Below are positions 1 to 64,000 of a stretch of 64,000 nt of DNA, piece by piece. Position 1 is the first letter of the stretch; every line of letters starts with the position of its first letter. The notes under the pieces are model-generated. The model made no database searches. It was not told where the DNA came from and was given only the letters and a program-made list of their open reading frames with translations. The position numbers and the translations under genes were made by a program. The stretch spans positions 67,399 to 131,398 of the forward strand of contig JAUCBJ010001582.1 in NCBI GenBank assembly GCA_032718475.1, given 5' to 3'. Source of the DNA: Nemertoderma westbladi (taxonomy: Eukaryota > Animalia > Xenacoelomorpha).

Positions 1-29
1 CGGTTCATCTCAGTGGATTCGTTCTCCAC
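1..29 (-). CDS. TIA-1-like exon 4, start only (runs off the window toward RRM3)
   Basis: ttttttcAG|GTG GAG AAC GAA TCC ACT GAG ATG AAC (VENESTEMN). Phase 0, as required; resembles the TIA-1 EVVNQSSPSN segment before RRM3. Confidence 0.65.
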
Positions 30-59
30 CTGAAAAAATATTACGGCGATTAATTACGC

Positions 60-731
60 AACGGGTTACTAACGGGATACAATCGGGTTACAAACGGGTT
101 ACAATCGGGTTATAAACGGGTTACAAACGGGTTACAATCGGGTTACAAACGGGTTATAAACGGGTTACAAACGGGCTACAATCTGGTTACAATCGGGTTA
201 CAAACGGGTTATAAACGGGATACAATCGGGTTACAAACGGGTTAGAAACGGGTTACAATCGGGTTACCATCAGGTTACAAACGGGTTACAATCGGGTTAC
301 AAGCGGGTTACAAACGGGTTATAAATGGGTTACAAACGGGTTACAATAGGGTTACAAACGGGTTACAAACGGGTTAAATCGGGTTACAAACGGGTTACAA
401 ACGGGTTACAGTCGGGTTACAAACGGGTTACAATCTGGTTACAATCGGGTTACAATCTGGTTACAAATGGGTTACAATCGGGTTAAAAACGGGTTACAAT
501 CGGGTTACAAACGGGTTACAATCGGGTTACAAACGAGTTATAAACGGGTTACAAACGGGTTACAATCGGGTTACAATCGGGTTATAAACGGGTTACAAAC
601 GGGTTACAATCGGGTTACAAACGGGTTAGAAACGGGTTACAATCGAGTTACAATCTGGTTACAAAAGGGTTACATTCGGGTTACAAACAGGTTACAATCG
701 TGTTACAAACGGGTTACAATCGGGTTACAAT
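60..731. repeat. 11-bp intronic minisatellite (CGGGTTACAAA/CGGGTTACAAT), ~60 copies
   Basis: Directly visible tandem array. Confidence 0.95.
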
Positions 732-1097
732 CCATCTTTGGATCATCCGAAAATTAAAACTTTACTCACTATATTGTTTTTATTCCGCAAAACTTCCTTT
801 TTAACATTTTAACCTTAAACTTATTAACCTTTTAGGAATAAATAGGAATAAAAAATGCACTTTTTTCTACAATACATGGATAATAGTGAAACAAATACAA
901 CAAATTTACCTAAAATTTACCCATGTAAGTATCATGTCAGTGCTTATTTTGTATATTTGTATGGATTATTACCAATATAATAATAATCAATAAATGATCA
1001 ATTATTCTTAATTAAAGGTTTTAGGATTAGGGTTAAAGGTCTCGAGTTATATATTATATTATAGATATTAATATTTCGTCTGGTAGATCTAACTAAC

Positions 1098-1267
1098 CTC
1101 CTGTTTACTTTTCGGTTTAATATCCGACGGGTTTAACTTAGCTCCAGTACCAGGCCTCCTAGCAGCCCAGTTTGTACGAATGGCTTTGCCCGCCAATATC
1201 TCGCCTCGCATTCCATTCATAGCCGTTTCAGCATCCACTTCGTTCAGAAAAGAAACGAATCCGTAGC
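1098..1267 (-). CDS. TIA-1-like exon 3 (RRM2 C-terminal half)
   Basis: tttAG|GC TAC GGA TTC... translates GYGFVSFLNEVDAETAMNGMRGEILAGKAIRTNWAARRPGTGAKLNPSDIKPKSKQE|GTTAGT; compare TIA-1 GYGFVSF...IRTNWATRKP. Confidence 0.85.
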
Positions 1268-1406
1268 CTAAAGATATTCATATGTCAATATAACAAAACT
1301 TATTTAGTGCCAGCCTATACTGTAGATTAATAATAACTATACAACAGATATTTGTTTGTCTGACGGTCGCAGCAAAAACATTGACATTGTTGGTGAGCTG
1401 ACAAGA

Positions 1407-3103
1407 TCACTCAACTTTAGGTAAGTTAGTGGTGACATCTCTGACCACTAGGGGGTCACTCACCTTTAGATAAGTTAGTGGTGACATCTCTGACCACTAG
1501 GTGGTCTCTCACCTTTAGATAAGTTAGTGGTGACATCTCTGACCACTAGGGGGTCACTCACCTTTAGATAAGTTAGTTGTGACATCTATGACCACTAGGG
1601 GGTCTCTCACGTTTAGATAAGTTAGTGGTGACATCTCTGACCACTAGGGGGTCACTCACCTTTAGATAAGTTAGTGGTGACATCTCTGACCACTAGGGGG
1701 TCACTCACCTTTAGATAAGTTAATGGTGATATCTCTGACCACTAGGGGGTCACTCACCTTTAGATAAGTTAGTTGTGAGATCTATGACCACTAGGGGGTC
1801 TCTCACGTTTAGATAAGTTAGTTGTGACATCTCTGACCACTAGGGGGTCACTCACCTTTAGATAAGTTAGTGGTGACATCTCTGACCACTAGGGGGTCAC
1901 TCACCTTTAGATAAGTTAGTGGTGACATCTCTGACCACTAGGGGGTCACTCACCTTTAGATAAGTTAGTGGTGACATCTCTGACCACTAGGGGGTCACTC
2001 ATCTTTAGATAAGTTAGTGGTGACATCTCTGACAACTAGGGGGTCTCTCACCTTTAGATAAGTTAGTTGTGACATCTCTGACCACTAGGGGTCACTCACC
2101 TTTAGATAAGTTAGTTGTGACATCTCTGACCACTAGGGGGTCTCTCACCTTTAGATAAGTTAGTTGTGACATCTCTGACCACTAGGGGGTCACTCACCTT
2201 TAGATAAGTTAGTTGTGACATCTCTGACCACTAGGGGGTCTCTCACATTTAGATAAGTTAGTTGTGACATCTCTGACCACTAGGGGGTCTATCACCTTTA
2301 GATAAGTTAGTTGTGACATCTCTGACCACTAGGGGGTCTCTCATCTTTAGATAAGTTAGTTGTGACATCTCTGACCACTAGGTGGTCTCTCACCTTTAGA
2401 TAAGTTAGTGGTGACATCTCTGACCACTAGGGGGTCTCTCACCTTTAGATAAGTTAGTTGTGACATCTCTGACCACTAGGGGGTCTCTCATCTTTAGATA
2501 AGTTAGTTGTGACATCTCTGACCACTAGGTGGTCTCTCACCTTTAGATAAGTTAGTGGTGACATCTCTGACCACTAGGGGGTCTCTCACATTTAGATAAG
2601 TTAGTTGTGACATCTCTGACCACTAGGGGGTCTCTCACCTTTAGATAAGTTAGTTGTGACATCTCTGACCACTAGGGGGTCACTCATCTTTAGATAAGTT
2701 AGTGGTGACATCTCTGACCACTAGGTGGTCTCTCACCTTTAGATAAGTTAGTGGTGACATCTCTGACCACTAGGGGGTCTCTCACATTTAGATAAGTTAG
2801 TTGTGACATCTCTGACCACTAGGGGGTCTCTCACCTTTAGATAAGTTAGTTGTGACATCTCTGACCACTAGGGGGTCACTCATCTTTAGATAAGTTAGTT
2901 GTGACATCTCTGACCACTAGGGGGTCACTCATCTTTAGATAAGTTAGTTGTGACATATCTGACCACTATGGGGACACTCACCTTTAGATAAGTTATTTGT
3001 GACATCTCTGACCACTATGGGGTCACTCACCTTTAAGTTAGTTGTGACACCTCTGACCACTATGGGGTCACTCACCTTTAGATAAGTTAGTTGTGACATC
3101 TCT
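1407..3103. repeat. 49-bp minisatellite, ~34 copies, derived from the TIA-1 exon 2 3' end plus its 5' splice site
   Basis: Unit TAAGTTAGTKGTGACATCTCTGACCACTAGGGGGTCWCTCACCTTTAGA; the last partial copy is the exon itself. Confidence 0.95.
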
Positions 3104-3186
3104 AACGACTCTAACCGAAGTTATCTGACCGTAGGGTTCGAATGCGGTCTTGAGTTTATTGTTGTCTATCTCCTCCGCTAAATCAC
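3076..3186 (-). CDS. TIA-1-like exon 2 (RRM2 N-terminal half)
   Basis: gtcgtAG|GT GAT TTA... translates (G)DLAEEIDNNKLKTAFEPYGQITSVRVVRDVTTNLSK(G)|GTGAGT. Phase 1 at both ends, matching the flanking exons. Too short for the ORF track. Confidence 0.85.
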
Positions 3187-4175
3187 CTACGACAATATCA
3201 AATATATAACACATCAAATTTTTTTTTTGGGAATGATCAGCTGTTATTGTATAAAAATTTCATTCCAGTGGTATTAAATGTGCGGCCATTGCTGTCAGTT
3301 GTTGGTTGACGTTTGTTGGCTATCATCCCCTTTTAATATTCTTTACTTTGTACACGGCGACATGAAAAGCATAGTTTTTATCATAAGATTCATAAAAGTA
3401 AGCGATAAGATGGATTAATATTGTCTCGAGAGGGGCCTGTAGGCCGGACATATTCCGATAAGAGGGGGAGGAGGGTGGTTGCATGAGAGGATGCATATAA
3501 ATTAATTCAATGTACTGCACTAAAATGTCATATCTATGTACTTGAACGAATATCGGAAAGATAAGGGAGCGGGTGGGTGGTGAATTCGATTGGATATGAT
3601 CGAGGAGGCTAGATTGTGATTGAACTACAATGTACCGGTACATTGATGAGAACAACTCCCTTGTTACGAATGGGTCGCAATAAAAAATAATGGAATGTAA
3701 CATGTAGTGCACGACGACCTTCTCAAGTGATAATGTGTAGTGGGTAGGAAGTACTGGCACTACTACAGTGTGTGTGTGAGGTTGAAAAAGTATGTCCTCA
3801 AGCCAAGAAATATAAATTAACTGAGATCAAATATATAATTTTCTTATATAGTCACAGATAATTTATGTTGTACTACTTAACCAGAAAAATGCGACACACT
3901 GTGTCAAACACGCTTTCTATACCGGTACACTGCTGCTGCAATGGAAACAATTTATCATGTATTTAGATATACCTCCAAACCATTAGGAAAAAAATATGAA
4001 ATTAACTTTCCTGTCACATTTTCATGGTTAACTTGAATAATAAAATAATCTCAGTTTTTCGTCCCGGAAAGATAAAGATATAACAAAATTTTAAGAGGTT
4101 TTAGATAAAGGATGCCGATTACACGTGACAGTATTTAAAGGATTTGTGAGGGTTAAGTTAATAATAATTACTTAC

Positions 4176-4596
4176 CAATGAATATATGGAAGTGAGTGCT
4201 GGTATCTGTGAGGTTTATCCCTTTGTCCTGGTTCGTGGATGACAGCGTCTGTGCAGGTCGGGCCCACTGACCAGCAGTGCCAGACTGATGCGGAACACCC
4301 GTTGTCTTGGCACCGACCGTTGGATTCATCTCGGAAAGCGCCCAATTTACTTTGATATTGGACTCGAATATATTGCGCCCATCCATGGTGGCCTTGGCGG
4401 CTACGGCGTGGTCGTGGTTAACAAACTCTACGAAGCAGTACGGGGGGGCGGTACCGGTGGGATCCGATATGATCTTACAGCCCTTGCACGGGCCGATCTT
4501 CGAGAATATGTCGAGAATTAATTCCCGAGTGGCCTGTAGAGGTAGACACCCTATGTATAGAGTGCTGTGTCCGCCGGTTTGTGATGTCCCGTCCAT
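4176..4596 (-). CDS. TIA-1/TIAL1(Rox8)-like RNA-binding protein, first coding exon (RRM1 and linker)
   Basis: RNP2 LYIGCL and RNP1 PYCFVEF, then IKVNWA and HFHIFIG (TIA-1 RRM2 start is HFHVFVGDL). Exon ends ATT G|GTAAGT at 4176. Confidence 0.85.
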
Positions 4597-5040
4597 AGTT
4601 AGAATATGACAGCTCTACTGGGAACCTTTGGGAAAATATAAATATTATAAAACAATTTAAATTCCGAAGAAGTTAGAATGAGGCTACAACAAATTTAGGA
4701 ATTCCGACTTCTTGGATTACGGGTGAAAATAAACACGTAGTAACGATAAATTTTAAAATCTAATTTATTCGGTTGAATAATTTGTTCAATTCAGGGTTAG
4801 TTTGTTTGTAAGATTAAGGAAGCAATGGGAAACATACGTGAGGAATGTCACTAATTGTATTAATTAATTGTTAGTCACAGACACAGACTGCTATGTAATT
4901 ACGTAAAACAACAGTATTACATTTTTTTCAAAATACCAACATTACTTTTAATAATGCCGTTGGAATTGAAAGTGATTTGTTACGTCTCATACATGATATT
5001 ATAACTTTAGAGGAGAACATATTATTATAATAGTGAAGTA

Positions 5041-6026
5041 ATGCAGAGTTTACAGTTCTAATCCACTTCTCTACAATGAGCCTGATCCTGGAAGCAGAGT
5101 TTACAGTTCTAATCCACTTCTCTACAATGAGCCTGATCCGGGATGCAGAGTTTACAGTTCTAATCCACTTCTCTACAATGAGTCTGATCCTGGATGCAGA
5201 GTTTACAGTTCTAATCCACTTCTCTACAATGAGCCTGATCCTGGATGCAGAGTTTACAGTTCTAATCCACTTCTCTACAATGAGCCTGATCCTGGATGCA
5301 GAGTTTACAGTTCTAATCCACTTCTCTACAATGAGCCTGATCCTGGATGCAGAGTTTACAGATCTTATCCACTTCTCTACAATGAGCCTGATCCGGGATG
5401 CAGAGTTTACAGTTCTAATCCACTTCTCTACAATGAGTCTGATCCTGGGTGCTGAGTTTACAGTTCTAATCCACTTCTCTACAATGAGCCTGATCCTGGA
5501 TGCAGAGTTTACAGATCGAATCCACTTCTCTACAATGAGCCTGATCCTGGATGCAGAGTTTACAGTTATAATCCACTTCTCTACAATAAGCCTGATCCTG
5601 GATGCAGAGTTTACAGTTCTAATCCACTTCTCTACAATGAGCCTGATCCTGGATGCAGAGTTTACAGATCTAATCCACTTCTCTACAATGAGCCTGATCC
5701 TGGATGCAGAGTTTTCAGTTCTAATCCACTTCTCTACAATGAGCCTGATCCTGGATGCAGAGTTTACATTTCTAATCCACTTCTCTACAATGAGCCTGAT
5801 CCTGGATGCAGAGTTTACAGTTCTAATCCACTTCTCTACAATGAGCCTGATCCTGGATGCAGAGTTTACAGTTCTAATCCACTTCTCTACAATGAGCCTG
5901 ATCCTACAATGAGCCTGATCCTGGATGCAGAGTTTACAGTTCTAATCCACTTCTCTACAATGAGCCTGATCCTGGATGCAGAGTTTACAGTTCTAATCCA
6001 CTTCTCTACAATGAGCCTGATCCTGG
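5041..6026. repeat. 51-bp minisatellite, ~19 copies
   Basis: Unit GATGCAGAGTTTACAGTTCTAATCCACTTCTCTACAATGAGCCTGATCCTG; it generates the spurious 17-aa repeat ORFs. Confidence 0.95.
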
Positions 6027-6102
6027 CACTTGAAATTGTCCAAGTTACGCCACAAACGCCGCTGATTATCAATTGTGGATTGGCAGACAGACATATAGTC
6101 GT

Positions 6103-6211
6103 GATATCTACAAGTAGCGCTAAGCGTCACATGGTTTCTAATATCTACAAGTAGCGCTAAGCGTCACATGGTTTCTAATATCTACAAGTAGCGCTAAGAG
6201 TCACATGGTTT
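6103..6211. repeat. 37-bp tandem repeat, 3 copies
   Basis: ATATCTACAAGTAGCGCTAAGCGTCACATGGTTTCTA repeated. Confidence 0.85.
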
Positions 6212-7129
6212 CACTTCACTAATTAAACAATTTTGCATTCACTGTCCTGTCAGTCAGCAAACCACTAGAAAATTGTGATACTTTTTATAGTTGGTAGTAA
6301 GTCATATTATACATACTATGTAACTACAATTTTATCACCATTAAGTTGATGCATTGCTAAACAACTTCGGACACCATACATCTGTTTGACGCATTACGGG
6401 ATCAGGCAGTTCGTTAGAATCCCCTCTCCTTCCGATAGAAGATGAAACCAAAGCAGATCGGGATATACTATCTAATCTTATGGGTTGTCTGTCTCGTCTT
6501 CATTTACCGCAATCACAAACGTTTTAGCCAAAAATGTTTAATTTATATCATCAACAAACTGCAGCGCGATGGTACTAACTAATGTTAAATTATCTTTTCA
6601 AAGTATGTGTGGTTGACTTTATGAATGTGTATGTGTTAATGTTAATCAGATACGCGGGGAACAGAACGCAATGAAAATGCGGGGAAATTCGAATAGGGGG
6701 AGAATAGGGGAAATTCGACGCAAATAACAGCTGATTACTCTCAAAAATAAAACTGTAACCTGTTCTATTGTGCTTAATTTGTTGTTTTGGTTAAAATAAC
6801 GTGCCACTGTAACCTGCTTGCTCCTTTCCCTAAATTGAGAATTTAACATTGAGGCGGGATATTAATTCGCAAAGGCGGGTTTTGCGTCCAGTTCCCCCCC
6901 CCCCCCCCCCCCCCTGTCTCCCTTTAAATAGTTTTATAATTCAGTGACATGGACCCTAACAGAGATAATTTGACCTCCAAATGTTTATTGGGTGAGTGAT
7001 AGTTATTATTTTCGTTTTAATTTTTTGGCTAGATTTTTTGTTTTTAGATTTTAGATTTTATTTTTTGTTTGAAAGTCCCCTGAATTATTAAGGAAACAGC
7101 TCCGGTCATGGCGCGGATACATATATGTA

Positions 7130-7238
7130 CGGGAGGAACTCTACAAACAAAAGTTAGGCACGGGAGGAACTCTACAAACAAAAGTTAGGCATGGGAGGAA
7201 CTCTACAAACAAAAGGTATGCATGGGAGGAACTATATA
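7130..7238. repeat. ~31-bp tandem repeat, 3-4 copies
   Basis: GGGAGGAACTCTACAAACAAAAGTTAGGCA repeated. Confidence 0.8.
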
Positions 7239-10200
7239 AGAACAAAATATAACTCCGAGTAAAAATATCCCAATTTGGATAAAGTGTGGGTGATAAGAGC
7301 GTTCAAAACTATTGCGCGAAGATAAAACACTTTATATTACATAAAAATTATGTTCCAGAATGTTTTGTACATAAATAGAGCCGAGCCGGGTAGTATCTAA
7401 AGGGGTTGGAAGCGAAAATAACACTAAATTACAGGACATGATGTATTCCAATGCTATACAAACATGATAAATCGACGATTTGTTTGAATAACTATATGGA
7501 ATAATTATTAATTCCTTGGGCCGGGCTTACTTTATTGTTGCCGTGACTAAAATATAATAATTATTTATCAGAAACGAAGAAAACAAGAGATGGCAAGCAA
7601 GAATTGAAAGGGGATATTAATATCATATTATATTACACACACACATCCAACGGCCGGCCGGCCCCACAACGCAACACCCCCACTTTCATTTCCTCTTCTC
7701 CGTTTCCGGCTCCCGTAGTACAAGATCAACCATAGAGTCATCAGTTCTACGATAACAGTGGCCGGTAAGTCTCATCCACAGGGCCTGCAGGGTGTTGCTG
7801 GGTTTTGGAAATTCTCGGCCGCTACCGAGATTGTAGTGACCGGTAATTATATACAAACATTCATTGTAAATATTAACAAAATAGTGGGAAGAGTTACGTA
7901 TGTATCTATACATGTTTATTATAAGTAAAATTCTGCTGATTTTATTGAAAATGTTCTAGAATATCTTTATTTAATTTCAAATTAGTATTCTAGAACAATT
8001 ATAACTTTTGAATAATAGCCACTTTTTTCTCTGAAACAAAGGGAACTAGTGTAGATACATACGAAACTAGTGTAAGAAGATGTATAGCGAGTATAATAGT
8101 ACATAAGGAACTGATAAACCTAAAACTTTACAGGAATGATGGGATGAATAATTGATAAAATATATTATTAGTTGAAGATACGAACACCGCGGACTGGACC
8201 TGAAATGCAACATCATTATAAAAGATAGCCAATATGCTCTGCTGTGTTTCCGGGTGGTTCTGTGATTTATTATAAATTAAGTTAATTTAATCATAAAGTA
8301 AGTTATTTATTATAAATAAAGTTATTATAACGTTATAAAATTGATATGTGTGATAAATAATAAATACATATTGAAATAAAATATAAGTCTCGAAGAAAAA
8401 GAAAAGTACTTCATGACATGATAAATAACAAGAAGGGTGATTGGTTTGGCAAATAATTTAAGACCTATAGACTATATAAAAATAATAATATAATATGGTA
8501 TAGTCTTAAATAATAAGTTATATATTGTAGTGTGATATAAAGATAGGTAATATATAATATATATTAAAATTAGGGAATATTATAAATATATTTATGCGAT
8601 ATACCATATCATGGTGGCTCCTTGTAATGGGTACAGATAGTGGGAGGAAGTTGAGACATGCTAACAAACTAACAAACCACGCCTGTGAAGAAAAAAACAC
8701 CACCTTCTCTTAATAATTAACATAATTAAGCAACGAATTAATTACTATGACTGTCATATAAATATTTTATAAAATGTGATAAAAAAATATTGTGTTAAGT
8801 ATATTAAAAGTGTATAATAAATATGTGTAATATATATTTATATACCTCACTACGGGTTATGAAAAGTAATAAAATACTGTATAGTAATTAATAAATAATA
8901 TAACGAAATTATACGTATAAATAATTCCAAATACTTAGGACTTACTGATGTTGTCTTTACAATATTAAAACAGGAAGGACACCACGGCAATGAATCTCTT
9001 GTAAGAAACGCTATAAACACAATATAGGTTGCATTTATTAATATCTTTAGATGTATGAGCTATATATATTACTAATAACAATTCAGTTTAGTTAATGATT
9101 TATAGCCACCGGCAATATTAATTATGTGACACACATATGTACTGTACAGTGCACAGATCACACAGGAGTTAAACTACTTTACCCCAGCCTATGTATTAAC
9201 TGTAGGCACGGTAAACAATAATAACTACCAGCTACAGCTAGTTGAACATAACTAGTGTTCGGGAACAACAACGCTTTATTTTTCTATGGAAACAATCTCG
9301 CCTGCAAACATATTTGAAATATAAGTATAATTGATTTGCTCGAGTAAAAACATCTGGTTGCGATAGTTGAGCTTGGGTTATATTTCTTGGTTAATTGTCT
9401 TTCCTTACACTACTGCGCGGTAGCAAAGACGAGTTGGAAGGCTCAGTTAGTCAATAATGTGTTACTAGAAAATAGCCTGATTAATTGCAGCCAGAACCGG
9501 AAGAGAAAGGGACTCCATTTTCCTGATGAATTACCTATGATGGTTGGATCGGATACGGGGGTGACCCCAGGCAGTATCAGTTGCCGAGCCTCGCATTAGG
9601 GTTGGACGTACCGATTAGCGTAATAGTTCGGTGCCTATAACGATAACTAGAAAATTAAAAGGCTTTAATTTATACCACTTTCTAAGGCCAATCCATTAGG
9701 GATGGTGCCCGAGGAAGCACTAAATTACATAGGGTAGGTTCCGGTAATTATGCACAACATTTAGCTAATGGAAAACCATCGATAGGAGGAATATTGTGGT
9801 TGAGACCGCAGGGGTGGAGGTGAAGATATATAACCTTTCAATCCAACTGCACGCCACGTCATTTTGAGAAAAAGTATCTCTTTAATGTTGTTCTTAATTA
9901 TAAACGGTTTTTTCCAATAGATATGAGCCTAAAAATAAATAAATAAAGCCCACCTATATTTCCAAGGTTGAAATATTTCAAGAAAATTAAAAAAACGTTT
10001 CACTCGGTATATTTATGTATGTGAAACTGTATAAATATATTCTATGGAAACTGCTCAATTTATTGACAATATATTGTAATGTTTATGTCATTTGTGTTAG
10101 AAACTAAGACGATGGGATATTTAGCGCCACCTAGCGGCGGAGCGTGAAATTGCACGACGCGAAAAACTGTCCCAATTAATTGAGAACATTCCATAACTCA

Positions 10201-11296
10201 GTCTGTGATAATATCGTCAAAATTAATGTACAGTGGTTCAATTGTTAAGCATAGACAAAGTTATATCGCCCCTCAATAGAATAGTACAATTTATTTCCAC
10301 TGTAGCTGTTGCTGTGTGTCACGCAACACTTTGGATAGCAGCAACATGCTAGGCACTTACTACCGGAATAAGTCTCAGGAATTCTTAGCCCGCGGGTATT
10401 CTTAGCCCGCAAAACAATAACGTTTATTGTTTTGGTTCCCCCAATATGCCTCTGAAATCTGCTCCTTTGCAAACTTGATCCTTTAATATTGCTAAGAATA
10501 CCCGCGGGATAAGAATTCACCCAAACCCGGAATATGAGACATGAGCTTATAAATTCATTAGGAAATTTCCCCCGGCAAATGTATTATTATGATGAATGGC
10601 AAAATTAAGTGCGAATCCGAAAGGATTATCTTTACCACAAAATATGAGGGACACAGCAAAAAGCCAAGAACAACTACCAACCAACGCTGCAATAATCCGG
10701 TTTACTATACCGCAGCTGGGGAAGCCGCATCCTTTCATACAATGATGTCCGAATTTCGAATGTAAATTAAATACTCTAATACATCATCTCACGGAATAAT
10801 GCGAGTAGTAGGGTCTTGATCCTCTCGGCGACAATTAGACCCAACTCATGACTCATCACTTAGGAATGTGACACCTAGAATGTCATTGGCGCCAGACTGT
10901 CTGGGTGACACCTCCCAATTAGGCTAATTAGACCCTAATTGACGGCTGTTATAAATTAATTAGTACATTTAAACCCTAATAGATGTCTTACGACTCCTAT
11001 TTAGGGTTTAATTGATTATCCTAATTAATCAGACCGATTAGCACCCTGAAGGGGCGAGCCATGAGGCAAGATGTTTGAGACTTATTTAGATATATTATTA
11101 CATAATTTTGACCCCTCAGTCGGTATCTATTACAATATAGGCTATATATTTTAAGGAGTAGTAGAGTAGTCTGAAGTTCCCCAGTCTGCCGCTAGAGGGC
11201 GAAATGTCTCAAAGTGAAAACCTGATCTCATTTGATTGTATTTAATCCATTTAGGCTGAAACTTGGTAGGCATCTACTATGGCATTGGCTATCTTC

Positions 11297-11521
11297 AGAC
11301 TATGCCTCACTGAGGCACAGACTATGCCTCACTGAGGCACAGACTATGCCTCACTGAGGAACTGAGGCACATACTATGCCTCACTGAGGCACAGACTATG
11401 CCTCACCGAGGCACAGACTATGCCTCACTGAGGCAGGCTATGCCTCACTGAGGCACTGAGGCAAGACTAAGCCTCACTGAGGCATTGAGGTACAGACTAT
11501 GCCTCACTAAGGCACTGAGGC
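11297..11521. repeat. 22-bp palindrome-containing tandem repeat inside the Polinton-like element
   Basis: AGACTATGCCTCACTGAGGCAC, ~9 copies; core TGCCTCA-C-TGAGGCA. Confidence 0.85.
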
Positions 11522-12241
11522 TCATATTAAGGGTCTAAGGCCTTCAAGCTGATCATTTGCTTAGTATTCTAATTAGAAGGTCGTGAGTTCGAACCCTAGA
11601 AGAGCATCCTTCTTTTTCCTAGCTCTTGGCTGACTCTAGTGTACACTAGCTTTGACTCTCCCAGCTATAGTGATAGTATGCAACCTTGGGAGTTAATGCG
11701 CTGTTTTATGAGTAAAGGCCAAGAGATTAGACTTCAGGTTGCCTCTGTTTGTTCACTCTTCTCAACTTTACAAAAGAGTTTGCAAGCGCAGGTTCAAATC
11801 CAACTAAAGCTCTATATATTTTGCACTGAAGTGGAATACATTAGATGCTGGGTGAATCTGGTTTGCGAGGGATATTTGAATGGTGAGTATAACTATCCTT
11901 GGGAGTCAGTGTGATGTTATCTCACCATGGATGGGCTTTACAACTGAAACGAAAAACGGGAAAAGAAATTAAGTGTGTACTCGCATCTTCTCCCATTGGC
12001 TGCCTAACTTTCCTCCCTCGAGCCCTGATTGGCTGCCTAACTCACCCTCGAGCTCTGATTGGATAATCCATTCTAGCCTCCCTCTATAATAGCCCCCCCC
12101 CCCCCCGCTCACCGCATTCCCATTCATTCTCTAATTTTTATTTTTAAAAGTTTTATTTATTTTCATAAAAGTTTTATTTATTTAAAATTTTGTAAAATCA
12201 TTTAGCGAAAATTCAATACTATCAACTGACATTGCTATATA

Positions 12242-12971
12242 ATGCGACATGAAAGTTGTTTGGTTTGTAATAAAGAAATGAGACAAGACAATCTATCTCG
12301 TCATATGGAAACACATGAAAAGGATAATCTAATGGATCCGTTACCAAAGAAATCTAAAAAATCCGAAGATATTTTTAGTGAAGATGAAAAGAAAAAAAGA
12401 GATGAGCGTGATATACTAAAGATAAAACAGACAATGGAAATTAAATTTCATAAAGTTATGAATATTTTGAAAGGGATACAAAAACAGTTACCTTTAGAAA
12501 ATGAAGAAAATTTGAGTGAGAAAGATGAAGAAGAAGAGGACGATGAGTTGGAGAATGAAAATAGTGAGGGTCAGGATGAAGTTGAAGAGAGCGAGGTTGA
12601 GAACAAAGAAAGTGAAAGTCATGAAGAGGACGAAGAAAGTGAAGGTCAGGAAGAGGGTGAAGAAAGCGAAGATCAGGAAGGGGATGAAGAAAGTGAAGAA
12701 CAGGAAGGGGATGAAGAAAGTGAAGAACAGGAAGAGGATGAAGAAAGTAAAGAAGAGGAAAGAGAATGAAGGAAGTGAAGGTGGGGAAGAGGATGAAGAA
12801 AGTGAAGATCAGGAAAGTGAAGAAGAGGATGAAAATGATGATAATGAGGAAATATTGAGACAATTACTCGGAAATAAGAATAAATTGTGGAAAATTATTA
12901 AATATTTGAAGGAAAATGAAGAAAATAAAGCGGCAGACTGGGGAACTTCAGACTACTCTGTGACTCCATAA
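12242..12971 (+). CDS. C2H2 zinc-finger plus highly acidic protein (frameshifted near 12765), cargo of the Polinton-like element
   Basis: CLVCNKEMRQDNLSRHMETH finger. The Glu/Asp tract continues in a second frame (...EGGEEDEESEDQ...). Three ATTGG (CCAAT) boxes and TATAAT lie upstream at 11995-12090. Confidence 0.55.
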
Positions 12972-14307
12972 AAGATATAGCATATATTGTAGTAGATACC
13001 GACTGGGGGGTCAAAATTAAGTAATAATATATCTAAATAAGTCTCAAACATCTTGCCTCATGGCTCGCCCCTCAGAACTCTTAAAGGAAAACTGGTAAAC
13101 GAGATTTGTTAATTACGCATACTTAAGACTTAAGTAATTAATTATATAGTAGGTTAGATCGTTTTGAGAATAGGACCATTGGAAACAGAGCCCTCGAAAA
13201 CCTCAGTACAAAGAAAATTAATAAAGATTAACAAGATATAGCTTGTTATAATAAAACATAAATTATTATACAGTAGAACAATTAGGGTTGTAAATAAAAA
13301 CAAATTAAATAAATTGAAGATAAACTGTATATAACTTATGTATTAAAAGAGGGCCCTATTTAATTATACAGTATACTGAAAATGGTTAGCGATACCATAA
13401 TTAGATTATCGATAGGGATGCGGCTTCCTTAAATGAGGCAATCCTGACGCCTACAATCCCGACTACTCAGGTTGCAATTGAATGGTTTTAAATCTAAAAA
13501 CTATTTATTGGTAATTCTAAAACTATAAATCAATTAAATAAATAAAAGTAATACAATTAAATAAATGAGGTGTCACTTATGATACCCTCTTGGTCCTCTA
13601 GGCGATGGTTAGACAACACTCATGACTCATTGGGTGTTAGGGTGCTAATCGGTCTAATTAATTAGGATAATCAATTAAACCCTAAATAGGAGTCATAAGA
13701 CATCTAATAGGGTTTAAATGTACTAATTAATTGCTGATATCCGTCAATTAGGGTCTAATTAGCCTAATTGGGAGGTGTCACCCAGACAGTCCAGCGTCAA
13801 TGACACCCTAGGTGTCACATTCCTAAGCGATGAGTCATGAGTTGGGTTTAAGTGTCGCTGAGAGGATCAAAACCCTACTACTACTGCGGTATAGTGTTAT
13901 ATGTTTTTTTTACATTTTATACTATAAAATTTTGTTTATGACGAATATCTACGCACTATTATTATTACATACTGTGTATTATAATATTACACCGTGTCCT
14001 GGAATATAGTGTCGTAGTTCAGTGACACCCCCCCCCCCCCCCCCCCCCCCCTGCCCCCAACTATTTCTACAAATATAAATGAGATTGCATGAAATTTGAA
14101 ACAGAGATAGTTTCCCCTCCCTCCTCCTTGTTGGGAGAGCCAGAATTTCTATTTTCGCTTTCAATCTTTCGCTACAAGCGTTTAAAAAAAGTTTCCCCGT
14201 CGATATTGCACCAGTCGTACTGCAATTATTCTTTAACGTTATAGTGATTTGTAGCACTGGAAAGCTGACTGTGTGCAAGAATTCCAAACTTTTTATGTTA
14301 AAATATA

Positions 14308-15082
14308 TATACGGCCAAAGTCGCAAAAACAGGCAGGAGCCTATACGGTCAAAGTCACAAAAACAGGCAGCCTATACGGTCAAAGTCACAAAAACAGGCA
14401 GCCTATACGGTCAAAAGTCACAAAAACAGGCAGCCTATACGGTCAAAGTCACAAAAACAGGCAGCCTATACGGTCAAAGTCACAAAAACAGGCAGCCTAG
14501 CCTATACGGTCAAAGTCACAAAAACAGGCAGCCTATACGGTCAAAGTCGCAAAAACAGGCAGCCTATACAGTCAAAGTCACAAAAACAGGCAGCCTATAC
14601 GGTCAAAGTCGCAAAAACAGGCAGCCTATACGGTCAAAGTCGCAAAAACAGGCAGCCTATACGGTCAAAGTCACAAAAACAGGCAGCCAATACGGTCAAA
14701 GTCGCAAAAACAGGCAGCCTATATGGTCAAAGTCACAAAAACAGGCAGCCAATACGGTCAAAGTCGCAAAAACAGGCAGCCTATACGGTCAAAGTCGCAA
14801 AAACAGGCAGCCTATACGGTCAAAGTCACAAAAACAGGCAGCATATACGGTCAAAGTCGCAAAAACAGGCAGCCTATACAGTCAAAGTCACAAAAACAGG
14901 CAGCCTATACGGTCAAAGTCGCAAAAACAGGCAGCCTATACGGTCAAAGTCGCAAAAACAGGCAGCCTATACGGTCAAAGTCACAAAAACAGGCAGCAAT
15001 ACGGTCAAAGTCGCAAAAACAGGCACCCTATACGGTTAAAGTCACAAAAACAGGTAGCCATAAGGTCAAAGTCGCAAAAACA
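14308..15082. repeat. 31-bp minisatellite, ~24 copies
   Basis: Unit GCCTATACGGTCAAAGTCRCAAAAACAGGCA. Confidence 0.95.
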
Positions 15083-16052
15083 GTGTCCACGTTGTACAAT
15101 ATTACAATTCATTTCAGCCCTTGGCGATTCTCAACGGGCCTCGTTTCCAGAGCGATGTAGAAAGCATAATGGACAGGACAGGTGGATGAACTTTGTAGCT
15201 CTCCACAACATCACGAGATAGTTTAATAAATAAATTAATACAATGAAATAAATAAAGCGCACCTACTTCATCTCCAAGTACTCCGTAAGGCACAAAGAAT
15301 AGTTCCGGGTTTAATCAGGAGCCGGTAATTTACTTACATCACAATTTTACAAGGTTTATTAATAATATAGAGGCAATGTCCCTGCTGCATTGTTTGGATG
15401 TTGTGTTTATTATATTCAGGTTGGATGCAGAAAAATAAATTGACTGTGAATCTCGTAAAGTGCATAGCCGATCAGCAGCACCACCACCGGGTAGCTAGCC
15501 GATTTCATCAACTCGCTCCCCAGCCTACACCGGCTAACTGGTGCACTTCATATTGCCTACACTCGCTGCGTAAACTAGTTATATGTTTCGACTCTTAAGT
15601 AATGGAAACCTGCACTGGGCCTCATTGCGGAAGAAAGTAGCACTTTCTTCCCGCCATAAGGGAATATTCCTTTGCGAGATGCAGATCCACTAACTAGCGG
15701 TACCTGGGGGGATTTAGATAGCTCCACTCCTCAGAAATATCATCCCATGCTGATCGCATCTAATTCGATCGACAATGGGAATGGTTTATCAGAAAATTAA
15801 ATTTAATATTAAATTTATCATGTTTTAAATAACGAATGTTTATCACTTTTATTGTACAGGTAGTTAATATTTTATTTATTTCACGTGCTGCGCAAAGGCC
15901 GCACTTTTGTTTATTATATGTACCAGAGTAGGTAAACATCGGACAGCTATTACATATACTTATTAATATTACTTGGTTCTCCCTCCGGATCGTGTAATAA
16001 CATGGCGCAGTGTGTAGAATAATCCTAAACTGTAGTAAATTTTCCTCTAGCA

Positions 16053-17354
16053 GATAATTACATATTGCATGCACCCTACATAATTACATATTAGATGCAC
16101 CATACATAATTACATATTGCATGCACCAGCACCATACATAATTACATGTTGCATGCACCATACATAATTATATATTGCATGCACCATACATAATTACATA
16201 TTGCATGCACCATACATAATTGCATATTAGATGAACCATACATAATTACATATTGCATGCACCATACATAATTACATATTACATGCACCATACATAATTA
16301 CATATTGCATGCACCATACATAATTGCATATTAGATGAACCATACATAATTACATATTGCATGCACCATACATAATTACATATTACATGCAACATACATA
16401 ATTACATATTAGATGCACCATACATAATTACATATTACATGCACCAGCACCATACATAATTACATGTTGCATGCACCATACATAATTATATATTGCATGC
16501 ACCATACATAATTACATATTGCATGCACCATACATAATTGCATATTAGATGAACCATACATAATTACATATTGCATGCACCATACATAATTACATATTAC
16601 ATGCACCATACATAATTACATATTGCATGCACCATACATAATTACATATTTCATGCACCATACATAATTACATATTGCATGCACCATACATAATTACATA
16701 TTGCATGCACCATACATAATTGCATATTAGATGAACCATACATAATTACATATTGCATGCACCATACATAATTACATATTTCATGCACCATACATAATTA
16801 CATATTGCATGTACCATACATAATTACATATTGCATGCACCATACATAATTACATATTAGATGCACCATACATAATTACATATTGCATGCACCATACATA
16901 ATTACATATTGCACGCACCATACATAATTACATATTGCATGCACCATACATAATTACATATTGCATGCACCATACATAATTACATATTGCATGCACCATA
17001 CATAATTACATATTGCATGCACCATACATAATTGCATATTAGATGAACCATACATAATTACATATTGCATGCACCATACATAATTACATATTTCATGCAC
17101 CATACATAATTACATATTGCATGTACCATACATAATTACATATTGCATGCACCATACATAATTACATATTAGATGCACCATACATAATTACATATCTCAT
17201 GCACCATACATACTTACATATTCCATGCACCATACATAATTACATATTGCATGCACCATACATAATTACATATTAGATGCACCATACATAATTACATATT
17301 AGATGCACCATACATAATTACATATTAGATACACCATACATAATTACATATTGC
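16053..17354. repeat. 26-bp minisatellite, ~50 copies
   Basis: Unit CATAATTACATATTGCATGCACCATA. Confidence 0.95.
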
Positions 17355-20306
17355 AAGGCACCACCAAAGCTCCAAGATGCCACTGAAGGTCTACAACTCT
17401 TTAAATAAATTAAATTACTGGGTTTTGTTGTTAAGACTTCCGGTTCCGTTACGACTTCGGGATCTGATGCTGAAGGTAAATTCTACGACATGGCACTGTC
17501 TGTCACTCCTTCGTGACTCACTCAGACTCTATTGGAGCACCAGGATGTATTACATATCTTGAAAAAGGTACTTCCTGTGCTAAGGGACAACGCGATACGT
17601 CCCCCCCCCCCCCCCCCCCACTCCTCTGAAAGTTTGCCTGAGATAACAGCACCCAGCGGAGGACCCACAATATGTATCAGCTCTTTTGGGTTTCTTTGTC
17701 CATAGAATATTAGCGATCTGTGTTCCCTTTTTGGTTTAGTAAACCAACTCACCGATTCCCCGCAGAAATATACAAAGCAGCGCACCACCATTGCTTCAAA
17801 GGTAATTGAAACGCACAAAGCGCCGACTCGGTAAATAGTTTATTGGCCTGGAATATATTCTGCCATAAATAACATAAGAATAACAGCGATATGTGCCAAA
17901 ATCACCAACGGAGAGAGTCCCGTGAGGAACTTATATCAACAACCTGCCAACTAGGGCTAAGATTTCTCCCGGGCGATGGTTGCTTTCCGAGACGAAGATT
18001 TCCCTGGTCCAAGTCGACCGAGATGGGAACCGGCATCCATCCACCCCTACAGGTTGAAATAAGTTTAGTTGTCTCTCTCTGTCCTGCACATTTGTGGGAA
18101 CACGAGCGGTCTTTTCAAATATAAAGATATTTTTTCCAAAGTTTTGGTACTTTTATTCGCTCTCTAAATGTGCACATTTTTGGATTTAGCGTAAAATTTC
18201 CAACTTGCTGAAGCTATTTTATTCAATAGTAGCAAATTTTATCGCCGTCGGCTCCAATCTGTGTTAAAGTAAATTAAATCGATTGTATTATCTTGATTAT
18301 TTTAATTTATTTTTATTTATCTTGAATATTTATTATTATTTTACGTGATTAAATTGTACTGATGGTGGTGGTCTTAGTTTTGAAAAACCTAATAAATTTT
18401 CTAAATTTGATAAAACTTTCTAACGCCGTCCCATGCAGTTCAGTTAGTAGAGACTAAATTCAATATGCTCCGCTCCATAATTAGCCTATAAAGAATGTCT
18501 GCGTTGTGTTCCCGAGCTATACGATCCACTAGCAGTATAATTTAGTAGCTCTAATTATTTGGGGTATCGAGGGAACCAACAAAGATTTATGCTGTCACTG
18601 TGTTACCGGGGTAACACCGGTAAACCGCCAGTAATTATCTCATCCCGGAGAGATGGAATTTAAGATCCAAAGGTATAAAGTTGGAACAATCACTATGATC
18701 CTGTGATTATTTGAAATAGGCTAGGGATTACGCACGCAGTCTGACAACTTATTTACAGTGAGGTCCCCCCTGAACTATACTCCCCAATAGAGGAAACTTC
18801 AGTACTCATGCAAGGCAGAGATGGGCCCTGGAATTTGTGTATTTATTAAATATAATAAATTAAAAATATAATATTACGCAATTACGCAACATACACTTTT
18901 TAAACGCTTATAAAAAATTTAAAGGCAAAATCGAAAAAATTCCGGCTTCATGTGGACAATGACGGTGAGTTGAACTAGTTGTGTCTCAGATTTCAAGCAA
19001 TATGATAAATATTTGTAGAAAAATCTGGGGGGGGGGGGGGGGGGGGAATTACACTATATTACTGTTGACGGAGTATAATATATTGAATACAAAAAATAGG
19101 AAAATTAGTTTTATATTTTGGCTACAAGTGACGTTCAGATTGTCCCGGTGCTTACATCGTTAAGTAAGCACCTGGACCAATGTTAAGGTCGTGAGTTCGA
19201 GCTCACCACATATACAGCCCAGAACTTCAGCACACCCATGGATCGTGAGAGTATTGTATTCAACCTTGGGAGTTAATGTCGAGCCATCTCTGACTTACAG
19301 GTAACAGGCCCCCAATATTGCTTAATGGTTCACTCTATGGGTTTGTGTTAGCGGAATTGGATAAGCTAACAATGTTATACAAATAGATATGGTAAGTGCA
19401 AATGAGGACTTAATGTAATCTTTATATAAAGTTAATTCGAACAAAATAAAATTTTGAAAATTCACGGGTTTTATGAGGATATAGTTCTATACCGCTCCAT
19501 GAAAACAGGATATTATCGTGCATAAAATATACGGTTTTCACCAATACTAAATCAAACTATGGAATACTTAGGGCGTACTTACATATTTACAAATTAAATC
19601 TATACAATACAATAAATAAATCAAAACAAAATAATTACAGATTCAAACTTTACGTATTTAAGGCTTTATTAAGTAAGTACAATATAAATCTAAATTAAAT
19701 TCACCAAAATAAATCTATTGCATCTCAAATATTGCATAAATTCAAACAATTACAAATACTAATACTACTGAAATATAAAACAAATTGCATAAGTTCGGAA
19801 TAATTTCAAATAAGTCACAAGAAAGGCTCACAAGTCTTCCGTCTGCTCTTGCCTTTTATTTACTGCGAATACAAGTACTGCTTCTTTATAAAATATAAAT
19901 TGCATAATATTTGAAATAATAAATTGCGTAAGTTTGGAATGACTACAAATATAGCACTTTCTAAATATAAATCTTTCTAAATATAAATATAAACTGCATA
20001 GGTTTAGAACAATATAAACTGCATAAGTTTAGAACAATGTAAACTGCATAAGTTTAGAACAATATAAACTCTTTAGGCATCTCTAATATAAAATATAAAT
20101 CTTTCAAATATAAATTCCTTCTAAATATAAAACTTTCTGAATTTCAAAATTGGAACAATACAAATTACATAAACAATACAAATAATAAACAATACATAAG
20201 ATAAAATAAGAAAGGCTCACGAGTCTTCCGTCCACTCTTTCTTTCCCGCTTTATACGAGTTCTTGTGAGTTCGGAATAATTAGTCCTTTCAAATATAACA
20301 CCTTAT

Positions 20307-22929
20307 TTATCGTTTAGCTGATCTCGCCCTGCCGCGTCCTCGAAAACTGCGTACAGGTGACTTTGCTCGTGATATGGGACTTGTGGGGCGAGTCACTAGT
20401 TTACTTTGGACGTTGAGAGATGGTGCGACCGTTTCCTCACATATTCGTCTCTTAGTTAACCCAAATCCTCGTCCGATTCCTCGTGACCGATCGGTTGTGT
20501 CTACCGCTGGTAAAACGTCTGGGAACGCGTGGAAAGCGGATGACCCAGACCCAAGAGAAGCTTGCGCCCCCTTTTGATCAGCTGGTATGTGTCCCGATCC
20601 TCCTTGCGGTTCTCTGGGAAGTGACACTGTGTCTCGAGTAATTCGAATAGTCGGTTCGTATCCCTTTCGTTCTTCAACATTTATAGTTTTCTTTAATTGT
20701 TGGCCCACTTTCTGGACCCTTATGATCCTATTCTGTCCGTCCTCCCGAGGGTGACGTGCAGACGGCGCAACCGGAGTAGCAGGGTTCAAGAAATCGTCTT
20801 AACACATCGGTATGAATTCTCCCTTCCGCGTAGAATGTATGATCTTCTCCGAGACAAAGTGGATGTCTTTTAAGAGTCCGAGACACAATGTCGGCGACTA
20901 GGCAAACATTCACTGATGACTCTATCGCTAAATAATATTGTAGTACTGCTCTTGGAGGCGAAGTGATAGCCCAATATACGCATCCTCTCCATTTAAGCTG
21001 TGATTCAAACTCATTTATATCCGGAGTATCACCCTCTCCATACGTTTCGATATACTTGGTTCTTTTACTTTCCTTGTAATCCCAATTGAACAACAGGTAG
21101 GAAATGTATCCAGTTCCAGTCTTCTGGGTATCATACTCACGGAAATATCCTTGTTCTATAGACCATAGTATAAGAGGTCGAGTGTCGACGTAAGGTGTCG
21201 GTAATCGGTCGTCACTGTCCGACATGCCGGCGAAGTCGCTAATTAAATCCTCTCTCACTCCTAATCCAATCTTTACAACGGTTTTATCTAAAATGCTATT
21301 TCTCACCATCTTTGGTAACATTCTAGCGTCGATATTGCAAGCCTGGTCCATCTTCTTTACTATATTAGTGATGAGATGGTGCCGCTTGGTAGTTCCTGGT
21401 GGTATCGGCATTCGCTTGTCGCTCCTTTGTCTACTGAAAACGTGCAAAACTCCGTCTGCCACTCTAATTTGTATAGTCTTGGAAGTCAGACTCTGCTGAT
21501 GGCTGCCGCCCTCGTTGTCATAAAACATGTAACCATTTTCTTGAAACGATCTAAACGTCCTATTCCATTCGTCCAGTAATTCTTCCGAAGGTTGCCAAAT
21601 CTTCTCGATGTCCTTTTCGTCCTCGAAACGAATGACTTTACCTTGCCAGTCCGCAGCGATATCTGTATCCGACTCAAAGGTTCCTGTTCCAATCCATAAG
21701 CGAATTGTTCTGGTTAAATATCCTTTCAGGTTACTCGGAGCTATATCAGCGCCAGCTCTATCCAGTTCCCTAAAGTCTTGAATATGAGGCGGAACGTTAT
21801 GCACGACCTTTTGCGTAATATGTCTACGTAAATCATATATCTTAACCATATCGCTTGGAACAACTGCAGGAAGAAACTCTAAGTTCGAAATGATTTCCGG
21901 ATGATCCACAATAGGTATTTCATACGTCGTATCTTGTCGAATTGGTATACTAATAGGGAAATTGAGTGTCGTACTCAATGGTTTCGTAGTCGAAATACTA
22001 TACGGTTGCATTTCTCTTATCCTTTCCGGAGATGCAATCTGTAGTCTCTGAATAACATTTTGAGCAAAGTTTATACTTTCGAAAACTTCCGGTGTCATCT
22101 CCTTAGCTGAAGTTTGATCATGTGACATCCAATGGTAAGGTAGGCTCGCGAGTCTTCCGCCCCATTCTTCCATCTCACCTTTCTCGAAAGCCTTGTAGGC
22201 TCTGTATAGGCTAAGAGCTTCTTTCTTTTCGCGGGTTGACTGAGTCGCCTCGTCCAGCGTAAGTTCAAATGCATCGGGTTCAACAACCTTAGGTGGGTAA
22301 ACGACAATTTATCCTGCCTTTGGTCCAGTCATAGCGAATGAATGATATGGATTCGATAAAGGATACCCTCCTTCCTGGTAGCGTAGTTGTTGATGGTTCG
22401 AACACCTCGCCAATATCGGTTCGGGATTTTCCTTATTCAAACGCATCGGAATCGCATTTCGTTGTTTGCGCATACAAGCACCACATTGATAATAAAGTTT
22501 ATAAACTGAAAATGCTTCCTTCGTTTCTCTATCGTCCCCTCGAGTTCGTCTGTAAAGATGCATTCCATCGAATTCATCGCGTACCGCAGGCATAGGTTCA
22601 TGCGCCTTCAGGTATTGCATGGTATGATACAAACGACTAATTTCGGTATCGGGGTCTTCGCTAATATCTCCCGTATCACATAAAGCGTCGTACGGGTAAA
22701 GTTCGTTGAAGGTTTTGCGTAAACTTTCGATTCTTTCATTCAATGCGTTTTGCCTTCTCTTTAATACATTCGAGTCATATTTAGTCTTTGCGAGTTTCGC
22801 TGTACTCTCTGATAATTCCTTTATACTAAATATAGTGTAATCCTTAGCTCCAAATCGCTCAAATGGCGCTGCTGCTTCCTCTTGGATATCATATCCCCAT
22901 CTCGGCTCTCCATGTATCCCCTTCGCCAT
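20307..22929 (-). CDS. Element 1 accessory ORF: Cys/His domain, DnaQ/WRN-like 3'-5' exonuclease domain and basic tail
   Basis: The 206-aa ORF and the 481-aa ORF are in the same frame, separated only by TAA at 22309-22311; the intervening 45 codons are open. Motifs are YDNEG, LPKMVRNSILDKTVVKIGLGVREDL, YVDTRPL and YLAIE. The 20307-20789 ORF is a likely frameshifted Arg-rich tail. Confidence 0.75.
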
Positions 22930-23591
22930 TATTGGAGTATGGTTACATAATCATTGCTACTAGAGGGAATACAACAGAGTTTATTGTTAGTTGTGAGGAG
23001 ATGTGAGAGTTTTCGTCTGCCCTTTTGGCTCGACAACGCTCTAACCTCCTACCCATAGCCTAAGATCTAGGGTTTCTTTAATGACACACTGTTTCTTATC
23101 TAAAATTTTTTGCCGAAATAAAAACGATTTTGGGCTAAACTGGCTGTGAGTCTAAAATACTCACCTTTTGATCCCAAACTATTATCAGAAAATAAGCAGT
23201 CAAGAGTTAGTAATAAATATAGGGAAGTCTATTTTTTGACGTAACTTATTGAAACAAGACCGTGTAAATTTTATTAAAATTTAGAAAGGCTCGCGAGTCT
23301 TCCGTTCTCTTGTTTCTCTAATTTTTAAGTTCCACCCGACTGTACCCTGAAATCTATTCACTGGAGAAAATTTTAAATATTTTTCAAATCCAAAATGGAT
23401 TGTCTAAAATTTCGAAAATGTCTCAATATTGTGAGTTCCAAGTAGAATTCCATTTCTTATACCTACAAATCCCGCTCCTATGTGACACATAAGGGTACTA
23501 CCCTCAATGTTCACATATAAAGACAATGGAATTCTACCGCTGTCTTTACTACAGTGTACAGGTACGTGGAAATCTATTTGTAAACTCCTAA

Positions 23592-25958
23592 TTATTTACT
23601 AACATTAGTTGGAGATTTGTAGTCTCCAGACTCGTTACGAGTCTCTTCTAGAAGTACGAGACGTTGAGTTGGTCTGTCTACTGTACGACCATCAATTGTC
23701 CGTACCGTTACAGTTCTTGTCACTCCATCCATAGATGGATGTGTGGCTGAAATTACACCTGTTATCCAGAAGCGTCTTTTTAGATTCACTTCTGCTAACA
23801 GCACATGATCTCCCGGCTTTAAAGCGCGAGTATTCTTGTACCAAGTAGTTCTGGCAGAAATAGAGGGCAAATAATGGTGTTGCCATATTTCCCAGAATTT
23901 GTTAGCCAGTAGTTGCGTGATTTTCCACGCTTTTCTACCGTAGCTATCGCCTTCTATTGGAATAGAAATAGGCGTCAATGTAGTCGGTGCCTGCATCAGC
24001 AGGTGTGCCGGTGTTAAAGCAAATTGGGATTGTTTGTCATCAGGTACTAATACTATTGGTCTAGTATTTAGTATTGCCTCGATTTCAACAAACAATGTTG
24101 TCAGTTGGTCGTCTGTCAAGATGTGGTTTACTGGAATTACTTTCGCCATGGCTGTTTTTATAGATCTAATCAATCTCTCCCAGACTCCGCCTCTCCATGG
24201 ACTATCTGGAGGATTAAACTTCCAAACAATCTTGTAAGGACGTAGTTCATTTGAGATTTGATCGTGATCTAATTTCTTAAAGGCTCTAGCAATTTCATTT
24301 CGAGCACCAACAAAGTTTGTACCTTGGTCTGAGTACAAGCATGTTACTAGTCCGCGTCTAGCGATACATCGCTGTAATGCTAGTATAAAGGCGTTGGTGG
24401 AAAGATCCATCACACGTTCAATATGAACTGCCCTACTGGACATGCATGTGAAAATCAGTCCCCAGCGTTTTACTAGTATACGTCCACGTTTCGTATGTAT
24501 GGGACCAAAGCAGTCAATTCCAGTCTCTGTGAAAGGTGGTCTGAATGCTTGTAGTCGTGCTTGTGGAAGTTCACTCATTTCTTGGGTACCTATTCTAGAA
24601 TGTACCTTTTTACAAATAATACACGTAATCACTGAACTTAACGCTTTACTGGGTCTAATTAATACAAATCTTGTACGTAAATAGGAAAGACAGTGATGTC
24701 TTCCAGCGTGTTTCAGATGTAAATGTGCGTCCAGTATCATTGCACGTTGTAATTCGTGATGTTGCGGTATTATTATTGGGTATCTAAAATCAGTATTAAA
24801 GTCGATGTTTTGAAGCCGAGATTTATGACAAATTAAGCCATTATAAATTATCGGACTCCAACTCAGTATTGGTGACGACTTGATTGGTTGACCTTGACTT
24901 ATAGATGTGAATTCGCGTGCGAAATATCGCAATTGGTAGTGGCGAATTAATTTAATTTCACATCTGTCAATCTCAGTCAATGTAAGTCGACGTGTAAAGT
25001 CGCGTTTGCCTTTAACGTATTGTACAAAACATACAATCCACGCTAATTTTCGGCACGCGTTTGTCCAAGAATCTGTTAGATCTACAATACGGTCGACGTA
25101 AGTATTTGTGACGTCATCAGGTAAGTCAATGGTCAATTTTGAAGGTTTTGTTTTACTAGATGGGCACACGGGTCCGCCGGTAAGTATTCCCTTGTTGACT
25201 GTTGATCCGTCCGGGTCTACGAGTAATTTGTCCTTCTTTGTTTTCTTACCTTGATTGTCGGTACTTTGTGTGTCGATCCCAGGTCTCACTGTAGGTTGTA
25301 AGGTTGGTATGTCTCTTGAGCGTAAAGTAACACCTGTATTTACATTTGCGTAGGTACTACCCACATCTGTAATACATGAGGTTTCACTGTACTTATGGTT
25401 ACTCAAGGGTGTCAAGTTTGGTAGTTTGTCAATAGAAGGCCGCTCCAATAGGGAAACTGCGGCTTTACTATGTGTTACTACGTTACTAGTGTCTAGTAGA
25501 ACATCTTGTGAAATGTCTCGTAAAATGTTTCGCGGAACATCCGGCGAAACGTCTAGTGACATGTCTGGCAAAATGTCAGGTTGACCGTCTGGTGACGTGT
25601 CTGGTTGACCGTCTGGTAACGTGTCTGGTTGACCGTCTGGGGATACGTCTGGTTGAGAAAGGCTCACAAGTCTTCCTACCTTAACTTTGAGAGTTATATT
25701 TTTCCATTTCGCCTTTGGTTTCTTCTTAAGTTTCGCCGTTGTCTTTTTCTTTGCCTTACCTTTCTTTGGTTTTCTAATTTCGGCGTCCTTAGGAATAGTA
25801 TTAGACTTGTTATCGTATAGTGGCGGCCAATGTTGTGTTGCTCTTTGCAAGAATTGTGGTCCGTGTTGCCAAAATTCCTTGTTTTCCGGTTTACAGAATT
25901 CCTCAGGCATCATTCCTCGCGATGCAATATCAGCTGGATTTTGTGGCCCGGGACAATG
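23592..25958 (-). CDS. Element 1 integrase (same frame as RT, after a single TGA) with a long low-complexity tether
   Basis: W*HCPGPQNPAD, H-x4-H...CIIC, GIDCFGP, SDQGTNF, WERLIRSIK, C-terminal DUF5641-like WEIWQHHYL. Confidence 0.93.
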   Translation of the reverse strand, partial: HCPGPQNPADIASRGMMPEEFCKPENKEFWQHGPQFLQRATQHWPPLYDNKSNTIPKDAEIRKPKKGKAKKKTTAKLKKKPKAKWKNITLKVKVGRLVSLSQPDVSPDGQPDTLPDGQPDTSPDGQPDILPDMSLDVSPDVPRNILRDISQDVLLDTSNVVTHSKAAVSLLERPSIDKLPNLTPLSNHKYSETSCITDVGSTYANVNTGVTLRSRDIPTLQPTVRPGIDTQSTDNQGKKTKKDKLLVDPDGSTVNKGILTGGPVCPSSKTKPSKLTIDLPDDVTNTYVDRIVDLTDSWTNACRKLAWIVCFVQYVKGKRDFTRRLTLTEIDRCEIKLIRHYQLRYFAREFTSISQGQPIKSSPILSWSPIIYNGLICHKSRLQNIDFNTDFRYPIIIPQHHELQRAMILDAHLHLKHAGRHHCLSYLRTRFVLIRPSKALSSVITCIICKKVHSRIGTQEMSELPQARLQAFRPPFTETGIDCFGPIHTKRGRILVKRWGLIFTCMSSRAVHIERVMDLSTNAFILALQRCIARRGLVTCLYSDQGTNFVGARNEIARAFKKLDHDQISNELRPYKIVWKFNPPDSPWRGGVWERLIRSIKTAMAKVIPVNHILTDDQLTTLFVEIEAILNTRPIVLVPDDKQSQFALTPAHLLMQAPTTLTPISIPIEGDSYGRKAWKITQLLANKFWEIWQHHYLPSISARTTWYKNTRALKPGDHVLLAEVNLKRRFWITGVISATHPSMDGVTRTVTVRTIDGRTVDRPTQRLVLLEETRNESGDYKSPTNVSK

Positions 25959-27623
25959 TCACCAATCTTCTTTTATTGAACGGTCTAGAATTTCTGCGCG
26001 ACGGTTAGCTACAAACGTCTTGAATTCAAGTGTGTCGTTATTTATGTAAAATAAAACTAACGCCGCGTCAGTCCAATAAAATATATGTAAACTTGACTGT
26101 AGTTCCGTCTGTATGAGGTTTACAATGGTAGTTGACAGAGTTGTGGCTTGTAGCTCAGCGCGTGGTGTCGTCATGTACTTAGTAGGCATTGTTTTAGCCT
26201 TAGAAGTAATGAGCGAAACATCAAACTTGTCTGAGTCTACTTGTCTGCGCAAATACGCTGTCACTCTAAAGCCGTTGTCACTGGCGTCGGAAAAACAATG
26301 TAATTCTAAGTTGTCAGGAAATGTCGTCTGTAATGGAAAATATACCCGGGGTATGGAATAATCTTCTAGTGAAGACAATTGCGCCTCCCAAGTTTTACAT
26401 AAGTCCACTTGTTCTGATGAGGTCGGTTCGTCCCATGTCAGCCCATCTTTCCAAATACTGCGCATGTATATTCTTGCTTGCAGTATTATTGGGCTGATGA
26501 AACCTAATGGATCGAACAGTCTACTTAGTTTCGACAAACAGGACCTCTTAGTCAGAGAGTCTCCTTGAGCGTCCAGTTTTACCTTCACTCGAAAGTTGTC
26601 TGTGTTCGGGTCCCAAAATAGTCCCAACACCTTTGTCTTCGGTAGTGGTTCGAATTCCAAGTCAATGTCACCACCCCCACGTTCAGTCGTTTCGAATGAA
26701 TTTACTAATTCGGCACTGTTTGAGGCAAACTTGGTGAGGTTAAAACCTCCGCCTGCTAAACAGTCCCGTAATTGATGTGCTACTGTGATAGCACTTTCTA
26801 CTGTGTCACAACTTTGTAATCCATCGTCAACATAAAAGTCTCGTTCTACGATCTGGATTACCTCTGGGTCATATTTATGTTTCTGGTCCCTAGCGGTCTG
26901 CTTTAGGGCGTACATAGTGCAATTTGGGCTGTCTCTGGCACCGAAAACGCGAACTTGCATTTGGTAAGTCGCCGGTGGTTGACTTAAGTCTCCATCCGGG
27001 TACCAGAGGAACCTCAAACTGTCTCTGTCTGGCTCTAATGCTCGCACTTGGTGAAACATGGCTTCGACGTCGCAAGTAAATGCTACTTGGCGTTGACGGA
27101 AGCGCATAATCACCCCCATGAGATAATTATTCATGTTTGGTCCATCCATCAGCTCACTATTGAGAGACGTTCCCTCAAACAGAGCCGCGCAGTCATTAAC
27201 TACACGTACTTTGTCTGGTTTATTGGGGTGTTTCACGTAGTGATGTGGCAAGTAGTATGTCTGGTCTGTCACAATCTCTGGGTTTGTCATTCTGATAACG
27301 TACCCTTTTGTCAAATACGTCTCCATCTGGGTATTATACTGCAGATGGGCTTTCTCGTCCTTTAATAGACGTTGTCTTATCGAGTTTAAACGTCTTAAGG
27401 CTAGCGGATAATTGTTTATTAGTTTAGGACGTTGGTTGCGCCATAGCATCCCTACCTCATAATGTCCGTCTTTCGTCTGGCGGATAGTATCTTCCATGAT
27501 CTTCAAAGATTGTTTCTCTTGTTCCGACATACATGGTTCGTAACTACCGGGTTCTGCTGTATCTTGTTCTAACCACCTGATAGTTTTCTCTGTTAATTCT
27601 TTGTCTAGTGCGGCTTGTTCCAC
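25959..27623 (-). CDS. Element 1 reverse transcriptase and RNase H
   Basis: YYLPHH, KVRVVND, DVEAMFHQV, FGARDSP, FYVDD, FDPLG, HCFSDAS, PRAEL and FYWTDA are Pao-type motifs. Confidence 0.95.
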   Translation of the reverse strand: MEQAALDKELTEKTIRWLEQDTAEPGSYEPCMSEQEKQSLKIMEDTIRQTKDGHYEVGMLWRNQRPKLINNYPLALRRLNSIRQRLLKDEKAHLQYNTQMETYLTKGYVIRMTNPEIVTDQTYYLPHHYVKHPNKPDKVRVVNDCAALFEGTSLNSELMDGPNMNNYLMGVIMRFRQRQVAFTCDVEAMFHQVRALEPDRDSLRFLWYPDGDLSQPPATYQMQVRVFGARDSPNCTMYALKQTARDQKHKYDPEVIQIVERDFYVDDGLQSCDTVESAITVAHQLRDCLAGGGFNLTKFASNSAELVNSFETTERGGGDIDLEFEPLPKTKVLGLFWDPNTDNFRVKVKLDAQGDSLTKRSCLSKLSRLFDPLGFISPIILQARIYMRSIWKDGLTWDEPTSSEQVDLCKTWEAQLSSLEDYSIPRVYFPLQTTFPDNLELHCFSDASDNGFRVTAYLRRQVDSDKFDVSLITSKAKTMPTKYMTTPRAELQATTLSTTIVNLIQTELQSSLHIFYWTDAALVLFYINNDTLEFKTFVANRRAEILDRSIKEDW

Positions 27624-30600
27624 TTGATGATTCCTTAACGCGTCGTCATCGACGGGCGTTGCTGAGGTTATTGGTTGAGGTAGACTCGCAAGCCTTCCGG
27701 CGTTATCATCTATCGTTGATGGAACCTTTGCCTGACTCCGTTCCTTCTCAATCTCTACACTAACCTTGTGGATTGGCTGCTCTTTGTGACTTATCGTACT
27801 CGCTACACACGTCGTACTTGTAACGTTGTTGTGTTTTGTCGAACGTAGTGTAGTATAGTCCTTGTCGTGTGAAAAGGAATGAGTTGAAGTTGTAGTTAAT
27901 AAACTACATGTATTTGTACATCGTCTTCCTCATCACTTATATCTAGTGTGCGCACAGGCGCTCGAGTATACCAACCTATCGGAGTTCGACAAGCATATGC
28001 ATTTCTTGCTACGACTACCAATGGTCTGGTTTCCCACACTTGATGTAAGTTGAATTGGTCTGTCCCGATCAGCATTGCTACCGACCGATAATTAACAGGA
28101 CATTCAGGTACACCAAGGTGTCTGAAATACTTACGGTCCTCTAAGGATTGTTCCGGCACTGGACCCAGTAAATTACTAAAGTCCTTTGTGGCTGCAAAAG
28201 TCAAATCCTTAAAGGGTAACAAAGACCTCTCCTTTTCGCTATGTTGCGATTTCGGAAGAAGAGTGTCTAAGTTTAACTTAACTCGTGTCACTGGTATTGC
28301 ACGTTGGCCATGCATACTACTTACGGTATATCGGACGTGCTTACCTTGTCGAAGATCTGTCACGACATCAGCTATCTTCTCGCCCACATAGCTGTGGGAT
28401 GAGGCTGAATCTAGGATAGCGTAGATCCTCTTGCTCCCTTTGGTGCCAGTAATCTTAATAGGAATTACGCTGAATCCTTTTAGTTGGTCAGGCGTCAGAA
28501 GCGCAATCGATGGTTGTTCGTCTCCGTCTGAGTATATGTCATCGTCTTCGTATTCTTCATCAGAAGACCCAGACTGCTCTGGGAAACAATCCCGTATATG
28601 TGTCACAAAAGTTGGTGTTGTTCTCGATTCTCGATTCTTATATGCCGTGTTACATTTCACTGCAGCTTCCGGGTGTTCCCTGATGAAGCGTTTGGTCGGC
28701 GTATGGCTGTCTGTATGGAGCAAACCGTCGTGGTTGCGTCCACAGGAAGGACAGGTGTCCGTATTTGGGCAATCCTTTCGAACATGTCCGTGTTGCGTAC
28801 ACCGCCAACAAGAGTCCAATGGCCATATCTGCAGCCGTCGTTCTTCCGAGTTTAACTCGTGAAACAGCCGACAACCTTTTAACTTGTGAGTAGTATGCCG
28901 CTTGCCTAGCTGCTCGCAGTATTGGCAACCGCTAAAGTCTGCACTCAGTTGTTGTCTGGTCTGTTTGATCCCAATAGGTGCGGATACTTTACTACCGTCC
29001 GAAAATCTTCGAGTTTCCGTCGGTGTGGCGTAAGTGGCCGTCTTGGTGGATGTCGTCGGTTGTTTTTGTCGGTTGTAGGATGGTAAGGAGATTCCTTCTG
29101 CTACGATGTGTTGGTCAGTGTAGTTGGATCGAGTCTCTACTACTGCTTACCTGGATATTAGCAGGTACACGTCCTCCAACTTCAAAAATCCACCTCGTTC
29201 TTCCCGCTGGTACTCGATCTTCCTCCACTCCCGACGAAGTCGATGGTGGAGTCTTCCTATGATCATTAATAGGACTGTAGGGGTGTTCCCGTAGTCCAGT
29301 TGTCCAATAGATTTTAATGTAGTAATAGCGTTTTTAATTTCGTCAGCCAGTTTTAGTAAGTCGACGGGTTTGGTAATAGCCCCCCCCCCCCCTTACAAAG
29401 TTCCTCTATCACTGACTTGGCCATGCTGACTGTACCTCCGTAGATTGAAGTTAAGCGATCGTATGCTAACTCGAAGGCATCTGGTACACCAACGAAAGTT
29501 TCTGCTAAACGCTTGGGTTCTCCCGTCAATGTTTGAAGCAGGTAGTTGAACTTTTCCCTTGATGTAAAAGCGCACGCCGCAATTTGAGATTCAATGTAGT
29601 CTATGAACGTGTGCCAATGCTTGGAGTTTCCGGAGAACTTAGGTGGTTGTTACGCCGGTAGTCCTTGTCTGGCTGCGTATTTAGCTATCTCCTCAGCTAC
29701 GTTCAAAGTTTCGCGTCCTTGGTTGGCAATCGAGTTGATGTTTTCCCGTCTTGGCGCTTTCCTTTGATACGAGGTGTTTCTTGAAGGTCGCTCCCTTTGT
29801 TGAATCTTCGGGTGTCTAGAGTGTTCGAATTCAGTATTTCGCGAACTATCGGTTTGAGTTTCCTCTAAACGTTCCTCAATCTGGGCCAACTTGTTGACAA
29901 CTGGTCGCATTAGGTCGGCGAATTGTTGCGTGCTAATCGCGTTCGTAGGTTGTAACGCTTTCTGTGTTGGTGTATTTTGTGGAGGATTGTCTATAAAGGA
30001 ATTGTCTGAACGCTCGCGTTTGCATTCATCGGCCGCTCCTGTTCTAAACACTTCGCGTTCCGGGTAATCCGATTCACTTGAAGTACTACTATCACCTGGA
30101 TATGGTGGCCGACGTGCTCACGTCCGTTGGGTTGTCCGGATTCTAACATTCCGTTTCGGAACATCGTCTACTGGTCTCCGTTGTTCGGTAGGCTCGCAGG
30201 TCTTCCTCGAAGTCGTAGATTGCGATGTAAACTGGTTAAGCGGTCGCGTATCCACTGGTCTCCGTTGTTCGGTAGGCTCGCAGGTCTTCCTCGAAGTCGT
30301 AGATTGCGATGTAAACTGGATTTGTGGTCGTGTTTTGGCGTTTGAGTCTAACGGCCTTGGAGGTCTAAACACGATTGGGTTTGCGTAGTGTGTCACAGGT
30401 TTGGGTGTCGAAGGTTGACTCACCTGTTTAGTCGTCATTAATGTAGGTCCGACTAATAAACTACTACAATCCGTTATTGGCGGATTACTTACCTTGACCT
30501 TTGGAATAGGCGATGACGTTGCTCTTGGCGGTATAAACATGTCCGAAATAACAAACCTGTGCTCCGTCGCATCATGGATAGGAGAAATATTACTACTACC

Positions 30601-32160
30601 CGCAATCGAAACAGGTTTTTTGGTCGTAATTGGTGCAAACATAGGAGTTACTTGAGGGAATCGTTGACATAAGTCTTTAACCAATTCTCTTCCTCGCTCA
30701 GGTGCTCCTACACTTCCTTCCGTTATTCGTTCCTGAATTTGGCGGTGCCTTACCTCTATCCGGTCTAGATCATGTCTGTCTCGAGATCTCATCGATCGAT
30801 CGCGGGCTTGTAGATCCAGATCTTCCTTAGCGTTGGCTAATTCCCTCGCCTTCTTTTCGAGTTCGAAATGAAGTTTAACTTCCTTCTCGCGTTGTTCCGT
30901 CTGTTGTTGTTGTGCCTCGAACTCCGCTACTCGTATAGCTGATTGAGCCTTTATTTGTCATTTTTTCAACTCAGCTCTCGCTTCCGAAACTCGCTTGTGT
31001 TCTTCCAACTCCGCTGCTCGTCGCTCCAACTCAGCTGCTGCTGCTCGTCGTTCCAACTCAGCTGCTGCCGCTTGTCGTTCCAACTCAGCTGCTGCCGCTT
31101 GTCGTTCCAACTCAGCTGCTGCCGCTTGTTGCGCTAACTCAGCTGCCGCTGTTCGCCGTGCTATTTCTAGCTCTAACCTTTCCATCTCAGCCGCTTCCAG
31201 TTCGGCTGCTTCTTGTAAATGAGAAATCCTTGCGACATTTGCGACGCGTAGTTTCTCTTCCTCTACAGCTGCTTGTACAGTTAATAATTGAGTTTGTTCC
31301 TCAATTTCTCGTTGTTGTCTGTAGTACTGTTGTTGCTGTCGAGAAATCTCTGACTTCACTATACTTACCTCGCCAATTTCGCTGCGAATACTCACCAATG
31401 ATTGATCCATTATGCCCGGTGCCGGTTCGATTTGTACGGGTGAAGTTTCCCTCGTATATTCCGGCACGGTTTCCAAATCTCCAACGTCTTCGCCGCACAT
31501 ACGTAAGTGATCTGTCAGATGTTTCAATTGTCCATCTAGTCTATACAGTTCCTGTTCTTCCTCGGGCTGTAATAACTCGTCAGAAACCGACTCACCTAGC
31601 AACTGGTCCGCTTGTTCCTGTTGTATCTGTCTAACGGTCGTCTTAAACTGAATCAGTTTCTCTCTAGCAATCATTAATTTCTCGAGGATTCTAAACTGTG
31701 TGTCCATATCCTGTCTCTGTCTAGCTAGATCTTGTAGACCAATTAGATTATCTACGGACTTATGTACTTTACTCTCTACTCTTACCTGTAGGGTGTAGAA
31801 CTCAAACCGAGACATCGGAGCGGTCAACTCGTCTAATATGCGTTGACCTTCTCCAATACTCCTGGTAATATGCGCCATGTATCCTCTGACGCTTCTAACT
31901 ACGCTCTCTTGGCTTCCTACTGAACTTACCATGTCCGTTTCCCTATGTCTAGGTTGCGGGACCGTTAGAAAATCCTCAGTCCTGCCGTCGCCTCGTACTA
32001 CGGCATCCGGTACTCCCGTTGGATGTACTGGTGACGCGCATGGTGTAGGTTCGGTAGGCTCGCGAGTCTTCCCCTGTGGTTCTTCCGCTACTGACTTATC
32101 CGCGTCACATGAGTCATAGTCGGTAGGTGTATTCTTCGTATAGTCTTGTTTGTCAGTCAT
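27624..32160 (-). pseudogene. Element 1 gag and aspartic protease (interrupted by stops and frameshifts)
   Basis: Coiled-coil (AAAAELERQ)n; PPKFSG capsid-like start; CWRCTQHGHVRKDC and CPSCGRNHDGLLH Pao-type knuckles; protease AILDSASS. In-frame stops at 30958, 30118 and 29650; C13 tract at ~29380. Confidence 0.85.
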
Positions 32161-34660
32161 TTCGGTAGTTGTAAGTCAAGTAAAGTGAGTGTCAAAGTAT
32201 CAAATTTACCGTATTTATATCTAACGGTACTAATTACAGTCATATAAAATTAGCCTACCGGCCGATTTTATAGCCAATGGATAAAATTAGCCTAGCGGCC
32301 AATTTTACAGCAAATGAATGTCACGGAGTAAGTATATAATAAAATTAGCCTGGCGGCCAATTTTATAACAAATAAATCGGATAACGATATACGTTATCAA
32401 AAGTAAATCAAACACAAATAATTACGGACTAATTCAGCAATAAACAAAGAAATCGTACGGAATGCATAAATACTTGAAACAGTGGAACCCACAATAATTT
32501 TAACTAATACGGTAATGCCTAACTGATTTATGCAACTTTTCGAACTCACCCCCTCCAATGATTCTCCAGAAAAACAGATTCCCAGATACAAACTGGACGT
32601 GAACCTTTCCGTTTCCAGCGTTGCGGACGAAGTGCGATTTTCCCAACCAAAGTTGTTGAGTTATCTATCTCCCAAACTTGCTAAACACGGTCTTGCTCTC
32701 GTTACAGTCTAGAAATTAGCTCTGAATCCTGAAAAACAAAAGAGTTAGGTTTTACTTTTACGAAAATTTTGTACCGGTACAATATGGTATTTAAACCCTT
32801 TTAAACACCGGTATTCAATTCCAAATATTTTACACGCGGTTCAAATCAAATTTTATTTCAAAAAATTAGCACTTAGCTAATCAAATACAAATTTTTACCT
32901 CAAAATACAAAATTTTCAAATAACTTTAGTCCTACTGAACCGTAGTTCAGTAAAACACATTCCTACTATTCTAGGAAATATGTTAAATAATACACATTCC
33001 TACTATTGGAAGAGACGGCAACGTACCCTGCAATATCCTACTGTAAAGTATGTGAATCAAAACATAATCCGACCTTCTCACCAAAACAGTAAACTCTAAG
33101 TAAGCGAATATATTGCAGTATCGGTCTCTTATAACCGGTGAGGCAGAAAACAGTCTACGAACGGACAAACTTCGATAAAACAAAATCCCGCACAGCGAAT
33201 CCTAGAATCGGGCTACTCACTGACGGACTAAGGGCGCTCGTATACTTTGCCGCGGTGTGATTTATATGCGGGTGAGAGATAGAGAGGCGCTAGCTAAATG
33301 TCTAACTAGCGGGCAAAATGCAGTACGGACAAAAATTATTTTATATATTTTGAGGTGTAAATAATTTCTAACGCGCGTGTGTATTGATTCTAACGGTCAA
33401 AATCGGTTTCAGATCCTTCACGTATATAATTACTGGGTCCAGTGTACATTTTACAAATATTCTAATTTTGTAGCTTGTAGGTCCAATACTCACGAATGAT
33501 AAGGCTCCTTCCCCTTTTGTGTATTTCCAGGACTCAAATTCAGGCATAAGGTTAATACTACGCCCAGAATTCGGCAATTTAATTTACCAGTTCCCTAATA
33601 CTAAGAAGAAATGTGTTAGTTTACTACAGTAGGCGTACAGTTACAAATAGCTGGCCTGGCGTCCTATCTAGAATTTTGGTTGCCAAGGTGGGCACGGCAA
33701 CTTCCTAACAGGATGTCGGCGGGGACACGGTAGATGTTAGTATCCCTAATAGCCTTAATTTATTTGCGCCTAGTGATAAACTGCCCTACCGCCTGAACGG
33801 TACAATCCTAATTCAGGTAAAACACAGTAACCCTTCCTGGCCTACAAGTTCCAACGCAAATGGACACCGTTGTTCTACAAACAGTCACCGACGCACCCAT
33901 ACCTAGCAAGAGTTAGGCGTACAGTTTGCTGCACCCTACCAATGTGTATGCTTTGTACCGGTGTGCCTGCGTCCTATCTGTGTACTAGTATCTCTCTGCC
34001 TGATCTCCTCTCCTTTCCCCCCGTAGGAATGTGAAGGTCTACTGTGGGTTTTCTCTGAATTAAGACAGTACAGTCCCTAGATGTAATTTTTAGCGTACAG
34101 CGTGTCACTACCTCTACCTTCGATCTTTGGTCTTACACTTAGATAGCAAGGCATTGAATGCTGTCTAACCTTTCAGGCGATGGGCGAAGAACTAAGAATG
34201 ATATTGTGGGTTGTCTCCTCCTACATTCCCCCGATGTTCCCATCTATTGCTGCAGTCCGCTATCTAGCCAGCCATCTGTCCCTCAGTTGGGTTCACCGTG
34301 GTGAAGCATAGTAAAAAACAGATGCAACAAGTATTTCTAACTTTTATTACAAAACTAATATACAATAAACTAATGCTAAGATAGAAGAAAGAATAATAAG
34401 TGTATACTCTGGTTTGTGAATAACTAATGAACAAATTGCACCTTTTTATAGCAGATTTGTGCTGCAAACAATCGAGAATATTCCATGAGTTATTTTGGGT
34501 TTTTAAAGATAATCATTGGTCCAGCAAACACGCATGTTACACGACATTGGTTACTATCTAATAACTGCAATCTTATTGGTTAATCTACTTTGAGCAAATG
34601 CAATTTAATTCGTAGCGGTTAATTTAAATGAGTTGAAACTTAGCACAAAAAATAATTCAC

Positions 34661-34730
34661 AATTACTAGGATTCGAACTCGATACCTACTACACGAATTT
34701 CCAACGCTTAACCGACTGAGCTACTGAACC
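34661..34730 (-). promoter_or_regulatory. Degenerate tRNA-like sequence (Pol III A and B boxes) next to or within the element 1 5' LTR
   Basis: GGTTCAG-TAGCTCAGTCGG-TTAAGCG...GAGTTCGAATCC; there is no acceptor stem. Confidence 0.6.
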
Positions 34731-35042
34731 ACTTGAACAATGTTATACAAATAGATATGGTAAATGCAAATGAGGACTTAATGTAATCTTTATATAAAGT
34801 TAATTCGAACAAAATAAAATTTTGAAAATCCTCGGCTTTTATGAGGATATAATTCTATACTATTATCTCCAGCTGTGTTACATCTGATTGTATATATTTC
34901 TCCCCATTGCGACGCTTTTGGATGACTGAATTACATATTAATTTTAAATTGTCGAAGCTGTTATATATTAATTCCGTTAAGGCCTTATTCTGGTAAATAA
35001 CGGTTACATTTATTGGTTGTTTGGTGATGGTGGTGTAGTAAT

Positions 35043-35615
35043 TGTGAGCGGATTCAATTCCACGTCACCAAACCCCCATAAAGTGGGAAAGCGCGCCTCT
35101 AAGCAATATTGGGAGCACGAGGTTGATTACCAATCAACCTCGTGTCATCCCAGTAAACGGGGACAATAGGCCCCAGAGAACACACACACAATAGGGGTCA
35201 GGGGTTACACCCCTGAGAGAGAGAGAATAGCAGGGGCAAAGGGAAACACTTCAGGGGAGGTAAAAGGGCGACAACAGGGTTATTAGCCAATGGGGGGAAG
35301 GCATCGGTTGAGTAATGTAATGCGGCCAACCGTGCAATATATATTATCAGTACAGCAATCATTTAGTCAGTGCATAGTTAAGTCAGTTTAGCTAGGGTAG
35401 TACCGGAACTTTAGTTACCGTCTTCGTCTTTGTGTTCCGTGTACTGTCAATACTGTATCTTATATCTTGTGTTATATATTATAATCTATCTTATACTATT
35501 ATACCCGGAGAACTATATTCAGCGATCAATAACTCTTTCACCTTTCACACACACACGGCGGGGACGCGTAGACTAAAAACCGGATAAACCGTGATCCTCC
35601 GTGGATCCCGTCACA
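35043..35615. mobile_element. Solo LTR (573 bp), family unassigned
   Basis: TGTGA...TCACA termini flanked by a perfect 5-bp TSD, GTAAT (35038-35042 and 35616-35620); contains CCAAT, TATATA and AATAA-like signals. Confidence 0.85.
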
Positions 35616-38222
35616 GTAATAAAAAATTAATAATGTTATGGTGCAAAGTGGACTTCGTGTTCAGAATATACAATATACATAGGATTCACTGGGAAGGGCT
35701 ATTCATCTGGTGGGGTAATACTTTATACAAACTTACAGTTGATGTTTGCTTACTGTCTGGGTTAGAGTGATTTAGTAATAAATTTGGCAAGTAATATACT
35801 TCTCTGCAGTTTTGGGCTATCTATTCAATAAATAGTAGTAGCTTACTAGGCCCACATGAGTACCAGCAGCTGGTGTTTCTATCGTTGAGTTGATGGCAAT
35901 TATCATGTTTTCATTTTCGCTCACTCATGGTACTGGTTTGATGGGCAGGTTCGTTTAAAGCCAGCTTGCTGGCTTTCTAGTGAAACCTAAGTTCACTGGT
36001 ACGAAATCCAATATTGACCATTCTTATTTTTTTGCAAAAAAAAATTATTTTTATTTTTTCACTAAAATCGCTCTAACTTCGGTTCTAATGGTCCAAATTC
36101 AATATAATTGGTATATTCTTTGCCGTTATATATATAATTGGTATATTCTTTTTGTTCCCAAAAAAAATTAAAAAAAGGGCCAAAATGACGCGATATTTTT
36201 CGACCCTTAAAATTCGTAATTTTAATTATAAATGTTAAGAAAAAAGATAGCGGAGTTAATTTTCTACATTTTACAGGTAGTTTTGGCGCAAAAAGCTAAA
36301 TTATAATAGAACAGGGAATTATTAAGAAAAACACTTTTTTCGTCTCTTTTTTATAAATATTATATTTCACACGATCGATTGCCGCTCCATTTGTATAGTA
36401 CCTTCGGCGCTGCAATTAACGCTGTTAGATAGATAATTTAACGCACTATAAGTCTGTGTAAACAAATCTCCCGTAAGTTAGGTAGTTTTCGAGCAGGACG
36501 AGTTCCCGTGCAGCAAGTTTGAAGCGCGAAATTTTAATATTGGCCCTCATTTTTTTAATATCGTTTGCGCAGCAAAATATTTGGATTCCCCGTATCGATA
36601 TGAACCGTATAAAATGTACCTTAACCTTCTAGGATTAAAAATAAAAACGTTATTAGTTATAAACTTTTTATAAATTTCTGGCCCTTTTTGGACCCTTTTG
36701 CCGACTTATTTTTTGTACCCCCATTCGAAAGGAAAGTAGACTCTGCGGTCTTTTACGCGTTCCGAAAAAGAATTGGCAGTATCCTATTCGCGTTGTCGAA
36801 TTAAAAATTTCGAAAATATTAATTATGTAAAAAAGATGGAAAAAACGGACAAAGTTACAGCCCCTTTTTCCACCCGAAATATTAATAAATATCTTACCCC
36901 TATTCGATACGAATATATTTATAAATTACCAAGGCACTCATGTTGACTTGTGACAGACTTAACATGTTCTGCAATATGTCAAGAACTATTCGCTCTGCGC
37001 TCTGCGCTTGTTTTGATGGCCGCCACTAAAACGGTCATTGCGGTTCTAATGAGCATAATATTAATGCAGTAGGAGAACTAAAAGAATCTAAATTTTGGTA
37101 TCTAACTAAGTTTGGACCCATTTGATGACATAGGATGCATACAGGAAGTTCTTTCTTGAGTCATTGATCTTTTATCAATGTGTTATATTGTTATAAATTT
37201 CATTATGGTGCATCGCGATGGCTCACAATTTTAACACTCTTGCAATCCGTAAAAATATAGACGAAATTCACAGAAATTTATTTTGCCATATTTTTTTTTA
37301 ACCATTTGGCAACTTTTGTGCACCGGTAAAAGAATGAAATCGAAAAAAAGTAAAAAACGCACCGCCCTTGTAGTGATGGATCAATGCCTATTATTCCACC
37401 CCGGGAAGTGATGGATCAGGGTCTATTATTCCACCCCATGAAGTGATGGACCAGGGTCTATTATTCCACCCGATGGCCTTGAATTTGGGTTGCCCTGGTC
37501 CCGAGACATCCGTCTTCCTCCAGGAGATCGGGAGCTGGCTCCACACTTCCACCCACAAACCAACAGTTCCTGTTGAGTTGTGTGCTGATGTTGTCACTCG
37601 CCATTATGATGGAAACGCTGCTCCATTATGGCGACATCTGACTCAGCCCAAGAAGCCCAAGGAGGACTGTTTGATCCCATTTCCGAATAAGCATATTTCT
37701 GAGATGTATAGCCTAGCCCTATGCCGCAATGTGGCCACTGTCCATACTCGTAGGTAGCAGTTCTCCACAGACGGTAATTCACCGCCTTTAGTTGTTGAAA
37801 ATTGTTTGGTACTATAATAAAATTATAACTACCTGTATTACGCTTAAGAATGAAAACAATTATTGGAATATGAATATGATATATATTGTTCCAAAACATT
37901 TGGAAATAAAATGGCATGCCCAATATAAATAAAATTATTAGTCTAAAAGGTCGCGCGTAAAATTAATTAAATACATGGCGTAACGTAGGTCGGAGGTGCA
38001 GCTAGGGATGGCTGGGCACGAGGTGTAGTGGTCGGCGGAGTTGGCTGGCTGGTCGAATTATTAATTGATTATTGGAATATTGTTCATAAAAAATTTAAAT
38101 TAATAATTTATTGTAATTTTAATTTGCACATTTGACGTAACTTATAGAACGATGTACAGGTACTTACTTTTGCATTTTTGAATCAATATATGCAATGCAC
38201 TTTCTATGCAAACGCATTTCAG

Positions 38223-38301
38223 ATATGTGATTGATATAGTTGTCGGTGAACATGACCTAGATGCCACCAGTGGATCTGAACAAACAATACGTGTATCTGA
38301 A
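38223..38301 (+). CDS. Trypsin-like (S1A) serine protease, internal exon
   Basis: tttcAG|A TAT GTG... translates YVIDIVVGEHDLDATSGSEQTIRVSE|GTTAGT, the typical VxGEHD...EQ segment. Ends in phase 0. Confidence 0.8.
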
Positions 38302-39330
38302 GTTAGTATTCATCATTTCATAAACGCAATAAATTAAATATTTGGTATTTTAGTGTTTTCCCGATCAGTTGTTCGTTACAACAGCTGTATAGCTTGAATG
38401 ACTCTGGATTATGTTTTCCAGTAAATATTATATATATATATATATATATATAATAAAAATAAAATAATAGGAAGGCATTTTATACAACCATGTTCAGCAT
38501 GATCCGGTCTCTTAAATATAATTTTGAGTTGAACAAAGTATATTTTTGACAGACCAATATCAAGCAATTAAAATAAAGTATGTTTTTTAATACGATATTC
38601 CGAGTCAACGTGACTCTTATCCATGTATTCAAAAATAATTGACATTTTATTCGATAGACCACTTCACATTTAAATGCATTTAATAATTACAGTACCTTGC
38701 TTATTAAACGTTATCAATTAACCGTCAAATGTTATCAATATGAAATATATCATAGGTGTTCGTAGACAATTAAATTGGTTAAATTTTAATATTGGCAATA
38801 TTTCAATTAAATTGTAATAATGTATTATATTATACTTACATAAAAACATCCCTTATGTAAGGTTTAATTTAACAAACAGATAATACAAAGATGCAGTTGT
38901 TATTGTTGGTGCGCCGGGGAAATATTATCTGTTCTGTTCTTAATTAATAAAGCTTTGTAGCCCCTTACTGTACATTCTCAGTATTTTATTTATTGTCAGT
39001 GACTTTTTTTTGTAGACAGTTGGTCTTGTTCTGAGTCTCCAAATCCCCTGGTGAGTCCCCTGTTTGACTCCTTAATATCATTGGTTTTCTCTTGTCAGTA
39101 TTAACAGATTTTTGGACAACTATTACATCAGAAATATTCACCATTAAACAAAAATCCAAATTGCATGGACGAATCTGAACAGTCAAATAATGTTGACATA
39201 TTTAAAAAATGTAATTTACCCTTAAACGCAACAGCACTTAGGTATTAATTAATTTAAAGGCTATTTTGTATAAAAATATTAATAAATTATAAAAAATAAA
39301 AATAAAACACTACATTCCCTACAGCCGAGT

Positions 39331-39560
39331 ATCCTTGTTTCAGAAGTACATGGATCCTTGTTTCAGAAGTACATGGATCCTTGTTTCAGAAGTACATGGA
39401 TCCTTGTTTTAGAAGTATACATGGATTCTTGTTTCAGAAGTACATAGATCCTTGTTTCAGAAGTACATGGATTCTTGTTTCAGAAGTACATGGATCCTTG
39501 TTTCAGAAGTACATGGATTCTTGTTTCAGAAGTACATGGATCCTTGTTTCAGAAGTACAT
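39331..39560. repeat. 23-bp minisatellite, left part
   Basis: Unit TCCTTGTTTCAGAAGTACATGGA; resumes at 59550. Confidence 0.95.
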
Positions 39561-40450
39561 TGTAAAAGCTTTTGCGGACATAACAAGTCATTTTTCCCCG
39601 CAATGCGCAGTGTAGGTGCTTTTGCGGACATAACAAGTCATTTTTGCCGCAATGCGCATAATACTCTAAAGGACTGGAGCTCAGATGACGAAATCTGTCA
39701 GCTGATTTCCTGTAGAAGTGGAACCTCTTTGTTCTGCCTATTTAGCCAATCAGAGCGATTTTCACTTTATGTTGTCCAGGAGCCTACGGGAATCCGCGCA
39801 ATGCATTACGGTCTTTGTTTTACTTTTCTGAGCCTCAGAACACCGGCTTGGAATTCTTCTGTGCTTCTGTTTGGAAGTTTCAGACTTTGGCCAAAACATT
39901 AGATGGCTTTGATTATAAGAACGTAAATCTATTATCATACCACTCCGGTCATATTATTTCATGGAACACTGCATAAGCAACACATACTGACTGTTCACCG
40001 CATTATTTTACTTCTGTTTACGGTCTGTTATTAATTGTCGTTATATTGATGTATATTGCTGATATATTTGGAGAATACCAATAAATAATCATAAAACCCC
40101 CAATCTTCTTGATTACTGAAGGTAAGAGGAATCGGTTACCGGTAGCAATTGCGACTTACATTATAGTGGTTTTTTGTGTGAATTAAATGCTATTTCATAA
40201 TCCCTACATGTGTCAGTTGCGATCCTCCTTATATATGATCAAATTCAGTGATAGTCGGCAGATCAGTGTGAAGTAGTGTGAAGTCGTGTGACAGATAATA
40301 AAGCATCTCCTAAAGAATGCGCTATTTACGAAACTCTGTGGCCATCTCGTTGTGATTAGTATAAGTCATAACTCTGTTTTATATACTTAAAGCGCCACGT
40401 CCTAAAGGAACTGTTAATATTTCCCCGAAAGTAAATATATTGTCAGAGAT
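39561..40450 (+). mobile_element. Solo LTR of a sister BEL family, 5' portion (split by element 2)
   Basis: Begins TGTAAAAGCTT. It is a diverged reverse complement of 40696-41730; for example, GCGCCACGTCCTAAAGGAACTGTTAATATTTCCC is shared exactly. Confidence 0.88.
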
Positions 40451-41730
40451 TGTACGCGCTTTTGGAAGACCTTTAGCAGTTTAACCTGCCAAAATTTATA
40501 TGTCTTTTGGTTTATAAATCGACTCTAGAAGATGACAATATTTAATACCAATAAACACAACATTAGCAGAAGCCAGCCTAGTGCGCGTCCATTCACCCGC
40601 TGGATAATCCCGGGAGACTGGATTCTGAGGGCTTAGATTATTATTGCAGTGAAGCTTACGGTATTGTATTATTCGATTGATCGTTAATAAATAATTTCTG
40701 ACTAATATTATTCACTTTCGGGAAATATTAACAGTTCCTTTAGGACGTGGCGCTCTATCTAGATAGACAGAGATATGACTTACACTAATCACAACGGTAA
40801 GTCGGTAAGGCTTATGATTCACGTATGAGGCGCATTCTTTAGGAAATGCTTAGTTATCAGCCACAATCATGTACGCTACCGGTAACACACAATACTGCTC
40901 ACTAACTTGCCGACCGTCAATGAATTTTATCATATATAAAGAAAATAGCAACAGACCAATGTAGTGCTTATCAAATAGCATTAAATTCAATACACACCAC
41001 AATAATATAAGTCGCAATCGCTATATATAACCCGTCTTTCTAACCTGTAGTGTATCAAGAGAATTGGGAAATTTGGGTTCTTTATAAATGTTCTCCAGAT
41101 AATATTCAATCAACTGATATAAAATATGACAACAGTAAAAACATTAAGACGGTAGGTTAAGATATAATATGAACAGATATGTACAGTGATATATTAAGAA
41201 TTGTGCCGCCGATTTGATTTGATATATGAATTGTTGATTTGATAACAGTCATACGCTCTATAATCTTAAGCCTACTAATGTTTCTTTTTAGAGCCGTTGT
41301 TTCTGGCTTAGACAGCAATAACAACAAAGTATCAGTAAAAAACTGTAAGACTGAACAATCCCAGTATCATCGTCTCAAAGCTCCACATCGACAGAGAGAA
41401 TCGCTCTGATTGGCTGAAGCCAAACAAAGAACCATGCGTCCAATGGCTGTTTCCATTTAAGCAACCAGCTGTTAGATGTCGTAATCTGAATCATCACGGC
41501 TAAGCTGTGTAAAAGTATTGCCGTATTGCGGGTTTTTTGCCTTACCATGTCCGCTAAAACACGTATATAGAAGAATGACTTTTATGTCCGTTAAAAACAC
41601 CTGTAACGGTACCTTGCGGGCAAGGGGAATATATATACAGTTAGAGAACCCCTTTAGAGTATTTCAGCGCCTAGGGGGAAACTGGATTGCGAAGCAAAGG
41701 GGCCAGTTATATCCCACAGAAGCTTTTACA
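40451..41730 (-). repeat. Element 2 3' LTR (1280 bp)
   Basis: Direct repeat of 58036-59318; PPT-like CTGGGAGCGG lies immediately upstream (41731-41740). Confidence 0.97.
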
Positions 41731-41808
41731 CCGCTCCCAGAAAATGGGATTTGAGTCTATTAATATACAAAAATCACGGTTTCTAATATACGTAAATACT
41801 CTAAACAG

Positions 41809-44800
41809 TTAGTCTTTCTTGCGCGGACGGCGTTTACGCAGTTTTTTAAAGCTAGCAAGAGTCCTTTTCTCTTTGGGGCGAGCCACTTTACAAGGAGGGC
41901 TATAACTCCTGGGTGAAGGGTGCAATATGATTGCATCAGAGGGTGTAGGATTATGGTCTGTGTATCCGCCAGTCGAAGTACCGGGTTGATTGACATCGAC
42001 ATCAGGTGAGAGGGGTCTAATGGCTTTGAGAGCTCGTTTCAAGACAGCCGCTCTGACGGGTCCTTTACGCGTGGTCTGAACAAGGGCCGTGGGTGGACCA
42101 TAGGCGGTCAGAAACTTCCGAGGTTTAATGGTCCTTTCCAACTCGCGTTCGCGGGCTCGGTATTCGTAAGGCCGTCGATATACTTCCTGTAACTCAGGGT
42201 GTGAGTTAACAAACAAGTCTCCATAGTCCGGATCCTGACGGATATAATTGATTAAGTTATAGGAATGAAGGTCGCTAGGATTAACACTCCTGAGAAATTT
42301 GCGTACGAATTTGGTTGAAATACATTCTCCGACGCGCTTTATTAGCTCGTAACTCGATATGCGTGATTTCTGTTCGACCGAGGCGAAGAGATAAGGATGG
42401 AACGCATAAACTCCTTCATAAGCGCGTCCGGGATAATAGCGATGGCGCGAATCACAATGTAAATCAGCGTTCGCTTCCCAAGCTCTGATGTAACGTAGTG
42501 TGATCATTTCATCTACGCTTTCCAAGTCGTGATTAAAAGGGCAATCGAAACTGGCATGTCCCTTTAGTTGACAATGGTGACATTGAGTCATAAATTGAGG
42601 GCAAACGGCAAAGATATGCAAGTTATTGAGTCTGCAATATGCGCAATAAATTTCCATAGTTGGTTGTTCTTGGAAATAGGAACAGCGGACGTTGGTATCC
42701 ATGGGCGTATCGTGGTCTCTCGATGCGCATAACCGACAACGTTGCCTAGAAACATATTTGGCATGGCGATAATCGTACGCAGTGAGACACTGTGGACCTT
42801 GATACCATTCGATGATATAGTCGTTGTCGCTGTTCCGGGGCGTGATAGGCTGAATCTCCTCAGATTCTAGACATATTGGTTCGTCTTCTAAGTGCATAGA
42901 TGAGGTGGGCGTGTCTGTCTCCTTGGGTGGACCTATTGTCTGAATTTCTACGACAGAATAACCGGTGGGGATTCGAGGTCTTTGTAGAACAGAGGAGTGC
43001 AGGTTCGATGTACAAATCTCCTGGAAAATGGCGAATCCAGCGCTATCCAACTTCTCTGCAGCTGAGTCTCTTAGGCTGATCTTGGTTAAAGCGCGGTCTT
43101 TAAATTGGCTATCCACGTTGCGGAACGGGGTTAAAAATCGCCGGAAACATTCGAAACGAATGAATTTATTATGTTCATCTAGTTTAGCGAGTTTGGTCCC
43201 AAGTATTAATGGATGGGCGCGTATGGTACGACTGCACACATCGGCTAGCCAACCGGCAAGTGCGGTGTTTTCAAAGATCGTGTATATAGCTAAGGAGGGA
43301 CGGAGTGGAACACTCATGAAGCTATACACGGCGCCAGGTGCGGTCAATGGTCCATCAAAGTATAATCGAGAATAATGGTCTCCGTATACTTGTTGATAGT
43401 TAATGGGATTTCCGACTTTGAAATTCCATCCGTATTCCTGAAAGGCAAGATGCCCGATGGAAGTCCGTTGCACCTTGGTAATGTTGCTAGACGTATTAGC
43501 ATACATGGTGCGGAAGAAACCTCGACCTTCTGCCCAGGGGGCAATCAGCTGAGTATCAACGAAAGGGTATGGAATGTCCTCCATATTCCGAAAGTCGTTT
43601 TGGAGATCTCCATAAACAGCTGAGCCGATTTTAAGGATTCTTTCGTTGAACAACATCTCGAGTACGGGCTGGGGTAACATCGATCCATCGATGCCCATGG
43701 CCGGTTTGCGTTCGGTGTCAATGACGTAACGCTGCGCGAGTTCGAATTGTCCATGTCGGAGATTCTTTTGTAACTCGGTAAGAGTTTCAAAAGAATAATC
43801 AATCAAGTCGGAACAAGCTCGAGTAAACATGTGGGTAGAACCAGCTAATCCGCGGATGTGGATCATGCGCGTAGTTCCTAGCTCTCCGACCGGAACGCTA
43901 CCTTCATTATCGTAGGTGACAACTCCATACATCTCGATAACATTAAGAGTTTCATTCCACTCCTTGGTGGCGTTCTCTAGGGTCATCCCTACTGGATGCC
44001 ACAAGGTGGCGCATTGGTTAGCGTCAGGGAGATCACTATACTTCATATGCCGAGTGGTATACGTCTCCACAGTTCCATATCTTTGTATTTTCTCTTCTTC
44101 AAATAATACATCTAGATTCCAATGGACTAATCGAATTTTAATAAATCCATCGAGGTTATAAGGAGTTTCTATATCTTTCTCGATTCGCGAAATGTTATAT
44201 GGTTTTCTAAATGAGTTTACTTTTACTAACTGATCCAGATGTTTCTGCAATTGTTCGAGTTCGACAATGTCTAGAGGATTTATTAGTGGTAGAAACTTTA
44301 AATCATGTGCCGGGTCTTCTGGTTTTACCATATAATATTGAGTCGGATTAACGTAATAAGGGTGGTCTTTAATCCCGTAAAACGAGTTCTGCAAAGGTCT
44401 AGCGCGTATGTTGACATCGTGTACCATACGACGGACAAGATCCGCTCGATTGTCCGGAGGTTCAACGAGTATACCGTCAACACGAGCGGCCTCGATCGGC
44501 GGACGCTGTAACATAGGGGCGTCAGCGATAAGATTTTGCGATCCTGTACTGATATCAACCGGTTGAGGTTGTATCGTCGCGAAGAGCTTGTCTCATGTGG
44601 AATCATAGAGGGATGACGAATGGTTTTAGAGTAGAGATCCGTCATGAGGATTTGAGCTTCAGGCTGAGCTAAAGCGGCTTCTTCTCTCTCTTCCAGTTTC
44701 GTATGTTTCTCCTCGAGTAGAATTTCTTCCGCTTGTCTCTGTAAGCGTTCATCTAAGAATTCTTGGAGAGAATACGTGCGTCCAAGCTCGATGTCTTCCT

Positions 44801-46059
44801 CGAGGTTTCGGATTTCTCTATCGAACTGGGGTAAGGCTAACTCCTTCACCGCTTGGACTTGTTGTTGTAATTTACGTTTCTCTAAACAATCTTGTGTTCC
44901 CTTTCCGATTTTCTGTCGAATGGCATCTAAAGCGTTTCTTATAACGCTCTCCTCGACTTCCGTGGCGGGTTGTATCGGGTTTAATCCTGGACGATTGTAA
45001 GGATCAAAGGGCGATATTAACTGCCCGCGTCCCAATCCGGCTAAGTAGGATGGGCGGATGTCTAACGAACCTACTACCGGAGCACCACCGATTAGTTGTT
45101 CGGGTAACACTAAGTCTTTGAACAGGGAATATAGTTCGGGAGGATCAGTGATACTGTTAGGATCAAGAGTTTGAGGTCTCACTAGGGAATGAGGAGGCCT
45201 GACCGAGTATTCCAGAACTCTGATCATGGGTTTATTCAGTGATCGTTTAAGACGAGCGATCGTGGGCGGTACGTCGAACAGGTTTCGCTCAAAACTCCCG
45301 TAAGTGTGACGCGTAAAAACTATGTTTGGCGCAACGTCTCCGTGGATGTTTATGTCTTTCAATTTGTTGGTTGGGTCTAGGGCATTCGTCGCAATAATAC
45401 CAAAGACGCACATCCTGTAGAGGAAACGCGGGTGATCGTTCTCCAGTTTTGCAGTATTCTTCCATTTGTTCAAAACTGTCTGGGATAACAGGTAGCGGAC
45501 GATCGGCGGTAAGATACATCATAGTGAAATAGAGCCGTTTGAGTTCTACCATAGGGTCGTGATGTATACCTTGAGGATATCGAGTCTCTAAGTTCTGCTG
45601 ACTAGCGACGTTGAGATAGATTTCTCTCAAAAACTCTAAGTATTCGTTGAAGTCGATGCGTTTATCCGGTTCTTCAACGTTTTCTCTTTCCAGTCTATTA
45701 CGAATAGAATTTTCGTGATCTATTCTCGGTTTATCGTTACGACTCCGCTGGGTATGATATTTAAATAGAACCATTTCTCTTTCTGTATCTATATCGTCCG
45801 TATCATGTAAATCGATAGGATGGCCGGTCGTTAGGAAGTCCATATACGTACCATTACGATTCGTATAGCGAGTGGTGAATTTTCGATAGTCCAATTCACG
45901 CGCAAGTTGCTCTTGGGACATCGGCGGTTCGATATAACGACCATCGTACTCCGTAATGGTTGGATCGGCTTCACCGCGTATTAAGCTATCCACAAATGCT
46001 TGCAAAGGTAGAGTATATCGCTCCCTAATACCGAGATCATCTTCTATTAACTCCGTCAT
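41809..46059 (-). CDS. Element 2 accessory ORF region (~1400 codons): Cys/His domain, coiled coil, DnaQ/WRN-like exonuclease, CCHC knuckles, basic tail
   Basis: The 256-aa and 901-aa ORFs share a frame and are bridged by the overlapping 382-aa ORF. Motifs are YDNEG, LPQPVLEMLFNERILKIGSAVYGDL, FVDTQLIA, YTIFE, CHHCQLKGHASFDC and KKLRKRRPRKK. Confidence 0.78.
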
Positions 46060-47689
46060 ATCTGCTATCTGAGTTTATCAATATCAAATAAGTTTGTATT
46101 TAGGCAAGCGGGCGTCGCTGCCTACTTTCTTTGCCCCCGGACAGTGGGATTCTCAGCGCCGATGTACCGTCGTCGCGGTGTTTACGCCAACATGTAGCAA
46201 CAGCACGACGACGATAACCGGCACAAGTCACACCACTGTCCGTCCCAAAGGCTTGGATCCACTTAGGTTCTTTCTATAGGAAAGTTGGATTATTTTTACA
46301 ATTGCGACTAGCTACTGTAAACATACTTTAGTAGTAACATTCACCTACAAACGCACAAATTCAACACAACTGCAACAAACCGCACACATTCGGGCCATTT
46401 GTCCGTTAGTCAGTACCTTCCAGAATGTCACTGTATTTATTATGTATCCTTGGATACTATCGGTGCGCTATTTATTCCCTATGTTATTCAATGGGGTATG
46501 TCTTCTATTGTTCTTTTAACTCAATTCTAATTCTAGCGTGGGTGTTGCTATGGTGACATTATGGAAAGCTAGCGGTAGAATTAGGGTAATTCTCATGCAT
46601 ACAGATCTGGGATGCTATTTAATAGTAATTCTTTAATTGTCAATATCCTCTTTATGCATGATTTTATTAATTTTATCGGCTATTGACTATATGTGGGAGA
46701 TTCTCGCACTCTAGTACACTCAATAGGATGAATCTCCGCTCCCATGATCTATTAATTAATGGAATTTTGGGAATGTTATAAATTGCACAAAACGACAATT
46801 TATGAAATTCATTTAAAATATGAATTTAAATTTATTCCCATGAATTTTATTATTTGATGTTAAAATTGACACAATTTGATTCCAGAGAAGGTCTGGGGAC
46901 ATAAGATCCTTAATTCTATGAGATTGTCTTTTAAGAGTATCGGTAAGTGCTACGATATCTTAATAGACTAGAATTGTTAACGGATCTGAATTTTACAGAT
47001 TTTAATAAATATTAAATTAATATTTAAGAATTTAAGATGGGCACCGATTTATTCCAGAACTTGTCTGGGGACGTTAACCACTGATTCTAGAATTTGTCTT
47101 TCAAGTATATCGGTGGGTGCCGCGATATCTTAATCGACTAGAATTACAGATGGTCAAAGTTTAACAGATTTATTTGCGTTTTACGCTACTGTTATATGGA
47201 CATCACGCTACTATATGTATTATTTAATATAAGGTAGAAGAGCAATATCGCACGAAGCAATGTCAGTGTGAAGAGGCAAGTCGTTTCCAAGGTCTACCCA
47301 GAGCTTGGTTTAGCCGAGACACGAGGATCTGAACTTTGCATTCCTAATACTCTGCCTACCAATAATACTTGAATATAGTAGTGGCTTTATTGTACTTTAA
47401 GAAGTACGGACATTTCATCTTACTGTAGTCACGTATTTATAATATGATACGGACAGTAAGGGAAGAGAAAAATAATTATTTCTCGCCGTCGCACTAAATA
47501 TATATTATAAGTAATTACGTACGTAATAAACACTAATATATTGCACTAATCTACTAAATAATCCCTAAAATAACATTCTACTAAATAAAAATTGAATAAA
47601 AACGATTATAATAAAGTACATAATAAAGTTCGCATATAAAATGTAATAAAATGGATAAATAACATAGTCATACACCCACTCCAGACGTG

Positions 47690-49654
47690 TCACATTTGGG
47701 AGTCCCTAGATGTTTGAGGAATTAGGGAGGTGGTCGTGGGAAGAGTGTCTTGTCTTCCATAGTTTCCAGAGAGTTCTCTGTCTCTTTCCAGTAAACATAA
47801 ACGACCAACTGGGCGGTTGAGTTGTTGCGTCTCAAAGATTATGCCGGGCTTCTTGAAGTTACGCCGCATAACGATGAGTTCTACTGAACGCACTAAACCA
47901 TCCTCCGAGATATGGGTCTCGATGATACGACCTGTCTGCCACCGTTTACGTGGGAGGTCTGGATCTACAATAAGTACCATATCTCCGGCGCTGACGTTTT
48001 CTTGCTGCGCAAACCACTTAGTTCGAAGTTGTAGTGTGGGCAGGTAATGTTTCTCGAAATGGTCAGCGAAACGACGGGATAGCAACTGCATAAGTTGCCA
48101 AGTTCGACGGCAGTATTCGTCTCCGTCGGCAATCTCCGATCGTGGGAGCATGGCTACCGGTTTCTTCAGTAGGAAGTGCGCAGGTGTTAGCGCTTCCAGG
48201 GAATCGGGACTCGATGAGACTGGCATAAGCGGTCTCTCGTTGAGATAGACAGCTATTTCCTCCATTAACGTCCGCAAAAGTTCGTCGGTGAGATACGCAC
48301 GGCATGGCACTATAAAGTGAAATGCGGTCTTAACACTTCTAATTAATCTCTCCCAACTTCCTCCCCACCAAGGGGCGTCGGCGGCGTTGAAGGTCCAGCT
48401 AGACGCTGTTATCTTTAGCTGGTCATCCACCTGTCTTTGGTTCCAGTCCTTTACGTAAGCCTGTATTTCGTTGTTGGCACCAATGAAGTTCGTTCCCTTG
48501 TCCGATCTCATGGTATTACTCGTACCGAAGCGAGCGATCTGTCGTCGTAAACTTAAGACGAAACTGTTGGTAGATAGATCGTTCACCATATCGAGATGGA
48601 TGGCTCTGCAAGTCATGCACACGAAGATGACACACCATCTCTTGACTATAGTCCTCGCACGATATACTTCAATAGGGCCAAATAAATCTACACCAGTATT
48701 AGTAAAAGGTGGTTCATAGAAGCTTACTCGTTCCCTAGGTAATTCTGCCTCTCGCTGTGTTAAAGGCCTACTGAATGCTTTCCTACAGGGTATGCAGTTC
48801 CTAAGAACTTGGTTCAGAGCTCTACGGGGTTTATCAAAATAATAGCGAGTTCGAATTTCGCTAAGAACTCGTTCTCTTCCAGCATGATAAAGCTTACTGT
48901 GAACATCTACAATCATCTTGATTTGTACTTCAAGATTTCTAATGAGTATGGGGAATTTAGTGTCAAAGGATAAGGGTGCATTGGTGAGCCTTCCTCCAAC
49001 ACGTATTAACCCATCTATCATTGTGCTAGAGAATCGATCCCTTAAGCGCATCTGCGGATTTCTCAACAACAGGAAATACTTTTCGGAATCCTCATAGCAT
49101 TGCAGGAGTCTCAGTATCTGTTTATTGGTCTCTTCATGCTCCTGGTGACTAATTTTCTCCTTTAGAAAACTGTCAGATACCTTATATTTAGGTAAGTTTT
49201 TAATAACATGAACTTGTGCAGATGTCAATGGAGCGTTATCACTAGTGGTCTTCGCCCTGGAGTATTGATGATGAAAGCATCTCTTTAAATATGTGACGGC
49301 TTTACAGAGCCCATTCCAGGAACTGTAGTGATGCATCGCTCTCTGCAGCAGGGGTGAGATTCCTTGCGAGACGTCTGGTATTCCAGATTTCCAATCTCTA
49401 TCTCGAATTTCCGCAACAGACTTATTTATAGCGAGGGATTGTGGATCCAAGTCATCGTTTCCGGAAACATGTAATACAGATAGATCGATAGTCGGTTTAA
49501 ATAACTTCGATTTACTCGCCCGGGTTTTAGGTTTGACGGTCTCCGCTCCCTTGGCTTGTCTAATTTCCGCCGTAGTAAGGTGAGGAGGCCATTCGTCCTC
49601 TTCCTTGCTCAGGAAGTCGGGTCCACCCAACCAATCTGGAGTATCTATCAGTTC
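47690..49654 (-). CDS. Element 2 integrase (same frame, after a single TAA)
   Basis: HSKLYH...CIPC, GVDLFGP, SDKGTNF, WERLIRSVK, LTPAHFL. Confidence 0.95.
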   Translation of the reverse strand, partial: ELIDTPDWLGGPDFLSKEEDEWPPHLTTAEIRQAKGAETVKPKTRASKSKLFKPTIDLSVLHVSGNDDLDPQSLAINKSVAEIRDRDWKSGIPDVSQGISPLLQRAMHHYSSWNGLCKAVTYLKRCFHHQYSRAKTTSDNAPLTSAQVHVIKNLPKYKVSDSFLKEKISHQEHEETNKQILRLLQCYEDSEKYFLLLRNPQMRLRDRFSSTMIDGLIRVGGRLTNAPLSFDTKFPILIRNLEVQIKMIVDVHSKLYHAGRERVLSEIRTRYYFDKPRRALNQVLRNCIPCRKAFSRPLTQREAELPRERVSFYEPPFTNTGVDLFGPIEVYRARTIVKRWCVIFVCMTCRAIHLDMVNDLSTNSFVLSLRRQIARFGTSNTMRSDKGTNFIGANNEIQAYVKDWNQRQVDDQLKITASSWTFNAADAPWWGGSWERLIRSVKTAFHFIVPCRAYLTDELLRTLMEEIAVYLNERPLMPVSSSPDSLEALTPAHFLLKKPVAMLPRSEIADGDEYCRRTWQLMQLLSRRFADHFEKHYLPTLQLRTKWFAQQENVSAGDMVLIVDPDLPRKRWQTGRIIETHISEDGLVRSVELIVMRRNFKKPGIIFETQQLNRPVGRLCLLERDRELSGNYGRQDTLPTTTSLIPQTSRDSQM

Positions 49655-51979
49655 TTATGGAGTTGCTCCCCTGGAGGCGATATCGGCTGGATTAATCGTA
49701 CCAGGGCAATGTCTCCATTGATCTATCTTTGTGCGACTAAGAATAATAGCTACCCTGTTAGTAACAAAAACGCTGAACTGACAGACTTCATTGGTTAGAT
49801 ATTCCAACACGAGTAAAGCGTCGGTCCAATAAACCGTTTTCTCCAGTGGGTAATCGATTTGTTCCGTTACGTTCCGGCCGATGGCTGTAGCGTATAAAGC
49901 CGCTTTTAACTCCGCTCGAGGAACCTTTAACTTGTTGTTAATCAGTGCCTTAGAGGTAACCAAGGCGACTTTGATCCCATCCGGAGTTTCGACTCGCAGA
50001 TATGCTACTATACCTATTCCCATGTCGCTGGCGTCTCCAAACACATGGAGTTGATAGGAATACGTCGGAAGAACATGTCCAAAATATGCACGGGAAATTA
50101 TAAAGTTCTCGATGGCAGGTAGAGAATCTTCCCATTTCATCCATTTCTTCAACAGTTCTCCCTTAAGCGGATCATCCCATGAGTGGTTTTCAAGCCACAT
50201 CTGTTGTACTAAACTCCGAGCAATCAATATAACTGGGCTAATAAATCCCAATGGGTCGAAATAAGTGCTCAGGATACTTAAACAAATCCGTTTGGTCCTG
50301 ACTGGATTATCTCGCTGTTTTAACTGAAAAAACAGGATGTCTCTTTCAGTGTCCCACTTCAAGCCTAGCGTCTTGGTTTCAGGAAGATCGTCCTTTATTA
50401 AGTCTAGGTCTTTCGCTCCGCGATCCTCTACCGGTATGGCTTCCAGAAACTCACGGGAGTTACTAGTGAATTTCGTCAGTCGAAATCCACCTCTTTTCAA
50501 ACACTCTACCGTTCCTTTCGCGACAGCTATGGCTTCTTCTACTGATGGAAGGGACCTTAAATTGTCGTCCATGTATATATTGCGTTTTATGTTGTCTATC
50601 ACTTCTTTGGAGAAGGAGTCTCGGTTGTCATTCGCAGTGGTTCGCACCACGGAGCAGGCGTTGGAAGGGCTAGATATGATCCCAAAAGCCTGGATGGTCA
50701 TCCAGTACTCCACCGGTTTCTGGTTGAGGTCTCCTTCAGGCCACCACAGAAATCTCAGGCTGTCTCTATCTCTCTCCAGCGCCTTGACTTGTAAGAACAT
50801 TCCTTCGATATCGGAAGCGAACGCGATGGAATATTGTCTTAATCTTAAAAGTATTCCCAATAAAGATTGGAGTAAATTGGGTCCTGGTAACAACTCGGAA
50901 TTAAGGGATTGGCCCATATATAGAGCAGAGCCATCGAATACGACTCGTACTTCATGGGGCTTACCGGGTTTGGGAACGTAATGATGTGTTAAGTAATACG
51001 TTCTCTCAGTCACTGGTGTTCCTTCCGGTACTCGCTCCGCGTATCCCTTTGTTATAAATTTCTTCAGCTGAGTTTGGTACATTTCTTTCGCTGAAGCATT
51101 ATCTGTAAGGCGTCGATGTAATTGAGCGATTCTTTTCTCGGCCAAGGGTCTGTTATTTATAAATCTAGGTTCTTGTTTTCGAAATGGCAGGCAGATTTCA
51201 TACCTACCTTGGTCTTTTAAAAAACGTGTAGTTGTTTCCTGGATTTGCTTGGCTCTTTCTTCTTCTATCGATAGAGCCTTATCATACGAATTGGGCTCTA
51301 CAAGTTCCTGAGTAAAGAATCGTACGGCTAGTTCGTCCCGAGTTCTAGCGTTGCAGCGCTCTATCTCATCGTTGAGTTCATCATTGTAAGTGATGGGTTC
51401 CGATGGGTGAATCAGTTGACATAGGTTCACCTGATCTTTCCAAGTTTGGTTTTCTGTAAGTAAGTCTATGGTGTTCTCCTCATCGAAGAGTTGATAAGTG
51501 TAATCGTTATCTGAGGAGTATGGTGTTCCCTCAGTTAGTTCGTCCACCTCACTGCTCTCCTCGCTCCAATCGCTCACATGATCTACTCGTTCTTGTGGCA
51601 TTCTCTCTTCGAGAGTCCTGCGGGAAGGGCCAGTAAAGTACCAACCTACTCTAGTTCTTACCGCATAGGTTTGCAGTGGCTGCGGTTGAGCAGGTCGTTT
51701 CTCTAATGTTTCAAGCGCCTCATGCGCGTTTTGGCCGATAAGGATTTGCACTCCAGGATAATCTGTCTGGAACCGAGGTATCTTAAGATGTTGGATGCTC
51801 TCATCTTCGTCCCAATTATAAAGGTCTGCTTGAGTAGTAGCGAAGTTCTTTATAGCCACCATTTTTACCGACCTTATACCTTGTGTTCCTAACTTATCCT
51901 GGGGAGTGGACAACACACCTACGTAGTAATCTGCCGTTAGGGTAGATTTCCAAACCTGCATAATTCCTGACATATTCAA
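49655..51979 (-). CDS. Element 2 protease C-terminus, RT and RNase H
   Basis: YYLTHH, VRVVFDGS, DIEGMFLQV, IYMDD, FDPLG, HVFGDAS, VPRAEL, WRHCPGTINPAD. Confidence 0.95.
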   Translation of the reverse strand: MNMSGIMQVWKSTLTADYYVGVLSTPQDKLGTQGIRSVKMVAIKNFATTQADLYNWDEDESIQHLKIPRFQTDYPGVQILIGQNAHEALETLEKRPAQPQPLQTYAVRTRVGWYFTGPSRRTLEERMPQERVDHVSDWSEESSEVDELTEGTPYSSDNDYTYQLFDEENTIDLLTENQTWKDQVNLCQLIHPSEPITYNDELNDEIERCNARTRDELAVRFFTQELVEPNSYDKALSIEEERAKQIQETTTRFLKDQGRYEICLPFRKQEPRFINNRPLAEKRIAQLHRRLTDNASAKEMYQTQLKKFITKGYAERVPEGTPVTERTYYLTHHYVPKPGKPHEVRVVFDGSALYMGQSLNSELLPGPNLLQSLLGILLRLRQYSIAFASDIEGMFLQVKALERDRDSLRFLWWPEGDLNQKPVEYWMTIQAFGIISSPSNACSVVRTTANDNRDSFSKEVIDNIKRNIYMDDNLRSLPSVEEAIAVAKGTVECLKRGGFRLTKFTSNSREFLEAIPVEDRGAKDLDLIKDDLPETKTLGLKWDTERDILFFQLKQRDNPVRTKRICLSILSTYFDPLGFISPVILIARSLVQQMWLENHSWDDPLKGELLKKWMKWEDSLPAIENFIISRAYFGHVLPTYSYQLHVFGDASDMGIGIVAYLRVETPDGIKVALVTSKALINNKLKVPRAELKAALYATAIGRNVTEQIDYPLEKTVYWTDALLVLEYLTNEVCQFSVFVTNRVAIILSRTKIDQWRHCPGTINPADIASRGATP

Positions 51980-52027
51980 TTTTGTCCGGAATTTGGGTTG
52001 TCCAGCAAAGATGTCTTCGGCTAATTC

Positions 52028-55000
52028 TTAATCTATGAATGTTCCTGTGCTGCTGGAATCAAGGAGTGCGTTCACTATGTAACTGTGGTGAGTACCATGA
52101 ATTCTTACTTGCACTACAGGAAATTCTCTGATTCCTACGTTGGAAGTTGGCGTTTTCCAAGATGGTTGTTTGGCAAAAGTAGTTAGGGGAAACTCATTGT
52201 TGGTGTCCTTTTCATAAGTAAGTGCTCGATACACGGAGGTATTGATTAGATAACAGGATTCGTTGGCGTCGGAGAATTCGTCAGTATAGAATCCTTCCAT
52301 CTCAGACTCCTGATCAGTGTCGTTTACATCACTGAATTGGACATGTAGTTCGGACTCACTTACCTGACTCTGCTTGTCTCGTTCGAACTCACTATGTAAC
52401 AAGATGTGATGTTTCGCACCACACTTTTCACACTTTATGTCGGAGTAACAGGTTCGCCGTTGGTGTCCTGGTCTGAGGCAATTATAGCATAACCGCTTGT
52501 CCCACACAACTGTACGTCTGTCTACAAGGGATTTCTTTAGAAATTCCGCACACGCACTCAAACGGTGGGTCCCGTCGCACAGCGCACAGTTAGGTTTTAT
52601 GTTACTTACTTTACCTTGGGTAATCTGATGCACTCTCGTTCTTTCTTCGGGCTTTCTTCCGCGCATTCTGCTAGGAGACTGAGGAGGGGTCTTAGCAACC
52701 TGTTCTCTCCTATTGTTGGTTTGAGCCTTGTATTTACTTACGTCCTTGGAGGTTTTGTCAACATAGTAAGATCGTTCGGTGTCTTTCCCGCTGTCTTCTT
52801 CTTGAGAAGCTTGGCTTTCGCCGTCGTCAGTGTAACACACCGGTGTTACTCTTCTCCTAGAAGCGGGTTTCTCACTTACCTTATTTTCCGATGTTTTCTC
52901 TCTGGACTGCTTGATGAGTTGTAGTTTTACCTCACCATCTAAGAAGGACATGAGATCAGCCATGGTAGGACTTCGTCATTGTTGTTCATTCATGTACAAC
53001 ACTTTCTTGTCCCAGCGTGTACATACTCCACCCTTTGGTAAAGTAGAGACTACTGCTCCAATAACCATGGAACTCTGATATTCATGAGACTTACCTAACC
53101 AGTCCAGTTGTCTACAGATTTCCTGAATTTCATCCGAAAACTCTATAATCCCGCTACTAAGGAAGTGTCGAGGGGCTACTAATTTCGCATACAAATACTT
53201 AGCTATGTTGTCCTTGTTACCATACCTGATGTTTAATGTATCCCAAACTTGTCTTAATCCTTCTGGATGTCCAATAAACTTTAACGCCATTAACTTGGGA
53301 GGTCCTTCCAAGCACTTGATGAGGAACCTAAGTTTCTCTCCGTTAGATAGCACAGAGTTCTGTATGCTGTCTTTGTAATATTCGTTGAAAGGTAACCATT
53401 TCATTTCGTCTCCATTGAATTTGACGATCTCTCCCACTTTGACCGCTTGGCGGGCTTCTGTTCTAGCCATCTGCCGCGTAAAGCTTTCTTGGGCCATCGT
53501 GTTATTTAATATAGAATTATCGGCATATAAATTTCTTGGATCATTATCAGGTCTATAGGGAATATCATTAATAACAGGTCTATAATCACCCTTAATAGGG
53601 TTTGTTATAGGAGTTTCAACTTCACTAGCAGTATAGATGCGTGTAGGCTCCACACCTTGCGCATGTAATACTTCAGACCTAACAGGTTGACACAATGTTA
53701 CAGGGGGTATTGGTATGCCCTTTTGTATATTGACTAATTTATCGCGTTCTAGTGCGATACTTTGCTGCACTTCTTGTAATTCTGCCCTACTTTCCCTTAC
53801 TGTTCCCTTAAGCTGGTGGACAGTCTCCTGCATCTGTCTGAGCAGGAGGTTCATCCCCCGCCGTCCCTCCTCTACCCACTCAACCGCCGAAGCGGGAGTC
53901 GCCAACATTGTAGCGGGTTGATGCGGGACGACGGGAGACAAATCTTTGCTTCCTCTCCCAATGCTCAGGACAGGGGTATTTGCATGGACTGTTCCACCGG
54001 GTACAGGCAGTGTGGTACTATGTAAAGGGAATTTAGAGTTAAGCTCTGGAAGTGCAGGGGTCTCTAGCACAGAAGTGACTTTGGGAACGACAGGCCTAAT
54101 TATTTCAGGTTCATCGACTATAGTAGGGAGTCTTTTGACCTGGATAAATTGTTCTATGGGTTCTGCACTACCTAAGTCTGTGCTAGTTAGTTGTCTTTTA
54201 ACAGCTGGGGGCAAATCAGGCAATTTGTGACGGTAAGATGTTTTTCTACGCCTGCTTAGACGAGATCTATTTCCTCCGCCTTCAGGATCGGTGGTTTCGC
54301 TTTCCTCCGATGAAGTATAGCCCTAGCGTTTGGGAGTAGATTTTCTCATCATTTGCATGTGACTAGCAGTTAACTGTTTATTTATGTTGTCTTGCGTCTC
54401 TTGCAGCCTCTCCAACTCCAGTTGGGTAGTCTGCTCAGACGCTCTCCGTTCTGCTTCCGCTACTGCCTTTTCCGCCCTTGCTTCTGTTTCTGCCATGGCC
54501 GCCTTTGCTTCTGCCGCCGCCGCCTTTCTTTGTATTTCTGCTTCTGCCATGGCTGCCTTTCTTTGTATTTCTGCTTCTGCCCTTGCCGCTGCCTCCTTTC
54601 TTTCTGCTTCGGCTTCTGCGATTGCCGCTGCCCTTTGGTCCTCTATCCTCCTTTTCTTTACTCGTTCTTCTTGAACTCTAGTGAGGCGGAGTTTTTCATC
54701 AAATTCAGCTTGATTAGCCGCCAACATTTCAGCGTCGATTGAGTCTAACACCCGCTGGGTTCCTTCCCTATTAGGGGAAAGTCCAGACAGTCGTCTCCTC
54801 AACTCTTCGTCTCCTAGGAATCGCTGATAGTCGGATAGGTAAATGTCGATGGCGTCTCTCGTTCGTGGTCTTTCTGCAGTCTCTTCGCTTTCCACTTTAG
54901 AAAGGGTGGCATCGGTTGGTTTTTCATAAGTTAGTCTCTCAGACAGCTGGGATTTCCACTGGTCCGTTTCTTGCACTTTGCGACCTACCCTCTGGAACCA

Positions 55001-55826
55001 AGTCTTAACAGAAACCTGCAGCGACGTGTCCTGTCTTCTTTTGGAAGTTTCCTCAAAGGCTGACAGAATTAGTCTAATGCGTAGGGTTCTTTCGCGCACT
55101 TGATATAGCAGCTCTTCCTGCAGAACAACTGTTTCGACAACCCCAAGGACCTCAACCTTGGGGTTGTCGAAACAGTTGTTCTTCTAATCGCTCTAATGAG
55201 CCGAAGAACCCTTGCACATATCCTGCTGCCGACCTCTTCCAAACAGCTGGATCCATTGTATCTTTAGTCACTCCCATCCGATGTATATCTTCCCAAGTAG
55301 CTTCGGACAGATCTAACGGGAGTCCAGGTCCGGGAAAGTTCCATTGTGACTCGACAATAGACATCAATTCTTCCCTGGCGTATCCCGCATAATTATCTTG
55401 GGTCGCTTTCTTATTCCTCGCCCAATCTGCTTGATGTTCCACCGCAATCAGTATAGTGGTTAGCACTGCGGCAGGAAGGGTGAGAAGAGGGTCCGAGTAG
55501 GCTGTAGCCGCCATCTGCAATCCGCGTTCGGGGGTCAGCTCGACAGTATCCGAACTACTGGAGCTATCGGATCGCTGGGAACTAGGTTCTTGACCAAGAT
55601 GTTGCTGCGATAGGACAGCTGCCTCTTGGTTCCGTTTGACCTGGGCCCGAGTACCTATGATGGACCTATGGTGGATTAGCCTAGGGTCTGATACTACTGG
55701 AGGGATGACCTTTCTTGCAGTAGGAGGTGAACTGAACTCCTTTCTTAATCGCTCTACACTCCTATCTGTGTCACAGATGGTTGTATCGATTAGACTGTCT
55801 GACAGGTTTTGCTGAGTGTCAGACAT
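52028..55826 (-). pseudogene. Element 2 gag and protease
   Basis: Ala/Glu coiled coil; VKFNGDEMKWLPF...LSNGEKLRFLIKCLEG (DUF1759-like); CALC..H...C, CYNCLRPGHQRRTC and CEKCGAKHHILLH; protease ALLDSSS. One frameshift (~55150) and in-frame stops at 54323, 52976 and 52028. Confidence 0.9.
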
Positions 55827-57132
55827 GTTTAGCTATACAGTTGAATGCTTACTGCTATAGTTACAGTTAAAGCAAGTCCAGTAATTCAGTATGACCGTTG
55901 GCCTAGTACCGGTAATTTATTGCAGTATATTAGAATACCGGTATACACTTATAGTATATATAAGTATTGTAAACTAGGTTTGTCACAGAGTACCGGTATA
56001 TAAATTTAGCACAAATATATATAAATATATAATAGGCTTATCGTGAATACCGGTATACAGCTTACACTTATAGTATATATAAGTATAATTATGAACTAGA
56101 ATTAATTACAGAGTACCGGTATGATTTCAGCTCAAATTTATAGGAATAAATATAATAAGCCTATGGTAAATACCGGTATGTCAATTATTTTAGAATAATC
56201 GAACCTCTGAATATTTAGGTTACTTGGTTACTCTAACTTACTTTGTTACCGTTATTTAAGCAGTAGTCCAACTGATTTTGAGACCTAGTTGTTGTATGGC
56301 AGGCCTACTACTTATAAATCGTTTGAGTTGATTTATAATATATATATATACCCGTTTAAAAGGGTTATGTCAATATTTGAAATAAATGTTATTATTTCTG
56401 GGGGGTCACTACACAGAAGCTGTGCGCTCTCAGTGAAGTGCTATTTATGGGACACTAAAACTGATAATTCTAATTTACCTAAGTTACTTAATACTACAAA
56501 TTACTTACGATACGGGTGAGATTAAATCTCTAGTTAAACACAACAAAAATATTACGTACGAATTTTTAGGGTAATTTTACAGGAAGTCTACAAACCAGCC
56601 TAACAAAGGGTTAGAATTCTGGACAGGGTACTACGGTATTTGAAAATAATAAGTAGTAGTAAATATACTGTACTGTCCAGATAGGAAAATACCACCGCCT
56701 GACGACCTATAACCGTATCGCTATAGGTACTACGTTATGTATCACGGATTGTTCCTACCCAGAAGTTAATAGAGCTAACGAATGTGCCTATCAACCACTT
56801 TACAACACAAATATACTGCCTACACACTAATTACTTCGGAAAGCACTGTACACTAAACCCTAAATTAGGTACAAGTACTGGTATAACAAATAATCAGCAG
56901 TTAAATATACTTGAACAGTTAAAAGAACCACGGCATCTGCTGGAGTGACCGAAGCACAAAGTCACCAGTCTTGTCCTACGCCAAGCAGCCCGTGTAGTAC
57001 CGAGGTTAATTTAACTATAACGGTATGTGTAACAAACACAATTACTGTAGGAATAAACTTGGGGACATGAATGTTGCGAATAATCGCATAAACTCTGAAT
57101 AATAAATATTACGCTACCCGTACAGAATACTC

Positions 57133-57980
57133 AAACAAAATACAAACCAAACGCTGGCAGACTACCACCAAGCCTAAATAAACTACTGTATGTGCAGATT
57201 CCAAAACGGTTAGTTAGTATGCGTTCTAACACGGTAGTACGACTTATTCTTTAAGAGGGGATTGACCTTACAGTTATGACTGCCCCAACTTACTAACTGG
57301 CACTTTATCAGACAAACTCTACACAAGCAGCAATCTCTTTAGACCTAATAATAGCTAGACAACAATCCAGCCTACAAAATATCTGAGTAATAACTATTAC
57401 GGTACCTGAACAGACCACACAAACAAACACAAGCCAAAACGCTGGCAGAATACTGTCAAGCCTAAATAAACTACAGTATGTGCAGATTCCAAAATTGTTA
57501 GTTAGTATGCGTTCTAACACGGTAGTACGACTTATTCTTTAAGAGGGGGTTGACCTTACACTCAAGTTGCCCCAACTTACTAACTGGCACTCTATCGGAC
57601 AAACTCCACACACGCCGTAATCTCTCCAAACCCAACAACAATCCGACAACAGTCTGGCCTACAGTTATCTGAACAATCTGAGCAGACTTACACGTCTTCA
57701 GCTCAATATTTACTTACTAGGAAATAAAACCGACAGAAATAAGTAAAATCTCAGTAAAAACCAGGGTGGCCGTTCCCTGATTAAATACTAAGACCTACCG
57801 GTATACTATAATCAAATCGAATAATACTAATGTACTTATACTGGAAGTACCGGTTAGGACAGTTGGGCCTACGGACCTACAGAAGTGCCGGTTCTGGCAG
57901 TTGGACCTACGGACCTACAGCAGTACCGGTTCTGGCAGTTGGGCCTACTGACCTACAGAAGTACCGGTTCAGGTTTACCG
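57133..57980. repeat. Element 2 5' leader repeats (~290-bp-period duplication and 38-bp tandem units)
   Basis: 57133-57330 resembles 57420-57620; GTACCGGTTCTGGCAGTTGGACCTACGGACCTACAGAA occurs ~3.5 times at 57845-57970. Confidence 0.8.
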
Positions 57981-58035
57981 GTCGATCGGTACTTTCAACT
58001 TTATTGCTTACTGCAATAAAGTCAATGACTGTTAT

Positions 58036-59318
58036 TGTACGCGCTTTTGGAAGACCTTTAGCAGTTTAACCTGCCAAAATTTATATGTCTTTTGGTTTAT
58101 AAATCGACTCTAGAAGATGACAATATTTAATACCAATAAACACAACATTAGCAGAAGCCAGCCTAGTGCGCGTCCATTCACCCGCTGGATAATCCCAGGA
58201 GACTGGATTCTGAGGGCTTAGATTATTATTGCAGTGAAGCTTACGGTATTGTATTATTCGATTGATCGTTAATAAATAATTTCTGACTAATATTATTCAC
58301 TTTCGGGAAATATTAACAGTTCCTTTAGGACGTGGCGCTCTATCTAGATAGACAGAGATATGACTTACACTAATCACAATGGTAAGTCGGTAAGGCTTAT
58401 GATTCACGTATGAGGCGCATTCTTTAGGAAATGCTTAGTTATCAGCCACAATCATGTACGCTACCGGTAACACACAATACTGCAGCTCACTAACTTGCCG
58501 ACCGTCAATGAATTTTATCATATATAAAGAAAATAGCAACAGACCAATGTAGTGCTTATCAAATAGCATTAAATTCAATACACACCACAATAATATAAGT
58601 CGCAATCGCTATATATAACCCGTCTTTCTAACCTGTAGTGTATCAAGAGAATTGGGAAATTTGGGTTCTTTATAAATGTTCTCCAGATAATATTCAATCA
58701 ACTGATATAAAATATGACAACAGTAAAAACATTAAGACGGTAGGTTAAGATATAATATGAACAGATATGTACAGTGATATATTAAGAATTGTGCCGCCGA
58801 TTTGATTTGATATATGAATTGTTGATTTGATAACAGTCATACGCTCTATAATCTTAAGCCTACTAATGTTTCTTTTTAGAGCCGTTGTTTCTGGCTTAGA
58901 CAGCAATAACAACAAAGTATCAGTAAAAAACTGTAAGACTGAACAATCCCAGTATCATCGTCTCAAAGCTCCACATCGACAGAGAGAATCGCTCTGATTG
59001 GCTGAAGCCAAACAAAGAACCATGCGTCCAATGGCTGTTTCCATTTAAGCAACCAGCTGTTAGATGTCGTAATCTGAATCATCACGGCTAAGCTGTGTAA
59101 AAGTATTGCCGTATTGCGGGTTTTTTGCCTTACCATGTCCACTAAAACACGTATATAGAAGAATGACTTTTATGTCCGTTAAAAACACCTGTAACGGTAC
59201 CTTGCGGGCAAGGGGAATATATATACAGTTAGAGAACCCCTTTAGAGTATTTCAGCGCCTAGGGGGACACTGGATTGCGAAGCAAAGGGGCCAGTTATAT
59301 CCCACAGAAGCTTTTACA
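58036..59318 (-). repeat. Element 2 5' LTR (1283 bp)
   Basis: By eye it differs from the 3' LTR by about 4 substitutions and one 3-bp indel. Confidence 0.97.
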
Positions 59319-59323
59319 GAGAT

Positions 59324-59549
59324 TATATAGTAACGATCAATCGAATAATACAGTAGGTCTACACCGCAATCACTATCAAAGCATCCGAATCCATTCTCCC
59401 TTAACTGTGGTGAATGGTCGCGCATAGACTGGTTTCGGCTAATGTAACTTCAGTGCAGTAAATAATCGATATAGGCTAAGGTCGATTTATAAATAAGAAG
59501 ACAACTAAAATTGGCAGGTTAAACTGCTAAAGGTCTAAAAGCGCGAACA
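59324..59549 (+). mobile_element. Solo LTR of the sister family, 3' portion
   Basis: Diverged reverse complement of 40451-40695; ends GCGCGAACA and is followed by the TSD TACAT. Confidence 0.88.
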
Positions 59550-60027
59550 TACATGGATCCTTGTTTCAGAAGTACATGGATCCTTGTTTCAGAAGTACAT
59601 GGATCCTTGTTTCAGAAGTACAAGGATCCTTGTTTAAGAAGTACATGGATCATCCTTGTTTTAGAAGTACATGGATCTTTTTTTCAGAAGTACATGGATC
59701 CTTGTTTTAGAAGTACATGGATTCTTGTTTCAGAAGTACATAGATCCTTGTTTCAGAAGTACATGGATTCTTGTTTCAGAAGTACATGGATCCATGTTTC
59801 AGAAGTACATGGATCCTTGTTTCAGAAGTACATGGATCCTTGTTTCAGAAGTACATGGATCCTTGTTTCAGAAGTACATGGATCCTTGTTTTAGAAGTAC
59901 ATGGATCTTTTTTTCAGAAGTACATGGATCCTTGTTTCAGAAGTACATGCATCTTTGTTTCAGAGGTACATGGATCCTTGTTTAAGAAGTACATGGATCC
60001 TTGTTTCAGAAGTACATGGATCCTTGT
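59550..60027. repeat. 23-bp minisatellite, right part
   Basis: Same unit; TACAT is duplicated at 39556-39560 and 59550-59554. Confidence 0.95.
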
Positions 60028-60472
60028 TGGGATCATATTGCCCTTTGTAAGAGGATCTGTGCAGGCGCGCACATGAGGGGCCTGTTTTTAAGCAGCTTTC
60101 TGTGATTTTATGTGGTTTTGCCGATCAGGTCTGATCAAGGTCAGGTTTGAGGCTACCAGGTTACGATGTAGTAGTTCACGAGAATGATATATACAGTTTC
60201 CTAATCCTATTGCTACTATTAAGGCTCACCCCACATTAGAGGCTGAAACTTTGATGCTTTAAATTCAGTATTAATGTTATTCCCCTAATAATCCAGTACT
60301 TAAAAGTATAACTTTTGTTTTCTACTGTGGGTGTTAGATTTCATTTCTAGGTTTTGTTTACCAACGGATATCCGATGTTTGCGCACCTATGAAAAATTAC
60401 TTTGTATCTGAAAAGTGTCTTAAAAACATTTACTAGTTGGTGAATTTATAATGATTACCGGTACCTTTACAG

Positions 60473-60656
60473 GCTTCCGTGCATCCATTACACAATCGGC
60501 CCAACAGATTTGACAACGATATTGCAATTCTCAAATTAGAGACACCAGTTACTCTTGGAGATTATGTAAGCCTCGCCTGCTTGCCCACCGAAACAGACCC
60601 TGAATACTATGATGGATGGGAATGCATTACAACGGGCTGGGGTTACACTTCTGAAG
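60473..60656 (+). CDS. Trypsin-like serine protease, next exon (catalytic Asp)
   Basis: tttacAG|GCT TCC GTG... translates ASVHPLHNRPNRFDNDIAILKLETPVTLGDYVSLACLP...ECITTGWGYTSE G|GTAATA. Phase-compatible with 38223-38301. The His and Ser exons were not found. Confidence 0.9.
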
Positions 60657-62160
60657 GTAATAGTATTGAGACATGCTGAATATCAATTTCATTTCATAAG
60701 GTCCCAAAATTTGAGTAAAAATGAGACAAAATATGAGCAGTTTATTTTTGTTATAAAAATAACCTTTTTCTGCCATTTAAGTTCACAAAAAGTGCAAAAT
60801 TATACTGTACGAAAATATTATACGACACTTTTAGTATGAGACTACCCCAAGAATGATATATACTTTGTGGAAAATTTCAGATGAAACCACCAAAGGGTTT
60901 TCGAGATAGATGTACCTTTAACTTGAAAGTAATTTGCTCTCTATGTACATTCTGACCTTAAATTCGCAAGTATGCATTAAATATATTAATTAACTAATTC
61001 CTGGACCAATACTGCGGAATAAAATGAGTAAGTAAACAGTTATTAAAGTTCAATAGGGGATTGGATGGCCTAAACAAACATATATCTTATATACACCATC
61101 TCCCTCAATAAAACAACAATTTTATGGGGGCGGAGCCCCCCCCCCCCCACCCCCCCCCCCCCCCCCCCCCCATTTTTTTCAAATTTCAATAATATGAAAC
61201 GAAGTTAGTTTGGTATGATGATAGTTCAACATTTTTTCTTACTGCTGGTCTGGCCGGATTTTTCAAATTATGAGCTATTTCGATACAAAAAAATAGTTAA
61301 AAATCGTCTATTTCGCAATATTTAGCCACCTCCATCGTCTTTATTTTTCGTCTTTGGAATGAAATCTAGATATCATTAGAAACGCCTACATCTGCAGATT
61401 CAGAATCAGAAAACTATTTTAAATTTCACCATTAACTTCCGGAGATATTATCAAAATTCAAAGGTATTTTGACACGTAAATCTATATAATTCTAACGCTT
61501 TTTTACTCAATTATTACTCAACTCTGACTCCCTAAAAATGGTTGTTGTTTTAAGGGAGATCTTGTATATAAAAATGCTCTATTTGTTTGTTTGTTTGTTT
61601 GCACAGCTATAGAAATCGACACATCGCAAATTTCCTTTAAGTTTTTTTGGTGTTTCGGAATCAGCACAACATGATAACATGATATTGCAACATGATATTA
61701 TCCCGAAATTTAACAGCATTTGTTTTTTTAAAGCCATTTTATCGACAAAATCTACCCATAGATTGTCAAAATCTCTGTCTCTGCTGAATTGCTACCCCTA
61801 AAATGTAAAACCATTATTTGTCAACTACGTTTTTAATTAGATACAACAGCTACAGTAGGCCTAAGTAGTAGTGTAGTATTTCGATATGCTGATATAGGCA
61901 TTGTGTTGTAGTCGATATACTGTAGAATAAGCGAGAATATAGGCCAATAAACAGATAAAAAAAACGAACCAGTACTAACTGCAGTTGGCCTATCAATTAG
62001 GCATAGGCCCACCCTAATTTTTAACCTGCGGTATTTTTCACACCGCAGTGCTAATCCAAAAGTTAAACACACCCTATGGGCGTTTTTTAATGTAAATTTT
62101 CATATTATAGCTCGTTATAGGTGGTTATAGCTTGTTTATCATATATGGTTATAGCTTGTT

Positions 62161-63041
62161 ACCTACCTACTGGCTCCAGAAGTCGAGGAAATCCTGCCAA
62201 GTACCTAACTGATCTAGACTTTGCTGATGACTTAGGAGTACTCTCAGAATCATTAGAGGGAGCCCAGCGGCTCCTCAGCTCATTAGAACATGCTGCTTCT
62301 AGTGTTGGTCTTTTTATTAACTCCAGAAAGACCAAAATTCTGACAGTTAACTTTGAAAATCCTCAGCAAGTCTCTGATCGGATGAGCATAAGCTCAAAGG
62401 ATGGTATGCTTGAGCATGTGGACGACTTCTGTTACCTGGGATCATGGATCCGGAAGTCAGGTGAGGACCTTCGAATACGTAAGGGAAAGGCATGGGCAGC
62501 CTTGAATAGGCTTTCCAGGATTTGGAAGTCACCTAGAATTAATCGGAAACTTAAGGTCCGATTATTTAGAGCAGCAGTAGTTCCAGTACTCCTCTACGGG
62601 AGTCCATGCTGGGCTCTAACTGCTGAGGACACCAAATCTCTGGATGGCACATTCACAAGAATGCTACGCCGGGTACATTGTGTCAAGTACAATGCACACA
62701 TCTCCAACCAGACACTATATAACATTGGAGGTGTCTCATTGGTTCCCCCAAGCTTGACACTAGAACAAAATCGCCTCCGCTTTGCAGGACATTGCTTTCG
62801 CCGTGAGGACCAGCAAGTGCATAATCTTGTACTTTGGCAGCCTCATGGAGTGAATAAGCATGGTGGACAGCCCATGACTTTCTTGAGACGCATCTTAAAG
62901 GACACTGGCCTTAAAGATGCGGATGATCTAGCAAATTTCATGGGTGATAGGGAGTTGTGGCGGTGTAATTTTGTTGACAAGCCGGCACAGCATTCTTAAA
63001 AATGCAGCTGCAATGCAGCATGCCGATCCTAGTTGTAGTAG
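62161..63041 (+). mobile_element. 5'-truncated non-LTR retrotransposon (RTE-like), RT C-terminal part
   Basis: LDFADD, FCYLGS, LSRIWKS, KVRLFRAAVVPVLLYGS, RLRFAGH; (TAG)n-like tail; 9-bp TSD TAGCTTGTT at 62152-62160 and 63042-63050. Confidence 0.88.
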
Positions 63042-63058
63042 TAGCTTGTTTATAGGAA

Positions 63059-63161
63059 TTTATAGCCCGTTATATATCGTTATAGCCCGTTATAGATCGT
63101 TATAGCCCGTTATAGATCGTTATAGCCCGTTATAGATCGTTATAGCCCGTTATAGATCGTT
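63059..63161. repeat. 10/20-bp tandem repeat (TTATAGCCCGTTATAGATCG), continuing a degenerate array at 62105-62160 that was split by the LINE
   Basis: Directly visible. Confidence 0.8.
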
Positions 63162-64000
63162 CTACATTTTAGTACGTACCTGGGTCTTGACTCTTATCTT
63201 GCGCATTACTGTACGTGATGCAGACCGTCCGAATTGGCCAAAAAAGTGACATTGTCAGAATGGGCACGTGAACTTGAACCGCCGTTACCTTGGGGCTAAT
63301 TTTATGCGTCACTTTATGTGTGAATGCGTATTTGTGGTCAAATTGGGTTATTCTGTAGACGTTTTCGGCGAAATTTCTGGTCAGCAGGCAGGAAACTGTA
63401 TAACAGAAGTTGCCCTAACAGACTCAGTCTGTTAGTTTGTTAGTCTGTTCTTTTTAACTGATTCTTGGGAGTGGTCTACTACACCATAGGACCTGCGTGT
63501 TTAGAAAGGGCGCAGAGAAGTCTGCAGTTGTCCAGTCCACCGCTAGGGGGCAAAATGTCAGAAAGTGAAAATCTTCTTCCATTTCGTTACTTACAGTATA
63601 ATGCTTTTTAACTGATTCTTGGGAGAGTCGACTACACCATAGGTTGCGTGTTTGGGAAGGACGCTGTCAAGTCTGTCACAAGAAGGCGAAATAAGTGAAA
63701 ATGAAAGAAATTTCTGATATGAAAGCCTTGTCCCATTTTGCTGTTTACAACCATTTTGGATTTGCTTTGGCGGGTAACTACTACACAACATAAAGCCCTA
63801 TTTTGTAGTCACCTGCCAAGTAAACCTGCTTTAGTTTGTGAGAACACTGTGTTTGTGATATTTTCTTTAAAGTTACAGTACAGTAATACATTAATTAATT
63901 TATGTTTGAATTATTGATTAACAAGTTTGTGTACTAGAAATCTTTCTAGTTTTATTATATTTATGAATTATCATCATTCGTTAGCATTATTCGTCGCCTA

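Follow-up and report, generated by a model that had tools for sequence, protein, structure and literature searches.

Examination of a 64,000-nucleotide stretch of DNA (the window), which has the character of repeat-rich animal-type DNA, indicated that an 18.9-kb BEL/Pao element on its minus strand (59318-40451) probably primes reverse transcription with RNA derived from its own long terminal repeat (LTR), when all forms of such self-priming are taken together. The narrower proposal, that a contiguous 11-nucleotide piece of LTR RNA rather than a tRNA serves as the primer of this BEL/Pao element, appears moderately likely. The observations themselves are the anatomy of the element, the missing TGG, an 11-nucleotide complement of the LTR that begins at the first base after it, and the presence of the same signature in most of the relatives that could be scored. 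Self-priming is the best reading of these observations because 12 of 16 relatives proved to be self-complementary, as compared with 12 of 272 mismatched pairings that scored as high.

The element and the repeat into which it is inserted are made up of the following parts:

58036-59318, minus strand: 5' LTR of 1283 nucleotides, bounded by TG...CA
40451-41730, minus strand: 3' LTR of 1280 nucleotides, with a purine-rich tract just before it
59319-59323 (upstream copy, minus strand) and 40446-40450 (second copy): target-site duplication of 5 bp
47690-55832, minus strand: gag-pol, with DUF1759, zinc knuckle, RT, Peptidase_A17, integrase and DUF5641 (Pfam)
41809-46074, minus strand: accessory ORFs in three frames, of which 41809-44592 includes a domain that is likely a DEDDy-type 3'-5' exonuclease and, after it, Cys/His knuckle-like motifs
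39561-40450, plus strand: first part of a sister solo LTR, approximately 72% identical to the element LTR (local match) and interrupted by the element
59319-59549, plus strand: last part of the sister solo LTR, which has its own 5-bp target duplication within a 23-nucleotide tandem array

The polyprotein domains follow the order gag-RT-RH-IN and comprise the BEL/Pao domain set (Pfam), and PF05380 is present in all matches listed, at 37-44% identity. The element is young, its two LTRs being 99.5% identical (four substitutions and one 3-nucleotide indel apart), and it was inserted into a sister-family solo LTR that lies in the opposite orientation. The main gag-pol frame contains four internal stops, and there is a frame change near 55150-55180; for these reasons this copy is probably non-autonomous. 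A self-complementary stretch of 61 nucleotides (55122-55182, 88.5%) lies at that change, where the first ORF gives way to the main gag-pol frame, and may represent either a frameshift signal or chance. The leader of the element is 2.2 kb long, and within it (57200-57960, minus strand) a unit of approximately 45 nucleotides occurs three times just after the hairpin described below, together with a duplication of approximately 300 nucleotides.

Around the site of priming, and within the 5' LTR, the features that bear on the argument are these:

58025-58035, minus strand: primer-binding site (PBS), 11 nucleotides, without TGG, exactly complementary to LTR positions 479-489
58830-58840, minus strand: candidate self-primer in the 5' LTR, 805 nucleotides from the LTR end, with a putative function
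41242-41252, minus strand: copy of the 11-mer in the 3' LTR
57995-58025, minus strand: predicted hairpin directly 3' of the PBS, perfect over 10 bp, 13 bp with G-U pairs
58039-58173, minus strand: predicted U5 stem, in which 58173-58168 pairs with 58044-58039, ending 3 nucleotides short of the PBS and enclosing a hairpin at 58077-58058
58633-58834, minus strand: possible LTR intron of 202 nucleotides, a candidate for splicing, with a weak donor inside the 11-mer and a pyrimidine-rich acceptor
58669-58674, minus strand: possible polyadenylation signal, TATAAA, at LTR position 645, where the sister LTR has AATAAA in the alignment
58987-59003, minus strand: 17-nucleotide word that contains CCAAT and recurs unchanged in the sister LTR, approximately 160 nucleotides upstream of the 11-mer

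The PBS reads ATAACAGTCAT (58035-58025) and begins at the first base past the 5' LTR, that is, at offset 0. A preliminary description of this DNA had claimed that no TGG directly follows the 5' LTR, and this was confirmed: the first TGG is found 272 nucleotides past it, as against the 0-5 nucleotides within which a tRNA-primed site would place it. Its further claim, that the site is the exact complement of an 11-mer in the LTR, also held, since the exact reverse complement occurs in the whole window only at 58840-58830 and 41252-41242; the match is exactly 11 nucleotides long and extends on neither side. The perfect 10-bp hairpin that it had placed at 57998-58022 was found as well, and reaches 13 bp when G-U pairs are included. 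According to the accessible text of one study, self-primers are predicted from LTR complementarity of at least 10 bp that starts 0-5 bp after the LTR (PMC6317226); in the present element the corresponding values are 11 bp and offset 0. ARAGORN found no tRNA genes in the 64-kb window, and Rfam returned 0 matches in 32000-60000.

Several estimates were made of how often such a match would arise by chance. Dinucleotide shuffles of the LTR contained the complement of the 11-mer at offset 0 in 23 of 20,000 cases, and gave a match at any of the offsets 0-5 in 62 of 20,000; among all minus-strand 11-mers of the window, 126 of 61,468 have a complement no more than 1283 nucleotides upstream. A chance match at the PBS is unlikely at a p of approximately 0.001-0.003 per single test, yet this value is not decisive across a large scan.

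The strongest argument for self-priming comes from distant relatives. A search with an RT alignment yielded 80 BEL loci in metagenome contigs (36-42% identity), and the 16 loci with both LTR 3' ends inside the contig formed the scorable set, with three of those ends shifted by one base; 59 of the 80 loci were left out of PBS scoring, either because the LTR end could not be fixed or because the locus was not chosen. In 12 of the 16 scorable relatives there is no TGG site, and the post-LTR site is instead complementary to the LTR of the same element, in eight of them across a GT-AG junction and in four contiguously. The junction matches measure 10-15 nucleotides (L002, 11; L005, 13; L010 and L011, one family, 15; L025, 11; L027, 12; L048, 10; L060, 12), are equalled by 0-14 of 200 shuffles, and have donors of the GTAAG- or GTACG-type, and the contiguous matches (L037, 12; L043, 10; L044, 11; L046, 10) are equalled by 0-3 of 200. 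One of the remaining loci, L056, has a tRNA-type site with TGG at offset 2, and the other three (L017, L041 and L076) showed neither TGG nor self-complementarity. For two of these negatives (L076:2237-2260 and L041:2170-2200) the LTR ends look misplaced, and the L076 LTR contains a junction matching the L002 and L005 sites. In a swap control, in which sites were set against the LTRs of other loci, 12 of 272 non-cognate pairings reached 10 nucleotides (six of these between related families) and two of 272 reached a contiguous 11 nucleotides. The large LTR of the present element was matched over 10 nucleotides by one of 16 foreign post-LTR sequences, by chance. The distance from primer to LTR end is 72-210 nucleotides in the 12 relatives versus 805 in the 18.9-kb element. 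A search of metagenome contigs for the exact LTR-end pattern gave no match, and no relative was found among viral contigs.

In a quick tree, both BEL elements of the window were placed together on long branches, outside a 69-row group that holds the 12 self-complementary loci; the open set around the window elements also includes the tRNA-type L056. As this placement is unsure, the rows drawn beside the window elements were examined for self-complementarity. Three of these neighbours proved self-complementary across a junction, L029 over 15 nucleotides and L030 and L066 over 12 each (0 of 200 shuffles in every case), with LTR ends that are themselves inferred, and comparison of L030 with L066 revealed matched differences on both sides of the pairing. 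For the LTR of L058 and the site of L019, nothing was found under a strict acceptor filter, and a complement of 14 nucleotides was found under a relaxed filter used without a shuffle control. The post-LTR sequence of the latter locus (L019:56-75, with L058:6800-6960) begins with TGG and yet fits an LTR splice junction over 14 nucleotides from offset 2, which indicates that TGG alone can cause a site to be mislabelled as tRNA-primed. The self-priming reading put forward in the preliminary description thus gained from 12 of 16 scorable relatives and from four tree-neighbour families; the flanking duplexes of the Tf1 type, described below, were recovered only in part.

The second BEL element of the window (20307-32175, minus strand) is broken and shares 42% RT identity with the 18.9-kb element. 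It proved unusable as a test of self-priming, its LTRs not being delimitable: after its purine tract only 125 nucleotides (19368-19492) recur upstream (34736-34860). The single 11-nucleotide self-match that it contains is at chance level.

The alternative that survives best, although it is unlikely, is that the match arose by chance and that the primer at the non-TGG site is some small RNA, such as a fragment of a host tRNA. The chance level of 0.1-0.7% per element has to be set against a very large scan, the element sits on a long branch with an atypical primer distance of 805 nucleotides, its sister LTR differs at the aligned site, and half-tRNA primers are known in copia lineages according to the accessible text of PMC6317226. 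Against this stand the exact coincidence of the start of the match with the LTR end and the finding that scorable relatives, on either side of the root as drawn, are as a rule self-complementary, which raises the prior for self-priming far above the chance rate. Two reservations attached to the original proposal, an R-U5 of approximately 800 nucleotides and the divergence of the sister solo LTR at this site, are both real: the distance is 805 nucleotides, and other letters stand at the aligned sister positions 39925-39935, the sister offering the PBS of the element only an 8-nucleotide match that is shifted downstream to 39988. Because a solo LTR carries no PBS, the sister gives no verdict on covariation. 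Matched complementarity between PBS and LTR, of the kind that had been suggested as a check, is seen among distant relatives (12 of 16, and L030 versus L066), outside the element's own family. If the TATAAA/AATAAA word is a polyadenylation signal, R-U5 would exceed 640 nucleotides wherever transcription starts, which would soften the objection from distance.

Distinctly unlikely, in our estimation, is the proposal that a spliced LTR transcript primes in trans: removal of the 202-nucleotide intron (58834-58633) would join 6 and 4 nucleotides into a 10-nucleotide PBS complement at offset 1. This junction match is equalled by 9 of 200 shuffles and is accompanied by a pyrimidine-rich acceptor, the candidate intron includes the LTR stretch that is least shared among copies, and eight of the 12 self-complementary relatives use such a junction. 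The donor, GTTATC, fails a strict donor filter, unlike the donors of the relatives; the contiguous match is longer; no such joint is present among the 15 of 24 contig joints listed for the host; and the acceptor is crossed unspliced by one contig of a run guessed to be RNA. The contiguous and junction matches are not independent, since their first 6 nucleotides are common to both. The least probable alternative holds that the 11-mer of the 3' LTR (41252-41242) pairs with the PBS region and so joins the RNA ends for strand transfer or packaging, another RNA acting as primer, and although the 11-mer is indeed also present in the 3' LTR and local pairing is predicted to sequester its 5' copy if the start lies upstream, such pairing would block the site that a primer needs, no other primer site is evident, and the complement in relatives often exists only across a splice junction, which is a misfit with end pairing of an unspliced genome. 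Long-range pairing of RNA ends is a feature of Ty1.

Priming by the contiguous 11-mer would proceed in four steps: (i) transcription would begin at or just upstream of 58840; (ii) the 5' end of the RNA would anneal to the PBS, flanked by the U5 stem on one side and the downstream hairpin on the other, either by folding back or by way of a second LTR transcript; (iii) a cut after nucleotide 11, made by the RNase H of the element if the process is Tf1-like, would free a 3'-OH that abuts the LTR end; and (iv) reverse transcriptase would then copy approximately 800 nucleotides of R-U5 as strong-stop DNA. The pol of the window copy is broken, so the proteins would need to be supplied by another copy.

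Folding predictions outline a site of this kind. The 116-nucleotide region around the hairpin behind the PBS has a z of -3.3 (1 of 200 shuffles), and the 6-bp U5 stem with its inner hairpin is predicted in the sister LTR too, with one A-U/U-A swap; that swap is matched by 247 of 500 shuffles, and a comparison of only two sequences has no statistical power. A helix between primer and PBS was predicted when the RNA was made to start at 58840 or 58845 (from 58840, p 0.84-0.99 for 10 of the 11 pairs), and was absent from predictions with starts at 58860, 58942 or 59000; with starts further upstream, the 5' copy of the 11-mer was predicted to be paired locally. As evidence this helix was discarded and has no value, because it was equally predicted for four of four unrelated chance 11-nucleotide matches (two pairs, both strands of each) and with 56 of 60 shuffled spacers. 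No strong duplex was predicted between the PBS flanks and the 60 nucleotides after the primer (ranks 14-20 among 24 windows), and the three-duplex fold of Tf1 is at most partly present in these models.

A 9-nucleotide word at -31 from the 11-mer is common to the element and sister LTRs, and a TATA-like word with one mismatch is found at -40. Another weak TATA-like word lies 10 nucleotides upstream of the 11-mer and is aligned in the sister LTR; by the usual spacing between such a word and the start of transcription, it could put the start beyond the 5' end of the primer. A perfect TATA box 31 nucleotides before the primer start is present in L066 alone, one of 16 sequences examined. A scan for bacterial promoters was set aside as irrelevant in animal DNA.

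Sequencing runs of the host supplied further sequence of the element family. Seven such runs are listed, none recorded as RNA; five contain the stretch or part of it, and the contigs of four were compared at 57600-59548, with the limitation that assembled contigs cannot reveal a transcription start. The element family is very abundant and varied in these contigs. In run X1 the summed depth is 150,295 at 58835-58899 versus 6,880 at 58770-58834, with 49.6 at position 58781, and at the depth of 58853 the total for the bin 58770-58834 corresponds to only 3.2 (X1) or 4.1 (X3) positions. Near the 3' end of the 11-mer, no more than a few bases away, contig depth thus drops approximately 20-fold, which argues that a widely shared LTR block ends near that point. 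Among the 15 of 24 joints listed, four re-enter at 58823-58829 and retain the 11-mer region, and two re-enter at 58855 and substitute it. Retention of the 11-mer at the border of a variable segment fits both the contig depth and the joints. No variant of the PBS or of the 11-mer is present among the 40 of 239 variants listed, a finding without evidential weight. At many positions (for example 57664, 57711 and 58626) nearly all of the contig depth differs from the letter of the window, which indicates that the window copy represents a minor subfamily within this highly abundant family.

The preliminary description had also raised the idea that an accessory exonuclease trims the primer. An accessory ORF is common to the second BEL element, at 31% identity, and the ORF at 41809-44592 has no Pfam match; a profile built from both accessory ORFs returned two matches, one of them a credible relative (P0121, E 4.8e-7), which itself has a sub-threshold match to PF01612. 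DEDDy 3'-5' exonucleases combine an RNase H-like fold with a DxE...D...YxxxD layout of motifs, and DxE, KxG, D and YxxxE are conserved in the three accessory sequences. The closest look-alikes of the domain in the ESM Atlas belong to PF01612 clusters (0.91; 140-144 of 256 features shared). From these motifs and language-model look-alikes, the accessory ORF is likely to encode a DEDDy-like exonuclease. Searches of PDB sequences returned zinc-knuckle matches only, apart from EXD2 at E 1.7, and a word-index search with the ORF yielded 0 of 2431 candidates. A structure model of the domain was unusable (pLDDT 33). Four relatives that bear the self-primer signature (L011, L027, L046 and L060) have 160-354 nucleotides between polyprotein and 3' LTR, which is too little for such a gene; the accessory ORF is therefore unnecessary for the signature, and the suggested trimming is left unsupported. 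For the segment 43135-44031 (minus strand), the three best Atlas look-alikes are exonuclease clusters in which Nucleocytoviricota is the commonest taxon, which in itself is no sign of transfer.

BEL/Pao elements are in general pictured as tRNA-primed. Such tRNA-primed elements (here L056) have the same domain set, TG...CA LTRs and 5-bp target duplication as the present element, which by contrast lacks a TGG at the primer site and has a very long LTR, a 2.2-kb leader and accessory ORFs. The reference case for self-priming is Tf1: the accessible part of the source reports that bases 1-11 anneal to the PBS and that RNase H cleavage falls between bases 11 and 12 (PMC7175516). Three sources, in their accessible texts, assign self-priming to Tf1/sushi, Tj1, Tcn1 and the TAR lineage of plants (PMC4600332, PMC6317226, PMC7175516). 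The present element resembles Tf1/Tf2, Tj1 and Tf1/sushi in its self-primer signature, and folding also predicts a U5 stem next to its PBS; judged by sequence, it is nevertheless not a Tf1/sushi member, since those are Ty3/gypsy chromoviruses, and it has BEL/Pao domains, no chromodomain match, and a primer 805 nucleotides from the LTR end. In the three-duplex 'pretzel' of Tf1, both PBS flanks pair with LTR sequence (bioRxiv 2022.12.06.519325, accessible part), whereas here the 3' flank of the PBS is predicted to fold upon itself. As with the plant TAR copia elements (Houba, Osr-1) and the gypsy element Tcn1, the prediction comes from LTR-PBS complementarity by the same rule (PMC6317226, accessible text), although in an element of a different superfamily and host kingdom. 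The rotifer LTR elements Juno and Vesta likewise have an exonuclease-like accessory ORF after pol, a DEDDy-exonuclease ORF3 for which the accessible text of the source draws no link to priming (PMC5408684); they belong to other LTR lineages, while the element described here is BEL/Pao and its exonuclease assignment comes from motifs and language-model look-alikes.

A literature search that covered titles and the beginnings of abstracts, with most subscription journals outside its scope, found no description of self-priming in BEL/Pao, and a prior mention may exist; the accessible part of PMC3601003 states that BEL/Pao LTRs were not modelled. If correct, the self-priming reading would extend this mode of initiation to a third major LTR superfamily, beyond Tf1/sushi gypsy and the predicted Tcn1 and TAR copia cases, and would explain BEL elements that have been annotated without a PBS. 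The splice-junction form in relatives would link priming with host splicing and, as the LTRs keep the intron, would imply action in trans. We advance only tentatively, at somewhat less than an even chance, the wider proposal that a large part of BEL/Pao has abandoned tRNA in favour of priming by its own LTR RNA, frequently through a tiny first exon spliced to a second, the giant exonuclease-bearing lineage using a contiguous 11-nucleotide form across an R-U5 loop of 800 nucleotides, in which the primer forms the 5' terminus of the transcript.

The remainder of the window provided several minor observations. Immediately after the 125-nucleotide repeat of the second BEL element is a tRNA-like stretch (34660-34735, minus strand) with A-box- and B-box-like words, possibly a SINE, for which neither ARAGORN nor Rfam gave a match. 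A segment bounded by TG and CA (34878-35614, minus strand) resembles an unrelated solo LTR, for which a target duplication was not seen. A foldback-like element (10804-13882) has inverted arms of 244 and 144 nucleotides (93-94%) around a GAA-rich repeat region. Minisatellite arrays, with units of 10, 11, 23, 26, 31, 49 and 51 nucleotides, are found at 1-6054, 14307-17100, 39239-39654, 59465-60088 and 63030-63184.
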